This document shows, in pieces, positions 1 to 64,000 of a DNA stretch of 64,000 nt. The first letter of the stretch is position 1, and every line of letters begins with the position of its first letter. This stretch comes from an uncultured Nitrososphaerota archaeon (GTDB lineage: Archaea; Thermoproteota; Nitrososphaeria; Nitrososphaerales; CADDZS01): assembly GCA_963799845.1 (NCBI GenBank), contig CAWCYI010000004.1, forward strand, positions 1,248,001-1,312,000, written 5' to 3'. The notes beneath the pieces were generated by a model. That model had not been told where the DNA came from. It worked only from the letters and a program-made list of their open reading frames with translations, and searched no databases. Made by a program: the position numbers and the translations under genes.

Positions 1-747
1 GAAAAGGCAATCCAACTGGATCCTTCCGTTCCTGAATCCCATCTAGCGCTCGGCCAGTTTCTCCTCTATCATAAATGGGATTTTCGAGGCGCAGAAATCG
101 AATACAGACGAGCCCTCGAACTTAGTCCCAGCCTGGTGGATGCTCATTTAGATCTCGCACATCTGCTCATGTGGAGTAGGAGATTTGACGAAGCCGTTTT
201 GGAAACCAAGCGCGCTTTGGAATTGGATCCGCTGTCGGCTTCTACCTGCACATGGGCAGGCACTTGGCTTTATTTTTCTCGCCAGTATGACGAAGCTATA
301 GAACTGTTCAAAAATGCTATCGAACTGGATCCGAACGCAGCTTTAGCCCATGAGAATCTGGGCTGTGTATACGTCATGAAGGGAATGATTGAGAAAGGAA
401 TTTCTGAAATCAAAATAGCGATAGAAATGTCTGGTGGGATTGATGTGACACAAAAGAACGATCTTGCCTACGCCTATGCCAAAGCTGGGAAAATCGATGA
501 AGTGAAGAACATTCTTACCGACTTGCTTAGGATGAGGGAACAAGGTTACAGGGAGGAAGCAGCGATTGCTGGAGTTTACGCGACTTTAGGTGAAAATGAC
601 AAAGCGCTCGAGTGGCTGCAGAGGGCTTACGATCAACATCTTAGTTATATTCTCATTATCAACACCGATCCTACTTTCGAAGCCCTTCGTCCAGATCCCA
701 GGTTTCAGGCTTTGTTGAAGAGAATTGGATTTCCCGATGCGGACTGA
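1..747 (+). CDS. TPR-repeat protein, C-terminal part (5' end outside window); resembles the TPR tail of TolB-like/adenylate cyclase fusions
   Basis: Frame is open from base 1 (EKAIQLDPSVPESHLALG...). Repeated ALELDP/AIELDP TPR motifs; tail DPTFEALRPDPRFQALLKRIG. Confidence 0.8.
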   Translation, partial: EKAIQLDPSVPESHLALGQFLLYHKWDFRGAEIEYRRALELSPSLVDAHLDLAHLLMWSRRFDEAVLETKRALELDPLSASTCTWAGTWLYFSRQYDEAIELFKNAIELDPNAALAHENLGCVYVMKGMIEKGISEIKIAIEMSGGIDVTQKNDLAYAYAKAGKIDEVKNILTDLLRMREQGYREEAAIAGVYATLGENDKALEWLQRAYDQHLSYILIINTDPTFEALRPDPRFQALLKRIGFPDAD

Positions 748-777
748 TTGGTTATCTGCTTTTTCCCAGTTAATTTT

Positions 778-840
778 TTCTACTCGCTTTTGCTCTCCAG
801 AGCAACTCGCAGTATAATCGAACAATATCACTAGTATCTG
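778..840. repeat. 63-bp dispersed repeat, copy 1
   Basis: TTCTACTCGCTTTTGCTCTCCAGAGCAACTCGCAGTATAATCGAACAATATCACTAGTATCTG; 58/63 identical to 5116-5178. Confidence 0.9.
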
Positions 841-906
841 CGCAAGCAAAGATCATGTAATATAGAAGTCACCCGAGAATTTTTATCCCGCTAGCACTAG
901 AAACTG

Positions 907-1255
907 GTGGCAGAACAGGGCACAAAATCGCGGATGGCACAAACAAAAGATCTCAAACTTCCCGAAGGAGGAGAGAAAACAGCTTATCGATTTCCCGATT
1001 GGCTACTTTTTCTAATCTCGGCGCTTGCAATTTTGTTTTCGCCATTCGGAATCGGGGTGATTGTTGTAGGGTTTCCTTTTGCGCAAAAACTTTCTATTTT
1101 CTGAGGCGCTTGAGGCAATTCTCTTCATCGTGGGAGTTATTCCGTTTTTTACTCTTCTGAGCAGAGGAAAGTACGCTCTTGCCATTCTCCTAGTGATTTT
1201 CGCAATTATTGACATAGGACTTCTCTTTTGGCTCTTCATTTCCATACTGCCGTAG
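907..1255 (+). CDS. Small multi-pass membrane protein, apparent +1 frameshift near 1070-1080
   Basis: Hydrophobic ORF 907-1104 continues in the next frame (LRKNFLFSEALEAILFIVGVIPFF...LFISILP*) to TAG at 1253-1255. Confidence 0.55.
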
Positions 1256-1360
1256 AGTTACCAAAGCCAACTACCCATCGATTATTGACAGCGAGAAGAT
1301 CCGGGCTTCGCCTTCGCAAATTAGACAGACCTACCTATGCAAAGTATCTGAAGTCTTCAG

Positions 1361-1390
1361 TAATTTGAAACGGAATTTCTTACTGACAGC
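1361..1390. repeat. Recurring short motif, possible IS end (TAATTTGAAACGGAATTTCTTACTGACAGC)
   Basis: First 19 nt identical at 4466-4484; GAATTTCTTACTG recurs at 5003-5015; TTATTGACAGC at 1282-1292. Confidence 0.55.
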
Positions 1391-1489
1391 CAGTGATCCG
1401 CGAACCCGGATAAACTTTCATCCCTGAACGGTTCTTATCCCTGACCGTTTAATAGCAAGCAGTTTGAGAATTACCACGATATCTCTGAA

Positions 1490-1747
1490 ATGAATGTCAA
1501 CTATCTTGGTGGAATTACTGCCGTCTTTGCTGGACTATTAATGGTCGCTTCATCAATTGCTTTGAATTATCTTCAAAATTGCTCGATTTCTAATCCCTGC
1601 CCAGTCGGTAGCTCTGTGATAATGGACTTGAATTACGTGGCGGGGTCGGTCATATTTTCTCTCGGATTATGGCAGATCGGGCATGAGCATAATCGTAGAA
1701 AATCATCGGAAATCGAACAACCGACAAAAAATGAGATTAGTCGTTAG
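1490..1747 (+). CDS. Small two-TM membrane protein with a Cys pair in the loop
   Basis: Two hydrophobic segments flank CSISNPC; charged C-terminal tail. Confidence 0.6.
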   Translation: MNVNYLGGITAVFAGLLMVASSIALNYLQNCSISNPCPVGSSVIMDLNYVAGSVIFSLGLWQIGHEHNRRKSSEIEQPTKNEISR

Positions 1748-2053
1748 AACTGACGAAACAAACCTTATCTGAATCCTACTCCCCTGATCATGAGCTGTTC
1801 TTAACACGAACATGAATTTGGCGTATGAGCTACTATCTTAACAAAACCAAATTTTTGGTTCTTTCAAGTCTTCGTCAGCTAGACGGTTTTTCGCCAAAGT
1901 CCACGCAAAAATCACGCTGTCAAAGACCGTCAGCTGACCTAAGTGAATCAACTAATGTATCACTGCGTTATATGAGGTAGCGTTAATTCGGATATCTCTA
2001 AAGCCCACAGAGTTTGCTACTACAGCGGTTATTCTGTAGTTGCAAGCAGACTC

Positions 2054-3044
2054 CTAACTTGCGTCTGTAGTCTGCCAAGCAGCGCCGGGATAACCGAAGT
2101 ATGTGAATTGCAGACTAGAGTCAAGGCCATAAAGCCCGGTGGGTAGGGGGAGAATAAATGGAGTCGGCAATGACTCGCCATCTGTCAAGTCCACAATGCG
2201 CGAAGGAGTATTAGTGCAGCTACCACTGTCTGCTACGTACAAATGCGGACTACCCGACGGATTGCGGTTGCTGACAGCTGATGCTGTCTAGCTGATCGCC
2301 GAATGAGGCAATTAACGAAAGACTATTCGCCGTCCCCTTCCAGACTTTGCCCGCGCAGCTAGACTCAATTATGTAGAACGTCGACCCATGGAGGAACAAT
2401 CCGGTAGGACTGTAACCCTTTAGAGCTGAGCTGGATGGCAGGTTAGAGCAGGACTGATAGCCGCTAGAAGACGTGCACTCTACGAAATTCGCAGTTATCG
2501 AGTCAACGTAGTACAGGTTTAATGACATATCCAATGCGGCTCCCATGGGAGAGCAGAGAGTAGCGCTCGGGCAGAAACTAGAGGGGAGGGTAATGAAAGC
2601 ACTCTTCCTGCCACAACCGGACGTAGTTGCATCCTTGCAAATCCACAGCCCCCGCAATAGTTCGCTCATAAGCGCAATTACTAACCCAGAAGTCTTCGTC
2701 CTAACCTCTCCCATCCCATAATAGCCTTCGCCAGCTCCACCTAAAGGAGCCCTAGCAACAGTCTTCGGAACTCCGCCCCCACAGAAGAGAATACTCCCCG
2801 TATCCCAGTCCTCTACGAATGCACCGCCTGGTGCAGGAAGTATTTCGCCTGCTGTGTCGGTATTTGAGATAGGGGCACAGATGGGGCGCACTCCGCTTGC
2901 GTTTGCCAGCGTAAGTGAAATACTACTTGTCGAAGTGGAAGCTGCAGTTGATACAGATAGCGATGTCGAGCCCAAAAGAAATACAATCAACAGTCCCGAT
3001 GCAAGTCCAACTTTTGAATACGAATGCATTGTCATGAGAATCAC
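2054..3044 (-). CDS. Secreted Cys-rich beta-propeller-like (NHL-like) protein, frameshift near 2280
   Basis: Signal peptide, then Ser/Thr linker, then repeats such as NLYYVDS and TFYIIES. Removing one base gives AVSNRNPSGSPHLYVADSG, joining ORF 2054-2242. Confidence 0.6.
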
Positions 3045-3077
3045 TTAATGGAATCGAACGGTTGCTTTTCCTTTCCG

Positions 3078-4235
3078 CTATGACGATATTACTGAAACGA
3101 TCCCGCTCACTTTTGTTAAGGGCGAGCCGACCTGACTCACGTACACATTCGAGCTAGCCAGACTGTAAGTCATTCCCTCCGGCGAAAAGGTACCCGAGCT
3201 CACCGTACTTAGAACAGCATTTGCTGAATTTAACACAAAGGCCGAAAATGAGTGCGTAGTCGAAGAATAGTTTGCGACATACAAGTCCTTATTTGATGTG
3301 TCGTAGGCTAGGACATTTGGCAGAGGGCCCACAGCTCCAGTGAAATCCTGAGAAATGGTGGCGACGATTTTGTTGTTTGTACCGATTGCGTAAAGATTTG
3401 GCGAACCCACAACGTACACTTCACTGTTTGCAGGATCGTAGAGCATAGATGATTGTGACCCGATTCCGTTGATAGTCGCGACTTGTTTGTTTGTAGCTCC
3501 GTCAACGACGTACAGATCATTCGCTTCAACGTATATGTTATGGTTTGCATTGTTGTATACCAAATCTTGGAGGGCGTTCGTGGAACTTGCTGGCGGTAGG
3601 AAATTTATCGTCGAGAGTACAGCGTTCGTAGACGTGCTGATAACTGAGACATTAGTCTCGCAAGCGACATACACATCCTTGTTGGAAGAGTCGTAGACTA
3701 ACGGCCCAGGTGAAAAAGCGGCACTCACGGTATCGACGACCTTGTTAGTCGCTCCGTCGATTATGGAGACCAGATTTGATCCGTAGCTCGTTACATAGAC
3801 ATCTTTGTCGGAGGGTGCATAGACCAGAAACCTTGAGCCTCCGAATCCACACACAGCTAGATTCGCGACAACTTTGATACCATTTAACACGGCGACTCCG
3901 CTATCTGTGGTCACATAGATTTCCTTGTTCGAAGGATCGTATATCAACGCCCTAGGGGACTGACCAACAAGAACTTTGGCAATCACCTTGTTTGTGATAC
4001 TGTCAATAACGAAGAGTTTTCCTCCCCCGCCGTCAATGGCAAGATAGACGTTCTTATTTGAAGGATTGTAGACCATCAGACCTGGATCGATTCCCACTGA
4101 AAGTTGGGTGACGACGTTGATGTTTGTCGATGCCGCAAAGGAAGTTGTTGCAAGACCGGGTATAGCCAAGAGTGCAAGCAGTGACAAAAATACAATAATT
4201 CTAGAATGGACTATTGAGAAAAGGAAGCGTATCAC
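3078..4235 (-). CDS. Secreted YVTN/YncE-type beta-propeller surface protein
   Basis: Signal peptide; about 7 repeats of type YDPSNKEIYVT / VSIIDGATNKVV. Confidence 0.9.
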   Translation of the reverse strand: MIRFLFSIVHSRIIVFLSLLALLAIPGLATTSFAASTNINVVTQLSVGIDPGLMVYNPSNKNVYLAIDGGGGKLFVIDSITNKVIAKVLVGQSPRALIYDPSNKEIYVTTDSGVAVLNGIKVVANLAVCGFGGSRFLVYAPSDKDVYVTSYGSNLVSIIDGATNKVVDTVSAAFSPGPLVYDSSNKDVYVACETNVSVISTSTNAVLSTINFLPPASSTNALQDLVYNNANHNIYVEANDLYVVDGATNKQVATINGIGSQSSMLYDPANSEVYVVGSPNLYAIGTNNKIVATISQDFTGAVGPLPNVLAYDTSNKDLYVANYSSTTHSFSAFVLNSANAVLSTVSSGTFSPEGMTYSLASSNVYVSQVGSPLTKVSGIVSVISS

Positions 4236-4490
4236 AGGGTGTAGTATCTATTATGGGTACTATTTGAGTCAGTAATATCGATTATCGATAGAGAAATCTT
4301 TCCCTTCTTGTAAGTCACTTAGAGAGTTATACTCCATTTCCAGCCTAGGAGTAAAAGTGGGGCCAACTATATCCGCGGTAAATTGGTGGGGGGGATTTAG
4401 TTGGCAGAGTCGAAATTGCCGCATGATACTGTTACAGGTAGAAGCAAATATGTCTAGTCTTTCGATAATTTGAAACGGAATTTCCTTGCT

Positions 4491-4625
4491 ACTTATCACA
4501 ATTTCATCCAAGAACATGAAGGGCTAGAATGCAAAACTCCGGCTGAAGCTTCGGGAATCAAAGTAGAAGGTCAAAACAAGTGGATTGCTTTGATTCAAAA
4601 CGCGAGAAAGGCAAAAGATCTCTAG
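4491..4625 (+). pseudogene. C-terminal remnant of an archaeal IS6-like DDE transposase
   Basis: Translates TYHNFIQEHEGLECKTPAEASGIKVEGQNKWIALIQNARKAKDL*, matching the YHNFIRPHxxLxGKTPAEAxGI..WxxLIQNA tail recalled for this family. No upstream core domain. Confidence 0.75.
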
Positions 4626-4684
4626 GGCTCTGATAGCTGGAAATGAACAAGGTGTAAATCTCGGATGCCCTGAAGAAAACAGCT

Positions 4685-4966
4685 ATGCCTCAAGAAAGGC
4701 TACACCCTGATTATTCTATGGCAACTGCTCTGATATTTTTTGGTGCGGTTATCCTTGGTTTTTTGCTTTTAATAGCTACAATCGGAGGAGTAAACGATTG
4801 TGGAAACTCTTGTCAAGGAGTTCTTGTGGATCTTTTTTCGAACGCGTTTGGCAACTATTATGACGCAGGATTATTGGTTCTATCCTTGATTCTTTTAACT
4901 GGAGGATTAATTTTAGCAATTCGAACACATCGATCACTCCATAAGAAACCTTTGCAGAAAACGTGA
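4685..4966 (+). CDS. Small two-TM membrane protein with a CxxxC loop
   Basis: Two hydrophobic helices flank NDCGNSCQG; basic tail. Confidence 0.6.
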   Translation: MPQERLHPDYSMATALIFFGAVILGFLLLIATIGGVNDCGNSCQGVLVDLFSNAFGNYYDAGLLVLSLILLTGGLILAIRTHRSLHKKPLQKT

Positions 4967-5115
4967 AGGAAACCTTAGCCGTGTTAGCCTAGTTAACAGT
5001 CAGAATTTCTTACTGGCGTCTTTAACTAAGTTACCGGAACCAAAATTAGCTTTCTTTAATTGTCATAACGTGAGTAACAATTCCGATTAGACACAGATAT
5101 TCTTTCCGAACAGCA

Positions 5116-5178
5116 TTCTACTCGCTTTATCTCTCCAGAGCAACTCGCTGTAGAATCGAACATTATCACTAGTATCTG
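5116..5178. repeat. 63-bp dispersed repeat, copy 2
   Basis: 58/63 identical to 778-840, same orientation. Confidence 0.9.
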
Positions 5179-5431
5179 AGCCTGAACTTCATTGTTTCGT
5201 GTCCAACGTACTACTTTGGTTTGGGTTTTGAGCTTACGAACAAATTCGAGAGAATATTCGCATCTATTATGGCACAGAAATTTTGGTTACGCTAAATTAA
5301 CCCAATCTTCTGGAAAATCGAGTTTCTCTTTCTAAAGACCGACAACGCTTTCTCTCAATTCGGGTTTGGATTTGTGAGAGAGCTCATCATGTTGTCTCTC
5401 TCCCAGCACGATGGCACTCCAGAATAACCCT

Positions 5432-5884
5432 CTAATCAATGATTGGCGGACAACTAGGGCGATCTTCAACCGTCGGAGCGACGCAGTAGGTGGAATTGTT
5501 GGTTATTACTACGCTATACCATTGGCAGGGCAAGTCATTCGAACAGTCCTCGATCTGACCGACAAAGGCTGTCACCTTGCCATTAGACCATTCCTCGATG
5601 GAGGGAGGAGGATTCGTTGATGCAACGCAGTCAATGCCCAGACCTGCATCTGGACAGATATCATTGAAATGCTCCGTCGTATTGCCGACGTAGTGCCACG
5701 CACTTCCGAATTGGATCTGATTGGAGTTGGTTACCAGCTTTTGAGTGGTGATAGACAAGTGCGTTTGATTTACAGACGAAGAATTTGATAACGCTAGATA
5801 GGTGAAGAACACCATTAGGAGAACCCCGATAACCGAGAGAGATAACAGCAATCTGAAAGAGCTGATTGCAACTCCCACGTTCAA
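5432..5884 (-). CDS. Membrane-anchored or secreted Cys-rich protein
   Basis: N-terminal TM segment and six Cys. The ATG at 5923 in the ORF track lies inside the IS630 inverted repeat, so TTG 5884 (after GGAG) is the more likely start. Confidence 0.6.
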   Translation of the reverse strand: MNVGVAISSFRLLLSLSVIGVLLMVFFTYLALSNSSSVNQTHLSITTQKLVTNSNQIQFGSAWHYVGNTTEHFNDICPDAGLGIDCVASTNPPPSIEEWSNGKVTAFVGQIEDCSNDLPCQWYSVVITNNSTYCVAPTVEDRPSCPPIID

Positions 5885-5910
5885 ACTTTCTCCTGCTGAT
5901 AGCTTTGCTA

Positions 5911-7034
5911 ACCTGGCCGACATAAATTATTAGACTGAAAGGGCCACAGACCTAGACATTCTCATTTTTGGCCAACTTCCCTTCCTATCTCAGGTTGTAT
6001 GTCTCGATTACAGGCACCGAAGGAGATTGTTGAAGAGGCTTATAGAGAGGAGAGGGACGCAAACGTAAGCAAGAGGATATTCCTCGTTCTGAAGGTCAAG
6101 TACGAGGGTGTCCCGGCGTCGCACGTAGCAAGGGAAGTTCACCGGCACAAATCATGGACGACACCGTGGCTTAGACGTTTCGAGAAAGATGGGCTAGAAG
6201 GACTCAAGACGATGGAAAGGAGCGGGAGACCTCCGAAGCTCGATCACAACAAGTTCATTGCGGTGAAGAGGAAGGTCGTGAAGAACGAATGCGGCTGGAC
6301 CGTGAAGGAGGTCAGGGAGATGATCCGCAAGGAAGCAGACGTGGCATACACTGAGAGACACATCTACAGGTTGATGCAGAAGTGGGGAGTGAGAGCAATT
6401 GTCCCTGACAAGAGGTTACTTCACAAGGCTTCCCTCGAAGAGAGGCTCGAATTTAAAAAAGGACCGCAAGACTCCTCAGGAATATCCCGGAAGGCTTCAC
6501 CGTAGCATCCGAAGACGAATCAATCTTCGTCCAGAACATAGAAACCAAAAGGGTGTGGGCGGTCAAAGGGATTCGACCGATTCGGATTGTGTCAGGCTCG
6601 CACGGCAACACCGTGGTGTTTGGAGCGATCAGCCTGGACGGGACACAAATCTTCAGGCAGTACGAGAAATTCAATGGCGAGACATTCCTCGACTACCTGA
6701 AGAAGGTGCACAGGAAGTTTGGATCACTCTATCTCTTCCTTGACAAAGCAAGGCAACACCACAAAACCAGGATCGTAACTGATTATTTGGGTAAGAACAG
6801 GAAGACTCTCAGAGTCAGATGGATCCCGACAGCTTCGCCAGAGTTCAACATGATGGAGGAGTGTTGGCGCGAGGGTGAGAAGGATCTCTCAAGGCTTCCA
6901 ACCTTTCCGACGTCATTGAAAGAACTGAAATCAATCCTGGCAGAATACTATCGAACGCGAAGGTTTTGCTCGCATCTTGACATGAAGAAATTCCTTCTGA
7001 CCAACAGGTGTCTATGAACTTATGTCGGCCAGGT
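5911..7034 (+). mobile_element. Complete IS630-family insertion sequence
   Basis: 25-bp terminal inverted repeats, with ACCTGGCCGACATAA perfect and 3 mismatches further in; TA duplication at 5909-5910 and 7035-7036. Confidence 0.95.
5999..7017 (+). CDS. IS630 transposase split in two frames (HTH orfA plus DDE orfB), -1 shift at TTTAAAAAAG 6452-6461
   Basis: orfA has HTH motifs (GRPPKL, WTVKEV). The -1 frame from 6460 reads ...SEDESIF..., LFLDKARQH, SPEFNMMEECW (DDE triad). Confidence 0.9.
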
Positions 7035-7378
7035 TAAATCAGCCCGTTTGAAGCAGCTTCAATCATCATTGGGTCTGGGATTTAGTAAGTCCCATCGCTC
7101 TTGACAATGAAACCAGAGTCGTGATCTTCGAAGTCACCCTCGCGATACATGGAATATCTATAATCAACGACCTAGTGTACTCTAATAACTTACCAAATTC
7201 GCTATCCAGCCATATTCTTACTCAGAAATCAGGTTAGGTTTTTCAGCATTTAATGGCTACGTGATTGAGCCATTAGAGAGAGAAGGACTATGGATATCCT
7301 CGAACGTGCACCTTTTCATGTGGATGACAGTCGGACTAAACTGATCGTTAGTGCTAAATTGCAGATTTGAGAATATGG

Positions 7379-8023
7379 TCAAGACCGCTCATACAGCTTG
7401 ACTACTAGCGGCTTTACTTTTCCTGCGTTAGTCTCGGCTTTGTCGCTTGGACAAGCTGAGATAGCGACTAAGCAATCCATTTCTGCAGCCATATCAATAT
7501 AATCAGATTTCGTTGCGATTGGCGGCTTGATTATCATGTTATTACCTTCAATCGCCACATTCATGAACACATTGAAAACGTCTGGGATATCATCCGGAGA
7601 AATATCGTATGGAGCTAAGACTTCATCCAGATTGGTTTGACAGCTTCTATGTGGAGGGACGGCGATCTTATCTCTCAATCCATATATCATTCGGCTGCAT
7701 CTTGCTCCGCTCCAAGCCAAGTGAACTTTCGTTGTGTCAGCGATCACACTAAAAAGAACATTCTCTCTCGATGGCTGAGAATAGAACTTTGTCAGATGCT
7801 TTAGGTCTCCTACTCCTTCTATTTGATTCAGGACAAGGCTCTGGCTAGCATTGAAGCGCTCCTTGTGATCATTAGCATTAAAAATCGCCACGTCACCGAC
7901 CTGATAACCTTCAACTTGACCAATTCGCATTACCTGATCTTTCCTTACAATGAATGCTTTTGCGAATCCCCCCGGAATCATTATTTCGCTAAATTGATCT
8001 TTCGGCAAGCCTTTCACAATCAC
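7379..8023 (-). CDS. Urea carboxylase-associated family protein (DUF1989)
   Basis: EGxQVGD, C-S-R, HRSCQTNL, FNVFMNV and DCLVAISACP motifs. Confidence 0.85.
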   Translation of the reverse strand: MIVKGLPKDQFSEIMIPGGFAKAFIVRKDQVMRIGQVEGYQVGDVAIFNANDHKERFNASQSLVLNQIEGVGDLKHLTKFYSQPSRENVLFSVIADTTKVHLAWSGARCSRMIYGLRDKIAVPPHRSCQTNLDEVLAPYDISPDDIPDVFNVFMNVAIEGNNMIIKPPIATKSDYIDMAAEMDCLVAISACPSDKAETNAGKVKPLVVKLYERS

Positions 8024-8379
8024 TACAGCGACAAGAACCTGGCTATAAGTAATTAACTTATTTACTTCTACAACTTATGATCTCTTGCGTCACGTCTGGA
8101 ATCACATAGATGGCCAAAGTAGTTTCATCAGTTGAATTGATGAGCATGGGAATTGAAAGGCGGAACTTTTACAGGTTTCTTTCTGTCGCAAGAAAAAAGC
8201 GCTGACATAAATTCTCGGAAATGTCTGCCGACGCTTCCAACGAAGCCTTCGATTAGTTTTTTGAAGGCTTTGATTTCCTAAAAAGAATTGAAACTTAGGC
8301 TAGTCAAGTTTGCAGAGTTGTCAGATGAATAATAAGATTGGCCGCTAACTTCTTCACCGAGTATGTATTTGATAGTATT

Positions 8380-9321
8380 TCAGAACTCGAAATTACCGTT
8401 CCGAACTAGGGCTCTTTCGTCAACAAGAAGTGAAGAGTTCCTGAGTGTAATATCGAGATGTATGGCAGAAGTTATTATGCCGTGGAATTGTTGATTGTCC
8501 CCTAGCCCTATATGGATCGAGCCACGAACACGCTCATCCTCTGAATTTCCTACGTTTAGAGCAAGTGGATTCATCCCTAGCCCTACCTCACCAATCTTAT
8601 TCCCATTTCGAAAATGAGTCACAAGTTCATTCAAAATTTCGGCAGATTCGCCTCCCTTAATTGTGTCTATGTTTCCATTACTAATATCTATCAGGGTTTT
8701 GGATCTTAAAAATCCAAAACCTAACAGCGTACCATTTGCAACGATCTTTCCATTGAGACTCGACTCTTCTGGAGCGATCGCAACTACTCCAGGTGGGAAA
8801 TAGTCAAGACTACCGGGTCGTGTCGCATCTGACGCTCCCAACACAGCTTTCCTTCCAATACATCTTCCCTCAAGGTAAGTTCCATCTTTCGAAGTAACGG
8901 TGATAGTATCAGCGCCTTCCAGTAATCTAGCTACTTTTTGCATTTCCCGGCCCAGTTCTCGAAAATCCAGGCCTGCATTACGAGCTAACGTCTCCGGTCG
9001 GATTCCCGACATGATCAACACCCGAGTACCTTGACTAATCGCATCTGCCCAAACCCTCTTAGGAAGTGATTTATTTTCACAAGAGATTATTGCATCGTAC
9101 TTATCTGGGGAGAAAACCTCAGAAACGTTGTAGTTGTCAAGCGACTTTGAATGAACTAGGATTTGGCTTCTAGCTCCCAACCGATTTGTTGCTTCCTGCA
9201 AATCATTCACTAATTGAAGATTCTGAAGATTGTCGGTTGAAATTAAGACTCTCTCTTTGGATGAAAGTCTCAAAGACTTTCTGAGAATTATCCTTGCTTC
9301 TCTCACCACATTTCCTGACAT
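8380..9321 (-). CDS. M29 (aminopeptidase T/AmpS)-like metallohydrolase
   Basis: IGEVGLGMNP, EDERVRGSIHIGLGDN and HLD motifs. Confidence 0.8.
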   Translation of the reverse strand: MSGNVVREARIILRKSLRLSSKERVLISTDNLQNLQLVNDLQEATNRLGARSQILVHSKSLDNYNVSEVFSPDKYDAIISCENKSLPKRVWADAISQGTRVLIMSGIRPETLARNAGLDFRELGREMQKVARLLEGADTITVTSKDGTYLEGRCIGRKAVLGASDATRPGSLDYFPPGVVAIAPEESSLNGKIVANGTLLGFGFLRSKTLIDISNGNIDTIKGGESAEILNELVTHFRNGNKIGEVGLGMNPLALNVGNSEDERVRGSIHIGLGDNQQFHGIITSAIHLDITLRNSSLLVDERALVRNGNFEF

Positions 9322-9464
9322 ATTTCTGTGGCCTCGATATTAATTAGAATACACAGAGAAAATAATTCGAGATTCGATCAGAGCTTATCGTTTGATAACA
9401 TAAAACTAGTACTAAAACTCTTATCGAAGTCTTGAATAGATCACCGAATCGTGCCTAACAATTT

Positions 9465-10592
9465 TCAAGCTGATCGAATATACGATTTGGGACAAGATAT
9501 ATTTCTCGGTATGCCAATTACCGAGCCAAACAGGCCAGGTTTCTTGTTTGCGGTTTCAACGATCGAGAAAACATATTTGCTTACAGGTTTAGTCTGTCCA
9601 TCACTAATTAGACATTCTCTGGCGCCGTTAGTCCTGATCAAGTTAACAGAAGAGTGTGTCAAGATGTTGTCAAACCATTCTCCTTCAGTATTTCCCAATC
9701 CAAAGTGCATCCCTCCTGATACTTTCTCGCAGTTCGACGTATTCGAGTCAAATCTTGCCCAGTCGTTAAACCCTATGGAGAATTCAGTCATAGCATTCAT
9801 TTCAAGCAGAGATTGCACTCGAGCTTCTCTTCTGGCATAATCAAGCATGATATCTAGGAACGTTCGATCTCCCGAGATCGATCGTGGCTTTCCATTCTCG
9901 AACGTGATTTTGAGAGGCTTGGGGGGAATTCCGAGCCCCGTTATTGCTCCATCGATCACAAGAGTTCCATTCAAAGAATTAGGAACGGGATTCCTTCCTC
10001 CTTCTCCCTCCGGAATCTGAATCACACCCGTATCTAGATTGTTCTGAAACTTGTAGCTGGGGCTGCGGTAGGTAGGACTACTTGATTGATCTAGCAAGAA
10101 CGTTACGTCAGTGCCAATGTCAGATTTCACTTCCACCTTTTCAACGTCTTTCAGCTTGTCTACTAGCCTTCTTCCTTTACTCTCCACCATCTCGTAATCT
10201 GCGAGAACACCTCCAATTTCGAAATAATCGAGTCGGGGTTCGTGCATTGTCAGGTACTTGCATTTTGACTTCTTTGCGACATTCCAAATATCGCCGTACA
10301 CTAAATGACTATCCTCGGGCATCCTTTCTATTATGTATAGGAATATGTCCGAATGTCTTATGCACTGTTCGAGGAATTTAGAAACTTTAGTAAATGGCCT
10401 AAGCCTCTTAGGAATGCACTGAACGTTTATGTCTTCGAGCCCCAGGTCGATCGAAGCAGAAACGAAATATTTTGCAACATCCAAGTACGCCTCGTCAGTC
10501 AATATTAATAACGATTCATCTTTTGTCGCATTCGCTGCCTCAGAAATGATCTTCCTAGCGCCCATGAGTCTAAGGTTCTCGAGAAGTGTCAC
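9465..10592 (-). CDS. M29 (aminopeptidase T)-like metallohydrolase, second paralog
   Basis: QIPEGE, NGTLVIDG, EFSIGFN and EKVSGGMHFGLGN motifs. Confidence 0.75.
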   Translation of the reverse strand: MTLLENLRLMGARKIISEAANATKDESLLILTDEAYLDVAKYFVSASIDLGLEDINVQCIPKRLRPFTKVSKFLEQCIRHSDIFLYIIERMPEDSHLVYGDIWNVAKKSKCKYLTMHEPRLDYFEIGGVLADYEMVESKGRRLVDKLKDVEKVEVKSDIGTDVTFLLDQSSSPTYRSPSYKFQNNLDTGVIQIPEGEGGRNPVPNSLNGTLVIDGAITGLGIPPKPLKITFENGKPRSISGDRTFLDIMLDYARREARVQSLLEMNAMTEFSIGFNDWARFDSNTSNCEKVSGGMHFGLGNTEGEWFDNILTHSSVNLIRTNGARECLISDGQTKPVSKYVFSIVETANKKPGLFGSVIGIPRNISCPKSYIRSA

Positions 10593-11196
10593 TGCAGAAC
10601 ACGAGTTACCAGACCCTGCGCATATTTACCGATTTCTGTAACATCGAAATTTTGGATGATGTCAAGAAGAAGTAGAATTCATCAGTCAAGGACAAGCAGA
10701 TCTTAAGGCGACAACACAAACACAAACGAAATTCGCTTCAGACTTCCGTCACGGACAGATCTCAAAGCAGTTCTGTCAAATTGAAAGTTATTATAAGAAC
10801 AGAAAACGAGTCGCCGCCCTTTTTTTACTCGCAGGCCATTGTTATACTGAAAAATATTTTCCATCTCTGCAATTGTACAAAGAACCTTAAACTAAGATCG
10901 TACCGAGCTGGAACAGAAGCACAGTTTGGTTTAGAAGGCAACCGTTTTCTTAATTACGGAGTGGAAGTTGTCGTGTAGCTCCGAAACACGTCTGATAGAT
11001 GGTCAATGAACAGAATCTATCGCGATTTCTCTTCAGAAGCTCCGATCGCTCGAACTGCACTTAGAAAAGATACTCATGATGACAGTATTGTCGGAGTAGG
11101 CTCTGTCGAGATAAAGGGGACTTTTTTGTAACGAGTCTTGATGATACAAATCTCAACGAATACCGAAAATAAGATAAGGGCACGGAGAATTTTCTC

Positions 11197-12412
11197 TTGG
11201 GAGAAGAGAGTGACGCGACAGTGAGATTTGCAAAGAGGATGTCTACCCAGCCTGCACAAGCGTTTTCAAATTATGAAAAAGCTATAGAATTGGAGCGTAG
11301 TGGTGTTGATATCATCAAAATGGGTGTCGGGAGTCCTTCCTTCGATACCCCCGCTAACATAAAGGAAGCAACCAAGCGTGCCCTAGATCTCGGATTTGTT
11401 CACTACGATGAAATGGCCGGTCTGAAAGAATTCAGATATGCATTGGAAGAGAAGCTTGCCAAGGTTAATGGCATCAAGGCCGATCCTGATACACAGATTC
11501 TTGTGACGTCAGGCCTTACCCTGGGAGCTTATGCCGCAATCATGGCACTAATCGACGAAGGAGATGAACTGGTCAACTTTGATCCTGGTTATACAACACA
11601 TGACAAGAGAGTTGCTTTCGCGGGTGGAAAAGTTGCTTATGCATCCCTCAAGAAAAGTGAACACTATCTCCTCAACAAGCATGAGTTAGAAAAAGCCATC
11701 AATCCAAGGACTCGAGCCATCCTATGGGTTGATCCACACAATCCGTTGGGCCGCGTTTTCAGTCGAAGCGAGATTGAAATAGTCGCAGAGGTCGCAAAGG
11801 AGCACGACCTGGTAGTTCTTTCGGACGAAACCTATGAGTACTTTACTTACGATGGAAGGAAACATATCAGTATAGCTAGCCTCCCTGGGATGGCTGAGAG
11901 AACAGTCAGTCTTTTCACCTTTACAAAGGCATATGCAATGGATGGATGGCGTCTAGGCTACGCGACTGGTCCTGAAGTAATAATCAACGAAATGAAAAAA
12001 GTAACGACCGCGGCACATACTCACGTGAACACGTTTATTCAGAAGGGAGACTGTAGAAGCGGTCAAGGGTGATCAGAGGGCAGTTCAGGAGATGGTTTTA
12101 GAAGACAACAGACGAAGAGAATTGTCCGTCAAAAGACTCAATGAAATGGATGGTGTCTCATGCCATATTCCAGAAGGATCAATTTACGCTTTTCCAGATT
12201 TTGGTAATTATGGAATAAATTCTGATAAGCTAGAAGAATTTTTTCTCGATAGGGCCCACGTAACTGCTTTATCTGGGCTGGAATTCGGAAAACAAGGGGC
12301 AGGGCACATTAGAATTTGTTTTGGCGCGGTTTCCTACAATAGACTAAACGAAGGACTAGACAGAATCCAAAAAGTTCTTCCTGAATTAGCTAGCGTTGCC
12401 CTTCCAGTTTAG
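11197..12412 (+). CDS. PLP-dependent aminotransferase class I/II, +1 frameshift near 12049
   Basis: PHNPLG, SDETYE and FTKAYAMDGWRLGY (PLP lysine). Removing one A joins QKGAVEAVKGDQRAVQEM to ORF 12092-12412. Confidence 0.9.
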
Positions 12413-12741
12413 GCAATTTAAAATCATGGCCGTCGCTTAGCCAAACTTGCCTCGTGAGACTGGTGATTCAACCGCTTTTTCTCCGGAAGAGAAATATGGA
12501 TGAAGCTTGGACTAACCTCAACTTATTGTTGAAGATTACTCAATCACAGACAGTGAGGATGAGGTCGAATGGTTTGTTACAGCCTCTTTTCGAATCTTCA
12601 ACTTGGGACTTATATTTTCAAAGATCTTACGAAACTGTTTATTCCTAGGGACAGAGGTCTAGACAAGGTATAATATTTACCAGCTTACCCACCAGTAGAG
12701 TTCCCAAAATAACCTTGGCAAGATTTTTCTAACTGATCCGC

Positions 12742-13215
12742 ATGAACACGCATATGTCACTTGAAGCTAGAATTCAAGTCCTTGAGGATATTGAAAGCAT
12801 AAAGAAACTGAAGTATTCTTACGCTTACAGAATGGATGAAAGAGATTGGGACGGGGTAATCGACCTATTTGCCATCAAAGGCCAAGCAGATTGGGGAGTT
12901 TACGGCTTTTGCGCTACCCGGAAAGATCTCGAATCTTATTTTCGCGAAACACAGCCAAAATTCTTTTCCTTTCACATTCACATGCTACACAATCCGATAA
13001 TAAATATCCAAGGGAATGGGGCAACTGGCCTATGGTACCTGACAGAACCCGCGACATCTAAAGGCACAGCTCTTTGGATTTCAGGAAAATATGAAGACGA
13101 GTATATCAGAGAAGAAAAAGAATGGAAAATCGCGAAAACCAAGTTAAGATGCTTTTATTTAACCCCCTTCGATCAGGGATGGGAAAAAGAGAAAGTATTT
13201 TCTGAAGTCAAGTAA
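12742..13215 (+). CDS. NTF2-like/SnoaL_4 protein (BaiE/LinA-like)
   Basis: LEDIESIKKLKYSYAYRMD, HMLHNP and GKYEDEY...WKI motifs. Confidence 0.85.
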   Translation: MNTHMSLEARIQVLEDIESIKKLKYSYAYRMDERDWDGVIDLFAIKGQADWGVYGFCATRKDLESYFRETQPKFFSFHIHMLHNPIINIQGNGATGLWYLTEPATSKGTALWISGKYEDEYIREEKEWKIAKTKLRCFYLTPFDQGWEKEKVFSEVK

Positions 13216-13551
13216 AATATGATTACTGCCTTATATCGAAGGAGAAACTACTTCATTGATTCCCACATTTCTGATTTATCTTGGAGAATAGTTTGATGTG
13301 AAAACTAGGTTCCTTAGCTACAGGAATGTTTCGTTAAATCAGAATTTAGTTTGGGCATTTTCGATATATCTGTCGTTACATTAGATGAACTTTAGTCTAG
13401 GAAATTTTGACGTTGGCTGCGATTAGAGTTGCCTCCGCACCGAGCATTCATGGTTAGCATATAGCTATTCGAAAGTGTCCGGTTGCTCTTATTATGATTG
13501 AGTTAGTGCAGTGAAGATCCACTCTTAGTACTAAGTATAAATAGGCCGCCT

Positions 13552-15865
13552 TTGTCCTCGAACATTATGTTGCCAAGAGGATCAACCGTTAATGCAAGAG
13601 AAGGAGTGAGTAGATCGTTAATCATAGTAGTTGTTGTCATTGTGATAGTGATATTCGCTGTAGGCGCCTACATAGCTACTACTTCCTCAACCTCTTCTGT
13701 TACCACTACAAGTTCATCCTCCTCTTCACTTCAGCTCGTCCTCCTCTGCAACTAGCTCGTCTTCCTCTTCATTGTCAACGTCTAGCTTGGCCTCGCAAAG
13801 TTCCTCATCGGTCCAAGTCTCATCTTCTTCGGTTGTCAGTAGTTCGACGACTAGCAGTTCTACCGCGACCACCACCGCTACTTCCAGCACTGTTCAGGTT
13901 CCATCCTCTCTGACTTATGAGACCATATACACTCCTGAATACCTAGATCCGGGAATCACCTATCATCCGTATGATTTCAATATCATGCAGAACATTTACG
14001 AACCACTGCTTTGGTACAACGGAGCCAATGGTACCTCTACAATTCCTTGGCTAGCCCAGAATTATACTATATCCCCTAATGGAACCGAGGCCTTCTTCAC
14101 CCTGAGAAGCGGAATAACATTCCAAGATGGTGAGCCGCTCAACTCAACGGCAGTCTACTTCTCGCTAAACAGATTGCTGATAAATGATGGTAGCACGCCA
14201 AGCACACACGGGACAGAAGCTGCGTGGATATTGCAACAAGTAGAAAACTTTAGCTTGAGCACGGCTTTCACCGGACCTCATGCCTACAACCAAGCGTGGT
14301 TGAATAAGGTTCTGGCCGAAAATGTCGTGCAAATAACCGGACCCTTGACTTTTACCATTCATGTAGAGAGTCCTGATGCATCTCTCCCATTCCTCTTGGC
14401 AGGACAATGGGCTGAAATTGTTGCGCCAGATTTCGTGATGCAGCACGACTTGGCTCTTTGGAATCAATCGAGCATGGGCTATACGCTTCCATACCCCTCA
14501 ATCGGAGGGGGTAATGAAACTGCTCTTGTAAACGAGTACTTTGCCGATCAGGTTGCAACTTGCAATTCAGGCGCGACTCCGACGGGATGTGGGACCACTT
14601 ACCTAGATGGATCTTACAATGGTGCCTCTGCGGGAACCGGTCCGTATAGTGTAGTTAGTGTGGGCAAATCCTCAAATGATATCGTTTTGAGCGCGAATTC
14701 TAATTATTGGGGAGGGGCCTATCAATACATGAGAGGGGCTAAAGTAACTCCACAGATAAAAACTATCGACATCAAGTATATCGCTCAGATTTCAACTCGC
14801 GAAGTGGATCTGCAGAACGCTGCACACTCAGGACAAGCAATGGCGATAGATCTTCCGAATGATAATTTGTATGACGTTGCCGATAGGAACGCCTGGCTTA
14901 CAAATGGATCACTGGAATCTATAATCCCTGGAGTCACAATCTCTGGTCCTTATACCAACTACAATGTGTTCGAAACTCCATTCGGAATGAATGTAACTAA
15001 CCCCCTCACTGGCACCTTCTACAAGTTCCAACCTTTCGCAGACTTGCGAATTAGATTGGCTTTCGCTGATTCGGTCAATATGACTGACATCAATGAACAG
15101 GAAAACAACAACATGGGAGTCGTGGCTAATAGCCCGTTTGGGCCAGGGTTCCCACCGGCTGGAACATACAATTCATCAATCACCACAAGGTATGCCTTCA
15201 ACCTGACGGCCGTGCAGGATTTCCTTCTCAGCGCTATGGAGCAACCGTTAACTCACTTCAACTTCGAAAATGGGACTAGCGCACCCGCTGGACTATTCAA
15301 CAATACATTTGGGTGCCCGACTCTGGGCTCTTCTGGAACATGCTCCAGTCCCGTTGCACAGACCATACCTCTCTATTACAACGCAGGCGACACGGTCAGC
15401 GAGGCAATTCTCACTGAAATGGCTTCTGCAATTAACAATGTCAGCTCCACATACAACATGGGATTAACCGCTACGGTTGTTCCGATTCCTGAGGGACAGC
15501 TCACGACATATGCTATAAGTGGCGAGGTGTTCACGTGGCCGTCAACAATTACTAACGACTATCCTTGGGTAATGGACTTTCTCGGTCCGTTTTACGCCCC
15601 CTACGATATTCTTCCAGGCCCACAGGGCTGGAACCTACAAGTAATGGGAACACTGTTCTCCCAAGCTTCCACCGCCAACTCAGTCAGGAACGTAACCGGG
15701 CTTGTCAAGGTAACAAATATGATGAATGCAATAGCAAACCAGCAAGTGATGTACTTCTGGGAGTACTACCCCAGAGTCTTTCAAGTGATGACTTCTAATG
15801 TTCAAGGATATTACTACAATCCAGCCCTGGTTGGTACAATAGAATATTTCGCGACTCTGTACTAA
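13552..15865 (+). CDS. ABC transporter family-5 solute-binding protein with TM anchor and Ser/Thr linker, frameshift near 13730
   Basis: Anchor in 13552-13755 joins 13772-15865; LDP, IYEPL, LRSGITFQDG and GTGPY motifs. Confidence 0.9.
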
Positions 15866-16289
15866 CACAAATGTAGACAGGACTACGAAGGTTTAAGATC
15901 GAATCCATCATGGGCAGATCAAATGATCAGACCATGACCGGGTCTATGCTTCTATCTCATGGATCCCTCCTTCGGTCGCCACTTCCACGCTAGGTGAGCT
16001 GTTTGGCTTTTTCACTCGCCGGTTTCTCAGATCGTTTCTTGAATAGCATCTTTCCATTTGATCACAGCTTTTGGATTCTGGAAAGACCGGGATTGGAACA
16101 GTTTGTGAAGACGATCGTCCTCGGTCAGCAACATATAGTTAGAGCAGGCTGCCGTCCAATAGATCTGTCTATCAAAATAATCTCGCAGATCTGCTCTAGT
16201 TAGCAGTGCGTCTGAGAGCTCTTCCAGATGCTAGAGAATCAACCATAGATTCCCTGTTCCTTTTGCATCTGCTCGCTAAGCTTCTCGGC

Positions 16290-16437
16290 GTTAGCGTTTC
16301 CAGTGGAGGCCTTGTTAGCAGTTGTTCGATTAAACAGCTCAGAAGGCCAGTTCGGCATGTATTGTGTCCAGAGTGAGCGAAATATCGTACACTTTCAATT
16401 TTCTTAACGCTGCGATGGCTTCACTTGCAGTCGACAT
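16290..16437 (-). pseudogene. Possible degraded cyclase-family (kynurenine formamidase-like) N-terminal remnant
   Basis: MSTASEAIAALRKLKVYDISLTLDT, then after a frameshift MPNWPSE. The HTGTH motif was not found. Confidence 0.3.
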
Positions 16438-16558
16438 TACGGTCTTGCCTGAAATGACGTAAACCAAAAAGTATTTTGGCTCTTATTAGGCACACATATA
16501 TCAAAAGTTACCCTGAGATGACCTTTTCAGAACTCAGGGCCAAATAGTTACAGTTACT

Positions 16559-17572
16559 TCAGCTTCTGAGCGGAGGAAGAATATCCCGTCCGATCGTCCT
16601 GATCGCTTCTGAAATATCCGGCCCGAGAGGACCGCCCAGAGAAACTTGAGTTACTCCCGCCTTTTCCATCTGAGCAATCCTCTCCACGCACTCCGAGATG
16701 CTTCCAGTTATCCCGAGTCGGAGCATATCATCAGTCACTAGTTCGCTCGCCAAATCGTATCTCCCCCGATCAATCTCCTTCCTGATTCCTGCGAAATCTT
16801 GCACTTTCAGACCCGCTGCACCCATTTCTTCATCCTTCAAAAATGGAGCAAAATACGCGATGACCGGCTTCATCAGTTCCGTCGCTTTCTTCGGATCTTC
16901 CTTTGAAACTGAAATCCAGACAAATCCTGCAATATCCACATCTTTCTGGTCTCTCGAAGCCCTCTTACAGCCCTCGTGTATCGCTTTCACAACATAAGGA
17001 GCTGATTCAGGTGGCGCCATCATAGGAGTGGCTCCATCTCCGATCTCACCACACAAATTAAGGAAATCTTTCCCGTGAGCCGAAATGTAAATCGGTGGAT
17101 TTTCTCTAAACGGCTTGAATCTCAGGTACGCCTGATCAGTCCAGTGAAATTCCTTTCCATTGAATGGCTCAGCTTTTTCCTGGCCGTAAGACCGAAAACA
17201 ATCACGGATGAGCTGGACTGCTTCCCTTGTCCTCGTTACAGGATCTCTTGCGTCGATACCTACCCATCGGAGCATTTCAGTAGTGTGGTGCCCCAGACTA
17301 AGAACTGCTCGACCCTTCGAAAGCTCGTCCAGAGTTGCAAATAGAGTTGCTATTTCATCTGGCGCGACACTGTAGGGACTCGTGTAAATCGGCAATTTGA
17401 TCTTCTGGGTATGGCTCGCCGCGGCACAAACGATCGGCCACGAGCTACGCAAAAATGTGTCGTGCGAAAACCAGCAAAAATCAAATCCGCATTCTTCCGA
17501 AAGGATTCCCCAAGCAAGCTGTTCGTTCGCATCATGCCATCCAAGGAATCTAGAACCGAATTTCATTACCAC
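16559..17572 (-). CDS. LLM-class flavin/F420-dependent oxidoreductase (Mer-like)
   Basis: GFDFCWFSHD, ATLDELSKGRAVLSLG and GVTQVSLGGPLGPD motifs. Confidence 0.85.
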   Translation of the reverse strand: MVMKFGSRFLGWHDANEQLAWGILSEECGFDFCWFSHDTFLRSSWPIVCAAASHTQKIKLPIYTSPYSVAPDEIATLFATLDELSKGRAVLSLGHHTTEMLRWVGIDARDPVTRTREAVQLIRDCFRSYGQEKAEPFNGKEFHWTDQAYLRFKPFRENPPIYISAHGKDFLNLCGEIGDGATPMMAPPESAPYVVKAIHEGCKRASRDQKDVDIAGFVWISVSKEDPKKATELMKPVIAYFAPFLKDEEMGAAGLKVQDFAGIRKEIDRGRYDLASELVTDDMLRLGITGSISECVERIAQMEKAGVTQVSLGGPLGPDISEAIRTIGRDILPPLRS

Positions 17573-17611
17573 TTTTCAGTGAATCACCGATGCGGAGAGT
17601 GCGTCCTTGAA

Positions 17612-19711
17612 CTAACCCTTGGTGAACTGGTAGAAGTACGGCCCAGGAAAAGCTGCATTGAAGACAAACCCACTGATCCAGCTTCTGAACATCTGTCCGG
17701 TCTCTCCAAAGACAGACGGGTAAAATAGGAACGCGTACCCAACATCTTGGTTGAGCAGTAGAGTTGCTTCACTGATCAGATTCTGCCTCAGCGTCGAGTT
17801 CGTCTCTGCAGCCTGTTGGTTGACCAGATTGAGGTACTGCGTATTGTTGTAGCTGTCAAATAGTCCGATGTCAAGTGCGCTGCTGAAGCTCGCGAGGTAA
17901 TCAGTTGCATCAGCGTAGTCAAGGCTGAACGAGATCGCTTCTACCGGCGTGTATCCGCCGACGATTCCCGACACATACTCCGATTCCGTCTGAGGGGTAA
18001 CTACGATCGTGATGCCGAGCCCCATGTTGTTGATGTTAGTTGCGAGTTCGGTCGATACCGCCTCACCGGTGCTATCGCCTATCGCATACACTATCTGGAT
18101 CGTCTGCGGATTCGAAGAGTTGAACCCGAGCGCCTTTGCAGCGATTGTGAGATTCCCTTGCGAATCTGTCAGGTTGTAGTTATAGTAAAGCGGAATGGAC
18201 GCGTTGTACCCGTTCATTCCATAAGGCACTACCCCGTTCGCAAGACGCCCTAACCCACTGGCGGCGTTGTATAATATGTCGGAAGCATTTATCGCATCAG
18301 CAAATGCGAGCCTGAAATTCTTGTTCCGGAATGGTTGGAATGACGCGACAGTCCCGTCGGGATTTAAGATCTTGTAATTCCAGGCGATGTAATACATGTT
18401 GAGCTCCGTGTTCGGCCCGTAAATCGACACTCCCGGCGTCGTTGGTACAACTTGCTGCGAAGTCTGCCAGGCGGTCTTGTTCATGAATGCGAAAATGTCA
18501 CTCGTCGCAATATCCGAGATATCAGCGGCGCCGGACTTTAGGTCTAGTACTCTCGCAGAATCACTCTGTACAAAGTTGATGTCGACCTCTGATACCTTTG
18601 CAATTCCCTGTCCGCTCGGAGAACCCCAGTAGTTCTGGTTGGCTACCAGCACAACGTCTCCTGTAGTCTGGTCCCAGCTCTGTAACTGAAACGGACCAGT
18701 TCCGGACATATGATCGTTCAGGAAGGGGTCCTGAGATCCTGCGGTGACTCCCGTGATGTACCCGTGACCATTTGTAGGCTGTGTCCAGTGGGATATTGTG
18801 TACGACGGCGAAACGATTTCAGCGACAGACAGAGGAAGTAGATAGGGAAAAGAGGCGTCCGCGTACCCGAGATGGAAAATGACTTGATATGGATTTGATC
18901 CCACCACGACGCCGTTTGAGCTTATGAATGCATTTACCTGGCTCTGGTTGTAAGTCGGTGAGCCCTTTCCGTACGTCGCACTGTAATCATAAGATCCGTT
19001 GATAATTCCGGGAGCTTGTGTGCCGACGAGCAGTCCGAGAGTCGAAGAAGACGAATCTGTGAGAACCGCCCTGTTGATGCTAAATACGACCGCTGACGCA
19101 TTAAACGGAGTACCGTCTTGGAATTTAATACCCTGCCTCAAGTTGAAAGTGTAGGTTAATCCGTCCGACGAAACGATGTAGTTCTGGGCCAGCCAAGGAT
19201 AGACTATCTTGGTAGAGTTGCCCTCGTATTGCAGAAGGTTCTCGTAGACATTGAACTGGACCGTCTGCGACCCAGAGTCAGAATAGTATGCCGGATCGAG
19301 CGAAGAAAGCAGGTTCGAGGTCTCGTAAACAATCTTCCCAGGATTCTGGACGGCGATTGAAGTACTACTAGATGTTTGACTCGTACTCAGTTGGCTTGTA
19401 GTAGATTCGCTGGATGTCAGAGAAGAGGATGAAGTCGAAACTTGGCTCGAGCTGGTCAATAAGGATGATGTTGAGGACAATGGAGACGACGATGAAGATG
19501 ATGTCGTAGACGAACTCGTAGTAATTTGCGAGCTTGAGGAGGTTGATTTTGTACCGCCAAGGGTAAGTGCCGCATAGCCTCCAATCCCTGCCACAATGAT
19601 AATAATTAGGACAATTGCAACTAGAATGCTTCTTCCTATCGCTTTTCGATCGAATTTAGAGGTCGATCGAGGGTCAAAATACCACATGCCCGAAGGGTTT
19701 GTATGGCTCAC
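17612..19711 (-). CDS. ABC peptide/nickel family-5 solute-binding protein
   Basis: TM anchor, Ser/Thr linker, SLDPA, VYENL, LRQGIKFQDGTPFNA and GTGPF motifs. Confidence 0.92.
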   Translation of the reverse strand: MSHTNPSGMWYFDPRSTSKFDRKAIGRSILVAIVLIIIIVAGIGGYAALTLGGTKSTSSSSQITTSSSTTSSSSSSPLSSTSSLLTSSSQVSTSSSSLTSSESTTSQLSTSQTSSSTSIAVQNPGKIVYETSNLLSSLDPAYYSDSGSQTVQFNVYENLLQYEGNSTKIVYPWLAQNYIVSSDGLTYTFNLRQGIKFQDGTPFNASAVVFSINRAVLTDSSSSTLGLLVGTQAPGIINGSYDYSATYGKGSPTYNQSQVNAFISSNGVVVGSNPYQVIFHLGYADASFPYLLPLSVAEIVSPSYTISHWTQPTNGHGYITGVTAGSQDPFLNDHMSGTGPFQLQSWDQTTGDVVLVANQNYWGSPSGQGIAKVSEVDINFVQSDSARVLDLKSGAADISDIATSDIFAFMNKTAWQTSQQVVPTTPGVSIYGPNTELNMYYIAWNYKILNPDGTVASFQPFRNKNFRLAFADAINASDILYNAASGLGRLANGVVPYGMNGYNASIPLYYNYNLTDSQGNLTIAAKALGFNSSNPQTIQIVYAIGDSTGEAVSTELATNINNMGLGITIVVTPQTESEYVSGIVGGYTPVEAISFSLDYADATDYLASFSSALDIGLFDSYNNTQYLNLVNQQAAETNSTLRQNLISEATLLLNQDVGYAFLFYPSVFGETGQMFRSWISGFVFNAAFPGPYFYQFTKG

Positions 19712-19740
19712 TTAAAAGTTTCTTTATTTCTCATTATATT

Positions 19741-20976
19741 CTAACTTCCGTTAGATCCGCATAGGTCGAGTCCGGTTAGGGCATAAATCTTCGTAACAGC
19801 TATCAGGTCATCGGCAGATACGAACTCGTTGGGCACGTGACAAGTATTGAGTGATCCCGCCCCGAACGTGACTCCCTGTACCCCCTTTTCCAAGTAATAG
19901 TATAGATCACCAGCGCCGACGATTCCCCCTCCGTAAGATGACCGGACTCTAGCTTTTGATGCAGCTTTCCTTATGGCTCTGACCAGTTGGCTATCAGAAT
20001 CGATTTCCTGTGCCTTCTGAGAAGATAAGATCTCTACCTCAGCAAATTCGAAATCAGGATTTTGTTTTTTGCATTCAGCGAGCAATTTCTCAACCAGTTT
20101 CACCAAGTCATTCGGAACAGTACCGGGTGAAATCGATACTCGGAAGATCAATTCGGCGACCTGAGGAGTCAAGCCAAAGTCAGAATCCGACCCGCCAGAG
20201 AACCATACTAGTCTTGCTTTGGAGAATTCTCTCTCTGATCTAATTTTCGACCAGAAGGAAACTGCACTCTCCAACGCGTTGACCCCAACCGGTGGATGAC
20301 CGGTCCGTCCGAGAAACTTTAGTTTCAGCGTGACTGATCCCGTGAAGATACCCCAGATGCTACCGATTCCGCTTGCCTCGGCATTTATGGCAAACTCGGG
20401 TCTGCCGAAGCCCATTTTTTCCAGCCCTCCGTGGCGAACCATGAATTCCATGCCGGCCCATGTCACATCTTTCGGTGCTTCATCATCAACAGTCCCGATC
20501 AGGAGAATTGGCTTCTGCAGTTCTGCTCCAGAATCCATCAAAGCCTTTGCCGCAAACAGCTGAGCGGCGAGTGAACACTTTGCATCGCATGCACCGCGCC
20601 CCCAGATCTTTCCATTAACTATTTTTCCGGAAAATGGGGGGTTTTTCCACTCGCTCAGGTCTCCAGCAGGAACGACGTCCATGTGCGTTCCAATCGATAG
20701 GCCGATATTTTTTCGAGACTTGCCCAACAAGGCTACGAAGTTGTTCCGTGGATAGGCGAGACCTCTCGCTTTGAGTGATTTCCTATCCGCAGAGATTTTG
20801 AAATAGTCAACGCCGATTTTTCTGTATTGATCTTCGAGGTAATCGACTATTCCTTGACAATCGTTCTTCGGATTTTCAGAGTTTATCTGGATCAGCTCAG
20901 AACAAGTCCGAGCTAGTTCTCTAGCATTCGAATCTATTGACGAGATGATTTTTTTCTCTTCAGATAGGACACTCAA
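19741..20976 (-). CDS. M20-family metallopeptidase (ArgE/DapE-like)
   Basis: HMDVVP, GRGACDAK, VDDE and CHVPNE motifs. Confidence 0.9.
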   Translation of the reverse strand: MSVLSEEKKIISSIDSNARELARTCSELIQINSENPKNDCQGIVDYLEDQYRKIGVDYFKISADRKSLKARGLAYPRNNFVALLGKSRKNIGLSIGTHMDVVPAGDLSEWKNPPFSGKIVNGKIWGRGACDAKCSLAAQLFAAKALMDSGAELQKPILLIGTVDDEAPKDVTWAGMEFMVRHGGLEKMGFGRPEFAINAEASGIGSIWGIFTGSVTLKLKFLGRTGHPPVGVNALESAVSFWSKIRSEREFSKARLVWFSGGSDSDFGLTPQVAELIFRVSISPGTVPNDLVKLVEKLLAECKKQNPDFEFAEVEILSSQKAQEIDSDSQLVRAIRKAASKARVRSSYGGGIVGAGDLYYYLEKGVQGVTFGAGSLNTCHVPNEFVSADDLIAVTKIYALTGLDLCGSNGS

Positions 20977-22936
20977 CTGCTTTCTCTCCGGTCTTGATAT
21001 ACGAACTGAACCACCAAAGCATCAGCTGCAGTCTCTCTACTCTGTGATGGGGCTTCCCTCCCCTCGATAGTCCATGACTTTCACCGGGGAAAACAGCGAA
21101 TACGACCTCCTTGCTCTGTCGCTTCAAGAAAGCATAGAGCTGCTCCGCCTGTTCCAGCCGACAGCGAAAGTCCTCTTCAGAGTGCATGATGAGAAGCGGC
21201 GTCGTGATTTCTTTCGTGTATGAAATTGGGGATTTCGCGAGATAGTGCTCGGGCCTGTCCCACGGGAAAGAGCCCTGTACGTCTTCCTCGATTAGTCGAT
21301 AGTCGTCGCTCGTTCCGTAGAAGCTGAACAAGTTCACGACGGATCGATCTGTGACCGCTGCCGCGAACAGCTTGCAGTGGCTGATCGCCCAGTTTGTAAG
21401 ATACCCACCGTACGAACCGCCGGTCACTCCGATTCTCCTCTCGTCGATCCACCCGCTTTCCACGATATGCCCTACCATATCGATAATGTCGGAATAGTCC
21501 TTTTCCATGTAGTGACCTGTCAGTACCTTCATGAAATCTTCACCGTACCCGACCGTACCCCGAAAGTTGCACGCCGCAACCGAGTAACCAAGGGCAGCCA
21601 AGCACTGGAACTCGAACATAAACCGGTATCCCTCGGTCCCGCCTCCACCATGAATTTGGACAATACACGACGGCTTTTCTCCATTTTGTTTTCCCAAAGC
21701 CGGCATGAAAAAGCCGTGCACTTCATGACCATCCCTTGCCCTAAAAGTGAACTCGCGTAATTCACTGAACTCGATCTCGGAGATGAGGTTTGCGTTGAGA
21801 GTCGAAACCTGTTGAGGATTAGAATTCGGATGTTGGAGATACAGTTCGACCGGATGAGTAGGATCCATCCTGGTAAATGCTATCGTTCCATTGTTGGAGA
21901 GGCTGAAGCCAGTTACTACCTGTCGTCCCGAAGTGACCTCTCTTACTTCGAGAGAACCTGTATCGGCCGCGAAGATATTGCATCTGCCCCGATCAGTTGC
22001 CGTGAAATAGATTGTCTTGGAACCGCTGTCCCACACGGGTTCAAGGGTGGAACTGTTCATCATCGAGTCTGAGTAAACGCTATTCCTTGACGGCCTGTCA
22101 AGTTCGTTTGAGACGCAGAACGTTTTTTGGTTCTTGATATCGTTAACCCACACCTGAACTGGAGTATTGAACTTGAATCTGTAGTCGTCACCGATGAACG
22201 CTATGTAATTCCCATCCGGGGAATATGAGAGGCTCGACATCGATCCCTTGTTCTTTGTGAGTTTCGAGATTCCTCCACCTCCGGAGGACACGGTGTAAAT
22301 GTCCAAATTATTCTGAAAATCAGCATCCTTCTCGATGTTAGATACAAAAGCGACAGTCTTCCCATCCGGAGACAAATCGAAGGCTACAACGTCAAACTCA
22401 CCCTGAGTGACCTGCCTAATTGCTCCATCTTCCAATGTCAACTCGAATACGTGTGTCCTCCTGTCATGCAAGTATCCCTCGCCATCGAACCGGTAATTCA
22501 TGCGGTTGATCAGACGAACGTCGGTCTTCGGCGTCCCGACTCGTAGCGGATCGGAATCGGAAAGAAACAACACGGATTTTTCATCGTGCGACCATCTTGG
22601 ACTCGAGATCTTCCTTTTCTCCAACCTAAGTATCTGGCGCCTGTCCAGTCCTGCTTGATTTGAAATCCAAAGTTCCTGAGAACCGTCTGTGTTTGATGAA
22701 AGATAGAAGAAGCGATCGCCGTTTTTTGAGAAGACCGGATTTGAAACGCGATCTCCAGTCGAGATAAGTGGAATCGCACGACCATCGGCATATTTCCAAA
22801 TTGAACTTGAGTAATCGTTTGGACCCTTTGCTCGAGTTACAGTGAAGAGAATTTGCGTTCCGTCCTGAGAGATCGTCGGATCGTGGACGAAATTGAAATT
22901 GTAAATGTCTTCTGGAGTTGCTTTGCGCATTGTCAC
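20960..22936 (-). CDS. S9 acylaminoacyl/dipeptidyl peptidase
   Basis: PD40-like propeller; GGSYGG nucleophile, HSEEDFRC and FPGESHGL. Confidence 0.93.
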   Translation of the reverse strand: MTMRKATPEDIYNFNFVHDPTISQDGTQILFTVTRAKGPNDYSSSIWKYADGRAIPLISTGDRVSNPVFSKNGDRFFYLSSNTDGSQELWISNQAGLDRRQILRLEKRKISSPRWSHDEKSVLFLSDSDPLRVGTPKTDVRLINRMNYRFDGEGYLHDRRTHVFELTLEDGAIRQVTQGEFDVVAFDLSPDGKTVAFVSNIEKDADFQNNLDIYTVSSGGGGISKLTKNKGSMSSLSYSPDGNYIAFIGDDYRFKFNTPVQVWVNDIKNQKTFCVSNELDRPSRNSVYSDSMMNSSTLEPVWDSGSKTIYFTATDRGRCNIFAADTGSLEVREVTSGRQVVTGFSLSNNGTIAFTRMDPTHPVELYLQHPNSNPQQVSTLNANLISEIEFSELREFTFRARDGHEVHGFFMPALGKQNGEKPSCIVQIHGGGGTEGYRFMFEFQCLAALGYSVAACNFRGTVGYGEDFMKVLTGHYMEKDYSDIIDMVGHIVESGWIDERRIGVTGGSYGGYLTNWAISHCKLFAAAVTDRSVVNLFSFYGTSDDYRLIEEDVQGSFPWDRPEHYLAKSPISYTKEITTPLLIMHSEEDFRCRLEQAEQLYAFLKRQSKEVVFAVFPGESHGLSRGGKPHHRVERLQLMLWWFSSYIKTGEKAVECPI

Positions 22937-22961
22937 AACCTCTCAACCACCGAAAATATAC

Positions 22962-23900
22962 TCATCGACGCAATCGAGGATCTAAAATGTCTCTCAGCCC
23001 GTCACCGACGAGATTGAACGCAAGTGTCGCGATTATTATCGCCAGTCCGGGGAAAATGATCAGCCAGGGTGCCGTGAACACATTCTGAATCCCCTCCGCC
23101 ACCAAATTTCCGAGCTCGGGCAAGTTTTGTTTTGGCGAGAATCCTAGAAACATCAAGCTCGAAAAGATGAGGATCACTCCTCCGAGGTCCAGCGTAGCCT
23201 GTACCAGAATCGGGTACATTGAGTTGGGAATGATGTGCCTGAACAAAATGCGCGGAGTGCTAGCGCCCATCGCTCTCAACGATTCGACATAGTTTTTCTC
23301 CTTCTCTGAAAGTATCTGACCACGAACTAGCCTCACGTAGAGCGGCCACCACACGATTAGCACCGCGAAAGTTAGAGTCGGAATACTCGGCCCGACAACA
23401 GCTGCAATAACAAGCGCGAGAAGTAGCGTCGGGAAACCAAAAAAGATGTCAGTGATCCTGAGAATAATTTCGTCTATTACCGAACCTCCGTACGAGGAAA
23501 GTGCGCCAAGAACTATACCTATCGCGACGGAGCCCAAGACTACGGTAAAAGCGATCTGAAGATCGAGCGGGAGCGCGAGCACTATCATGGAAAGCACTCC
23601 TCGCCCGAAATAGTCCGTTCCAAGCCAGTAAAACTGGTTGCTACTGCAAAGAGATGAGTTAGGACCCCAATTTATCCAGTGGTTTCCCCAACAAAGCTGG
23701 GTGGCGTACGAGACTTTGTTAGCAAGTGCCGGGTTCACAATGAAATGGGAAAGAAGCGCGATTACTATAATTCCGATGCTCAATATCGAACCCACCAGAA
23801 CTAGCGGATTTCGGACCAGCAGTCTGAGGGCAAACTTCAGATCGTCCAGTCGTCGATAGTTTCGCGGCTTCTTGCTCTTTTCTTCGACTAGTTTGCTCAA
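22962..23900 (-). CDS. dppC: Peptide ABC permease DppC/OppC
   Basis: LGTDYFGR, YVESLRAMGAS (EAA loop), FNLVGDGLRDILDPR. Confidence 0.92.
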   Translation of the reverse strand: MSKLVEEKSKKPRNYRRLDDLKFALRLLVRNPLVLVGSILSIGIIVIALLSHFIVNPALANKVSYATQLCWGNHWINWGPNSSLCSSNQFYWLGTDYFGRGVLSMIVLALPLDLQIAFTVVLGSVAIGIVLGALSSYGGSVIDEIILRITDIFFGFPTLLLALVIAAVVGPSIPTLTFAVLIVWWPLYVRLVRGQILSEKEKNYVESLRAMGASTPRILFRHIIPNSMYPILVQATLDLGGVILIFSSLMFLGFSPKQNLPELGNLVAEGIQNVFTAPWLIIFPGLAIIIATLAFNLVGDGLRDILDPRLRR

Positions 23901-24938
23901 CTTAATCGTATCCTTGGGTCAATAACCCCGTAGAGCAGATCGACTGCGAGGTTCGCGATCACGATGATCGCCGCAGACACTATCGTGTAGAGCATGAGAA
24001 AGTTGGTATCATTGGCAAAGGTCGCCTGAAGCGCGGCAGAACCGACTCCCGGCCAGCTGAAAACATATTCTACGACGACAACGCCTCCCAGAAGTGATGC
24101 AAATAGAACTCCAGTCACGGTTATCACAGGAATTAGAGCATTCCTCAGTGCATGCCGGTAGGTTACTACTCTTTCTGTAAGTCCCTTAGACCTCGCAAGT
24201 ACTATGTAGTCCTGCTTCAGGACTTCGAGCATGCTTGATCTCACGATCCTCGTCAGGTATCCCAGGCTGGCGAAAGCCAGCGTGATCGCGGGTAAAATCA
24301 GATGAGTAAGTGAACTTACAAAGTACCGATCCGTTCCCTTCGATGATTGCATCCAGAATAGGTAATCCCGTTATCGGATGTACGGAGTTGATGAAACTCT
24401 GGCTTACGTAACCGGAGCTCGGGAGCGTGGGTAGCCCCCACAGCTTGAAGTAATATGAAAATAATAGCTGAAACAGGAAACCGAGCCAGAATACCGGCAT
24501 CGAGTATCCCGAGAGTGCGAAGAGCCTCGAGATGTGATCCGGAAGTTTGTTATTTCTTGTGGCTGAGAGGATTCCCAGGGGGAGTGCCACCACGATCGTT
24601 ATGATTATCGAAGCGATTGCAAGTTCTACTGTCAGGGGGAATCTGTCCTTGAAGACCGTAATCGTCGCCTGATTTCCCGCCCACTTCGAAATTCCCCAGT
24701 TGCCGGATGCGGCGTCTCTGACCCAGTAAAAGTACTGCTCGTACAGCGGCAGGTTGAAGCCGTGAATTTGCTTGATGTAATTAATCTCCGCAGTGCTCAT
24801 GGAGAGAGTTACGTACTGTCCCCAGGGAGGAAATTTCGAAGGATAGCCACGTGATAGATAGAAGACAATGAGGCTGATACCAAAAAGTACCAGTATCATG
24901 AGTAAAAGTCTTCTAATCACGAACTTTGCGAAATTCAA
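23897..24938 (-). CDS. dppB: Peptide ABC permease DppB/OppB, +1 frameshift near 24325
   Basis: FVIRRLL and RFPLTVEL in the first frame; HLILPAITL, ARSKGL and DLLYGVIDPRI in the second. Confidence 0.9.
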
Positions 24939-25106
24939 AACTGATACGTCGCGCGATGAGAATTATCAAGTTGTTATTTAATTGTCCTCCGATCCTGCGC
25001 CAACTACTGAAATGATTTCTGAAAATATTTTCATGATTTGCAAGTCAATCAAGAAAGCATGGCGTGGTAACAACACATTTTAGGAGACCGGCGGGGCTTT
25101 TGTTTC

Positions 25107-27164
25107 ATGTTTTCAAGAAAATCTAAAATCAAACAGGCGATCGGTAGGACAGCGCTTGTTGGTATAGTCGTTATAATTATCATCATAATAGCAGTAGGCG
25201 GTTATGCGGCTCTTTCTATCGGAAAGACCAGCAGTTCAACAACTACTTCCACTACGTCTTCGGTGAGCACGACCACGAGTTCCACTACATCGATTGGTTC
25301 GACTACCACAACTTCCAGCACACTGAGCACCAGTCAAAGTTCCACATCAAGCACGACTTCGTCTCCTTCAACTACCTCTTCAACAACCTCGACCACGGTA
25401 GCAACCTCTAGTTCACAGTCCGTCCAAAATCCCGGAGTTATTGTATACGAAACTTCAAACCAGCCGTCGTCATTAGATCCCGCCCTCTGGTCTGACGCCG
25501 GATCTGCGACGATTCAGTTCAATGTGTATGAGACTCTCTTCCAGTATGTTGGCAACGTAAGTTCGCAGGTCGAACCGTGGCTTGCTTCGAATTACACCGT
25601 TTCACCTGATGGTTTGACTTACACGGTTAATCTGAGACAGGGCATAACATTCCAAGACGGTTCGCAGTTTAACGCGAGCGCAGTTGTATTCAGTTTTAAC
25701 AGAGTCGTCCTGATGGATTCGTCATCGTCAAACGTCTGGATCCTCGTCGGGTCTCAAGCCCCCGGTTTGATTAATGGTTCATTCAACTACAGTCATAATT
25801 TTGGGTCGGGAGCAGCGACATACAACCAAAGCCAAGTTAACGCCTACCTCGCCTCGGACGGAGTGCAGGTTGGAGCTAATCCTTACCAAGTGATATTTCA
25901 TCTAGGATATGCTGATGCTTCATTTCCATACATACTTGCCCTAACTGCCGCTAGTATAGTGTCACCGAGTTTCGTCATCTCTCACTGGAGTGCTCCGACA
26001 GATGGACATGGATACATCACCGGAGTCAACGCAGGCGACACCGACCCGTACATGAACAATCACACATCAGGGACGGGTCCCTATGAAGTCAAGAGCTGGG
26101 ATCCCACGACTGGCGACGTCGTTTTAACATCTTATTCTCAGTACTGGGGCTCTCCATCGAATACAGGAGTCGCAAAGGTTCCCGAAATCGACCTGAACTT
26201 TATCCAGAGTGATTCCGCGAGAGTGCTCGATCTAAAGTCCGGCGCCGCTGACATTGCAGATATTCCCACCAGCGACAACTTTGCCTTCTTTGACAAGACC
26301 ACATGGTTGACAAATCACCAGATTCAGATAACCGCCCCCGGCGTTTCCGTTATCGGGCCCTTCCCGCAGCTAAACATCGAATACATCGGGATGAACTTTG
26401 CAATCCACGATCCCAACGGCTCGCTGTCTTCTTTCCAGCCGTTCGCGAACAAGAACTTTAGACTCGCGATGGCCGACGCAATCAACATCACTGATATACT
26501 GCAGAATGCCGCGTCGGGATTTGGAATAACAGCTGACAGCGCTGTCCCGCCCGGCCTTGGAGGATACAACTCCTCCGTTCCCGTAGACTATAACTTCAAT
26601 CTGACGGACGCGCAGGGAAACCTCACAATCGCTTCAAATGCACTCGGCTTCAATTCGAGCAACCCACAAACGCTCACAATGGTATACGCGATCGGCGACA
26701 GCACCGGACAGGCCGTATCCACGGAACTAGCGACTAACATCAATAACATGGCACTGGGCATTACGATAAACGTCTCGCCACAGCCGATTAGCCAGTTCCT
26801 GGGTGGGGTCGTCGCGAGAACGATACCAATGTTCGTTCTTCAATACTTGGCGGACTATCCAGAGACGACCGACTTTCTGTCCGCCTTTGGAAGTGCAACT
26901 TCTAATGTAGGATTCTTCGTGGGTTACAACGACACGCACGTAACCTCGCTAATCAACCAGCAAGCGAGCGGAGGCAACGCAACTCTAAGGGCACAGCTCA
27001 TAAATCAGGCCGAAATAGCGATGAACCAGGACGTTCCGTATATCTGGCTATACTATCCTTCAATATTCGGGGAGACTGGACAGATGTTCAGAAGCTGGAT
27101 CAGCGGATTCCAGTTCAACGCTGCGTATTCGGGGCCGTACTTCTACGAGCTGTCCAAGGGATAA
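25107..27164 (+). CDS. ABC family-5 solute-binding protein, close paralog of 17612-19711
   Basis: Same architecture; shared blocks QSDSARVLDLKSGAADI and FGETGQMFRSWISGF. Confidence 0.92.
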   Translation: MFSRKSKIKQAIGRTALVGIVVIIIIIIAVGGYAALSIGKTSSSTTTSTTSSVSTTTSSTTSIGSTTTTSSTLSTSQSSTSSTTSSPSTTSSTTSTTVATSSSQSVQNPGVIVYETSNQPSSLDPALWSDAGSATIQFNVYETLFQYVGNVSSQVEPWLASNYTVSPDGLTYTVNLRQGITFQDGSQFNASAVVFSFNRVVLMDSSSSNVWILVGSQAPGLINGSFNYSHNFGSGAATYNQSQVNAYLASDGVQVGANPYQVIFHLGYADASFPYILALTAASIVSPSFVISHWSAPTDGHGYITGVNAGDTDPYMNNHTSGTGPYEVKSWDPTTGDVVLTSYSQYWGSPSNTGVAKVPEIDLNFIQSDSARVLDLKSGAADIADIPTSDNFAFFDKTTWLTNHQIQITAPGVSVIGPFPQLNIEYIGMNFAIHDPNGSLSSFQPFANKNFRLAMADAINITDILQNAASGFGITADSAVPPGLGGYNSSVPVDYNFNLTDAQGNLTIASNALGFNSSNPQTLTMVYAIGDSTGQAVSTELATNINNMALGITINVSPQPISQFLGGVVARTIPMFVLQYLADYPETTDFLSAFGSATSNVGFFVGYNDTHVTSLINQQASGGNATLRAQLINQAEIAMNQDVPYIWLYYPSIFGETGQMFRSWISGFQFNAAYSGPYFYELSKG

Positions 27165-27178
27165 ACCATCAGAGATAC

Positions 27179-27211
27179 ATGCCTTGCGGCCTGCAAGGCA
27201 TTCGATTTTTT
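27179..27211 (+). terminator. Hairpin plus T-tract between convergent genes
   Basis: ATGCCTTGC-GGCCT-GCAAGGCAT (9-bp stem) followed by TCGATTTTTT. Confidence 0.6.
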
Positions 27212-27234
27212 ACAGATAATTATTTTTCGAGTTT

Positions 27235-28065
27235 TCAGCTATAGCTATGAAGCTTACTCAGCTTGTGATTAGAATCCAGAGGGAACACTCTTTCGTCATC
27301 GCATCCGAAGAATCTAACGTTTTCAAATCCTGATTCTCTTAGGAGGCTCTCTACCTCGGAGGGAAAGAAAGTCCTTAGCAGGACGGTGTCCTCGTCGGTG
27401 GAAATCTTTCCGTCGTAGTCGAAAATGTAAGTAGATTTCCAAGAATATTTTGGGTTCTCCATAAGCTCAAGGTGACACTCGTGAAAGCGATTAACGAAAG
27501 CTCTTGTGATTCCTCTGTCAGGAGCCGAGAACTTGAATTGCTGGTTTGAAAACCCGTTGTAGAATGGATCTTGCAAGACAATCTTCGCGTGAATAAAGTC
27601 AGCGAATATTAGACCGCCTTTTTGCAGCGACCGAACGGCGCATTGGAAAGTTTGTCTTAGGACAGTGTTATCCAGAAAGTAACACGTGACAAGCGGGCCC
27701 AGAAGAACGGCACCGAGTTTTTCTGACGACTGGAAATTTCTCGCATCCCCGACTTGGATTCGGTCTTCGCCGAGCTTCGTCTTGCCCAAGGTGACCATCT
27801 CAGGGCAGATCTCCAACGCGTGGACGTCGTAGCCGAAATCTCTCTCAAGCAGCCACGACTGGCGACCGGATCCTGAGCCCAGCTCCAAGACTGAGTTCCC
27901 TAGTGTTCGATGCTTGATTTCATGGTCAAGAAGTTCGTTTTGAGATTTCATGCGTCTGATAAAGTCAGGATAAATCAGATCGTATATCCAGCCGTATTTC
28001 GTCATCAGTTTGTGGCGCGAATTCTTGGCTATCTCGTCCTCGATGACAGTTGACGTTATCTGCAA
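27235..28065 (-). CDS. Class I SAM-dependent methyltransferase (possible frameshift in the last codons)
   Basis: VLELGSGSGR, QVGDARNF and LRTFFPSEVESLLRESGF motifs. An alternative frame gives an SFIAIAE terminus. Confidence 0.85.
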   Translation of the reverse strand: MQITSTVIEDEIAKNSRHKLMTKYGWIYDLIYPDFIRRMKSQNELLDHEIKHRTLGNSVLELGSGSGRQSWLLERDFGYDVHALEICPEMVTLGKTKLGEDRIQVGDARNFQSSEKLGAVLLGPLVTCYFLDNTVLRQTFQCAVRSLQKGGLIFADFIHAKIVLQDPFYNGFSNQQFKFSAPDRGITRAFVNRFHECHLELMENPKYSWKSTYIFDYDGKISTDEDTVLLRTFFPSEVESLLRESGFENVRFFGCDDERVFPLDSNHKLSKLHSYS

Positions 28066-28084
28066 TTTTCTTTCTCCGAAGAAC

Positions 28085-28540
28085 TCAACGCGTAAATCTC
28101 AACGGAACGTGCCACTGCCCTGATTCTATCTGTTCTTCGTAAAGTTCGATCCTCTTGCACATGTAGATCAGGTCTGATTCTTGGGGTGCGATCATTCGAC
28201 AAACATCTAGCCTACCCAAGAATAAAACGGCGGTCGGGACATCGGAAAGAAAAGGAAAACCCTGCTTGAATGGATTTTTGTCCGCAGTTTTTGACTCCCA
28301 CTCCTCCTTTGAACCAACCTTGAATTTCAATAGCTTAACTCTTGATTCCTTGGAGTATTCTTCAAAACGCCGGATGTGGGTTGAAGCTACGACGCAGTCG
28401 GGGCACCAAGAGTACAGCCCTCCTTCCGGAGAACCCTCGAAAACTGCCAAGTGCCAAGTTTTCGGAGCATATGAAGAAAGTGAATTTTGGAATTCCCGGT
28501 ACAGGTCCTGCGCAGTAAGTTTCTTTTTCTCTTCCTGCAT
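28085..28540 (-). CDS. Thioredoxin-like protein, TXNDC17/TRP14 (DUF953)-like
   Basis: SWCPDCV active site, VGSKEEW...NPFK and VPT cis-Pro motif; likely start MQEEKKK at 28540. Confidence 0.75.
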   Translation of the reverse strand: MQEEKKKLTAQDLYREFQNSLSSYAPKTWHLAVFEGSPEGGLYSWCPDCVVASTHIRRFEEYSKESRVKLLKFKVGSKEEWESKTADKNPFKQGFPFLSDVPTAVLFLGRLDVCRMIAPQESDLIYMCKRIELYEEQIESGQWHVPLRFTR

Positions 28541-28604
28541 TGATCCAAGATAACCTGTAACATGTAATAAGGCAGTTGTTTTTATCCTAAGAAATTGCGG
28601 CACC

Positions 28605-29754
28605 ATGAACAAAACGACGATAGATCGGCTGAAGACTGAGCTGGATTCAAGGTTTAGGCGGTTAGTGGAATGGTTGAATGAAAACGGCCTCGATTACGCA
28701 GTGATCCTGAAAGAGGAGATCGAGGTACAGAGCGGGAATTATCTGTATTATGGCGGAGCCCTCATGTCGGGAGAGTACGGCGCCATTGTCGTTGATTCTT
28801 CTGGAGAACGCTCAGCGATAGTTCACGAATATTCGTTCGAGAGGGTGAGAAATTCATGGCTCTATTCCGGAGTGTTTGAGATCAGGCAGTCAATCGAAGA
28901 GCTGATAGCAACTCTGCGCAAACTCGTGAAAGATTCCAATACAGCAATTGACAGCAGCGCGACACAGAATGCGACGAATCTGCTTAGATCAAGCGGGATC
29001 AATATGTCTGACAAGAATCTCAGGGAGTTTGTTTTTTCTCAACGCGCGACAAAAAGCGAGTTTGAGGTTCACGAGATGGAAACAGCGATCGGGATCGCCA
29101 AGAGAGCTCTTGATAGGACGGTTCACAGTTTCAAATCAGGCATTACCACAGAAGATATCTCCCGTTCGCTGAATAAGAATATCCTGGACGAAGGCGGCAT
29201 AGGAACCTCGTTTGAGACCGACGTGAGGATCATACGGGGTTTGAGCGAAGCTCAAACGAGAAAACTTGCCAAAGGCGATCTTGTTCTATTCGATTTTGGA
29301 GCCAAACTTTCCTCAATGTATTTGTCTGACGTCGGTCGGACGATTCCATTTTTGCCAGATAGAGACCACAAGATTAGAGACTTCATGAATGATGTCTATT
29401 CAATCAAGCGAGCCGGATTTAAGAAGATACGTAAGTGGACACACTGGAAATCAAGTCCGTGCAGAAATCGATCAAGTAATTCATGAACATGGCTATGATT
29501 CGACTCACAGGCCGGGGCATCAAATTGGTCTGAATGTACATGAGCCGTTCGGGCCGGCGCTCGCGTATGGAGCAGAGAACTCGGGACAGCTTCGGGAGGG
29601 AAACGTTGTGACCTGGGAACCAGGGATTGGGCTTGCCAAGAATAAAGAGAAGTTGAACAAGAATCGGTATGGTATGGCTCACATGGAAGACATGGTACTC
29701 GTTGGCACTCCTTCGAAGATGCTCGGGAATTTAAAACTCGAATTCTCGGAGTGA
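28605..29754 (+). CDS. M24 Xaa-Pro aminopeptidase/prolidase, +1 frameshift near 29433
   Basis: DLVLFDFG, YLSDVGRT, HRPGHQIGLNVHE, TWEPG and HMEDMV motifs. Confidence 0.9.
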
Positions 29755-29775
29755 AGCCAGAGGTAATCACTGGTC

Positions 29776-30814
29776 TCATCGTTTCGAAGATTTCTTGTTG
29801 CCGAGCCCAAGCTTTCTCAGAAACTTTTCGTAATCGGCAGGACTCATCAGAAACCGTTGGCCGCTGAAATGCTCCAAGGTTTCCGAATCGGTCACCCCGA
29901 TTCGTCTCAGCTTCCTCCACCATGGCCCTGTACGATTCAATCGCGCTGTCTCCAAACTCTCCTTGCGCAACCTTCCCGGAAGCTCGCTTCAACATGTTTA
30001 GGGACAACAGGACGTCGAGGTATATCGAGACAGGGTCGCTTTTCTTGAAGTATGGCACGCCGACAAGGAGATGGCCCTCCTCGCCCGGAGCAATCCGCAT
30101 GAAGGAATTATGCATGAATTCTACCTTGAGTTTGTCCAGGATCTCGTCCGTCTTTTTGCCCAGTAACGTACTTACCGAGGGAACCTTCTCAAATCCGTGA
30201 AAGTAATCCGTGAAGGAATAGAGGGAAATCGGAGCCTTGCGATTTATTCGGACGGGAAACTTTGTTTGAGTCTTTGACTTTGATACGCGGCCGAGTTCCA
30301 TTTCCTTCAAGAATTTTCTGAAAACCCTCGGCGAGGCGGGGCCAAGCTTGAGATACTCTACTATCTCATCTTTGGGCATTCCTATCCTTTCCGCTTCCCT
30401 AACGGTATACCTGTACGCTGGGACTTCAATGGGGCTCGAATAATACAGTGAAAAGTCTCCCAAGAACTTCTGGTGCTCTTTCTCAAAGTGGATCCTGTCC
30501 TCGTGCCACTGCTTGATGTGGAACAGCTCATGGACAACGTCAAGGTACAGCGTCCGTAAGTCGCTGTGCCGAAGATGGTATGTCCCGACGTTGATGTTTC
30601 CGTCTTCGTCCCTGATCCCCATGTACATGAACTTAAGAGAGATGAAAGAAACATTCAGATTCCCTAGGACTGCATCCGTCTCCTCGCCGAAGACGCTCCT
30701 TACCGCCTGAACTTTCTCGAAACCCTTGAAGTAGTCCGTGAATGGAAAGAGGTCTGGAGGAGGCGTCTCACGATTTATTTCGATCGGAAGTTCCGAGCGC
30801 CTAAGTTGAGACAT
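29776..30814 (-). CDS. Hypothetical protein with two tandem homologous domains and HExxH in the first; frameshift near 29908
   Basis: INR..P..L..FTDYF.GFEKV..V occurs twice; VVHELFH...PIEVPAY. The true C-terminus is ARRIGVTDSETLEHF...KR* ending at 29776. Confidence 0.7.
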
Positions 30815-30918
30815 AGTCAGAATTTGGTCTCAGGGGAGATAATCTTTACTTGTACCGATATCAATGAAATGATTGGGGCGAACTCTAAAACATGAAGGTA
30901 GCGAATTTCCATTGTGAT

Positions 30919-32082
30919 CTAGGGACGAATCGTGACCTTCATGCTCTCTTCACTTAGTGCCATATCCATCGCGTGATTGATCTCATCCAATGGGAAAGTA
31001 CGGGTCACGATTTCATCGAACGGGATGTCTGACATGAATTTCTTCAAAACTCTCAGAGCCATCACGTACGACCTGTTCGTTTGGCCAGGAACTCCCACAA
31101 CTGTAGTGTACCTGCCTGAGATGAGCTTCTGGACGTTTATCGTGGAACTGCGCCCGAGGTCGGTGTAAATCCCTGCTATCGCATAAGTGCCGAAAGGTTT
31201 GACATACGAAAGACCTTCCTCCACGACCTCCGGATAACCCGCGCACTCGCAAACAATGTCCGCGCCCTTTCCACCAAGAATGTCCAGCACTGCGCTTATT
31301 CTTTCTCCCTGCGTAGTCTCATCCACGTTCAATACTTCGTCGACGCCAAACTTCTGCTTCAGGTAATCAGTCCTGTATTTGGGTTTCCCGACTACGATTA
31401 TCCTGTTTGCCCCGATGATCTTTGCCGTAATGATGTGAGCGAGCGCAAGTGGTCCGCTCCCTTGGATTACCACGTCGCCAGCAAGGGGACCCCCTTCTCC
31501 GTATATCTGCGGGGAACGTAGTACCCTCTGGAAAGTTGTGATGCCCACGGCGAGAACTTCTGCGAAGACAGCAACTCTGTCTGGAACTTCATCCGGCACC
31601 GTTGCAAGTTTCACGTTGGGCAGGAGATACATGTACTCGGAAAAGCCCCCGAAAAGATGCGGCGGGTTCTTGGATGAGATTCCCCATCCGTAGGTCGCTC
31701 CCTTTTCGCATACCGGCCAGCCCGGGAAATTTCTGCACGCCCAGCACTCTTCGCACCTGAGATCGACTATCGGGACGACCCTCGACCCTTCTTCAATTGT
31801 CTCCGAAGGATCGAGCGCCATGGTTCTCTTGGCTCCCTCGCCGAGATTCTCGATCGTTCCGACGATCTCGTGTCCCGGGATTATCGGAAAATTTGTCGGG
31901 AGTCCCAGGTAGTGGGACTTTGATTCATTCTTGTAGATGTGCTTGTCTGTACCGCAAATTCCGCACTGGGAAATCTGGAGTAACGCAGTATTTTCGTCTG
32001 TGTTCGGAAGCGGAAATTCCTGGATATCAAGGCTCCCAGGTTCATTCATTACCGCTGCTCTTACAGGCTCTGTCTGGGTCAA
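30919..32082 (-). CDS. Zinc-binding MDR alcohol/polyol dehydrogenase
   Basis: CGICGTD, GHE, CEECWAC...C and GSGPLAL motifs. Confidence 0.92.
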   Translation of the reverse strand: MTQTEPVRAAVMNEPGSLDIQEFPLPNTDENTALLQISQCGICGTDKHIYKNESKSHYLGLPTNFPIIPGHEIVGTIENLGEGAKRTMALDPSETIEEGSRVVPIVDLRCEECWACRNFPGWPVCEKGATYGWGISSKNPPHLFGGFSEYMYLLPNVKLATVPDEVPDRVAVFAEVLAVGITTFQRVLRSPQIYGEGGPLAGDVVIQGSGPLALAHIITAKIIGANRIIVVGKPKYRTDYLKQKFGVDEVLNVDETTQGERISAVLDILGGKGADIVCECAGYPEVVEEGLSYVKPFGTYAIAGIYTDLGRSSTINVQKLISGRYTTVVGVPGQTNRSYVMALRVLKKFMSDIPFDEIVTRTFPLDEINHAMDMALSEESMKVTIRP

Positions 32083-32146
32083 GAATCGTGTTCATTTTGT
32101 CAGCAAATTATTTCCCGTAATACGCGTTTTCGTGCAGGGACGAATT

Positions 32147-32521
32147 TTACGTTGTAGAACTTGGACCTGAAACCTCATAAGAAGTCGGTCCCTTTCCAAT
32201 GCTAAATATCAGGACCAGAGCTTCTTCGCGGTTTGGATTTACGTCGCGATGCACGAGTTCAGGGGGAATCAGAAAGAAATCACCCCGAGATAGAATGGCA
32301 CGCTCTTGACCATTTTGGCCGAACTCAATGTTCGCTTTCCCGGACATAATGTATCCGTACATGGTACGTTTTCCATGATGATGCCAACCACCGGTCGTTC
32401 CTCCACTAATTCGAACCTCTCCGACATGATCAGAGTCTGACTCGAAGATCGGTCGCGAATCGAAACCCTCTTTGGTTTTACCTCGTTCCTGTTCGGGATG
32501 TACGACTTGAATCTTATCCAT
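32147..32521 (-). CDS. Cupin domain protein
   Basis: GWHHHG...GDFFLIPPELVHRDVN. Confidence 0.88.
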   Translation of the reverse strand: MDKIQVVHPEQERGKTKEGFDSRPIFESDSDHVGEVRISGGTTGGWHHHGKRTMYGYIMSGKANIEFGQNGQERAILSRGDFFLIPPELVHRDVNPNREEALVLIFSIGKGPTSYEVSGPSSTT

Positions 32522-32819
32522 ATTCCCACAAATTCAAAATTATGCTTTCTAGTAAAGCATTTTGTCGTGACTTTGAGCGGTTCGATAGCATCTAGTCACT
32601 TCTTATCGATAGATAGAGGAAGTAAGGGCTATTTTTGAAAAGGACGATTACTCAAAAGCGACTACTACCCGGACAAACACCTGAACACTTTCCGATAGAA
32701 ATCAATTATATCGTTTCACAGCTGCCCTAGACTCGCAGACTTACTAGTAAGACCAAACCCAAAGGCATATTCAAAGCTACGATGAGGAAGGAATCAGGTA
32801 AACTAGTAACCACTTGCAC

Positions 32820-33145
32820 TCACGATGAAGTCAAGTTAGTGTATGTGCAAACGCCCAAGTCGGTAAATGAAGTTGAGTGCCCCAGAGTCTCCGAAGTTGA
32901 AACGTTCGTCTCAAAATTTGAGGTGTAGGTTCCTTGTGCAAAGAAAGTGAAGTTCCGAATTGTGGTCGTGGTCTCATTCGTATAGCATTCGATTTCGCCA
33001 CCGTAGATAACCTGCGTCCCGCAGATAACAATGGTGTACTCAGCGACTTTCGGCGTGCGATAGGAATCCCAAATACGACAACTGCAAACGCAATAATGAT
33101 GATTACAAGCATTAAAACAGCAGGAAGTGTCACTTCATCATCCAT
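32820..33145 (-). CDS. Small TM-anchored protein, probable frameshift near 33070
   Basis: TM helix, then an alternative frame DSYRTPKVAEYTIVICG...CTYTNLTSS*, Thr-rich with N-glycosylation sequons. Confidence 0.35.
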
Positions 33146-33253
33146 CGGCTCAGGATTATCTGATATTTAGTTCTAAGGTTTGAAATCAGGTTTCGATTTG
33201 CGAAACACTCTCGAAATAAGTTCAAATTCGACATTGGGCTCTTTTGATCACTA

Positions 33254-33560
33254 ATGATAATCAGAGAGTCGACGATCTTCAGATTCCAATGGGCTCAGGG
33301 ATTGTTATGCTTCATACTACGACGAACGCGAAGACAATCCCTATTTTGGTCTCACCATCCGACCGAAGAAACCGACAATCGGCGAAGGCCAGGAATGGTT
33401 CTCGAAATTCTACCAAGGAATTCTGGAAGGCAATAATGTTGGCGTGGTTGCAGAAGAAGGCTCGCGCATTATAGGATTCTGCGGAATTCAAAGAATAGGC
33501 ACCAAGTCTGAAGTGTCGCACAGAGCAGATCTGGGAATTTCTGTCAGAAAGGAAATATAT
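33254..33560 (+). pseudogene. Truncated GNAT acetyltransferase
   Basis: MIIRESTI, frameshift, then ...VAEEGSRIIGFC...HRADLGISVRKE. It ends before the GxG acetyl-CoA loop. Confidence 0.65.
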
Positions 33561-33575
33561 CTTCGTGCAGGGGCT

Positions 33576-34007
33576 TTAACCGCCTGCATAGACGGGAATC
33601 AAATCGACTTCTGTCTTGTCTTGAAGTAGTGGATTATCCTGTGTGGGGACACCATTCACTACTATTTGCATCACTGGAAGCATCGCAGCAAGTACCACAT
33701 GTTCCTGTTTTACTTGACCCAGAACATCATCAAGATACACGGGAGAAGGTAGCGTAAAATACTCTTCCTTAGTCCGGGTCATTTGAGTAGACATTCCAAA
33801 ATAAACTATCTTTATTGTGATAGATCCAGACTGAACTGCTTGCTTGCTATTATCATTGCTATTGTCTTCATTTTCTTGTGACCCTTCTTGTCCTTGCGAA
33901 AAGCCGAGAAGCGCGGAACTCCCCAGAGCTACTAGACAAATGCCACCCGAAATTAAGATAAGTCTTTTTAGGGCACTTCTTCGACTCGGGCGGGTTTCTG
34001 ATGACAT
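33576..34007 (-). CDS. MoaD/ThiS/SAMP-like ubiquitin-fold protein with an N-terminal twin-arginine-like signal or anchor
   Basis: SRRSALK plus hydrophobic helix; IKIVYFG...IVVNG...LQDKTEVDLIPVYAGG with terminal GG. Confidence 0.8.
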   Translation of the reverse strand: MSSETRPSRRSALKRLILISGGICLVALGSSALLGFSQGQEGSQENEDNSNDNSKQAVQSGSITIKIVYFGMSTQMTRTKEEYFTLPSPVYLDDVLGQVKQEHVVLAAMLPVMQIVVNGVPTQDNPLLQDKTEVDLIPVYAGG

Positions 34008-34082
34008 TGAAATCCACATTATCTGATTAGTTTTATGACGAATTGTCTGAAGGAAACTAGGAGAAAGCAAACTCCTCCGTAT

Positions 34083-35468
34083 TTAGCCGGATTCCACAAT
34101 CACAGTTCCTTTCATCCAAGGATGGATGCTGCAATGATAGGCGTAAGTTCCCGGCGTCGTAAACGTATAGCTCCAAGTCTGTCCTTGGTTTAGAAATCCT
34201 GAATCAAACGAACCGTCGTCTGCAGTTACAGTGTGAGTTGCATCATCATTGTTTGTCCAGGTGACAGTGTTGTTTACACCGATCACTACTGTTATCGTCG
34301 TAGGTGAGTAGTACGTGGTTGTGGAATTCACTGCCGATCCCGACTGAATACTAACGGGGACTCCTGGAGCGCCAGATGTTGTCGTCAAGCCAGCAGAAGT
34401 GGAACTTGAGTTCTCAACTTTGAACACCCCAACTGCTCCCGCCTGCGCGTAAGCAAAAGCATGATTCACAAAAGGATTCAACCCGCCTGCATCTGGGAAG
34501 TACATATCAACTATGGCACCCCCGGCTGGAGGTATACTTAGAGTCTGTAATCCATGTTCTACGTTGAACGGATTCCCATCGATATAGACAGTATCCATTA
34601 TTCCACCTATGACGTGAAATGCCTCCCACAGATTGGGGCCCTCGTTGAAGACGTAAAGCCGAACCAACTCGTTTGGATTCACGACTAGCGGATTTGATTG
34701 ATACTGGAAGGCTCTCCCGTTAAAAACTACGTAATCGGGCGTCGCGGCTAGCATCTTCGTATAATTGCCGGTGTAACTACCGTCAGTGCTAGGCTGGGCG
34801 TTCAAATAAAATTCGCTTTCTATCAGCACGTAGGTTCCGCCGGGTGCAGGTGGTAAAGCCCAGCTTCCGGTTCCGTTGACGATTATGACTCCATACATCC
34901 CGTTGGCGATATGCTCCAAGACAGGTGGAACACCGCAGTGATACATGAATATCCCTGGATAGGCAGGGGTGAAGTTGAACGAGAGTGACTTGCCCGGCAA
35001 GACGGGCGCATAGACGGCAGCCCAGTTAACCTGAGCCGCGTGGAAATCTATCGAGTGAGCCATCGTGTCGTTGTTGATTAATGTGAATTCAACGTTCTCA
35101 CAGAGTGTTACCCAGATCGTGGGTCCCGGGATGGTTCCGTTGAAGCTCCAACCGTCGTATGTAACATTGTTCGCAATCTCAACTTTCGCTCTTTCGGCGA
35201 TGAGCGTAATCTTTGTGCTTCCGGCTTGAGAGTTGCAGACTGGTGTCGGGTAACCTTCCGACTGGACACCGCCCGCTTGATGTGTCGTTGTTACTGTTGT
35301 AGTAGATGCCACAGGGCTAGAACTTGAAGTGGTTGATTGGTTCTGTGCGGTCTGCATGTTGGAGTAAATTCCTATGACTCCAGCCCCTAGAATAAAGGCG
35401 ATCGTAACCATAGAGATCGCAACAACGTTTGCAACTGCAATCCTTCTCTTACTTTGGATATCGTTCAT
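34083..35468 (-). CDS. nirK: Copper-containing nitrite reductase with N-terminal TM anchor and fused C-terminal plastocyanin-like domain
   Basis: HSIDFH, YHC...HIANGMYG, FHVIG and VNHAF ligands; C-terminal THTVT...YHCSIHPWMKG. Confidence 0.88.
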   Translation of the reverse strand: MNDIQSKRRIAVANVVAISMVTIAFILGAGVIGIYSNMQTAQNQSTTSSSSPVASTTTVTTTHQAGGVQSEGYPTPVCNSQAGSTKITLIAERAKVEIANNVTYDGWSFNGTIPGPTIWVTLCENVEFTLINNDTMAHSIDFHAAQVNWAAVYAPVLPGKSLSFNFTPAYPGIFMYHCGVPPVLEHIANGMYGVIIVNGTGSWALPPAPGGTYVLIESEFYLNAQPSTDGSYTGNYTKMLAATPDYVVFNGRAFQYQSNPLVVNPNELVRLYVFNEGPNLWEAFHVIGGIMDTVYIDGNPFNVEHGLQTLSIPPAGGAIVDMYFPDAGGLNPFVNHAFAYAQAGAVGVFKVENSSSTSAGLTTTSGAPGVPVSIQSGSAVNSTTTYYSPTTITVVIGVNNTVTWTNNDDATHTVTADDGSFDSGFLNQGQTWSYTFTTPGTYAYHCSIHPWMKGTVIVESG

Positions 35469-35505
35469 GTCACTGTCGGCAGGAGTTGATAGTCATCAAA
35501 AGTTG

Positions 35506-35536
35506 TTTATCGATCATCCCTAAGACTTTAGGGATG
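35506..35536 (-). promoter_or_regulatory. Palindromic operator plus TATA-like box upstream of nirK
   Basis: CATCCCTAA-N4-TTAGGGATG perfect 9-bp inverted repeat, followed on the minus strand by ATCGATAAA. Confidence 0.7.
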
Positions 35537-35601
35537 AATCATACGTGACTCGGTTGATGATAATCAGTTGGGCGATAATTGATTTAGGGCATGCACATCA
35601 G

Positions 35602-35632
35602 TCTCCCAAACATCTTCGGGAAGATCGTTAAA
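35602..35632 (+). promoter_or_regulatory. Second copy of the operator plus TATA-like box, upstream of the hemerythrin gene
   Basis: TCTCCCAAACATCTTCGGGAAGATCGTTAAA; 23/31 identical to the nirK copy, opposite orientation. Confidence 0.65.
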
Positions 35633-35680
35633 TCGAATGTGATTTGGAGTTCTTCGTCAATGTGAGAGATGTAAAGCAAA

Positions 35681-36177
35681 ATGTTGACTACACCACCATC
35701 GCTGACAGAAGAGCACGAAGAAATCATGGGTTCGCTAGATGAGTTCTCAAGACTTCGAGACGAGACCGGAAAGTCAGTAAAGGAACTTGTAGATGTATTA
35801 GAGCCGCACTTTGGGAAGGAAGAGAGACTAGCGATGCCCGTGCTCGGAACGCTGTCGGAGCTAGTCTCAGAAGATCAAACTTCTACAAATCTTAGAGCAA
35901 TAGCCGAATCGCAGGCTGCTCTTCGGGAGGAGTACGACAACATGTTTGTGGAGCATGCAGAGCTTAGAACATTCATTCAGAATGCTGGAAGATTCGCGAA
36001 GCAGGAAGATTCGCGAAGCAGGAAAATCATGAAGATGTGGTTGACCTGCTGGATGCACTTTCCCATCATGCCAGAGTCGAGGAAGAAGTCCTATACCCCG
36101 CGGTGATGCTCGCGGGGACCGTCGCAAAATTCCTACTGCATTCTGAAGAAGATAGACAAATTCATGAAGTGACGTAA
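35681..36177 (+). CDS. Hemerythrin-like protein interrupted by a 17-bp tandem duplication
   Basis: EEHEEI, HFGKEE and VEHAEL; after removing one GGAAGATTCGCGAAGCA copy, HHARVEEEVLYP. Confidence 0.8.
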
Positions 36178-36185
36178 AATTACTT

Positions 36186-36881
36186 TTGAGCACATTTTCT
36201 CCCTTCAAAAGATGTATTATGCCCCACTTCCCTAACAGACTTGTGCTTGAAGTCAAGCTCCTAGTTGAGGCGCCCAAGGATTGGATCAAAGAAGTCAATC
36301 GAGGTCATTCCGCATTTGTCAAGATTACTGACATCAGGAGCTCGGGCACGTCTCGAGCCGTACAGAACTTTGTCGAGATTTCTTCCCCAAAGATCGGAGC
36401 TGACGAGCTGATTAAGGCGATCAGCGCCTCAAAGGACATCAAGGATGTGGACTTGGTTCGCCTAGATCCACACCGCATTGTCGGGATGATAACTACTCAG
36501 GACTGTCCAGTCTGCTCGACTCTTTCGGGCTTGAATTGTTCGATGCTTTCTGCCTCAACTAGGGACGATGGAAAGATGGAATGGAAAGTATTGATCAGCG
36601 GAGAAGACACTCTGAAGAAGATAACAGTGAGACTGGAAGCTAATCGGGTGTCTTACAAGATTCTTGGACTCACGCACCTTACAGCAAAGAACGATCTAAC
36701 CGCAAGGCAGGAGTACATAATCAAGATTGCTTTTGAACTCGGATACTTCGAGTTTCCGAAAAAGATAAAGCTTGAGGAACTCTCAACTAGGCTAGGAATT
36801 TCGCCCGGAACACTTTCCGAAATACTGAGAAGAGCTGAAAAGAACATCCTTTCCAAGTACTTCCGAGGCCATCACGAGTAG
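36186..36881 (+). CDS. Bat/HTH_10-family transcriptional regulator with a Cys cluster
   Basis: LTARQEYIIKIAFELGYFEFPKK...LSEILRRAEK; CPVC...C. Confidence 0.88.
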   Translation: MSTFSPFKRCIMPHFPNRLVLEVKLLVEAPKDWIKEVNRGHSAFVKITDIRSSGTSRAVQNFVEISSPKIGADELIKAISASKDIKDVDLVRLDPHRIVGMITTQDCPVCSTLSGLNCSMLSASTRDDGKMEWKVLISGEDTLKKITVRLEANRVSYKILGLTHLTAKNDLTARQEYIIKIAFELGYFEFPKKIKLEELSTRLGISPGTLSEILRRAEKNILSKYFRGHHE

Positions 36882-37113
36882 ACGAGAGGGAGACGGCCAG
36901 TTATCTTTGAACAGTCAATTGGCATATGAGTCCTTGAGATAGAATTTACTGAACTTTTATGAAGCCAAGGTATTTTGGCCGAAACTGCCCTCAAACCCAG
37001 ACAGATTTTTCCTTTTGAGAATGCAACAGATTAGACTCCTGGAACGTTATGATTTGCACTTACACGGGTTAACGTCCAGAAGACCGATTACGCAGGACCG
37101 GAATGGCACTCTA

Positions 37114-37917
37114 CTAACTAAACGACAGCAGAAATTCACAGTACGGGTCGCCCATCGAAGCGCACTTCACTTCTGTACATTTCATTTCGGTGGCGAATAA
37201 GTGGGTCGATAGCCCGGCAAGATGCCCTCTGACGAACTGGCTGTACGGTTTGCTTTTCTTTTCCTGTCCCATGCACTCAAAGTTCTCGTCGATTCGTATC
37301 CTCGCGGAAAGCTTCTCGAACTCGACTTCGGCGATTCTTGCTTTGCCCCAGCCGAGGGATGAGTACAGATTAACGAGGTCCTCGATACGGTTCAATACGC
37401 TTCCTTCGCCGAATATCCGGATCAACTCTTCAGCGTCGTTTTGACCCGCGGAAAATCCCTGCTTGTATAGCATGACGTCGCCTCCCGTATTGAATATCTG
37501 GCGTATTTCGTTCATGCTACTTGCGATTACTTCGCTGCGCATTACAATCGCCCTCTGTCCCTGGCTCAGCTTGAGTGGAAAATTCAGCGAGTCGACGATG
37601 AGCCCGTCATTTGATTCTCGAACCGTTATCTCAGATGCGTAAGCGGAATCCTGGATCAGTCCTTTGATCTGCTGGGCGGTCATTTCACGGTTCTGAGCTT
37701 CTACGAATAAGCCGACAGATCTGTCTACCTTGTCTTTTTCTTTGGGGTCTTCTATCCCAGAAATAAATCCGCCCAAAATATTGACCTTATATTTGGCTAG
37801 CGAAACGGTAATGTCCGCAAGGGCTCCTGGAACGTCCCTTAGTTGAAGCACGATATGGAAAAGTCTAGCACGTGGTTTATAGACGTAGCTGATAATCTCT
37901 TTCGGCACGGTTTTCAA
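37114..37917 (-). CDS. ACT plus V4R domain protein
   Basis: LRDVPGALADI...VNILGG (ACT); GWG, NFEC, RGHLAG and EVKCASMGDPYCEF (V4R). Confidence 0.88.
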   Translation of the reverse strand: MKTVPKEIISYVYKPRARLFHIVLQLRDVPGALADITVSLAKYKVNILGGFISGIEDPKEKDKVDRSVGLFVEAQNREMTAQQIKGLIQDSAYASEITVRESNDGLIVDSLNFPLKLSQGQRAIVMRSEVIASSMNEIRQIFNTGGDVMLYKQGFSAGQNDAEELIRIFGEGSVLNRIEDLVNLYSSLGWGKARIAEVEFEKLSARIRIDENFECMGQEKKSKPYSQFVRGHLAGLSTHLFATEMKCTEVKCASMGDPYCEFLLSFS

Positions 37918-38013
37918 AAGTTATTCTCGTCGGTTTTCCCAATCTATATCTGGGCCTTCCGGAGTGCTATATCTCTGCCTGCAGAGGACGAATAACTCCA
38001 GTACGAATTCCGG

Positions 38014-38331
38014 CTAGATCTCGCTTTTCTTCGCTGCGTCTATCGCTTGCGCCAAGTTACTGGCATACGGTTGGGAGATCTTGAATGAGCTCGTAATATT
38101 TTCAAGTGTGTGCATTATCACGAAGGCTGATCCAGAGGGCCCGAGTGTCTCCTTCAAGACTTCTTCGAGCCTTGAGGCGTTGCTGACAATATTTTTCTCT
38201 GTTATATCATATTCATTATCAAGGGTGAACAGCACGTCCTCCTTTTCATCCTGCCCGAGCACCAAAAGAGCTTGATCAATGCAGTCAAATATTTTCGAAT
38301 CAAAGTTCTCCTTGACCTTGGTGGAAAGCAA
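38014..38331 (-). CDS. Small helical archaeal protein (DUF3227/NitrOD5-like)
   Basis: IDQALLVLG...LDNEYDI...LEEVLKETLG pattern. Confidence 0.55.
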   Translation of the reverse strand: MLSTKVKENFDSKIFDCIDQALLVLGQDEKEDVLFTLDNEYDITEKNIVSNASRLEEVLKETLGPSGSAFVIMHTLENITSSFKISQPYASNLAQAIDAAKKSEI

Positions 38332-38659
38332 TTTCGTGACGGCCGTTACTTAGATCAATGGAATGACATTAAATTTCTGACCGTTTTGGCAATGTTCAGT
38401 CATCAAAAAATTGGAAATTGTTGATTTGGATAAAGTATGTAGGAAATACAAAATTATTGGTTGAAGAACTGATGGCGGAATGCTGGGCTGCAGCGCCTTA
38501 CTAACCAGCTCTATAAATTTGGCACTGAAAACGCTGCATTGATCGAGGAATGCCGGTACAGTGCACAAAGAGTATATTTCGAAATTCGACTAGCTGTTCG
38601 TATTCTAACTCCGTCACATTCAATATTCGCTATATCGCATCCCATGAGTCGGTGGAAAC

Positions 38660-39178
38660 TTGTCTCAAGGCCTTACGGATAAAATGGGAGATATCGGAAA
38701 TGGAATACTCGATGGAATAAGCAAGGGGCTCGACGCCATTGGTTCAAACGTTGAACAGGTGTTCTATTCTGAAATGATGCTCTCCCACAATCTCACCAAA
38801 AACGAGATTCTCGAACGGCCCGAGGAGTTTACAGAGGCAATGTCCAAGTTTTTCAGGGCCGGCACTATGCTGGTCGACAGAGCCATCGGCCGGGAAATAG
38901 TGAAGAATTTTGGAATCCCGGTATGTCCCGGTATAAATTTCAAAACCGCTATGGAGATCGTAATGAAACTTCCCGGGACGAAGAAAAAACCGGAGGGAAC
39001 TCAGGGATACGACCCCAACCTTTGCAAGACCTGTCAAAAGCTTGGAAGACCAGACCCGACGGTCGCGAGGGCGCCTTTCAGCGACTGCCAAGAGCACTTT
39101 ACGAAAAGGGTGATGGAATTGAAAAAGACTGTCACGACGGTGGGAAACCTTCACGTGAATCCCCTGTTCAATCTTTGA
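38660..39178 (+). CDS. DUF3227/NitrOD5-like protein with a C-terminal CxxC...C..H extension
   Basis: GLDAIG...ILERPEEFTEAMSKFF..G...VDRAI; CKTC...DCQEH. Confidence 0.55.
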   Translation: MSQGLTDKMGDIGNGILDGISKGLDAIGSNVEQVFYSEMMLSHNLTKNEILERPEEFTEAMSKFFRAGTMLVDRAIGREIVKNFGIPVCPGINFKTAMEIVMKLPGTKKKPEGTQGYDPNLCKTCQKLGRPDPTVARAPFSDCQEHFTKRVMELKKTVTTVGNLHVNPLFNL

Positions 39179-39207
39179 CCGCCTCGAAAATTTGGCCGAC
39201 GACTGCT

Positions 39208-39268
39208 TCATTCTTTCGATGGTACACTAGGAAATTCGAAGTTATGCATCATCTTGATCAGCCATTTG
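39208..39268 (-). pseudogene. 3' fragment of the SgcJ/EcaC (SnoaL-like) gene split by IS110
   Basis: KWLIKMMHNFEFPSVPSKE*, in frame with 40761-41124 once the element is removed. Confidence 0.85.
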
Positions 39269-39369
39269 ACTGACTCCTAAGGCTTGCTGCAAGGCTGTCC
39301 CTTCGCCTCGCGACTCCAGTCAGTGTTGGAGTCGCTACTTGTTCGTTCGCAAAATGAGGTGTAGGAGAA

Positions 39370-40494
39370 ATGATGAGAAATAAGAGTAAGAAGATTATTC
39401 GAAGAAGTATGAGTAGCAATTGCGTAATCGCAGGAATTGACCTGGGCGATAGTAGCAGCCTTGCAACCGTTCTCTCTCCAGTCGGAGAGATCGCAGACAG
39501 GTTCTCCTTCCAGATGGATGAAGCGGGGTACGCCCTGTTCTCAGACAGAATTCCAAGGGATGCGAGGTTAGCTTTTGAAGCTACCAGCTCGGCATATCCG
39601 TTCTCAAGAATGCTCAAGGAACTAGGATACCACGACATAACTGTAGCTCATCCTACTGAACTTGCCTGGATCGTCAGATCAAAGAAAAAGAATGATAGAG
39701 CTGATAGCTTAAAGATAGCCAAGCTCCATCTAGCGGGTCTGTTGCCCGAATCTCATCTTTTGGCTCAAGAGGAGCAGATAGAAAGAGACCTCTTGATTCA
39801 GAGGGTAAAGCTCGGATCAGAGATAGGTAAAATCAAGAGCAGAATCATAAGCTATCTCAAGAGGGAAGGAGTGTTCGAATCTCTCCCGAAGAGCAAAGAT
39901 AACTTCTCTGCTAGAAGGAGGGTTGCAATCGCCTCAATGAAATTCAACGATGACAGAGACCTCGTGCTGAAAACCATGGTTGAGAGACTCGAATTCATGG
40001 AGAAGCAGTGCGAGCCGTTGGAGCAGAGGATAATGAAGAACGCGAAGGACAACAAATACGTCAGGATGATAATGTCTATTCCTGGCATAGATTACTACCT
40101 CGCTTCGCTATATTCTTCGTACATCGGAGATCCACACCGCTTTCCGTCTTTTGATCACGTCGCAAGCTTCCTCGGGATAATTCCAGAGAGCAAGGATAGT
40201 GCAAACGTCAGGAGGAGAGGAAGAATGTCCAAGGACGGACCTTCCATTGCGAGATGGGCTCTGGGCATAATGACCGACACGGTGCTGCTCTACAATCCGA
40301 ATATCAAGGTATACTACAACGGCGTCAAGCAGAGGACGGGTCGCGGGAGCTACGCCCATGTGCTAGTGATGAAGAAGTTAGCTCGCATGATCCATCACAT
40401 GATGATTACGGAGGAGAACTACAAGTGGGAGAACGAGGCGCTAACAGAAGCAAAGATCTCAAGACTCGATGCCGCTGGAGGTGAATCAGCCTAG
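39370..40494 (+). CDS. IS110-family DEDD recombinase/transposase
   Basis: IAGIDLG, AFEATS, KNDRADS (DEDD); SIPGID and LGIIPESKDS. Confidence 0.95.
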   Translation: MMRNKSKKIIRRSMSSNCVIAGIDLGDSSSLATVLSPVGEIADRFSFQMDEAGYALFSDRIPRDARLAFEATSSAYPFSRMLKELGYHDITVAHPTELAWIVRSKKKNDRADSLKIAKLHLAGLLPESHLLAQEEQIERDLLIQRVKLGSEIGKIKSRIISYLKREGVFESLPKSKDNFSARRRVAIASMKFNDDRDLVLKTMVERLEFMEKQCEPLEQRIMKNAKDNKYVRMIMSIPGIDYYLASLYSSYIGDPHRFPSFDHVASFLGIIPESKDSANVRRRGRMSKDGPSIARWALGIMTDTVLLYNPNIKVYYNGVKQRTGRGSYAHVLVMKKLARMIHHMMITEENYKWENEALTEAKISRLDAAGGESA

Positions 40495-40728
40495 CGGAAC
40501 AATTGGGATGGAGTTGCAGGCCGAACCATTTGGAGATAATTGAGCCATAGAGCTTTTCCATTTGAGTGTGGCGCCCCGCCTCCGTTAAATCGTCAGAATA
40601 CGCCTAGCTTTGTACTAGAGCGTTTATCGAGTGTATGCGGAAAAGGTGAGGGCAGGTCTGTTCAGCTAGCCCTAGTCCAAACGCTAGCTTGATAAGCGGG
40701 ATGAACGATCTCAGAGATAGAGCAGGTT
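40495..40728 (+). ncRNA. Candidate bridge/seekRNA region of the IS1111-type element
   Basis: Long non-coding right end containing segments that match the reconstructed target (CCATTTG, AGATAA) and donor junction (TGAGTG, GTCAG). Boundaries not determined. Confidence 0.55.
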
Positions 40729-40760
40729 AGGCGAAGGGACAGCCCTAAGCCTTAGATGAG

Positions 40761-41124
40761 TGTTATCTTCTTTAGTCATGAAGAAATTGATCAACCCCTT
40801 TCGCAAAGGACGTGGATTGCCTGCACGATCTAGAGCTCCCGTCATGCTCCACAATAGGTCGACAGAGGCAATGGTTGGATTGACAAGTCTGATATTGATA
40901 TCCTCAATTGTTTGATGACTGTTCTTGAATACTGTTTCAAAGGACGGTGCGTGGAAGCTCTCTATACCCTGCCTTCCCTTTGCAGTCATGCCAACCACAT
41001 TCGAAAAGAAGGATTCCTCAGCGAACACTGAAGCGAAGGCATGAGCGTCGTGATGATTCCACGCATCTACGAAACGGTAGATCACTTTTCGAATGGAATC
41101 TTCTGCTTCGACAGAGTTTATCAT
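40761..41124 (-). pseudogene. SgcJ/EcaC-family NTF2-like protein, 5' part, disrupted by IS110
   Basis: DAWNHHDAHAFASVFAE...GRQGIESFH...FKNS; sequence after MTKEDN is IS-derived. Confidence 0.88.
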
Positions 41125-41534
41125 GATTCAATTTCACCGAACAGCTCCAAGTTCTTCGGAACGAAAAATTGTACAATTACTCGAACGTGTGGACAAGGAT
41201 GAAATCGAGAATTTCCATTTCCTTCGGCTAGTGTACTCTTCAGATTCTCGCCACCAGCTGGAAGGAGGGAAGTAGTTGATCATCGTTTCGTGATCGCAGT
41301 AAGTTCTTGTTGAAGCTTAAGTATGTAAGGGAGCTCCCCATCCTTACACTTTGGTGAAGACCAGCTGCAATCAGAGTCACACTTCAATATGTCGTTCCCG
41401 AGATTCGTAAGGCCACTCTTTGCTCTTGACGAATCTGAAAGCTCACTTCAAGCATGCGAATCCTGCGGCTATCGTGCCGAAAGGTTTCAAAGCAATGTGA
41501 TTGCTGACAATCGTGGGGATACGAGATTTTGGTA

Positions 41535-41807
41535 ATGTCAGTTTATCTCTGTGTAATCAAGAACGAAATGGTAGTCTACAAATCATATTTGGGACAATCA
41601 GGAACGTCTGATTCAATCCGTAGCCTTCTTCGGACTGGAGAACTTTTACCGATTGATTCGTGGTCTGAAATAGGTCTCACATATGAAAAATACAGCACGG
41701 AGGATCTTGTGCGGAATTGGAATAAGATAATCAAGGATGCAGATGGTTTGCAAGACTTGGGCAAAGTTCCTACAGAAGGATCGTGGGGAATTCTCTATGA
41801 GTACTAA
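41535..41807 (+). CDS. Hypothetical protein
   Basis: About 90-aa ORF with plausible composition; no recognised motif. Confidence 0.5.
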   Translation: MSVYLCVIKNEMVVYKSYLGQSGTSDSIRSLLRTGELLPIDSWSEIGLTYEKYSTEDLVRNWNKIIKDADGLQDLGKVPTEGSWGILYEY

Positions 41808-42013
41808 AGAAAGATGAGAGAGGTGAAAGTCGGAAAGTACCCTGTATCGAGCTAGTTCCAAATTTTCAGCTGGGTAAATTAGAATTCGTAGAATATTTAG
41901 GACAAATGAAATTCTTCCATATATAGGAGGCTTGTCAGATCATACGGCCGGTCGATTCCCTAGCCTATGCAAATCTCCCGCGGACTTACGTCGGGCCCCC
42001 TGATTGCGAAGCT

Positions 42014-42181
42014 TTAATCTGCAGCGCAGGTGAATTCCCTGGCTTCCTCAGGAGTTAGAGCAGTCTCCTGGGAATAAAGACACCAAGGACACGGAGAGGT
42101 AGGATCCGGAGAAGTCAGCCCGCACTTTGGACAGTAGATCACGTAGATCTGGGGACGCGGCTGTTCAATAACTAGAGTCAT
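42014..42181 (-). CDS. 55-aa CPxCG-type zinc-finger microprotein (not in the ORF track)
   Basis: MTLVIEQPRPQIYVIYCPKCGLTSPDPTSPCPWCLYSQETALTPEEAREFTCAAD*; TTTAATATT box upstream. Confidence 0.7.
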   Translation of the reverse strand: MTLVIEQPRPQIYVIYCPKCGLTSPDPTSPCPWCLYSQETALTPEEAREFTCAAD

Positions 42182-42216
42182 AAGAAAAATAGATCACCAA
42201 GTAATATTAAAGGATG

Positions 42217-42247
42217 GTAATATCTTCGACGTAGTCTAATATTCGAG
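42217..42247. promoter_or_regulatory. Degenerate copy of the 43361-43391 operator
   Basis: GTAATATCTTCGAC-GTA-GTCTAATATTCGAG; 10/14 and 12/14 matches to the perfect arms, same 3-nt spacer. Confidence 0.65.
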
Positions 42248-42263
42248 ATGTACGCACTAACGG

Positions 42264-43307
42264 CTAATGAGTATAGGAAGATTCTGGTGGCGTCTTCAAT
42301 GGAAACTCGATCCCGTACCTCTCCTCTATTTTCTTTAACATGCTGAGTACTCTACCCTCCTTAGTGATTCCCTCGACCTGATGAATCAGTCTCAGAGATT
42401 CAAGAGCCCGTCTGCAAATTCTCGAGTTGTAGGGCATGGACTTTATCGATAGATACAGGGAATTCCTTTCTTCACTGGAGACTTTCTTTCCATAATATCT
42501 TTCAATCGCATCATCGAGTTGCCTGAAAGTATCAAGGAGGCACCTCTCTTCGCTCGTGTACCCGTAAAAGCAGTTCCTGCAGTTTGCCGAGAGAAGCTCC
42601 CTCATCGGTCCCTTTTCGTTGACACGAACGTGCCTCATCGGATAGATGTATCCTTGATCTTTGAGTCGCTCCACAATCTTGTACGCAGCACCGATCGTCA
42701 ATCCCAGACTGGACAGGTTCTCGTAAATATCCGCAATCGAACTGCCAGTTCCTGAACATAGGCTGTTCATGATCACTTCCTCGGGCCAGGAAGGGAGCTC
42801 AGAAAGAAATTTCTCGAGTATAAGTTCAACCTTCTTCCTGTCCACTTCGTACTCTGAAAAGCCGTTGATCCTGGATTCGAAAACCGTCGCATCCAGAAGC
42901 TCTTCGAAGACCTTTGCGCAATGCTTTGAATCAAGACCGGTTATTTCAGAGACAGATTCTAGAGAAACTCCACGGTTCCAACCCTTGGTCTGTAAAATGT
43001 AGACAACGGCCCAGAGGACCGCAAGATCCTTGTCCTTCCAGCTTCTCCTTAAAAACCACTCAAATTGCCTGAATGCTCTAATCGAGTCGCTCTTGGTGAC
43101 AACATAATAAGTGTGGCCCTGCTTCCTCTTTTTCAAACCTAGCGAAGAACATAGCTCATCAAGAACGAGTTCTACTTGCGTTTTCATCGGGAAGATCAAG
43201 ACCTTCCCGCCAACGTTTTCGAGTACATAGGGTGGTAATCGGCCGTATAACTCCTCGCTCCAATCCAATGGTGCAAATGAGCCCAGCAGGCTCAAGGCCG
43301 CTGGCAA
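42264..43307 (-). CDS. Putative multi-wHTH transcriptional regulator with a CxxC-x9-C cluster
   Basis: Two wHTH-like segments (SLESVSEITGLD; SIADIYENL...AAYKIVERLKDQGYI); CRNCFYGYTSEERC; divergent from the operon. Confidence 0.6.
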   Translation of the reverse strand: MPAALSLLGSFAPLDWSEELYGRLPPYVLENVGGKVLIFPMKTQVELVLDELCSSLGLKKRKQGHTYYVVTKSDSIRAFRQFEWFLRRSWKDKDLAVLWAVVYILQTKGWNRGVSLESVSEITGLDSKHCAKVFEELLDATVFESRINGFSEYEVDRKKVELILEKFLSELPSWPEEVIMNSLCSGTGSSIADIYENLSSLGLTIGAAYKIVERLKDQGYIYPMRHVRVNEKGPMRELLSANCRNCFYGYTSEERCLLDTFRQLDDAIERYYGKKVSSEERNSLYLSIKSMPYNSRICRRALESLRLIHQVEGITKEGRVLSMLKKIEERYGIEFPLKTPPESSYTH

Positions 43308-43360
43308 TTCAAAGATGTCCTGTTGTATGGATTAAGAAGGAAGCAGAACTTTAATGTTTC

Positions 43361-43391
43361 GTCGTATATTAGACCACGTCTAATATACGAC
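43361..43391. promoter_or_regulatory. Perfect 14-bp inverted repeat, putative operator
   Basis: GTCGTATATTAGAC-CAC-GTCTAATATACGAC in the divergent intergenic region. Confidence 0.8.
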
Positions 43392-43450
43392 CACGCGCTA
43401 TTCTAGACTAATAAACGGTCATAAGATAAAATTAGCCACAAACGCCTAGT

Positions 43451-43792
43451 TTGAAAGGAATCGCTCAGCTTCACCCGACCGAAGCGACCGCAATAAGAGC
43501 GGGGAGTGTAGTTCCAAGAGCTCAAGAGCAGTTTCTACGCATCCCGATCAACGGCGACAAATTTCAAAAGCCGCTAGGAAGGGTCTACATTATTCCAGAT
43601 AGATGCAAGGAATGCAACTACTGCTGGACCTTCTGCCCGAATGAAGTCCTAGAATTATCAGATGAGATAAACGCTAACGGGTACAGGCATCCAAGGGTCA
43701 AACAAGGCAAGGAGAACGATTGCGTTAACTGTGGCATGTGCACCTGGGTCTGCCCGGAGTTTGCGATATTCGTAGTTGAGGTGAAACCATGA
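43451..43792 (+). CDS. korD: 2-oxoacid:ferredoxin oxidoreductase delta subunit (2x[4Fe-4S])
   Basis: [12 protein letters not shown] and [12 protein letters not shown]. Confidence 0.85.
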
Positions 43793-44949
43793 GCCAGTAT
43801 GCTGAAAATGGTACTCTCATACCCGGGGACTATTTTTTGATGGGTAACTTTGCGTGCGTCGAAGGCGCGATAATGGCGGGTTGTAGATTTTATGCTGGTT
43901 ATCCGATCACTCCCTCCTCGGAAATCTTTGAGAGAGCAAGTACTAGATTCCCACAGGTCGGTGGTTACGCGGTTGAGATGGAGGATGAGATTGGAAGTGT
44001 GGCCGCTTTGATTGGGGCATCGTATGCCGGTGCGAAAGTGATGACCGCCACATCAGGTCCTGGCTTTAGCCTAATGATGGAGAATATCGGCCTTGCTTAC
44101 ATGATGGAAGCTCCGCTGGTCATTGTAAACGTCCAGAGAGCCGGCCCGAGCACAGGCATCGCAACCCTGGTCGGTCAGGGAGACATGATGCAGTCAAAGT
44201 GGGGTACTCATGGCGATGTCGAGACCATTGTGTATTGCCCTAACAGTGTTCAGGAGTTCTTTGACCTGACAATCCAGGCATTCAATTCCGCGGAAAAGTT
44301 CCGTACACCAGTCTTCATAATGGCAGATCAGGTGATTGCGATGATGTGGGAACGCCTTCGGATCCCGGGACGAGAGGATATCGAAGTTAAGCAACGAGTA
44401 GTCCTTGACCCGAAGGTGTTGGCTGGTCAACTGCCGTTTGACTATTCAAAGGACTTTCTTCCCATGCCAATCGCAGGGACGGGCTGTAAGGTAAACATTG
44501 ACAGTTTGACACACGATTCTAGAGGCTATCCGAGCATTGATCACTCTGTCTCTGAGATCTTGACAAGACACCTCGTAGGAAAAATCGCTGACCACGCCCG
44601 CGAGATATGGAAGTGGGAGGAGTTCCTCCTGGAAGATGCAGAGGTTGCGGTTGTTTCCTACGGATGTTCGTCTCGCTCGGCCCTCAGAGCTGTGAAGATT
44701 GCCAGATCAAGAGGAATCAAAGCGGGTCTCCTCAGACTAATTACTCCCTGGCCATTTCCGGACGAGATAATCGAGAGAGTAAGCAGCAGGGTCAACACGC
44801 TTGTTGTCGCGGAGATCAACTACGGTCAGCTTGTCCATCCAATTCGAGAGCACTCAAGATGTCCAGTTGTCGGGGCAAACTGGGCGCCAGGAACACTGAT
44901 CGAGCCTAGTGCAATACTCGATGCTTTGCAGGTGGTGGTTCCGAGTTGA
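43789..44949 (+). CDS. korA: 2-oxoacid:ferredoxin oxidoreductase alpha subunit
   Basis: [20 protein letters not shown] and QRAGPSTG motifs. Substrate not determinable. Confidence 0.92.
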
Positions 44950-45839
44950 CCCAGTCCCTGTTGCCGGTTGGCGGGCCGGAGATCAAGACAGAATCTCACC
45001 AATGGGATCAGCTGATTCGCTCTGAGAGATTCCCGAACATCTGGTGTCCTGGCTGCGGAATAGGAATCGTTCTCTCCTCCTACATCAACGCTGTCCACAA
45101 GTCATTGATTCCCCCGGAAAAGCACGTCTGCATTTGTGGCATTGGATGCACGGGAAGAGTTGCCGGCTATCTCAATCTTGATTCATACCACACGACCCAT
45201 GGAAGAGGAATCGCCTTTGCAACCGGTATGTCGGTGATCCGGCCTGACCTTGAGATCACCGTAGTCGCCGGTGACGGCGACATCAGCACTATTGGTGGAA
45301 ACCACCTGATTCATGCAGCACGGAGGAACGCCGACCTCAATGTAATCATGGTGAACAACCTAAACTACGGAATGACTGGCGGACAACACGGAGCGACAAC
45401 TCCGCTAGGAGCAAGGACTCACACGTCTCCCTATGGAAACGTCGAATCTCCATTCAATGTCCCCTACCTTGTCTCAGCTGCTGGAGCTTCCTTTGTCGCC
45501 CGCTGGACAACTATCCATGTGAGGCAGCTGTTTAGGGCAATCAGGCGTATGATGGAGATAGAGGGCTTTGCATTCCTCGAAGTTATCTCTCCATGTCCCC
45601 CAACTTTTGGAGAGTTCAACAACTATCCTGAAGCTTTGGACATGATGAAGTACTTCAGGGACAAATCGGTCGTGGACGACGACGCTGATCTCAGGGATAT
45701 TACAATAACTGCACATCCCGAAGATCCGATAGTTGTGGGGAACTTTGTTGACAGGCGCAGGCCTTCTTACCAAGAATTACTGGGCGGTCTACTAGAGAAA
45801 TCTTCGGAGAAAAGTGTACGGGGAGGCGCTAGCAAGTGA
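44946..45839 (+). CDS. korB: 2-oxoacid:ferredoxin oxidoreductase beta (TPP) subunit
   Basis: WCPGCG, GIGC, HGR, GDGD...NN.NYGMTGGQ and SPCP motifs. Confidence 0.93.
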   Translation: MTQSLLPVGGPEIKTESHQWDQLIRSERFPNIWCPGCGIGIVLSSYINAVHKSLIPPEKHVCICGIGCTGRVAGYLNLDSYHTTHGRGIAFATGMSVIRPDLEITVVAGDGDISTIGGNHLIHAARRNADLNVIMVNNLNYGMTGGQHGATTPLGARTHTSPYGNVESPFNVPYLVSAAGASFVARWTTIHVRQLFRAIRRMMEIEGFAFLEVISPCPPTFGEFNNYPEALDMMKYFRDKSVVDDDADLRDITITAHPEDPIVVGNFVDRRRPSYQELLGGLLEKSSEKSVRGGASK

Positions 45840-46399
45840 GGCGGGAAATCAGGATAACTGGACTCGGTGGTCAGGGCGCCATAACCGCCGGACACATCTT
45901 GGGCAGGGCGGCCTCGATTTATGATCGAAAGGAGGCAGTGATGACCGAAGGATACAGCCCTTACATCACAGGAGGGTGGTCGAGAGCAGATCTCATCATC
46001 TCGGATGATCCGGTAGATTTCCCTCTCGTATCGAGCTTGGATGTCCTAGTTGCAATGTATCAGGAGGGACTGGAAACAAACCTGAAAATGGTGAAGCCAA
46101 ACGGGATTGCCATCTCGGAAAGCAGACTCGCAAGAACCTTCGCGGCAAATCAAACTGAGAGACGGAGAGTCCTTTCGGTTCCTGCAGTCGCAGAAGCTGA
46201 GAGGCTCGGGAAGAAGATGCTGACAAACGTTTTGATGTTGGGATCTCTCGAAGCAATCGCTCCCGTCGTAAATCTTGACTCGCTGAAAAAAGCGTTGGTT
46301 GACAGGTTTCCCAAAGCGGCCGAACTCAACCTCAAGGCAATCGACGCCGGATATGAACTTGGACTCAAGGCAACCACGGAGTTGAAGATCGTTGGTTGA
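45836..46399 (+). CDS. korC: 2-oxoacid:ferredoxin oxidoreductase gamma subunit
   Basis: GLGGQG, TGGWSRA and NVLMLG motifs. Confidence 0.9.
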   Translation: MRREIRITGLGGQGAITAGHILGRAASIYDRKEAVMTEGYSPYITGGWSRADLIISDDPVDFPLVSSLDVLVAMYQEGLETNLKMVKPNGIAISESRLARTFAANQTERRRVLSVPAVAEAERLGKKMLTNVLMLGSLEAIAPVVNLDSLKKALVDRFPKAAELNLKAIDAGYELGLKATTELKIVG

Positions 46400-49300
46400 A
46401 GAAGACTCGAACACAATACTCGTGATCGGCGGTGGGATAGCAGGGATACAGGCTGCCCTGGATGCAGCACACGCCGGTGCTAGAGTCTCCCTAGTTGAAA
46501 AGGAAGCAACGATTGGGGGAAAAATGTCGGTTCTTGACAAAAACTTTCCCACGCTTGACTGCTCGATCTGTATAGAGTCTCCGAAGATGAGTGATGTCGG
46601 ACTGCATCCAAACATAGAACTACTCACCCTTTCCGAACTTCAGAGTCTTGAGGGCGAGCTCGGAAACTTTAGGGCAACGATAATGCAGAACCCAAGATAT
46701 GTCACTGACGCCTGTACAAGGTGTGGAGAGTGCGTACCAGTCTGCCCAATTGTTTTGAAGAGCGAGTTCGACGTCGGAATGTCCGCAAGAAAGGCAATCC
46801 ACACGCCGATAGAGCAGTCAGTGCCGGGAGCTTACGTTATCGATTCCAAGAATTGCCTCAACAAGCCGCCCAATTTCCTACCCTGCAGTAGGTGCATGGA
46901 CGCCTGTGGGCCAGATGCGATCGACTTCAACATGAGGCCGAAGATCCTCCAAAGGAAGGTTGCCTCTGTGGTTGTCGCAACAGGCTTTGACATGCTTGAT
47001 CCCCTGATGCTTCCGCAGTTTGGATATGGAAAGCACCCGGACATTCTTACCTCGATGGAACTCGAACGTTTGCTCCAGGCGTCTGGTCCGAGCCTGGGCG
47101 AGGTCGTGAAACCTTCCGACGGAAGACATCCGAAGAACGTTCTGTTCGTCCTCTGCGTCGGCTCAAGGGACCAGAGATTCTGCAACTATTGTAGTAGAAT
47201 CTGCTGCATGTACAGCATCAAGGAAGCATACCAGCTGAAGGATCACGGAATCGAATCTGTTGACGTTGCGTACATGGATATCCGAGCGTACGGAAAGGGA
47301 TTCGACGAGTTCTACGACCGAACAAGAAACTCCGGAGTAAGGTTCGTTAGGTCAAAGCCCGCAAAAGTCGTTTCAAATGGCAAGAATCTGAGCGTTTTCT
47401 TCGAAGACACGGAATCAGGTACATCTGGGAAGATCAAGGAGGACTATGACATGGTTGTCCTTGCCACTGCAATCATTCCCCCAAAGAGCACAGAACAGCT
47501 GAAGCAAGGTTCTTGGAGCCGAACTTGCCTATGATGGCTTTTTTGAGACTCGCGATGAGTCTGGAGATTTCGTAACAAGCACTAGAAACGGTGTCTACCT
47601 CGCTGGTTGCGCCACGGGACCTAAAGACATACCCGACAGTGTTCTCGAAGCAGGTGCAGCAGTCTCAAAAGCCCTAACTCATGTAAAGCATAGATCATGG
47701 CCTGAAGCCGCGCCAGTAGTTCAACTCGAGTCCGAAGGTGAACCGAGGATCGGAGTCTTTGCTTGTCACTGCGGTTCAAACATCGCAGGCACCGTGAACA
47801 TCCCAGAGCTTGTCTCTTTCGCAAAGACGCTTCCAAACGTAGTACATGCCCAGGACCAAAAGTACTCCTGCGCAGCGAATACGCTCAACGACATTAGTGG
47901 TGTCCTCAAGGAGAAGAAGATTAACAGAGTGGTAGTCGCAGCATGCTCGCCAAAGACTCACTATTCCACATTTCAAGGCTCGCTAAACAGAGCGGGACTA
48001 AACCCCTACCTCTTGGACATGGCGAACGTCCGCAACATGGATTCCTGGGTACACAAGGAGGACAAGGAGGGAGCGCTCAGGAAGGCAAAGGACATGGTGA
48101 AGATGTCAGTGCTCAAAGCCCTAAACATGAAGCCACTTGAACCGATGAAGTTTCCGGTTACCCAGAAGGCGCTTGTCATCGGCGGCGGAGTGGCCGGAAT
48201 CGTTGCTGCGACAAACCTAGCTTCCCAGGGATTTGAGACGCATCTCGTAGAAAGAGCCGAAAAGTTAGGCGGAGTCCTCAACGAATTGAAGGAAATCGCC
48301 CCGCTCGGGATCAAATCTAAGGATCTTCTTGACATTCTTCTAAAGGAATTGAAAGAAAGCGGAGCGATATTACACCTAAACAAGAAGATCGAAAGTATCG
48401 GAGGTTTTGTTGGAAACTACGACATACAGCTATCGGATGGAACCTTGCTGAAAGCCGGAGCTGTTGTGCTTGCCACGGGGGCTCAGCCCTACTCCCCAAA
48501 CGAACTTGATTACCACAAGAATCCCAACGTCCTTACTAGTCTCGAACTTGAAGGAATCGCGGATAACATCGATTCAAAGAACGTTGCAATAATCTCCTGC
48601 ATCGGTTCGAGGAATGAAAAACTAGGTTGCTCAAGGTTCTGCTGCCAGACCATGATAGGTCAGGCAACCAAGCTCAAGGAAAGAGGAAACAACGTAACGG
48701 TGCTCTACAAAGACCTGAGGTCTTTTGCGAGATTCGGCGAAGAAGAATACGAAAAGGCGTGCAGGACTGGCGTCAACTTCGTTCAATATCCGCAGAGCTC
48801 CCTCCCGGAGCAGTCTATCAAGCTTGATTCAAATCACTTGATCGTGAAGGACGAACTCCTCGGCGAAGAGCTTGAGATTCCCGCGGACCTCGTGGTCCTC
48901 AATGTAGGGCTCTCTCCAATCAAGGAGGAGGGCGGAGTGATCCAGCAACTCAAGGTCTCAACCGATCAAGCCGGCTTTACTTTGGAAAGCCACCCCAAGC
49001 TCGGACCGGCAGAGTCGATGGTCCAGGGCGTTTTCCTCGCGGGAACAACTCAATATCCAAAGAGCGTGAAGGAATCAGCAATCCAAGCACTTGCAGCAGC
49101 GGCAAAGGCCTCGTCAATAATCTCAAGGGATGAGATTGAACGCGAACCTTTTGTCGCCGTTGTAGACCCTCTGAAGTGCACAAAGTGCGTTAGGTGCATT
49201 CCCGTCTGCCCATACAACGCGATCAGAGGAGAGCTCGGCAAGAGGATCGAATTCATCACTGCGATGTGCCAAGGTTGTGGAACCTGCGTCGCAGAGTGCA

Positions 49301-49842
49301 TGGTCGAGAGTGCCCTAACCCAGGAGGGTTTTACAGATCGACAGATCATGGCCCAGATTGACGCGGCGCTCTCGGAAGAAGCTTCAAAGAAGGTTCTCAT
49401 CTTCGCTTGTAACTGGTGCTCATACGCAGGAGCCGACCTGGCAGGAGTGATGAAGATCCAGTACCCATCGAACACCAGAATCATTCGAACGATGTGCTCC
49501 GGCAGGGTATCACAGAAGCTCATGCTCTACGGATTTGCAAAGGGAGCCGGTGCAGTACTCGTAACGGGATGCCATCCGGGCGACTGCCACTACATCAGCG
49601 CAAACCAGCAGACGCTCAAGAGAGTCGAAAGGTGGAAGCATCTCCTGAAGACGAGAGGGGTTAATCCCGACAGGCTCCAGCTATGGTGGGTGAGCGCCGC
49701 CGAGGGTAAGAGGTTTGCCGAGAAGGCGAGGGAGATGGATGAACTGCTGAAGCACCTCCCGAGTGAGGAACTGGAATCAACCACCCTCAAGATCAAGGTT
49801 GCTTCGAGAAGTCCTCCGACAGGAGTAGGCGCAAGGAGTTAG
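46392..49842 (+). CDS. hdrA: Large HdrA-like flavoprotein (two FAD modules, ferredoxin inserts) fused to an MvhD-like [2Fe-2S] domain; +1 frameshift near 47502
   Basis: GGGIAG, DKNFPTLDC, CVGSRD...CSRICC, CHCGSNI, AACSP, GGGVAG; C-terminal FACNWCSY, MCSGRV, GCHPGDCHY. Deleting one A fuses the two ORFs (about 1150 aa). Confidence 0.9.
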
Positions 49843-49852
49843 TGACGAGCTA

Positions 49853-51010
49853 ATGGCTATGAAAACCGTTCTAAAACAGGAACCAGACTTCTCCAAGAGA
49901 GTGGGAGAAATGTCTGGAGAGATGCTTTCGCTCTGCTACCAGTGCGGAACCTGCACGGCGTCCTGCCCGATGGGAGTACCGGTGAGGCGCCTGATTCGCT
50001 CTTCGCAGTTAGGGTTGAAGGATTTTACCCTAGCGAATTGCGATCTTTGGAACTGCGCGACATGCAAACTATGCGAAACTACATGTCCCAGAGGCGTTCA
50101 GATCACTGACATACTTCATGCGCTCCGAGTCATTGGATATGAAGAAAAGAAAAGCCCGAAGAAACTTGACGGGCCGCTCTGGGGAGTTTACGAAGATGCA
50201 AACCCTTGGGGCGGGAAGAAGGGCGACAGAGCGAAATGGGCAGATAATTTAGGCATAAAGAACGCAGAGAAGAGTAAGGCAAAGTACCTACTTTACGTCG
50301 GTTGCGCAGCATCTTTTGATCCCCGTCTCCAGAAAATTACGCAATCCCTAGCAAAGGTTTTGAGCGAAGCTGGAGTCGATTTCGGAATTTTGGGAGAGAA
50401 GGAAAACTGCTGCGGTGACGTGATTTACCACATAGGCGAGGAAGGCTTTCTTGAAGAACTGGTTCAGAACAACCTCAAGGAGTTTGAGAAAACAGGAGCG
50501 GAGGCAGTCATCTCAATTTCTCCCCACTGCTTCAACATGTTCAAGTCTGTTTATCCGAAGTACGGAAAGATGATTTCTGCCTATCACTACACTGAACTCC
50601 TCTCGGAGTTCATGGACAAGGACCTCCTTCCGATGGTCCCCTCAGATAGGAAGCTCAACATCACCTACCACGATCCGTGCTACCTCGGAAGATATCAGGG
50701 GATCTACGAGGGGCCAAGGAAGATCCTCGAAGGATTGCCGGGTGCTTCCATGACGGAGATGGCGGATAACAAAAGCAACGCCCTGTGCTGCGGGGGGGGC
50801 GGCGGGCAGATGTGGATGGAATCAATCGGTGAGCGGCCTAGCCACCAAAGAGTACTGCAGGCGGTTGATTCAGGGGCATCAATCTTGGCGACATCGTGTC
50901 CTTACTGCGTGCAGAATTTTGAGGATGCGGCGAAGACAAAGGGAGTCCAGAACTTGCAGGTGATGGACGTGGCCGAGATTGTTGCAAAGTCGATGAAGGT
51001 TAAGGGATAA
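49853..51010 (+). CDS. HdrC/HdrD-like Fe-S oxidoreductase (4Fe-4S dicluster plus two CCG domains)
   Basis: CYQCGTCTASCP, CATCKLCETTCP, ENCCG, YHDPCYLGR and CCGGGGG motifs. Confidence 0.9.
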   Translation: MAMKTVLKQEPDFSKRVGEMSGEMLSLCYQCGTCTASCPMGVPVRRLIRSSQLGLKDFTLANCDLWNCATCKLCETTCPRGVQITDILHALRVIGYEEKKSPKKLDGPLWGVYEDANPWGGKKGDRAKWADNLGIKNAEKSKAKYLLYVGCAASFDPRLQKITQSLAKVLSEAGVDFGILGEKENCCGDVIYHIGEEGFLEELVQNNLKEFEKTGAEAVISISPHCFNMFKSVYPKYGKMISAYHYTELLSEFMDKDLLPMVPSDRKLNITYHDPCYLGRYQGIYEGPRKILEGLPGASMTEMADNKSNALCCGGGGGQMWMESIGERPSHQRVLQAVDSGASILATSCPYCVQNFEDAAKTKGVQNLQVMDVAEIVAKSMKVKG

Positions 51011-51015
51011 AGAAA

Positions 51016-52041
51016 ATGCAAGTAGTAGTTGAGAAAGAATCTGAAAGAAAGAAGACGGGTGGTGTCTTTGTCTTCTTAGAGCAGACAGGAGGAACTCCCG
51101 AGACGGTTTCCCTTGAAGTTCTTGGAAAAGGAAGAGAGATCGCCGATCAGTTGGGCGTCGGCCTTACTGGAATCTTGCTCGGAGAAAATCTCGAAGAAGC
51201 CTTCAGGGAGTGCGCACTCAGGGGCGCGGACGTCGTTCTTGTCGGGGAGTCTCCGTTTCTGGGAGACTTCACGACGGAGGCGTATTCCAAGGTCATATCT
51301 GGCATTGTGAAGGAGTACGATCCAGATATCTTCCTCGTTGGCGCGACTCACAACGGCACGAGTCTAGCCGCAAATCTGGCGATCCAGTTACATGCGGGTT
51401 TGATGGCCCATGTTGTCGACCTTGACGTCGAGAAGGAAACCGGAAAGCTTCTCGGATCAGTCCCTGGATTCGGAGGAAACATCGTCGCGGTCTGCAAGTG
51501 CAAGAAGGGCAGACCGCAGATGGCAACTGTTCGTCCCGGGATATTCAAACCTCTTCCAGCCTCGGAGTCTCGCAAGGGAACTGTTCAGCCAATCAAGCTT
51601 GACACACTCAAACCTGAAGACGTAAAGTGTAGGATAGTCGAAAAGTCGGTCGGAGAAAGCTTTGAGATAAGCCATGCGGAGAAGGTCGTCGTAGCAGGAC
51701 TCGGATTGAAGGAGGACCTGACTCTTGCCAAAACACTTGCTGAGAAGATCAGCGGAATTTTGGCAGTTTCAAGGCCAGTCGCAGACAAGGGTGCAGCTCC
51801 AAAGGATCTTGTAGTGGGTTCAACAGGGTCTAGTCTCAACGCCAAGCTCGCCTTGGTTTTAGGCGTAAGCGGTGCAGCTCATTTTTCATCTGGAATCAGG
51901 GACGTCGAAACTGTAATAGCGATCAACTCTGATCCGGACGCGCCCATCTTTAGTCAGGCCGATTATTGCGTGAATGGAGACCTTTTCAAAATCGTGCCGG
52001 AACTTGTTTCCGAGCTCGAATCCAAGAGAGATGCAAAGTAA
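51016..52041 (+). CDS. etfA: Electron transfer flavoprotein alpha subunit
   Basis: PQMATVRPG, VGSTG, GVSGAAHF and AINSDPDAPIF motifs. Confidence 0.92.
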   Translation: MQVVVEKESERKKTGGVFVFLEQTGGTPETVSLEVLGKGREIADQLGVGLTGILLGENLEEAFRECALRGADVVLVGESPFLGDFTTEAYSKVISGIVKEYDPDIFLVGATHNGTSLAANLAIQLHAGLMAHVVDLDVEKETGKLLGSVPGFGGNIVAVCKCKKGRPQMATVRPGIFKPLPASESRKGTVQPIKLDTLKPEDVKCRIVEKSVGESFEISHAEKVVVAGLGLKEDLTLAKTLAEKISGILAVSRPVADKGAAPKDLVVGSTGSSLNAKLALVLGVSGAAHFSSGIRDVETVIAINSDPDAPIFSQADYCVNGDLFKIVPELVSELESKRDAK

Positions 52042-52823
52042 TGAAGCAAGTCGTATGTCTCAAGGTGACACCGAAGATTGAGCAGCTCAAATTCGACGAA
52101 GCAAAGAAGACGATGATCCGCGAGGGTGTTGAGAACGAGATCAACGAGGCGGACAAAAATGCTCTAGAAATGAGCCTGAGCCTCAAAGATAAGCTGGGCG
52201 GACAGGTTGTTGTTCTATCCATGGGTCCTCCGGCGTTTGATCCTTATCTCAAACTCGCGATTGCGATGGGAGCTGATGGGGCGATTCTCTTGAGCGACAG
52301 AGCTTTCGCAGGGGCAGATACATACTCGACATCTCTCGTTCTCGCAACAGCAGTCAAGAAAATCTCCGATTATGATCTGATTTTCTGCAGCGAAGCTTCC
52401 TCTGACGGGAGCACGGAACAGGTTTCTCCAAGTATCGCAGCTTGGCTTGGAGTTCCACTGATTAGCTATGTGAGCAGCATGTCTGTGAATGATGGCCGGG
52501 TCCAGGCAAAAAGAATCATCCGCGGCGGCTATGAAGTCGTCGAAACTACTCTCCCGACACTCCTAAGCGTGGAACTTGGCTGCAACACTCCGAGGTTTCC
52601 AGATTTCAGGAGAAAAAGATGGGCAGAGAAGGAATTCAAGACCACTGTCTGGGGAATAAATGATCTTGGGCTGAGTCCAAACGAGGTCGGTCTGGAAGGA
52701 TCCCTAACCAGCGTCAACGAGCTGAGACACATGAGATCGCCACAAAGAAAGAAAGAGTTTCTTACGGGAGAGCCGAAGAAGATTGCTGCAAGGCTTGCCG
52801 AAATAATCAGAAGCACTGCCTAA
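52041..52823 (+). CDS. etfB: Electron transfer flavoprotein beta subunit
   Basis: VCLKVTP, NEADKNALE, SMGP, AMGAD and DRAFAGADT motifs; TAATG overlap with etfA. Confidence 0.92.
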   Translation: MKQVVCLKVTPKIEQLKFDEAKKTMIREGVENEINEADKNALEMSLSLKDKLGGQVVVLSMGPPAFDPYLKLAIAMGADGAILLSDRAFAGADTYSTSLVLATAVKKISDYDLIFCSEASSDGSTEQVSPSIAAWLGVPLISYVSSMSVNDGRVQAKRIIRGGYEVVETTLPTLLSVELGCNTPRFPDFRRKRWAEKEFKTTVWGINDLGLSPNEVGLEGSLTSVNELRHMRSPQRKKEFLTGEPKKIAARLAEIIRSTA

Positions 52824-52942
52824 TTTCTTGATTAGCGCCGATGTGATAGTTTATGAGCTTGGACCGTTCCTCTAACACCGGGATTGGAGTGTGCGGACAA
52901 GATTCGTTCAGATTAGTTCCCACCATCCTAGCGTGAACCAAG

Positions 52943-53278
52943 TTGTGCGAACATCTTGAAATCGAGGAATTTGGAGCCTACATTATTCGTCGGGGCAGAA
53001 AAGAGGAAACTGCTACCCTTCTGAAGTGTAGCTCATGTGGGAAGTTCTTAGCACTCGATTCCAAAGTAGTACCAGAAAGGAACATTCTTAGAAAGACAAG
53101 CATGACAAGGGCGAATATGCGAACAGTAACCATCCAGCTCAACAGTGACGTCTACGAAAGAATTCAGAAACTCATCAGTGAAGAAAGCCTTAGAGAGAAT
53201 CAATCAAAAGTCATGAATGAGCTTCTAGGCCTAGGTTTGCATTACTACCATACTATCATTCCGAAAGCTCGCCACTAG
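52943..53278 (+). CDS. Small hypothetical protein with a Zn-ribbon-like N-terminus and RHH-like C-terminus
   Basis: CEH...CSSCG; MRTVTIQLNSDVYERI...NQSKVMNELL. Confidence 0.5.
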   Translation: MCEHLEIEEFGAYIIRRGRKEETATLLKCSSCGKFLALDSKVVPERNILRKTSMTRANMRTVTIQLNSDVYERIQKLISEESLRENQSKVMNELLGLGLHYYHTIIPKARH

Positions 53279-53294
53279 AATTCAGTTATGCTTG

Positions 53295-54053
53295 TTAAGT
53301 AAGAATTTGTCCCAGAAACATAGTCGTTGCGTAAATTAGCGTAATCAGACCATCTCTTTGATGCGCATCGAATAGTCTTTTGAGATCCTGCTTCATGATC
53401 TCAAAGCCAGAGTCGTTCTTCGTTGGAAGATACGAAGCGGAAGCAGCGCGTCCTACTAGGGCGTCGAAATCCAGTACCTGTTTATTTGGAACCGTGAATT
53501 CCCTGTAATTCTTGTTGTTGAAGAATTTCGCAAGATATTCTGCGTCGATATCGGGGACTACGTTCGCCTTCGCATTCTTGTTGATCAAATTTTCATAATC
53601 ATCCATCACACCATCGTCTCCTGTTCCTCTTTCATTGTAAACGATCATCACGTATCCTGACGGCCTGAGAATCCGTGCAAATTCTACCCGAGACTGGTCG
53701 GGGTCAAACCAGTGAAGCGCCTGCCCGGCGGTCACGAGGTCGATGCTATTGGAGGGAAGGCCGGTGTTTTCGGCTGATTGATTCATGCTGACAAAATTAT
53801 CATAGCGAGAGAGATTTTTCTCGGCAAACGATCTCATTTCATCGTTGGGCTCAATTCCAAAGACGCGGTTCCCATTATCGAGAAATACTTTCGTCAATAT
53901 TCCCGTGCCGGATCCGACGTCTGCGACGATCTTGTCTTTGTTGAAACCGATTTGCGCGTTCAGTATGTCAATGATTTCTTGCGGATAAGTTGGTCTGTAT
54001 TTTGAGTATGCCTCTGCCCTGCCGGTAAATCTGTTCATGAATTTCCCTGACAT
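53295..54053 (-). CDS. Class I SAM-dependent methyltransferase
   Basis: YSKYRPTYP, DVGSGTG, AGQALHWF and RILRPSG motifs. Confidence 0.92.
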   Translation of the reverse strand: MSGKFMNRFTGRAEAYSKYRPTYPQEIIDILNAQIGFNKDKIVADVGSGTGILTKVFLDNGNRVFGIEPNDEMRSFAEKNLSRYDNFVSMNQSAENTGLPSNSIDLVTAGQALHWFDPDQSRVEFARILRPSGYVMIVYNERGTGDDGVMDDYENLINKNAKANVVPDIDAEYLAKFFNNKNYREFTVPNKQVLDFDALVGRAASASYLPTKNDSGFEIMKQDLKRLFDAHQRDGLITLIYATTMFLGQILT

Positions 54054-54059
54054 GCCTCA

Positions 54060-54407
54060 TCACGACTTTACGAGCTTCTTGAATCCGATCATAGCGCAAA
54101 CTTCCTCGAATATTTCCATGTGACCCTCAAACCATGGACTCAGCATAAACACCGTGCCGTATCTTTCTCCCGACGAAACTAGAAGAGAACTGCTGACTAG
54201 GATGCGCATATGATGCTGGACTGCTTTGTATTGCAGATCGAGTTCGTTTGCGAGCTGATTAATGTTCTTCGGTCTCACTCTAATGATCTGAATTATTCGC
54301 GCTCGGTTTTCTCCTCCCCTTTTCCCACCTAGGAGGAACCACAGGAGCCGCCTTAATTCAGGATCGTCAAGCATCAGAATGATCCGGATCCTGGAATCAG
54401 TTGGCAT
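54060..54407 (-). CDS. Archaeal ArsR-like wHTH regulator (start may be ATG 54374)
   Basis: LLWFLLGGKRGGENRARII...NINQLA..L.LQYKAVQHH...YG. Confidence 0.85.
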   Translation of the reverse strand: MPTDSRIRIILMLDDPELRRLLWFLLGGKRGGENRARIIQIIRVRPKNINQLANELDLQYKAVQHHMRILVSSSLLVSSGERYGTVFMLSPWFEGHMEIFEEVCAMIGFKKLVKS

Positions 54408-54456
54408 AATTTGGAAGAACGGTTAAAGTCTTGTTCAAAATGTGAGAGTTCTGCGA

Positions 54457-54738
54457 ATGTATCCGCTAGTGGCGATGGCCACATTTTTCTCATTTCTAAA
54501 TTCGGCCCTCCTGCTCGGCCTTCTCTACCTCTACGCGAGGATTCTCGTAAAGACCCATGCAAAGTACACTTTCGGTTTGATCATATTTGCCGCACTGTTG
54601 CTGGTACAGAATCTGATAACGATGTCGTCGTACCTATTCATGATAGAATTTTATTCCTGGCAGCTATATCCGGTGCTCGACCTTATCGCGGTCTTCGAAT
54701 TTGCCGCCCTCATCGCCCTCTTCAAGGTTACCCTGTGA
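54457..54738 (+). CDS. Small three-TM membrane protein divergent from the wHTH regulator
   Basis: Three hydrophobic helices; GLIIFAALLLVQN. Confidence 0.75.
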   Translation: MYPLVAMATFFSFLNSALLLGLLYLYARILVKTHAKYTFGLIIFAALLLVQNLITMSSYLFMIEFYSWQLYPVLDLIAVFEFAALIALFKVTL

Positions 54739-54775
54739 TCAGTTGGCTACTACTCCAATCGTAATAAAGTTTCAC

Positions 54776-54800
54776 AGATTTGGATGAGATTTGGATGAAC
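54776..54800 (+). promoter_or_regulatory. 11-bp tandem direct repeat upstream of a TATA-like box
   Basis: AGATTTGGATG x2 plus AAC; related ATTTGGAAGAAC at 54409-54420. Confidence 0.55.
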
Positions 54801-54834
54801 CTTGATATAACGTAATGGCACTATCAGCCAGATC

Positions 54835-55455
54835 ATGACCAATTTCAAGACACTTTCTGTAGTGTTTGCGGTTCTCGCCATAATTTTCATAGCTTCTACC
54901 GGTTATCTGGTAGCGTCTCCAAGGTCTCTTACATCATTGCTAACTACTGTTCAGACGACAACAGTGGCAGGTGGAGGGGGAGTGCAAACGACAACTGTAT
55001 CTGTCGGAGTTCAATCTAGTATCAGCCAATCAAGTAGCACGTCCGTCGCTAGCTCCGGAGGAGTTACGATTGCCCTCGCGTACAAACCTGCGCTTGGAAC
55101 TTTTCTTACGAATGCTTCCGGATGGACCCTTTACTTATTCACCAACGACACGCAGAATAGCGGTGCAAGTTCTTGCTATGGACAGTGTGCGACGTTCTGG
55201 CCGGCTTTCCATGGCTCTTCCAGCAGTTTGACGCTTCCCCCAGGTGTTAACGCATCCAGCTTCGGCACAATCACCCGAACGGACGGAACGACGCAGCTGA
55301 CCTACCAAGGTTGGCCTCTGTACAATTATGCGGGGGACAAGGCAGCCGGCGAAACAAACGGGCAGGATAAATTCGGTACATGGTTTGTCGTGAATATCCC
55401 GACGATTACGATACCTGCGAACGCGACGAAGACCGTCAGCACGAGTTCAGGATAG
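54835..55455 (+). CDS. Membrane-anchored COG4315/Lipoprotein_15-repeat protein
   Basis: GWTLYLFTND, SCYGQCATFWP, RTDGTTQLTYQGWPLYNYAGD and NGQ...W motifs. Confidence 0.88.
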   Translation: MTNFKTLSVVFAVLAIIFIASTGYLVASPRSLTSLLTTVQTTTVAGGGGVQTTTVSVGVQSSISQSSSTSVASSGGVTIALAYKPALGTFLTNASGWTLYLFTNDTQNSGASSCYGQCATFWPAFHGSSSSLTLPPGVNASSFGTITRTDGTTQLTYQGWPLYNYAGDKAAGETNGQDKFGTWFVVNIPTITIPANATKTVSTSSG

Positions 55456-55468
55456 CCCGCCGAATTTA

Positions 55469-56020
55469 TTGACGCGAAGCCCTTTCCTTTTCAGGTGGAT
55501 TATCTTGAACGTCGGAAACCTGCTTACCCGAGTCGGCGGGGTATTGATGCTCGGGATTTTTGGTGTCAATCTATACATCGGTCTTTATGACACGAACCTC
55601 AGCCAGGTCAGCCCCGTTCACACGGAGCTTAATTGGGTAATAGTCGCGGCCGACCTGCTTGCTGCAATTTTCCTGCTCGTGAAGCCCGGTAATTTGATCT
55701 TCAAATCGCTCGGAGGAATTGTCTGGCCGATTTTTTACGTCGCAAACCTGTTCATTGACGTTGAAACGCGTCTCTGCCTTGGGGGAGCAGAAACGACCTG
55801 TTCTACGACAGTATCGGACGCGTATCAGTACCTGATACTTGGTAGCGCCGGCCAGGAGTGGGTGCTCTGGCCGTACACCATCCGATTCGCGATCGGACTC
55901 GCGGTAGCTGTGTTGATACTTTCGTTAGTATCGTTGAAATTTAGAGTACCTAAAGAAAAAAAGTCGCAGCAGACAATACAGCAGGATAAGCAGGTTCAAT
56001 CCGGCACTGACGACAAATGA
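55469..56020 (+). CDS. Four-TM membrane protein
   Basis: Four hydrophobic segments; Cys pair in a loop. Confidence 0.7.
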   Translation: MTRSPFLFRWIILNVGNLLTRVGGVLMLGIFGVNLYIGLYDTNLSQVSPVHTELNWVIVAADLLAAIFLLVKPGNLIFKSLGGIVWPIFYVANLFIDVETRLCLGGAETTCSTTVSDAYQYLILGSAGQEWVLWPYTIRFAIGLAVAVLILSLVSLKFRVPKEKKSQQTIQQDKQVQSGTDDK

Positions 56021-56224
56021 AATTCTAGCTAATCTTAATCTCGTATCCCTCCTCCGGTTTGAATTCTCGGCATTATCATTCCTGCAGAGGAGACAAGGGC
56101 CCAGGATAAGGTCACTTAAGATCAAAGTGTCAACCTTGCGCGAGCTAAGGCACACCCACGAAGAAATTGAGTTTGAGTATCCTCCGAAGTGAAATCATTT
56201 CTCTATACTATCGAAAATCCTCTT

Positions 56225-56638
56225 TCATTGTCCATCTGCGCGTTTGAGTACTACAACAGGAATCTTCCTGGTAGTTTTCTTTTGATAATCATCGTAAGTT
56301 GGATATATTTTGGTAAGCAGTGGCCAGAGTCTTGCCTTTTCATCGTCTGATACCTGCTCGGCTGTAACTTTTTTCTTTTCATTCTTAATCTGGATCTGGG
56401 CATCTGGACTTTTTTTCAAGTTCATCCACCAAGAAGGATAACTATCTCGACCCCCGTTTGAAGCCACCACAGCAAAATTCTTGTCATCGATAATATAGAG
56501 CAGTGGAGTGGTCCGACGCTTTCCAGTCTTTCGGCCTGTTGTTGACAAAAGCAGAACCGGCGCGCCCCTGAAGGTACCGCCAATTCGGCCACCTGACAGC
56601 TGGTAAAAGAATACGTGTAAAGTAGTGAAGGCATTCAT
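56225..56638 (-). CDS. Deazaflavin (F420)-dependent nitroreductase/quinone reductase family (Ddn-like)
   Basis: LLLSTTGRKTGKRRTTPL, VASNGG...P.WW.NL and YDDYQKKTTRKIPVVVL motifs. Confidence 0.92.
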   Translation of the reverse strand: MNAFTTLHVFFYQLSGGRIGGTFRGAPVLLLSTTGRKTGKRRTTPLLYIIDDKNFAVVASNGGRDSYPSWWMNLKKSPDAQIQIKNEKKKVTAEQVSDDEKARLWPLLTKIYPTYDDYQKKTTRKIPVVVLKRADGQ

Positions 56639-56771
56639 TTTAGCAGATCGTAAATGCTCATCCTTTTTTCGTTATCGGAGCTCTGCGAGGGTGGGAATTC
56701 CCCCTGGTGTAAATCACAGTCAAACGACGGTTGTAATCTAAAATAATCGAGCACAAGAAAAATGCAACTCC

Positions 56772-58043
56772 ATGTCCGCTTCGCGACTCCGCAAAGTAAT
56801 CACGCTGAGATACGCGATAGCCCTTTACGTGAGCTCAGTCATTGGATCCGGAATCCTCGTTCTGCCTGGTCTCGCGGCCAAGATCGCCGGGCCGTCTTCT
56901 ATCATCGCGTGGGTAATCCTGTCGTTTGCCAGCTATCCGTTCGCGTATACTTTTGCCTCGATGTCCGCTCGACGCCCGGAGTCTGGTGGCGTTTACTCAT
57001 TTGCGAAGGAGAGTTTCGGCTTCAGAATATCGACGGTCACAAGCTGGCTCTTCGCCTTCTGGTTCATTACTGGTGGACCGGCCGTAACTCTCATAGCCGC
57101 TTCGTATCTAGGTTACGCTTTTCCCCTCAATCGCCCTGAAACGTTTGTCGCCGCCTTTGGGATAATATTGGCTACATTCATAGTAAACTACCGCGGAATA
57201 GTAGTAAGCTCCAAGGTTCAGCTCGCAGTCATAGTTTCTGTTATCACTTTGATCGTTGTTGCGACCCTCTCATCGCTTTCTCTTGTGCGAGTTCAGAATT
57301 TCACCCCGTTTTTTCCCAACGGGCCGTTCGCAGTCGGAACCGCTGCCGCTCTAATCTTCTGGTCGTACCTGGGATATGAGAACGTGTCGAATGTTGCTGA
57401 AGAATTCGAAAACCCCAAGAGAGATTTTCAACGGAACATTTTGCTCAGCGTGTTCGTCATCGGTATTCTTTACATTTCGGTTTCATTTGTAACGATTGGG
57501 ACGCGCGCGTATTCGGCCGGCGGAGGAGTTGCTCCATTTGCCGCGATCCTTTCGAACGTTCTCGGAACTTACGGCGCAGCAGGAACCGCGATTCTCGCCG
57601 CCTTCATCATATTCGGGGCAGGCAATGCGTACATGACGGGGATGTCTCGCGTTGTCTACGCCGCCGCGAGAGACGGCGCTTTTCCAAAATTTCTCGATCA
57701 TCTTGATGTAAAGACAGGATCGCCCAACCGCGCTCTGGTCGTGTTGTTTAGTTCTGCAGTCGTGGTCCTGGTCGTCTTCTACTTTCTCAATGTAGATCTC
57801 GAAACGGCTCTTCTTATCCCAAGCGGGGCAGCCATCACTGTTTACGTCATTGGATCGGCTGCCGGGGTTAGGCTCTTGAAAGAAAAGGGTGCCAAGAGAA
57901 TACTACCCGTGATATCCCTTGCCATTTCTCTGCTGGTTCTCCCATTCATCGGAGTCTTGCTCTCAGCAAGTATTTTCGTCGTGATTCTGGCTCTAGTCTA
58001 CGCGACATATGCCGCAAGACGCTTAGTATCTAGAAAAGTGTAG
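56772..58043 (+). CDS. APC-family amino acid permease (YjeH-like)
   Basis: VIGSGILVLPG, PESGG, FWSYLGYE and EEFENPKR motifs; about 12 TM. Confidence 0.9.
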   Translation: MSASRLRKVITLRYAIALYVSSVIGSGILVLPGLAAKIAGPSSIIAWVILSFASYPFAYTFASMSARRPESGGVYSFAKESFGFRISTVTSWLFAFWFITGGPAVTLIAASYLGYAFPLNRPETFVAAFGIILATFIVNYRGIVVSSKVQLAVIVSVITLIVVATLSSLSLVRVQNFTPFFPNGPFAVGTAAALIFWSYLGYENVSNVAEEFENPKRDFQRNILLSVFVIGILYISVSFVTIGTRAYSAGGGVAPFAAILSNVLGTYGAAGTAILAAFIIFGAGNAYMTGMSRVVYAAARDGAFPKFLDHLDVKTGSPNRALVVLFSSAVVVLVVFYFLNVDLETALLIPSGAAITVYVIGSAAGVRLLKEKGAKRILPVISLAISLLVLPFIGVLLSASIFVVILALVYATYAARRLVSRKV

Positions 58044-61000
58044 TCTGAAACTGCTCGACCGGTCGAAGTTTCTTCTTCTTTTCTTGTTTCTGATCGCTTT
58101 CGATCTCTTCGGTCGTACTGAGGCTGACCTCCGCGATTTTCGGAGTTTTGACGAAGGCCGGCGGTATCAGTATTGTCTCAGTTTCCGTCTCAACGAGGCC
58201 GCTCACGAAGTAATCCTTCATGTCGGACTGATGTCCTTCCGGCGTGAATAAAGTCGCAAGCTCTTCCGAGGCAAGTATGAACCTCGATCTGAGATACTCG
58301 CCGACATCGTATTTGTGGGACAATCGCAGGCCCAGCTGCAGATATTTCTCAACTGAGCCGCGGGTGACGGAAGCCTGAAGGGTTCCACCGCAGGATAGGC
58401 ATACACCCTTGATCGGCATACGCCTGTACTTTGTCGAACAGTCCTTGCACCTGAATCGCTGGGAAGTATACGCCTTTGTGTTGCCGATTATGTCAGGGAG
58501 CAGATGGGTTCGTAGAACCGATTTTACCACATCGTGCGGATTTACTGCGTTTATCTTCTCTGCAATCTCGATCTGCCTGTCCAGTTTTTCAGTCAGCGTG
58601 ACGAGGGTGGAGTAGCTGGATCTATTGTTCTTGACTGTGATCGTGTTTGTGTCATGGGTGAATCCAAAGCCGTGATACTGCTTTTCTGTGTCGAGCCTAT
58701 CCTTGACTATCTCGATGAATTTTTTTGCCTCACTGGGTGTAACTTTTCTCTCCGCTGCTTCGTAAAACTCCAGCGGGTACAGGGAGGTGACGTCCATATG
58801 GTGCGCCTGCCTTTGCACCTCCTTGGGCAAAATAAGCGGTTGGATCAACAAAGGGGCGTCCATAAGGCCCCCAATGATTGAGGGTAGGAATTTTTTCGAA
58901 AAGTTGAGCAGTACATCCATCATCAAAAGGATCGAATCCCCGTCGCCGTCGCAATCCCTCCTCTTCGCTGAATGCCAGTACGGCGTCGCAAAGCACGCCT
59001 GCGCATTTGAGAATCCCACGACCCTACCCACTATTCCTACCGAGGTGTGCGGCGCCAGTCCTATGATAAGGTGACCTATCAGGTCCTGCGGGTTTTCGAC
59101 GTTATAGTAAGGCTCAAGGTTGTACTGATGCACCAAGAGATCATCGACGTACTTTGCGACGGAGACAAGAAACGTCCCCGCTTCGAAGGGGACTATCACG
59201 TCCTGCATCAGGAGCTCCACCGTCTGGTCGTCTCGCTCCAGTGGTTTCCCGTTGACATCGAGCGAGTAGCCTATTTCCTTGAGTTTGGTTATGCTCGTCT
59301 GGATCTGCTTCGGCTTGAAGTGAGTCAGCGGAACGTTGGTTGCATCGAACCTGATCGTGCCGTCCCGGTAGACGGAAAGGTCGTACTTTTGTCGGAGCAA
59401 AACTTTCTCCAGGCGCTCCGGGATCTTCAATTCGTTGGTCAGTCCCAGCACTCCCTTCAGCGGTTTCTGCGGAATGTAATCAACCCTGAGCGAGGCCTTG
59501 CGAAGCTCCTGTTTCAACGGAAATTCGAACCCGGAAGAGAACCTGAGCTGTCCTCCGCAGGCCGGGCATCTTGTCGCCGAACTATCAAGAGCTCGAGTAT
59601 GGCACTGCACGCAAACCTTGAATAGAACCGGAGTGGAGTCGCAGAGGGCACATTTTGCAGTAATACATCGCGTCCCGCATTTAGGACACTCCAAGTTTAC
59701 AATCTCGATTGAAAGACTGTGGTTTTCGGAGGCCAGGAGAATGTCTCTGGACATCCCTACGGACTTACCGACGGGGAAAAGTCCCTGAACCGGTGGGCGC
59801 ATCTTCCTCGGCATCCCCTTCTCAGGCCTCCCCACCCTCACGCCCACGAACGTGGAAGATTTGTTTTTGATCTGCATGTCGGAGAGCTTGCCCACGAGCT
59901 CACAGGTGTTCGTCCAGCCTTCGCCCGAAAGTTCTCTCGTCCTTTCTCTTCGCAGATCCAAGCACTCCATGATGACCAGAGCGTCAATGCCGGTTACAAT
60001 AATTTGGTTTTCCGCAAGCAACGAATGCTCCACCCCCAGTTTCTCAAGAATCGGCTTCAGAGCAACGTCGCCTCTGAGCGAGACGAGAGCTTCATTATTG
60101 TACACAGACAGACCGTCGCGAAGGCGAATCAATTCCGAGGGACTGATCTGGTCCCAGTAAAACAAAGACCTGGGATGCAGTGGGACCTGCATAACGCGGC
60201 TGATTCTTTGGGCTTCGAGAAAAGTTGGAAATGTATGAAGAGGTTCCTTCATGAGCTTTTCCAGTCGCGTTCCCTCGATCCCGAGATCCGCCGCGCCTGA
60301 TGCAAGCCCGGAGTACCGCTGCTTGAAGGCTTTGGCGAAATCCTGCGCCCACCATTCCTCTACGTAGGCGGATGGGACAAGTTTGTAGTTGTTCTCGAGG
60401 AAATCCCCGAACGAGATCAGAATATCACCGAGGTAAAGTATCGAGTCAAGCTGCGCCGCAAGCGAAGCAGCGTGCTCAGCGTCCTTGACCCTCAACACAC
60501 TGCCGTCCTTGAGACGCACGATTGGAGTTTCCAGGGTGTCGACGATCGCAATGCTCGCGCCCTTCCCTGGCATATCTACCTTGATCTGCGTTCCGATGAC
60601 TATCGGAAAATTGAGTAGCGAGCAGACGGCGGGATGGATTCCCACCGCGTGAATTCCCGTGTTTGGAGCCCTCCCGTATCTCAGGCGGAACCCCCCGGGT
60701 TTGTTGGGCATCGAAAGGACCGGCCTGCCGGAGATTACTTCCTCAAAGTGGGAAGAGCTTGCCTTCGTCTCGTCGGTTCCCTGCTGTTTTCCGCCGGAGA
60801 GCTCGGAAAGCCACGTCCAGTCGTCAATACCGAGCTCGCCAAGAAGCTTCAACAGTTTCTTTGATTTTCCAACCACTCCATCGTTGAGGACCCTGAGCGC
60901 CCCGCCTCTAACTCTGTTGGAGGAGATTCTCTTCATGTCGCGGTGAACAACCACTTCGTAATTATCAGTCCACACGCCGTCAATTTCAACAGGCAGATTT

Positions 61001-61638
61001 TCTATTGCCTTTTGCACATCCTCGTCGGTAATCTTGTACTGAAAGTTACCGACGTCCCGCTCGTAGATTCTGAGCTCTTCGACAAAGCGCCCAACTTCGT
61101 CGTCGAATCCGGATCCAATGTATTTGTCGAGGCCCAGAGATTTCCTGACCTGATCAGCTATTACAAGCGTTAGGGCAGACTCGGTTCCCCCGGCTGATCT
61201 AATCGGGCCCGCAAACTCTATGCTGAGGTAATCTGATCCGTTCTGGTTTTGTTTGATTCGGACAGCGGAGACGCCCTGAATTGGAGCAACGGTTACACCA
61301 TCGGTCACTATCGCAAGCCCCAACCTGACAGCGGCTTCGGCTGGCGTCTGACCTTCGGGAAGGGAATATTTTCCCGAAGCTACTTCTCTTGCGAGGATCA
61401 ACGCCGCGACCTCTGTACGGTTGGATTGCATCAACTCCCGAAGGCGATCCGCAATTGGAACCTCCAGCAACTTCGCTACCCTGTCGGCCAAATCGAGGGC
61501 AAGTGGAGACTCTACGATTAATGACGGATCTGAGCCCTGAGTTTTAGCTACGGCTGCTAGTGAGTATTGCTTTTGGAGCTCTTTCTCGATCAAACTATGA
61601 TACTGCAAATACGACGCGGGCTTTGAAGTACTGTCCAC
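58030..61638 (-). CDS. polC: DNA polymerase D large subunit (DP2), no intein seen
   Basis: AGPIRSAGGT, GGFRLRYGR, GRPEK, DGTIRFD, KRRDCDGDGD and GGLMDAPL motifs; C-terminal Zn fingers. Confidence 0.97.
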   Translation of the reverse strand: MDSTSKPASYLQYHSLIEKELQKQYSLAAVAKTQGSDPSLIVESPLALDLADRVAKLLEVPIADRLRELMQSNRTEVAALILAREVASGKYSLPEGQTPAEAAVRLGLAIVTDGVTVAPIQGVSAVRIKQNQNGSDYLSIEFAGPIRSAGGTESALTLVIADQVRKSLGLDKYIGSGFDDEVGRFVEELRIYERDVGNFQYKITDEDVQKAIENLPVEIDGVWTDNYEVVVHRDMKRISSNRVRGGALRVLNDGVVGKSKKLLKLLGELGIDDWTWLSELSGGKQQGTDETKASSSHFEEVISGRPVLSMPNKPGGFRLRYGRAPNTGIHAVGIHPAVCSLLNFPIVIGTQIKVDMPGKGASIAIVDTLETPIVRLKDGSVLRVKDAEHAASLAAQLDSILYLGDILISFGDFLENNYKLVPSAYVEEWWAQDFAKAFKQRYSGLASGAADLGIEGTRLEKLMKEPLHTFPTFLEAQRISRVMQVPLHPRSLFYWDQISPSELIRLRDGLSVYNNEALVSLRGDVALKPILEKLGVEHSLLAENQIIVTGIDALVIMECLDLRRERTRELSGEGWTNTCELVGKLSDMQIKNKSSTFVGVRVGRPEKGMPRKMRPPVQGLFPVGKSVGMSRDILLASENHSLSIEIVNLECPKCGTRCITAKCALCDSTPVLFKVCVQCHTRALDSSATRCPACGGQLRFSSGFEFPLKQELRKASLRVDYIPQKPLKGVLGLTNELKIPERLEKVLLRQKYDLSVYRDGTIRFDATNVPLTHFKPKQIQTSITKLKEIGYSLDVNGKPLERDDQTVELLMQDVIVPFEAGTFLVSVAKYVDDLLVHQYNLEPYYNVENPQDLIGHLIIGLAPHTSVGIVGRVVGFSNAQACFATPYWHSAKRRDCDGDGDSILLMMDVLLNFSKKFLPSIIGGLMDAPLLIQPLILPKEVQRQAHHMDVTSLYPLEFYEAAERKVTPSEAKKFIEIVKDRLDTEKQYHGFGFTHDTNTITVKNNRSSYSTLVTLTEKLDRQIEIAEKINAVNPHDVVKSVLRTHLLPDIIGNTKAYTSQRFRCKDCSTKYRRMPIKGVCLSCGGTLQASVTRGSVEKYLQLGLRLSHKYDVGEYLRSRFILASEELATLFTPEGHQSDMKDYFVSGLVETETETILIPPAFVKTPKIAEVSLSTTEEIESDQKQEKKKKLRPVEQFQTTLF

Positions 61639-61654
61639 GGTGATATATCACGCA

Positions 61655-62440
61655 TCACTTATGTGATACTGCCTGACATATCGCAGTGAGCACAGAATCA
61701 AAATTTCCACTCTCCAGCACCGTGCCAACAACGACAATATCAGCGCCCGCGGTTGAGGCAAGTGTGGCTGCTTCCGGAGACGTTATTCCTCCACCTACTA
61801 TGAGGGTGCCCGCATAGACCTTCCTTACCGCCGAGATCATCGCTTGTGATACCCGTCCATCGGCACCTGATCCTGCCTCCAAATACACGAAACGCATGCC
61901 AAAATACTCCGCAGCGAGTGCGTACATCGCAGCAAGACTCGGTTTATTTGGTGGGATCCCCTTAGCCCTGCCCACAAATCCGGCAGCTCCCCCATCTCCC
62001 ACGATCAAATATGCCATCGGAATCGCTTCAAGATTGTACTTTCTTATAGCTAAAGCACCTAAAGCCTGTGCTTCGGTGATAAAATACGGGTTATCAGAAT
62101 TCATCAGACATGAAAAGAAGATGGCATCCGCGCTTGGTGACACACCTGTGACATTTCCCGGAAACAGTATCACTGGTGATGTCACAGAAGCCTTTATCGT
62201 TCTCACTACCTCTTCGAGTTCGATCTGGTCCACCGCAGTCGAGCCCCCCACGAGAATAGCTCTCGCTCCGCAGTTTTCAACTCTTGCAGCAATACTTGCT
62301 GCCTGGGCGGGGGAAATATTCTCAGAGTCTAAGAGGCCGACGCAAATAGTACCTTGAGATTTTATGAGGTCTCTAAGCTTCGATTCTGTTTGCCTCAGAG
62401 GTAGGCGCACCCGTTTGTCCTGCGTTGAATCGATCAACAA
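61655..62440 (-). CDS. Geranylgeranylglyceryl phosphate synthase (true start probably slightly downstream of 62440)
   Basis: ILVGGS, PVILFPG, YLEAGSGA, VGGGI and GADIVVVG motifs. Confidence 0.93.
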   Translation of the reverse strand: MLIDSTQDKRVRLPLRQTESKLRDLIKSQGTICVGLLDSENISPAQAASIAARVENCGARAILVGGSTAVDQIELEEVVRTIKASVTSPVILFPGNVTGVSPSADAIFFSCLMNSDNPYFITEAQALGALAIRKYNLEAIPMAYLIVGDGGAAGFVGRAKGIPPNKPSLAAMYALAAEYFGMRFVYLEAGSGADGRVSQAMISAVRKVYAGTLIVGGGITSPEAATLASTAGADIVVVGTVLESGNFDSVLTAICQAVSHK

Positions 62441-62654
62441 ACTCGTTGTAAATATCTATAGGCTCTTTCCCCGCATTCGGGATCTCCTGACTTGTACCGC
62501 AGCTTCCGCATGAGATAATAGTCGTTGTTTCCTTCGGCTGTAATCTCACCGAAACCATTCCACAATTCGGACAAGTGAAAACTTTAGGCAGTGTCTTCTT
62601 TACTACGTGAACTACTCTTCTTCGTCTACGACCCAATTCCTTTCTTACCGTCAT
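62373..62654 (-). CDS. elf1: Transcription elongation factor Elf1 homolog
   Basis: GRRRRR...LPKVFTCPNCG...CGSCG...EPIDIYNEFVD. Confidence 0.88.
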   Translation of the reverse strand: MTVRKELGRRRRRVVHVVKKTLPKVFTCPNCGMVSVRLQPKETTTIISCGSCGTSQEIPNAGKEPIDIYNEFVDRFNAGQTGAPTSEANRIEA

Positions 62655-62834
62655 ATTTCACGCATCTCCGAACGCATAAATTAGTTGCTAGACGAGCGTT
62701 ATAATAAATCCAATATCTGCGCCCAAATGTTATCCAAATTGTATAAAATATAAGGAAAATATCGGCCAATTTGAATTTTCGACTGTCCTGAATTTGTAAT
62801 ACATTTTTGTATAACCGCCTGTAGATCTGGATCA

Positions 62835-63233
62835 ATGCTAGAGGACATCAGAAACGATACCATTGCTACTTTCCTTCTGCAAAAAAGCAATTTGACGGAG
62901 GTTCAGCTTGACACGATTCTCGCCTCGGAAGAAATTGGAAATTTGGATTTCAAAAGAGGATTGAGAGAGAAACGCAAGGTTTCAAAAGGATCCTTTGCCC
63001 GGACACTTAAACAGGCTCATGAAAATATAGAAGCATCGCTCTACACAATTTTCCTACTCGCTTATCTTGACTTGGTGCGCCCAGAGAAAATCGGGCAGTT
63101 CGTTCGAAATACCCTGATGCTGGGGGAATTGAAGAGCGTGAAACCGCAAAGGGAAGATTTCTTGAAAGTCATAGATGCAATGGAAGGTTACGTTCAAAGC
63201 TTTGCCAAGGGCGAGCGAAAGCTTATTGTGTGA
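62835..63233 (+). CDS. Hypothetical protein with an HTH-like segment
   Basis: LLQKSNLTEVQ...VSKGSFARTLKQA..NI..SLYTI.LL.Y. Confidence 0.7.
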   Translation: MLEDIRNDTIATFLLQKSNLTEVQLDTILASEEIGNLDFKRGLREKRKVSKGSFARTLKQAHENIEASLYTIFLLAYLDLVRPEKIGQFVRNTLMLGELKSVKPQREDFLKVIDAMEGYVQSFAKGERKLIV

Positions 63234-63251
63234 TATTGTCTTTCGATTTTT

Positions 63252-63908
63252 GTGATGGCCGTCACGACCGATGACTATATCACGATATTATCGCTCGGGA
63301 TATCGATTGTTTCTGTTGCACTTGTGATTTTTGTATCCGCTCGCATGGAAAGACGGGTCAAGTCGCAATATCACATCCCGGAAGCAGCCTCTTCCGATTA
63401 TCAGGTAGAAGTTTCTGCCATCGTAACTGAATTTAATCAGCGACTGAAACGGCTTGAGGAAAACTTGGTTGATCAAAAAGTGAAGCTTGAGATTATGGAA
63501 TTGAAAGCGTCCCGGGCGGTTCAGGGTCCAAATTTGCCAGTTCATGAAGTAGAGACGGGGAGAACTTTCTCGCAACGCGATAAGTTGCATAATCCTGTGA
63601 TGAATATGGAACGAGCTTCAATGGAAAAGGCAGCTCAAGCTTCGGGTACGAGAATTCCCTTACAGGGACAGTTTCCCGATCAGGATAAGAAGCTGGGAGT
63701 AACTGAATTGGAGGCCCTGCGATTGGTGTTTGAGGGCCGCGGTAAGATCAGCGCCAAAGAGATTCAACAGAGGATCGGGCGTACTAGAGAACACACTGCG
63801 CGGATGATGAACTCTCTCTATCATGACGGGCTCGTGGAACGTGATGTGACAGCCAGGCCTTTTTCATACTCCATCACAGAGAAAGGTCGAGATTTACTGA
63901 ACGATTAG
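63252..63908 (+). CDS. TM plus coiled-coil plus C-terminal wHTH protein
   Basis: N-terminal TM segment; heptad region; SAKEIQQRIGRTREHTARMMNSL...GLVER...YSITEKG. Confidence 0.8.
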   Translation: MMAVTTDDYITILSLGISIVSVALVIFVSARMERRVKSQYHIPEAASSDYQVEVSAIVTEFNQRLKRLEENLVDQKVKLEIMELKASRAVQGPNLPVHEVETGRTFSQRDKLHNPVMNMERASMEKAAQASGTRIPLQGQFPDQDKKLGVTELEALRLVFEGRGKISAKEIQQRIGRTREHTARMMNSLYHDGLVERDVTARPFSYSITEKGRDLLND

Positions 63909-64000
63909 AATGTAGTTGAACGAATTTCTGAAAAGAGATCTGAAAAAATGGGAAAGTTTTTGTCTAGATCATGCAATCAACATATTACCTTCCTGGGGGC

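Follow-up and report, generated by a model that had tools for sequence, protein, structure and literature searches.

A MoaD-fold protein with a predicted twin-arginine signal, encoded beside nirK in a soil archaeon: a candidate accessory of extracytoplasmic copper enzymes

The nirK locus and its small downstream gene

The window, a stretch of 64,000 nucleotides from an uncultured Nitrososphaerota archaeon (GCA_963799845.1 CAWCYI010000004.1:1248001-1312000), carries on its minus strand an intact open reading frame of 143 amino acids, P0001 (Table 1), in which a Tat-type motif, a hydrophobic run, a linker and a MoaD/ThiS beta-grasp domain follow one another. The ATG lies at 34007, the Gly-Gly codons occupy 33579-33584, and the stop codon (33576-33578) directly follows the C-terminal sequence IPVYAGG. 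An earlier reading of the sequence alone had described this frame with its strand and coordinates, and had placed it co-oriented about 75 nt behind the nirK stop. Each part that it described is present, and the spacer measures 75 nt on the same strand.

Table 1. Features of the nirK-P0001 region, in window coordinates.
Feature	Position	Strand	Remarks
Cupin_2 protein	32147..32521	-	downstream; cupin also in L010, L016, L017
P0001 gene, Tat-signal MoaD/ThiS-like protein	33576..34007	-	stop codon included; homologues share the start site
MoaD/ThiS beta-grasp, residues 63-143, codons	33579..33821	-	contains M72, H103, M109, M113 and terminal G142-G143
Linker, residues 37-62, codons	33822..33899	-	acidic, Asn/Ser/Gln-rich; E41-S62 after the uncharged run
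h-region/membrane anchor L16-F36, codons	33900..33962	-	uncharged run extends to Q40
Twin-arginine motif S8-R-R-S-A-L-K14, codons	33966..33986	-	R9 and R10 at least 90% conserved in close homologues
nirK-P0001 spacer, 75 nt	34008..34082	-	from nirK stop (34083-34085) to P0001 ATG
Membrane-anchored NirK fused to C-terminal cupredoxin, P0002, 461 aa	34083..35468	-	directly upstream of P0001
Hemerythrin HHE-domain protein	35681..36106	+	divergent from nirK; family also beside nirK in L010, L016, L017
HTH_10 regulator with CPVC...C motif	36186..36881	+	Pfam HTH_10 4.6e-19; conserved cluster member

Within the spacer a weak stem-loop can be drawn at 34060-34078, and terminator-like sites in the scan were no more numerous than in shuffled sequences. 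A GNAT pseudogene considered at 33244-33629 (+) was rejected, having no Pfam support. In run X3, one DNA contig from a related strain (depth 2.7) is a base short at position 34010, immediately 5' of the ATG, and differs at two bases nearby (34034-34037); if real, this would speak against a longer form initiated further upstream, at 34019 or 34070.

P0002 matches TIGR02376 (2e-54), an amicyanin-like domain (2.4e-18) and the NirK structure 3x1e (1.4e-58). Its residues H138, D141, H143, H177, C178, H186, M191, H285 and H336, which we take to be the catalytic Asp and His and the type-1 and type-2 copper ligands, do not vary across 56 orthologues, and neither do the positions of the C-terminal cupredoxin that we presume to be copper ligands. 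Judged by its sequence, the upstream gene is a genuine NirK. Its N-terminal anchor has no conserved arginine pair and is followed by a Ser/Thr-rich linker comparable to that of P0001. Contigs identical to parts of nirK occur in two peat metatranscriptome runs; none covers P0001, and these runs are uninformative on its expression.

The order of genes recurs in related DNA. The upstream gene is readable in seven of ten metagenome loci, and in six of these (L008, L009, L010, L014, L015 and L016, of which the last two scored identically and may be one lineage) it is a multicopper oxidase/cupredoxin of the NirK-cupredoxin type. In the seventh, L011, the partner is preceded by an anchored 209-aa protein with a C-x3-C...M motif, and its weak CuA/cupredoxin matches (Pfam COX2, 0.0012; NosZ C-terminus, 3.8e-4) suggest that a second subfamily follows a CuA-like cupredoxin. 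A genome from another family of the class (G153) has the same order of nirK and partner, with an interrupted partner copy, and in genome G063 a run of N directly follows nirK. Seven more pairs of NirK and partner have, pair by pair, equal longest-contig sizes (8149, 21798, 9604, 3678, 2668, 219677 and 91375); since these sizes match in independent listings, we infer that each pair lies on one contig. No copper gene adjoins the paralogue found in L003 and L005. The link to nirK is recurrent yet not universal, and the concern, voiced with the original observation, that it might be unique to this genome is removed by six of the seven readable loci and by G153.

Other neighbours recur less strictly. 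The HTH_10 regulator is 69% identical to its counterpart in L016 and could be the metal or NO sensor of the cluster. The hemerythrin and cupin neighbours recur at the family level only, their pairwise similarity being not significant. Neither MoaE, MoeB nor any Moco gene was found in the window, and the related loci hold one Oxidored_molyb gene, 3 kb away in L016. Two of these loci encode, after the partner gene, a polytopic membrane protein of 434-471 aa (L008, 835-2250; L016, 5514-6818; 42% identical) with conserved His in predicted helices. Its assignment as NnrS-like found no support, as neither Pfam nor NCBIfam gave a match, and the protein was not found in the window or in the genome to which the window belongs.

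Elsewhere in the window, an M24 peptidase is split over two overlapping frames (28605-29754, +; profile positions 2-128 and 127-206) by a frameshift or an assembly error, and an ABC permease gene (BPD_transp_1) is broken into a pair of overlapping ORFs (23897-24938, -). At least two frameshifted genes make assembly errors possible in this window; P0001 itself is intact. Around the split permease lies a peptide-uptake cluster (13772-27164) with three SBP_bac_5 proteins and S9 and M20 peptidases. An IS110-family transposase (39370-40494, +) and IS630-like pieces (HTH and DDE_3; 5999-7017, +) are also present. The region 43451-52823 (+) encodes 2-oxoacid:ferredoxin oxidoreductase subunits, an HdrA-like/FlpD fusion, an HdrB/C-like CCG protein and electron-transfer flavoproteins, a set that is unusual for the better-known ammonia oxidisers of the phylum.

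Fold, export signal and distribution of the family

The only Pfam match of P0001 is to ThiS (PF02597 family), at 23.8 bits (cut-off 22.5), with residues 68-143 covering profile positions 2-76 of 76. Against NCBIfam moaD (TIGR01682) the protein scores 24 bits, far under the equivalog cut-off of 66.15. A profile of 81 full-length members, compared with solved structures, retrieved MoaD-family proteins only (1vjk, 2.3e-12; 6jbz_B, 2e-11; 6jc0_C, 1.5e-7; human MOCS2A, 5mpo, 1.8e-6). These HMM matches to ThiS and to solved MoaD proteins bear out the beta-grasp assignment made in the sequence-only reading.

MoaD, ThiS, SAMP and Urm1 are textbook cytoplasmic proteins, whose Gly-Gly needs ATP-dependent activation. 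With MoaD (PF02597; PDB 1vjk, 6jbz, 5mpo, 1fm0) the P0001 family shares the beta-grasp by profile match, a YF(G/A) strand, an HP motif after helix 1 and a C-terminus of the form D/E-V-x-x-x-P...GG. MoaD differs in being cytoplasmic and signal-less, with MoeB and MoaE as partners, whereas the P0001 family combines a predicted Tat signal and a linker with a Met/His signature and has copper enzymes as neighbours. SAMP1-3 and Urm1 are likewise beta-grasp proteins with a free Gly-Gly, and the genome of P0001 encodes a Ubl-E1 fusion; SAMPs are cytoplasmic, however, no conjugation machinery lies near P0001, and the SAMP1 and Urm1 models gave E-values of 0.1 or worse in a relative. By sequence P0001 is a MoaD-fold protein, yet it falls short of the MoaD equivalog cut-off, and neither the cytoplasmic location of MoaD, as far as prediction goes, nor its link to Moco genes applies to it.

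The motif SRRSALK with 25 uncharged residues behind it (L16-Q40) is the combination of twin-arginine motif and uncharged h-region by which Tat substrates are recognised, and it fits the TatP-type pattern RR.[FGAVML][LITMVF] as quoted in the available text of PMC2758597. Close homologues (11 clusters, 48-73% identical) retain the arginine pair, ALK, LISGG and the terminal Gly-Gly; L18 and G22 never vary in them and S20 and A27 rarely do, while the linker varies in length and sequence. The TatP-type pattern occurs within the first 50 residues of 130 of the 214 collected family sequences, and among the 163 with at least 125 aa it is found in 123 and the Gly-Gly end in 155. Among the first 119 sequences, 54 have no Tat-like N-terminus; 22 of these 54 were flagged for a hydrophobic stretch near the N-terminus and many of the flagged ones start inside the h-region, which suggests mis-called starts or cut contigs. 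In NirK orthologues of the same lineages the pattern appears in only 6 of 56, though their N-terminus is basic and an anchor is present. We interpret this as an indication that the arginine pair of the small protein is specifically selected and is not a mere positive-inside flank.

Codon substitution patterns agree with a translated and constrained signal region: compared with three relatives, dN/dS is 0.19-0.29 in codons 1-38, 0.47-0.54 in the linker and 0.12-0.16 in the beta-grasp. Across the 4.6-Mb genome 9503 frames reach 100 aa or more, and only 5 of them have a strict Tat motif with h-region near the N-terminus: P0001, two proteins of Rieske type, one solute-binding protein and one protein of 106 aa. 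The genome also encodes TatC (G000:C6:1535515-1536198, 143.6 bits). On this conservation, the MoaD-fold beta-grasp of the family is preceded by what appears to be a genuine twin-arginine signal or signal anchor. The export-type signal first noticed in P0001 is therefore upheld, RR, h-region and terminal Gly-Gly being jointly conserved among homologues, and a start behind the hydrophobic segment is contradicted by the purifying selection on the N-terminal codons.

The five positive charges before the hydrophobic stretch (R6, R9, R10, K14 and R15) and the acidic linker after it predict an N-in, C-out topology. We consider it highly probable that the protein is exported by Tat and then tethered or, in relatives with AxA sites, cleaved. 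After folding in the cytoplasm, P0001 would be carried across the membrane by Tat and stay tethered on its outer face, and relatives with AxA sites would be cleaved free. In several relatives the h-region is shorter and is followed by AxA-type sites, so some family members are probably released by cleavage; the protein of the window may stay tethered. The uncleaved Tat anchor of Rieske proteins offers a parallel, with an arginine pair and then a membrane-spanning h-region tethering a domain folded in the cytoplasm (the host Rieske has SRRNFLK). Rieske proteins differ in that they need Tat because of their Fe-S cluster, and no cofactor is evident in P0001.

We also have to consider that the N-terminus is an anchor of a protein facing the cytoplasm, or that P0001 is simply a cytoplasmic MoaD whose start was called wrongly. 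The fusion of two clusters of the family to UspA, a cytoplasmic type of domain, would fit such a protein, but unfused P0013 is closely related to the fused forms. The charge distribution, AxA-type cleavage sites in several relatives, purifying selection on the N-terminal codons and a conservation of the arginine pair that far exceeds the needs of an anchor all speak for export, and we regard a cytoplasmic location as very improbable.

The architecture of signal, linker and beta-grasp with an exact Gly-Gly end is retained at identities as low as about 25-30%. In a tree built from the beta-grasp domain, 65 signal-bearing and 18 signal-less rows are split at one branch (SH-aLRT 87), and this split, on 85 columns and at low resolution, is consistent with a single gain of the signal. 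Source labels of members include Nitrososphaerota (P0017), Bathyarchaeia (P0262) and the acidobacterial MAGs Terriglobales (P0063) and Acidoferrales (P0273), though bins may be wrong. NirK orthologues are labelled Nitrososphaerota, Nitrososphaerales or Thaumarchaeota, and the DNA of the window is found in soil metagenome runs. The source organism is a Nitrososphaerota soil archaeon and not a haloarchaeon, so Haloferax could be used for heterologous expression only.

The signal-bearing form is rare in reference genomes. Matches were found in 5 of 61 related genomes, these including a signal-less AOR-linked copy (G004) and a decayed copy (G011), and few of the 301 genomes of the class have the signal-bearing form. 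Among 400 phylum-wide genomes it was found in none but the window's own; the sample gave otherwise signal-less MoaD matches only, many of them in frames of about 230-260 aa. Scans of genome contigs with alignment A1 gave no match, and with P0063 as query they returned ordinary MoaD C-termini only. A literature search found no exported MoaD/ThiS protein, and the accessible parts of broad surveys of Ubl proteins in prokaryotes and archaea nowhere use the term "signal peptide". Source annotations give members no name other than "MoaD/ThiS family protein" or "molybdopterin converting factor small subunit", and such labels probably mislead when pathways of archaea from soil and peat are reconstructed.

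Further subfamilies exist. Two related genomes (L003, L005) encode a paralogue that keeps the architecture and has Asn instead of H103, and a third subfamily (L012) adjoins ZIP-like and CBS genes. A decayed copy of the latter subfamily, covering residues 95-143 with one TAA, is present in the genome of the window (G000:C4:323324-323470; L064 7324-7470, -); it likewise adjoins ZIP-like and CBS genes and lies near a cytochrome b, a Tat-signal Rieske protein and a NosD-like beta-helix protein. Another ThiS-family gene is located 2.7 kb from tatC on contig C6.

The terminal Gly-Gly and the Met/His cluster

Gly-Gly forms the exact C-terminus in 199 of the 214 family sequences, and most of the exceptions look like fragments. 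P0001 (ending in VYAGG) was rightly described as Gly-Gly-terminated, and most of its homologues are so as well. A family that sends a MoaD fold through Tat and yet keeps this end raises the question of what role a ubiquitin-like C-terminus could have where there is no ATP.

One answer would be activation before export: a Ubl-E1 would adenylate and thiocarboxylate the Gly-Gly, or conjugate it, and Tat would then export the folded and modified protein for sulfur delivery or tagging. The exact Gly-Gly is the strongest point in favour, as it is generally lost from beta-grasp relatives in which E1 has dropped out of use, and export by Tat permits a prior ATP-dependent step in the cytoplasm. The genome does encode ThiS and ThiF E1 domains in one 529-aa open frame, about 500 kb away (G000:C4:773777-774832), an architecture reported for Thaumarchaeota in the available text of PMC2948915. 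Two relatives (P0006 and P0266; 66-69% identical) read through past the Gly-Gly into a complete UspA domain of cytoplasmic type, with a junction that is alike in both clusters (GG-SSQFEF-SKIL...). Such forms would need cutting at the Gly-Gly, like Ubl precursors. An unfused near relative exists (P0013), and we take the fusions to be apparent stop-codon losses.

The strongest point against prior activation is the neighbourhood: E1, MoaE, JAMM and rhodanese are absent among the window ORFs scanned against Pfam and from every neighbourhood examined, as had been noted for E1 within the window. We know of no need of NirK or cupredoxins for sulfide, and a literature search gave no precedent for an extracellular thiocarboxylate or Ubl conjugate. 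We consider activation followed by sulfur delivery or tagging unlikely, and the SAMP-like tagging or sulfur delivery proposed in the sequence-only reading found no supporting observation, with no E1-pathway genes in the neighbourhoods examined.

A second conserved feature, missed by that first reading, is a cluster of Met and His residues in the beta-grasp. In 128 signal-bearing members M72 (96%), H103 (97%), M109 (98%) and M113 (98%) are near-invariant, and additional Mets accumulate at positions 71, 106, 110 and 114, up to the sequence HPSMKQMMQMM in some members. The Met content of the domain is 6.4%, about three times the 1.9% of 12 cytosolic MoaD-like proteins of the phylum, and 21 of the 86 columns account for 87% of all Mets. 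In proteins outside the cytoplasm, motifs rich in Met and His are a usual mark of Cu(I) binding, and the cluster suggests copper handling. The four residues lie in two short segments that, by analogy with the Leu8 loop and the Ile36 patch of ubiquitin, should flank the base of the C-terminal tail.

The same residues can be read as a surface for binding protein. P0001 would then be an exported structural or regulatory partner of NirK-cupredoxin without metal or C-terminal chemistry, its Met-lined surface and Gly-Gly tail forming a docking face only. Met-rich surfaces also serve flexible protein recognition, and the linkage to nirK is the same as under copper handling. Cytosolic relatives have hydrophobic residues at positions 109 and 113, and the partner evolves faster than its neighbours, being 40% identical to its L016 homologue compared with 69% for the regulator and 74% between NirK and its L015 orthologue. 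However, it is Met itself, and not any hydrophobic residue, that is kept at 96-98% at three positions, together with a His, and paralogues exist without adjacent NirK. A purely structural or regulatory partner appears to us rather unlikely.

A possible role outside the cell

The observations point to a previously undescribed helper working outside the cell. The reading that we favour, with a probability of roughly 0.4, is that P0001 is a Tat-exported or tethered accessory of cupredoxin-type enzymes, most likely handling Cu(I) for NirK-cupredoxin. In view of the conserved signal and the recurrent link to nirK, we retain as best reading what was suggested when the gene was first noticed: a MoaD-like protein, exported or tethered to the membrane, that partners an extracytoplasmic copper enzyme. 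That the protein is a dedicated accessory partner of cupredoxin-type copper enzymes is probable from its conserved neighbourhood.

As NirK-cupredoxin has an ordinary non-Tat anchor, it must acquire its copper outside the cell. There, M72, H103, M109 and M113 of P0001 would bind Cu(I) and help to load the three copper sites of NirK-cupredoxin, and the flexible Gly-Gly tail would act as a docking or delivery arm, similar to the MoaD tail entering MoaE. Among mechanisms, Cu(I) handling seems the likeliest by analogy, and we propose it tentatively. The L003/L005 paralogue, with Asn at position 103 and no adjacent copper gene, the UspA-fused P0006 and P0266 and the interrupted copy in G153 run counter to it, and the MoaD fold is, to our knowledge, unrelated to any copper chaperone. 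M109 and M113 may also be partly buried: cytosolic relatives have Leu at both positions, and in some relatives that lack the signal Met is already present there. Copper handling alone also does not explain Gly-Gly as the exact C-terminus, a feature typical of E1 substrates. The copper supply of archaeal extracytoplasmic enzymes, such as the cupredoxins and NirK of Nitrososphaerota, is poorly known, and P0001 offers a concrete candidate; models of PCuAC, Sco and CopC had no match in the window's genome (86.7% complete).

The closest working analogue of the role proposed for P0001 may be MelC1 of Streptomyces, a Tat-signal helper that loads copper into tyrosinase according to the available text of PMC2758597 and PMC6312201. 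As described there, this "caddie" of tyrosinase is a small protein with a Tat signal, encoded beside an extracellular copper enzyme that needs it for the insertion of copper. Its fold is unrelated and has no Gly-Gly end; moreover, melC1 lies upstream of the enzyme gene and the signal-less enzyme hitchhikes, whereas NirK carries an anchor of its own. Periplasmic Met/His Cu(I) proteins such as CusF, CopC/PcoC and PCuAC (PMC7558416 and PMC11840665, in their available parts) are, like P0001 by prediction, small and extracytoplasmic, with Met-rich motifs plus His. Their folds are different, and P0001, whose only Pfam match is ThiS, shows no homology to CusF, CopC or PCuAC.

SoxY is a Tat-exported sulfur carrier with an Ig-like fold and a flexible Gly-rich C-terminal arm, which carries sulfur on the Cys of its GGCGG. 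P0001 resembles it in the predicted Tat-type export and flexible Gly C-terminus, and differs in that its mature domain has no Cys and ends in Gly-Gly.

Finally, C-terminal chemistry and copper might be combined. The Gly-Gly would be thiocarboxylated by the cytoplasmic Ubl-E1, the protein exported by Tat, and the thiocarboxylate together with three Met thioethers and the His would form a Cu(I) site that matures enzymes of the cupredoxin type, NirK among them. Outside the cell this would be an acid-stable site, all-sulfur apart from the His. A literature search found no link between thiocarboxylates and copper, and we hold this combination to be distinctly improbable. It would, on the other hand, jointly explain the Tat signal, the invariant Gly-Gly, the Met cluster and the copper-enzyme neighbours and, if true, would be the first case of ubiquitin-like C-terminal chemistry outside the cytoplasm.

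Follow-up and report, generated by a model that had tools for sequence, protein, structure and literature searches.

A predicted bridge/seekRNA with readable guide loops in an IS1111-type insertion sequence of an uncultured archaeon

The DNA analysed here is a stretch of 64,000 nucleotides, called the window below. Positions 39269..40762 on the plus strand are an intact and recently active insertion sequence in an archaeal genome. It is of the IS1111 type, within the IS110 family, and measures 1494 bp if the right-hand TG core is counted. The element holds a transposase/recombinase gene of 374 amino acids (39370..40494, plus strand). The non-coding stretch to the right of this gene is 268 nt long (40495-40762), versus 101 nt on the left (39269-39369). 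A repeat search found subterminal inverted repeats at 39293..39308 and 40729..40744 (both listed on the plus strand), which are 100% complementary over all 16 nt and sit 24 nt inside the left end and 18 nt inside the right end. These repeats, together with the long non-coding region downstream of the transposase gene, are why the element is assigned to the IS1111 group.

The left junction reads AGCCATT-TG/ACTGAC (39260-74) and the right junction AGATGAG-TG/TTATCT (40754-68). This means that the TG core is present on both sides of the element, and the junctions are the same as those that a preliminary description of this DNA had rebuilt. The left target half with its core, AGCCATT-TG, adjoins the element at 39260..39268 (plus strand); it was delimited from the sequence, and identity between copies starts at 39262. 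The right target half, TTATCTTC, lies at 40763..40770 on the same strand and was delimited from the sequence, from the second copy described below and from the flanks of relatives. In all tabulated relative loci the left flank ends in TG and the junction is TG/ACT. The ends common to the relatives are TG/ACTGA... on the left and ...ATGAGTG on the right. As is usual for the IS110 family, the insertion sites are related, a dinucleotide core stands at both junctions, and target duplication is absent.

The transposase is matched by two Pfam profiles, PF02371 (Transposase_20, E = 2.1e-16) and PF01548 (DEDD_Tnp_IS110, E = 7.5e-09), both past their cut-offs. It also scores 161.2 bits against the NCBIfam model NF033542, ‘IS110 family RNA-guided transposase’, where the cut-off is 140. 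A profile of the transposase and four relatives aligns in its C-terminal domain to the PDB transposases IS621 (8wt6) and ISCro4. In the five-sequence alignment (A3) there is a G--P----S motif, with G269, P272 and S277 invariant, and GIIPESKDS of the window transposase aligns to GLTPRRYES of IS621 chain 8wt6_A. The Ser of this motif is presumably the catalytic Ser in IS621. D24, E70, D109 and D112, candidates for the DEDD catalytic tetrad of the N-terminal RuvC-like domain, are also invariant in A3 and lie inside the PF01548 match; the PDB alignment covered the C-terminal part only. Judged by its sequence, the transposase belongs to the IS110 family of DEDD RNA-guided transposases. The residue after the motif Ser is A, not G; the residue pairs listed at that Ser by Siddiquee et al. 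(PMC11187229), in the passage drawn on here, are SG, TG and occasionally TA.

An archaeal host for the element is well supported, with the reservation that the assembly, in 9 contigs, is only 86.7% complete. Among genome records, the closest relatives of the transposase (61-76% identity) come only from entries with the title Thaumarchaeota archaeon, archaeon or uncultured archaeon, and the next-best matches (24-32% identity) come from records that are nearly all labelled bacterial. Another contig of the assembly ends in a partial small-subunit rRNA, which matches the archaeal Rfam model with 459 + 173 + 42 bits, and the bacterial one with 535 bits. Neighbouring genes carry HTH_10 and V4R domains, which are typical of archaea.

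A DNA search of the element's own assembly found a second copy on another contig (C6), 100% identical over window positions 39262-40773. To the left of ATCCACT-TG and to the right of TTATCTCCTTT, the flanks of this copy are unlike those of the window. Its insertion site is ATCCACT-TG-TTATCTCC, which is related to the site in the window. Two identical copies at differently flanked loci indicate that the element inserted twice, at sites of the CCAyTTG/TTATCTyCTTT type. The preliminary description had suggested looking at the sites of other copies, and the related site of this second copy is in line with its proposal. No exact empty site was found in the host genome. Sites at most one mismatch away from the 13-base rebuilt core number 5 in the genome, versus 1 for a reversed control pattern.

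The genome also has a third, divergent copy, with 52-59% protein identity and a transposase match that is split over two reading frames. It was detected both by protein search and by R1, the RNA covariance model described below.

The window copy sits in the 3' end of a SnoaL-like gene, and the copy at relative locus L096 sits in an unrelated ORF. A conserved coding motif of SnoaL-like genes was considered as the target and rejected: in the C6 copy and in several relatives, no such ORF spans the junction.

Relatives of the element were collected by a scan of genome contigs and a scan of metagenome contigs, giving 86 loci with 51-86% identity. Almost all of those that reach far enough have a 14-base anchor in the right end in common. 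Pieces of 187 nt were cut around this anchor, 4 loci were too short, and identical copies were collapsed, leaving 49 distinct sequences (alignment A4). Locus L009 (75% protein identity) was left out of A4; its right end diverges after the position of the right target guide and scores 14.8 bits with R1.

The right end encodes a predicted structured bridge/seekRNA of around 170 nt, which is modelled as a three-way junction with two guide arms. Its structured core is placed at 40504..40672 on the plus strand, based on A4, RNAalifold, pair counts and model R1, whose match spans 40500-40697 at 147.1 bits. The structure has 38 pairs in 8 helices, and across the 49 distinct RNAs 94.9% of 1809 cells are paired. 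If the 3' partners are slid by 1 to 3 columns, this drops to 27.9-51.1%, a comparison in which the structure has an advantage, as it was drawn partly from the same sequences. Double compensatory changes, found in 21 of the 38 pairs, are free of that bias. In 500 column shuffles, the observed value was not reached once on any of five measures. RNAalifold, run independently on A4, yields five helices, the same ones as had been read by eye, with 20 of 33 pairs doubly changed. The frequent G-U pairs indicate that the plus strand is the RNA strand.

All parts of the predicted structure are given here in plus-strand coordinates. The outer stem P0 pairs 40504-07 with 40669-72, and P1 pairs 40512-22 with 40655-67. 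Helices 1 to 3, which make up these stems, have 87.8-96.2% of their cells paired, and 5 of 8 pairs in helix 3 are doubly changed. The first arm, which holds the target loop, is closed by CCAT (40526-29) with GTGG (40568-71). This is helix 4, 100% paired, and its CCA/UGG is invariant in 49/49 sequences. The inner hairpin of this arm (GAGC ... GCTT, 40542-55, helix 5) is 93.4% paired and shows an AU/GC switch in 17 sequences. P2 (40574-80 with 40645-51) and the closing stem of the donor loop in the second arm (40581-85 with 40637-41) correspond to helices 6 and 7 (40574-85 with 40637-51), which are 95.8% and 97.6% paired, with 9 of 11 pairs doubly changed. The donor arm ends in an inner hairpin (ACGC ... 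GCGT, with a CTAG/CTAG extension, 40600-23). This helix 8 is 98% paired and has a GC/AU switch in 17 sequences, and the extension becomes CGAC/GTCG and CACC/GGTG in relatives. Mapping the A4 structure to the window leaves four single-stranded loop strands: 40530-41, 40556-67, 40586-99 and 40624-36.

Folded as a single sequence, the right end is modestly better than its shuffles (z = -1.75). This fold recovers P0, P1, P2 and the second arm; the first, target-binding arm is missing from it. The preliminary description had seen a GGCG/CGCC hairpin here. GGCG is indeed at 40570-73 and CGCC at 40577-80, but the hairpin is absent from the consensus, where these bases pair in 40568-71/40526-29 and 40574-80/40645-51.

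With cmscan on window positions 39000-41000 and E up to 10, no Rfam family matches the right end; 4 weak matches in that interval all lie within the coding region, on the minus strand. In the host genome, all R1 matches fall within the three copies of the element. R1 was also run on two same-phylum loci, L089 and L090, and on 74 distant ones (L014-L087, labelled bacterial with few exceptions). Nothing matched there with E up to 0.01, which says only that the RNAs of these loci, if they have any, differ too much. Reading window positions 38500-41200 by eye, no archaeal-type promoter was seen upstream of 40504.

To name the guides, the definitions of Durrant et al. (PMC11208160) are used as given in the cited section: the left target and left donor guides (LTG, LDG) pair with the bottom strand on the left, whereas the partner of the right target and right donor guides (RTG, RDG) is the right-hand top strand, and the core takes part in the pairing. 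The RTG is then GGAGATAA at 40532..40539 (plus strand), the reverse complement of TTATCTCC. It agrees with the right flank of the C6 copy in 8/8 positions and with that of the window copy in 7/8. The LTG is TCCATTTG at 40557..40564 (plus strand), in the same sense as the left target and TG core, and it matches each of the two genomic left flanks in 7/8 positions.

Among relatives, strand 40530-41 varies freely and is the reverse complement of the element's own right flank. Examples are GGGTCCA in L097, TTACCGCC in L143, TGGCACATGC in L162 (core included), TAGGCTAA in L129 and CGCACACAC in a large subgroup. Strand 40556-67 similarly has the same sense as the own left flank plus TG, for example TCTCCTG in L098, TAGGTTTG in L126 and GCCGTTG in L011. 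Close relatives that have different guides occupy correspondingly different sites, as in L143 versus L096 and L106 versus L126. In the third genomic copy, the RTG region is reverse-complementary to the right flank of that copy over 9 bases, including the G of the core. By eye, the guides of five divergent loci that were found only with the model (L147, L150, L154, L161 and L168) behave like those of this third copy. There are also weak cases: the RTG pairs of L095, L098, L099 and L101 score 5, and in L172 the RTG region is, again by eye, without any match to the right flank.

This agreement was also put to a permutation test. Loop strands, termini and flanks were extracted by regular expressions, leaving out loci where a pattern failed or the contig ended. 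The statistic is the mean best local match, taking one flank per distinct guide, over 5000 permutations. For the RTG against core plus right flank (30 distinct guides, 51 unique pairs) it is 7.03, versus 3.32 +/- 0.25 when permuted, and for the LTG against the left flank (18 distinct guides, 50 unique pairs) it is 6.17, versus 3.40 +/- 0.28; both were reached in 0/5000 permutations, counts that overstate the significance, since relatedness makes the elements non-independent. With the wrong strand the signal is lost, with 625/5000 and 4716/5000 permutations reaching the observed value. Going by these sequence comparisons, the two loop segments read opposite strands of the target and covary with it.

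In the large subgroup the right junction is CG or TG, and the base that faces the first core base is U in the LTG and G in the RTG. Such a pair of guides would tolerate either base by wobble, and this suggests, from the sequences at least, a wobble-tolerant reading of a YG core in this subgroup.

The preliminary description had listed AACCATTTG (40524-32), AGATAA (40534-39), CCATTTG (40558-64), TGAGTG (40563-68) and GTCAG (40592-96) as matches to the target and donor sites. All of these strings are where it placed them. AGATAA, read as a match to the right target, is part of the RTG, and the second CCATTTG, read as a match to the left target, is the LTG; each is in a loop strand and covaries with the flanks on its side. 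The first AACCATTTG had been taken for a guide as well, but its CCAT, which is invariant, forms the 5' side of the closing stem and remains the same where the left target differs (L098, L010-L013). Of this string, just the final G is part of the RTG, together with the G that follows it. The question that had been raised of whether the matches fall in stems therefore has a divided answer: both true target guides are in loops, and the CCAT of the first CCATTTG is a stem strand. The rarity of CCATTTG had also been cited. It does occur twice in the right end, but this is weak by itself, with 9 occurrences in the 64-kb window against 8.92 expected; 3 of these 9 (39262, 40526, 40558) lie at or in the element.

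In the second arm, GAGTG at 40629..40633 (plus strand) is the LDG. It equals the last five bases of the element, GAG plus the TG core (40758-62). Strand 40624-36 repeats, in the same sense, the right terminus of the element to which it belongs. The window has GAGTG here, L010 has GAATG, L138 has ATACGTG, and the large subgroup has ATACGCG. The third genomic copy has the LDG ATGGGTG, identical to its own terminus. RNA columns 170 and 171 equal positions 6 and 7 of the right terminus in 47/47 pairs, both positions being variable, and column 173 equals position 9 in 94% of pairs. The permutation test for the LDG against the right terminus gives 5.94 observed and 4.19 +/- 0.31 permuted, with 0/5000 reaching it (16 distinct guides, 19 unique pairs), and the same caution about related elements applies to that count. 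An earlier assignment of the LDG to TGAGTG at 40563-68 has to be given up, as TGA.T.TGG is invariant there whatever the right terminus. The first TG of this string is the core end of the LTG, and its GTGG forms the closing stem. Of the five items in the loop map of the preliminary description, which had itself flagged the map as uncertain, three were wrong.

The other half of the donor is harder to read. The candidate RDG is GTCAG at 40592..40596 (plus strand), complementary to CTGAC of the left end (39270-74). TCAGA is invariant in 49/49 RNAs. Because TCAG is invariant and CTGA of the left end almost so, GTCAG is beyond the reach of covariation. When left-end positions 1-10 were compared with every RNA column by mutual information, the donor loop gave no complementary signal. 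In nine elements whose left end begins with ACTCA, the RNA still has TCAG, and this mismatch counts mildly against GTCAG in this role. On the basis of its complementarity, GTCAG is a plausible right donor guide of 4-5 nt.

Two other pairings were tried by eye and rejected. A bulged pairing of AAT-CG-TCAG with CTGAATT, and a same-sense match of the donor loop to the left end, each fit some elements and fail in others, including the window.

The left end contains a conserved hairpin of its own at 39310..39335 (plus strand; stem strands GCGACTCCA / TGGAGTCGC), with GTCAG in its loop. It is kept in most relatives, with compensatory stem changes as read by eye, and the single-sequence fold contains it too. 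In 37/37 distinct combinations (34 G/G, 3 A/A), this hairpin and the RNA have an identical base in front of TCAG, an agreement at the N of NTCAG that rests on only two independent changes. By eye, there is one further C/C case, and one decayed copy is discordant. It could be that recognition of the right half of the donor differs from IS621 in this archaeal clade, with NTCAG read both in the RNA loop and in the left-end hairpin; this is a rather doubtful proposal. The hairpin could then work in the form of extruded DNA or, as a 5'-UTR mimic, regulate the transposase. If true, the double reading of NTCAG would be a mode of donor recognition or autoregulation that is without description in the cited portions of the literature.

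Taken as a whole, the explanation that an IS1111-type element carries a folded RNA in its right end, which guides the recombinase both to the target and to the element's own end, is highly probable. The preliminary description had proposed an archaeal IS110/IS1111-type recombinase with a TG core and a right-end RNA with readable guides, and this reading is upheld by the Pfam and NCBIfam matches, the repeats, the compensatory changes and the strand-specific covariation. It had also called for right ends to be aligned, folded with RNAalifold and checked for covariation of guide and target. Doing so with the 49 distinct RNAs brought out both the conserved structure and the covariation.

The proposed mechanism runs as follows. 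The right non-coding end would be transcribed on the plus strand, probably within the transposase transcript, whose 3' part it would form. The RNA of roughly 170 nt would fold into the three-way junction, in which the closing stem P0/P1 carries the two arms, each arm consisting of an internal loop with a hairpin at its tip. In the donor loop, the invariant (G)TCAG of the 5' strand may pair with the start of the left end, to which it is complementary. The DEDD/Ser recombinase with its bound RNA would unite the circularised element with the target, strand exchange would take place at the TG core, and the outcome would be an insertion without target duplication. By analogy with the known systems, we infer that the molecule is RNA, that the recombinase binds it, that there is a circular intermediate, and what the strand-exchange chemistry is.

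It is conceivable that only the first arm guides. The RNA would then be a seekRNA of some 80-100 nt that reads the target, the ends would be read by protein via the repeats, and the second arm would be scaffold. The co-purifying IS1111 seekRNAs are 82-96 nt long and are described by their target matches in the relevant sections of PMC11187229 and PMC13604230. The right donor guide is moreover without covariation, and the 16-nt inverted repeats could well serve as protein sites. Against this, the LDG tracks the right terminus at two variable positions in every pair, with no permutation reaching the observed value, and it does so in the divergent third copy too. Durrant et al. (PMC11208160) also speak of donor-binding nucleotides in IS1111 bridge RNAs, and published IS1111 elements have forms of 148-172 nt as well (PMC13604230), as far as the cited parts of these papers go. 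On balance, a guide that consists of the first arm only is improbable, and a guide with two reading arms is preferred.

Covariation and structure counts cannot tell RNA from single-stranded DNA. The right end might for this reason be imagined to fold as single-stranded DNA that pairs with target and ends in transposition. For this transposase family, the cited parts of PMC11187229 and PMC11208160 report RNA guides shown biochemically and structurally. The structure also lies directly downstream of the gene, on the coding strand, like in the published IS1111 elements described in PMC11187229. A DNA guide is therefore very unlikely, and an RNA guide remains the preferred reading. Strongly disfavoured, and with next to no credence left, is the idea that the right end is a structured 3' UTR or a protein-binding site without any guiding, the matches being chance or co-inherited with the site: CCATTTG is not enriched in the window and one earlier match proved to be a coincidence with a conserved stem, but the 30 distinct RTGs and the 18 distinct LTGs each fit the flanks of their own elements, and only on the strand expected, close relatives with different guides (L143/L096, L106/L126) sit in correspondingly different sites, and two genomic copies at two loci have the same site motif.

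Guide RNAs of this kind are not new. In the cited text of Durrant et al. (PMC11208160), bridge RNAs are predicted in 93% of the IS1111 elements in ISfinder, located in the right end, with donor-binding nucleotides that are often in a multi-loop. PMC11187229 gives, in the passages drawn on here, subterminal inverted repeats of 7-17 bp with short terminal extensions as the hallmark of IS1111, and a transposase length of 330-350 aa.

The seekRNAs of ISEc11, ISPa11, ISKpn4 and ISPst6 come from the long non-coding region downstream of the transposase gene, according to the sections cited from PMC11187229 and PMC11208160, and this is where the RNA of the window element lies. The subterminal inverted repeats, the dinucleotide core and the lack of a target duplication are likewise shared with the IS1111 group. 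Siddiquee et al. (PMC11187229, in the part cited) place the segment that matches the top strand 5' of the one that matches the bottom strand; the window RNA has this IS1111 guide order in both loops. Its length of about 170 nt compares to 148-172 nt for the published long forms (Table 1 of PMC13604230, the portion used here). What differs is the archaeal host, the transposase of 374 aa, which is outside the 330-350 aa range, and the RNA being without an Rfam family match. In addition, the donor loop is here a simple internal loop versus a multi-loop in many IS1111 elements, a distinction that is drawn from the text description in the cited part of PMC11208160.

The bridge RNA of IS621 (structures 8wt6-8wt9) likewise has an internal loop for the target and another for the donor. 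In both loops the pairing is to the left bottom strand and the right top strand and takes in the core, as set out in the cited pages of PMC11208160. Going by the same pages, its guide order is reversed relative to that of the window RNA, which is in the right end and has its 5' side reading the top strand. Both systems have a DEDD + Ser recombinase, and the C-terminal domain of IS621 aligns to that of the window transposase. The inverted repeats of IS621 are only 2-3 bp, versus 16 nt in the window element. Its core is CT, and the window element has TG instead.

ISPpu9 of Pseudomonas putida is another IS110-family element with a small RNA gene (Ssr9) downstream of its transposase gene, and it has a repeated sequence as its target (cited section of PMC12288879). 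This system is bacterial and has extra orphan copies of the RNA (same section), unlike the window RNA, which R1 finds in the three element copies and nowhere else in the host genome.

Vaysset et al. (bioRxiv 10.1101/2024.06.21.599552) count 662 archaeal IS110 recombinase proteins and put these down to several transfers from bacteria, and they propose the box C/D guide RNAs with Nop5 as distant relatives of IS110 systems, both as stated in the part of the preprint cited here. Such RNAs are also small, structured and archaeal, with paired guide segments in bulged loops, by the same source. In contrast, the window protein keeps its transposase domains. Inspecting the loops by eye, no kink-turn or C/D box arrangement was seen, and tandem G-A pairs beside the closing stems could not be placed. 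The likeness to box C/D RNAs is a resemblance and not a membership.

Among the literature listings searched and in the papers cited here, no description of the bridge RNA of an archaeal element was found; the supplements of Durrant et al. may list some. The system in the window adds to the known bridge/seekRNA recombinases and leaves the known mechanism unchanged. It is a well resolved natural family of such recombinases, from uncultured archaea of soil and sediment. The family offers an RNA model at the level of base pairs, together with around 30 naturally reprogrammed pairs of guide and target, which point to the loop positions that can be changed freely. For annotation, it provides an RNA for which Rfam has no model and where NCBIfam names only the protein. 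It may also aid in choosing new orthologues for programmable DNA insertion. Finally, it has a bearing on how the guide layouts of IS110 and IS1111 diverged.

Between the left inverted repeat of the element and the start codon lies a conserved hairpin (39310-39335), which is found at the equivalent place in most relatives. Its stem shows compensatory changes, for example in the related loci L097, L098 and L154, and its loop always contains the motif NTCAG. The N of this motif is identical to the base that precedes TCAG in the donor loop of the predicted bridge/seekRNA. Both bases are G in 34 of 37 distinct combinations, and both are A in the remaining 3.

The same genome holds a third copy, a divergent one, of this element (G000:C4:2116337-2117622; loci L092, L093 and L176), in which this motif is discordant: TTCAG in the left-end hairpin loop versus GTCAG in the RNA. 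The copy encodes its own RNA, which scores 137 bits with R1, our covariance model of the predicted RNA. The right target guide of this RNA fits the copy's own right flank, and its left donor guide fits the copy's own terminus. The transposase has 52-59% protein identity, and because its match is split over two separate reading frames, the sequence suggests a frameshift.

The second-closest relative in genome records, L009, has 75% identity and retains the left end and the gene. Its right end (L009:3614-3811) departs immediately past the position of the right target guide, and the fit to the RNA model is lost there (14.8 bits). L009 has probably been truncated or rearranged.

A large metagenomic subgroup, made up of L102-L135 and similar loci, stands at about 63% protein identity. 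Its members insert at ...TGGTG-YG-CACACAC..., often with GTGTGTG upstream; such a target resembles a palindromic or microsatellite-like repeat. The left junction is TG without exception; at the right junction most members have CG, and a few have TG instead (L116, L118, L122 and L135). Within this subgroup (L104, L107 and L114, among others), the donor loop has CTCAAT or CTCGTT in its 5' part. This stretch can pair with the bases directly after GCGCC (ATTGAG or AACGAG), and the two sides show compensatory changes. Such an alternative helix would have the TCAG motif inside it; the subgroup to which the window's element belongs lacks this pairing.

As for the host, the assembly contains a single small-subunit rRNA match, an incomplete gene at the end of a contig (G000:C1:25-823), and its summed score is higher with the archaeal Rfam model than with the bacterial one. 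Upstream of the element are neighbouring genes with an HTH_10 DNA-binding domain (36186-36881, plus strand) and a V4R domain (37114-37917, minus strand), which are not related to it.

At the right junction, an open reading frame with a SnoaL-like/DUF4440 domain (Pfam; 40711-41124, minus strand) extends 52 nt inside the right end of the element, which means that its last 17 codons and stop are supplied by the insertion sequence. None of the other copies of the element sits in such a gene. Here, the 3' end of the gene appears to have been replaced through the insertion.
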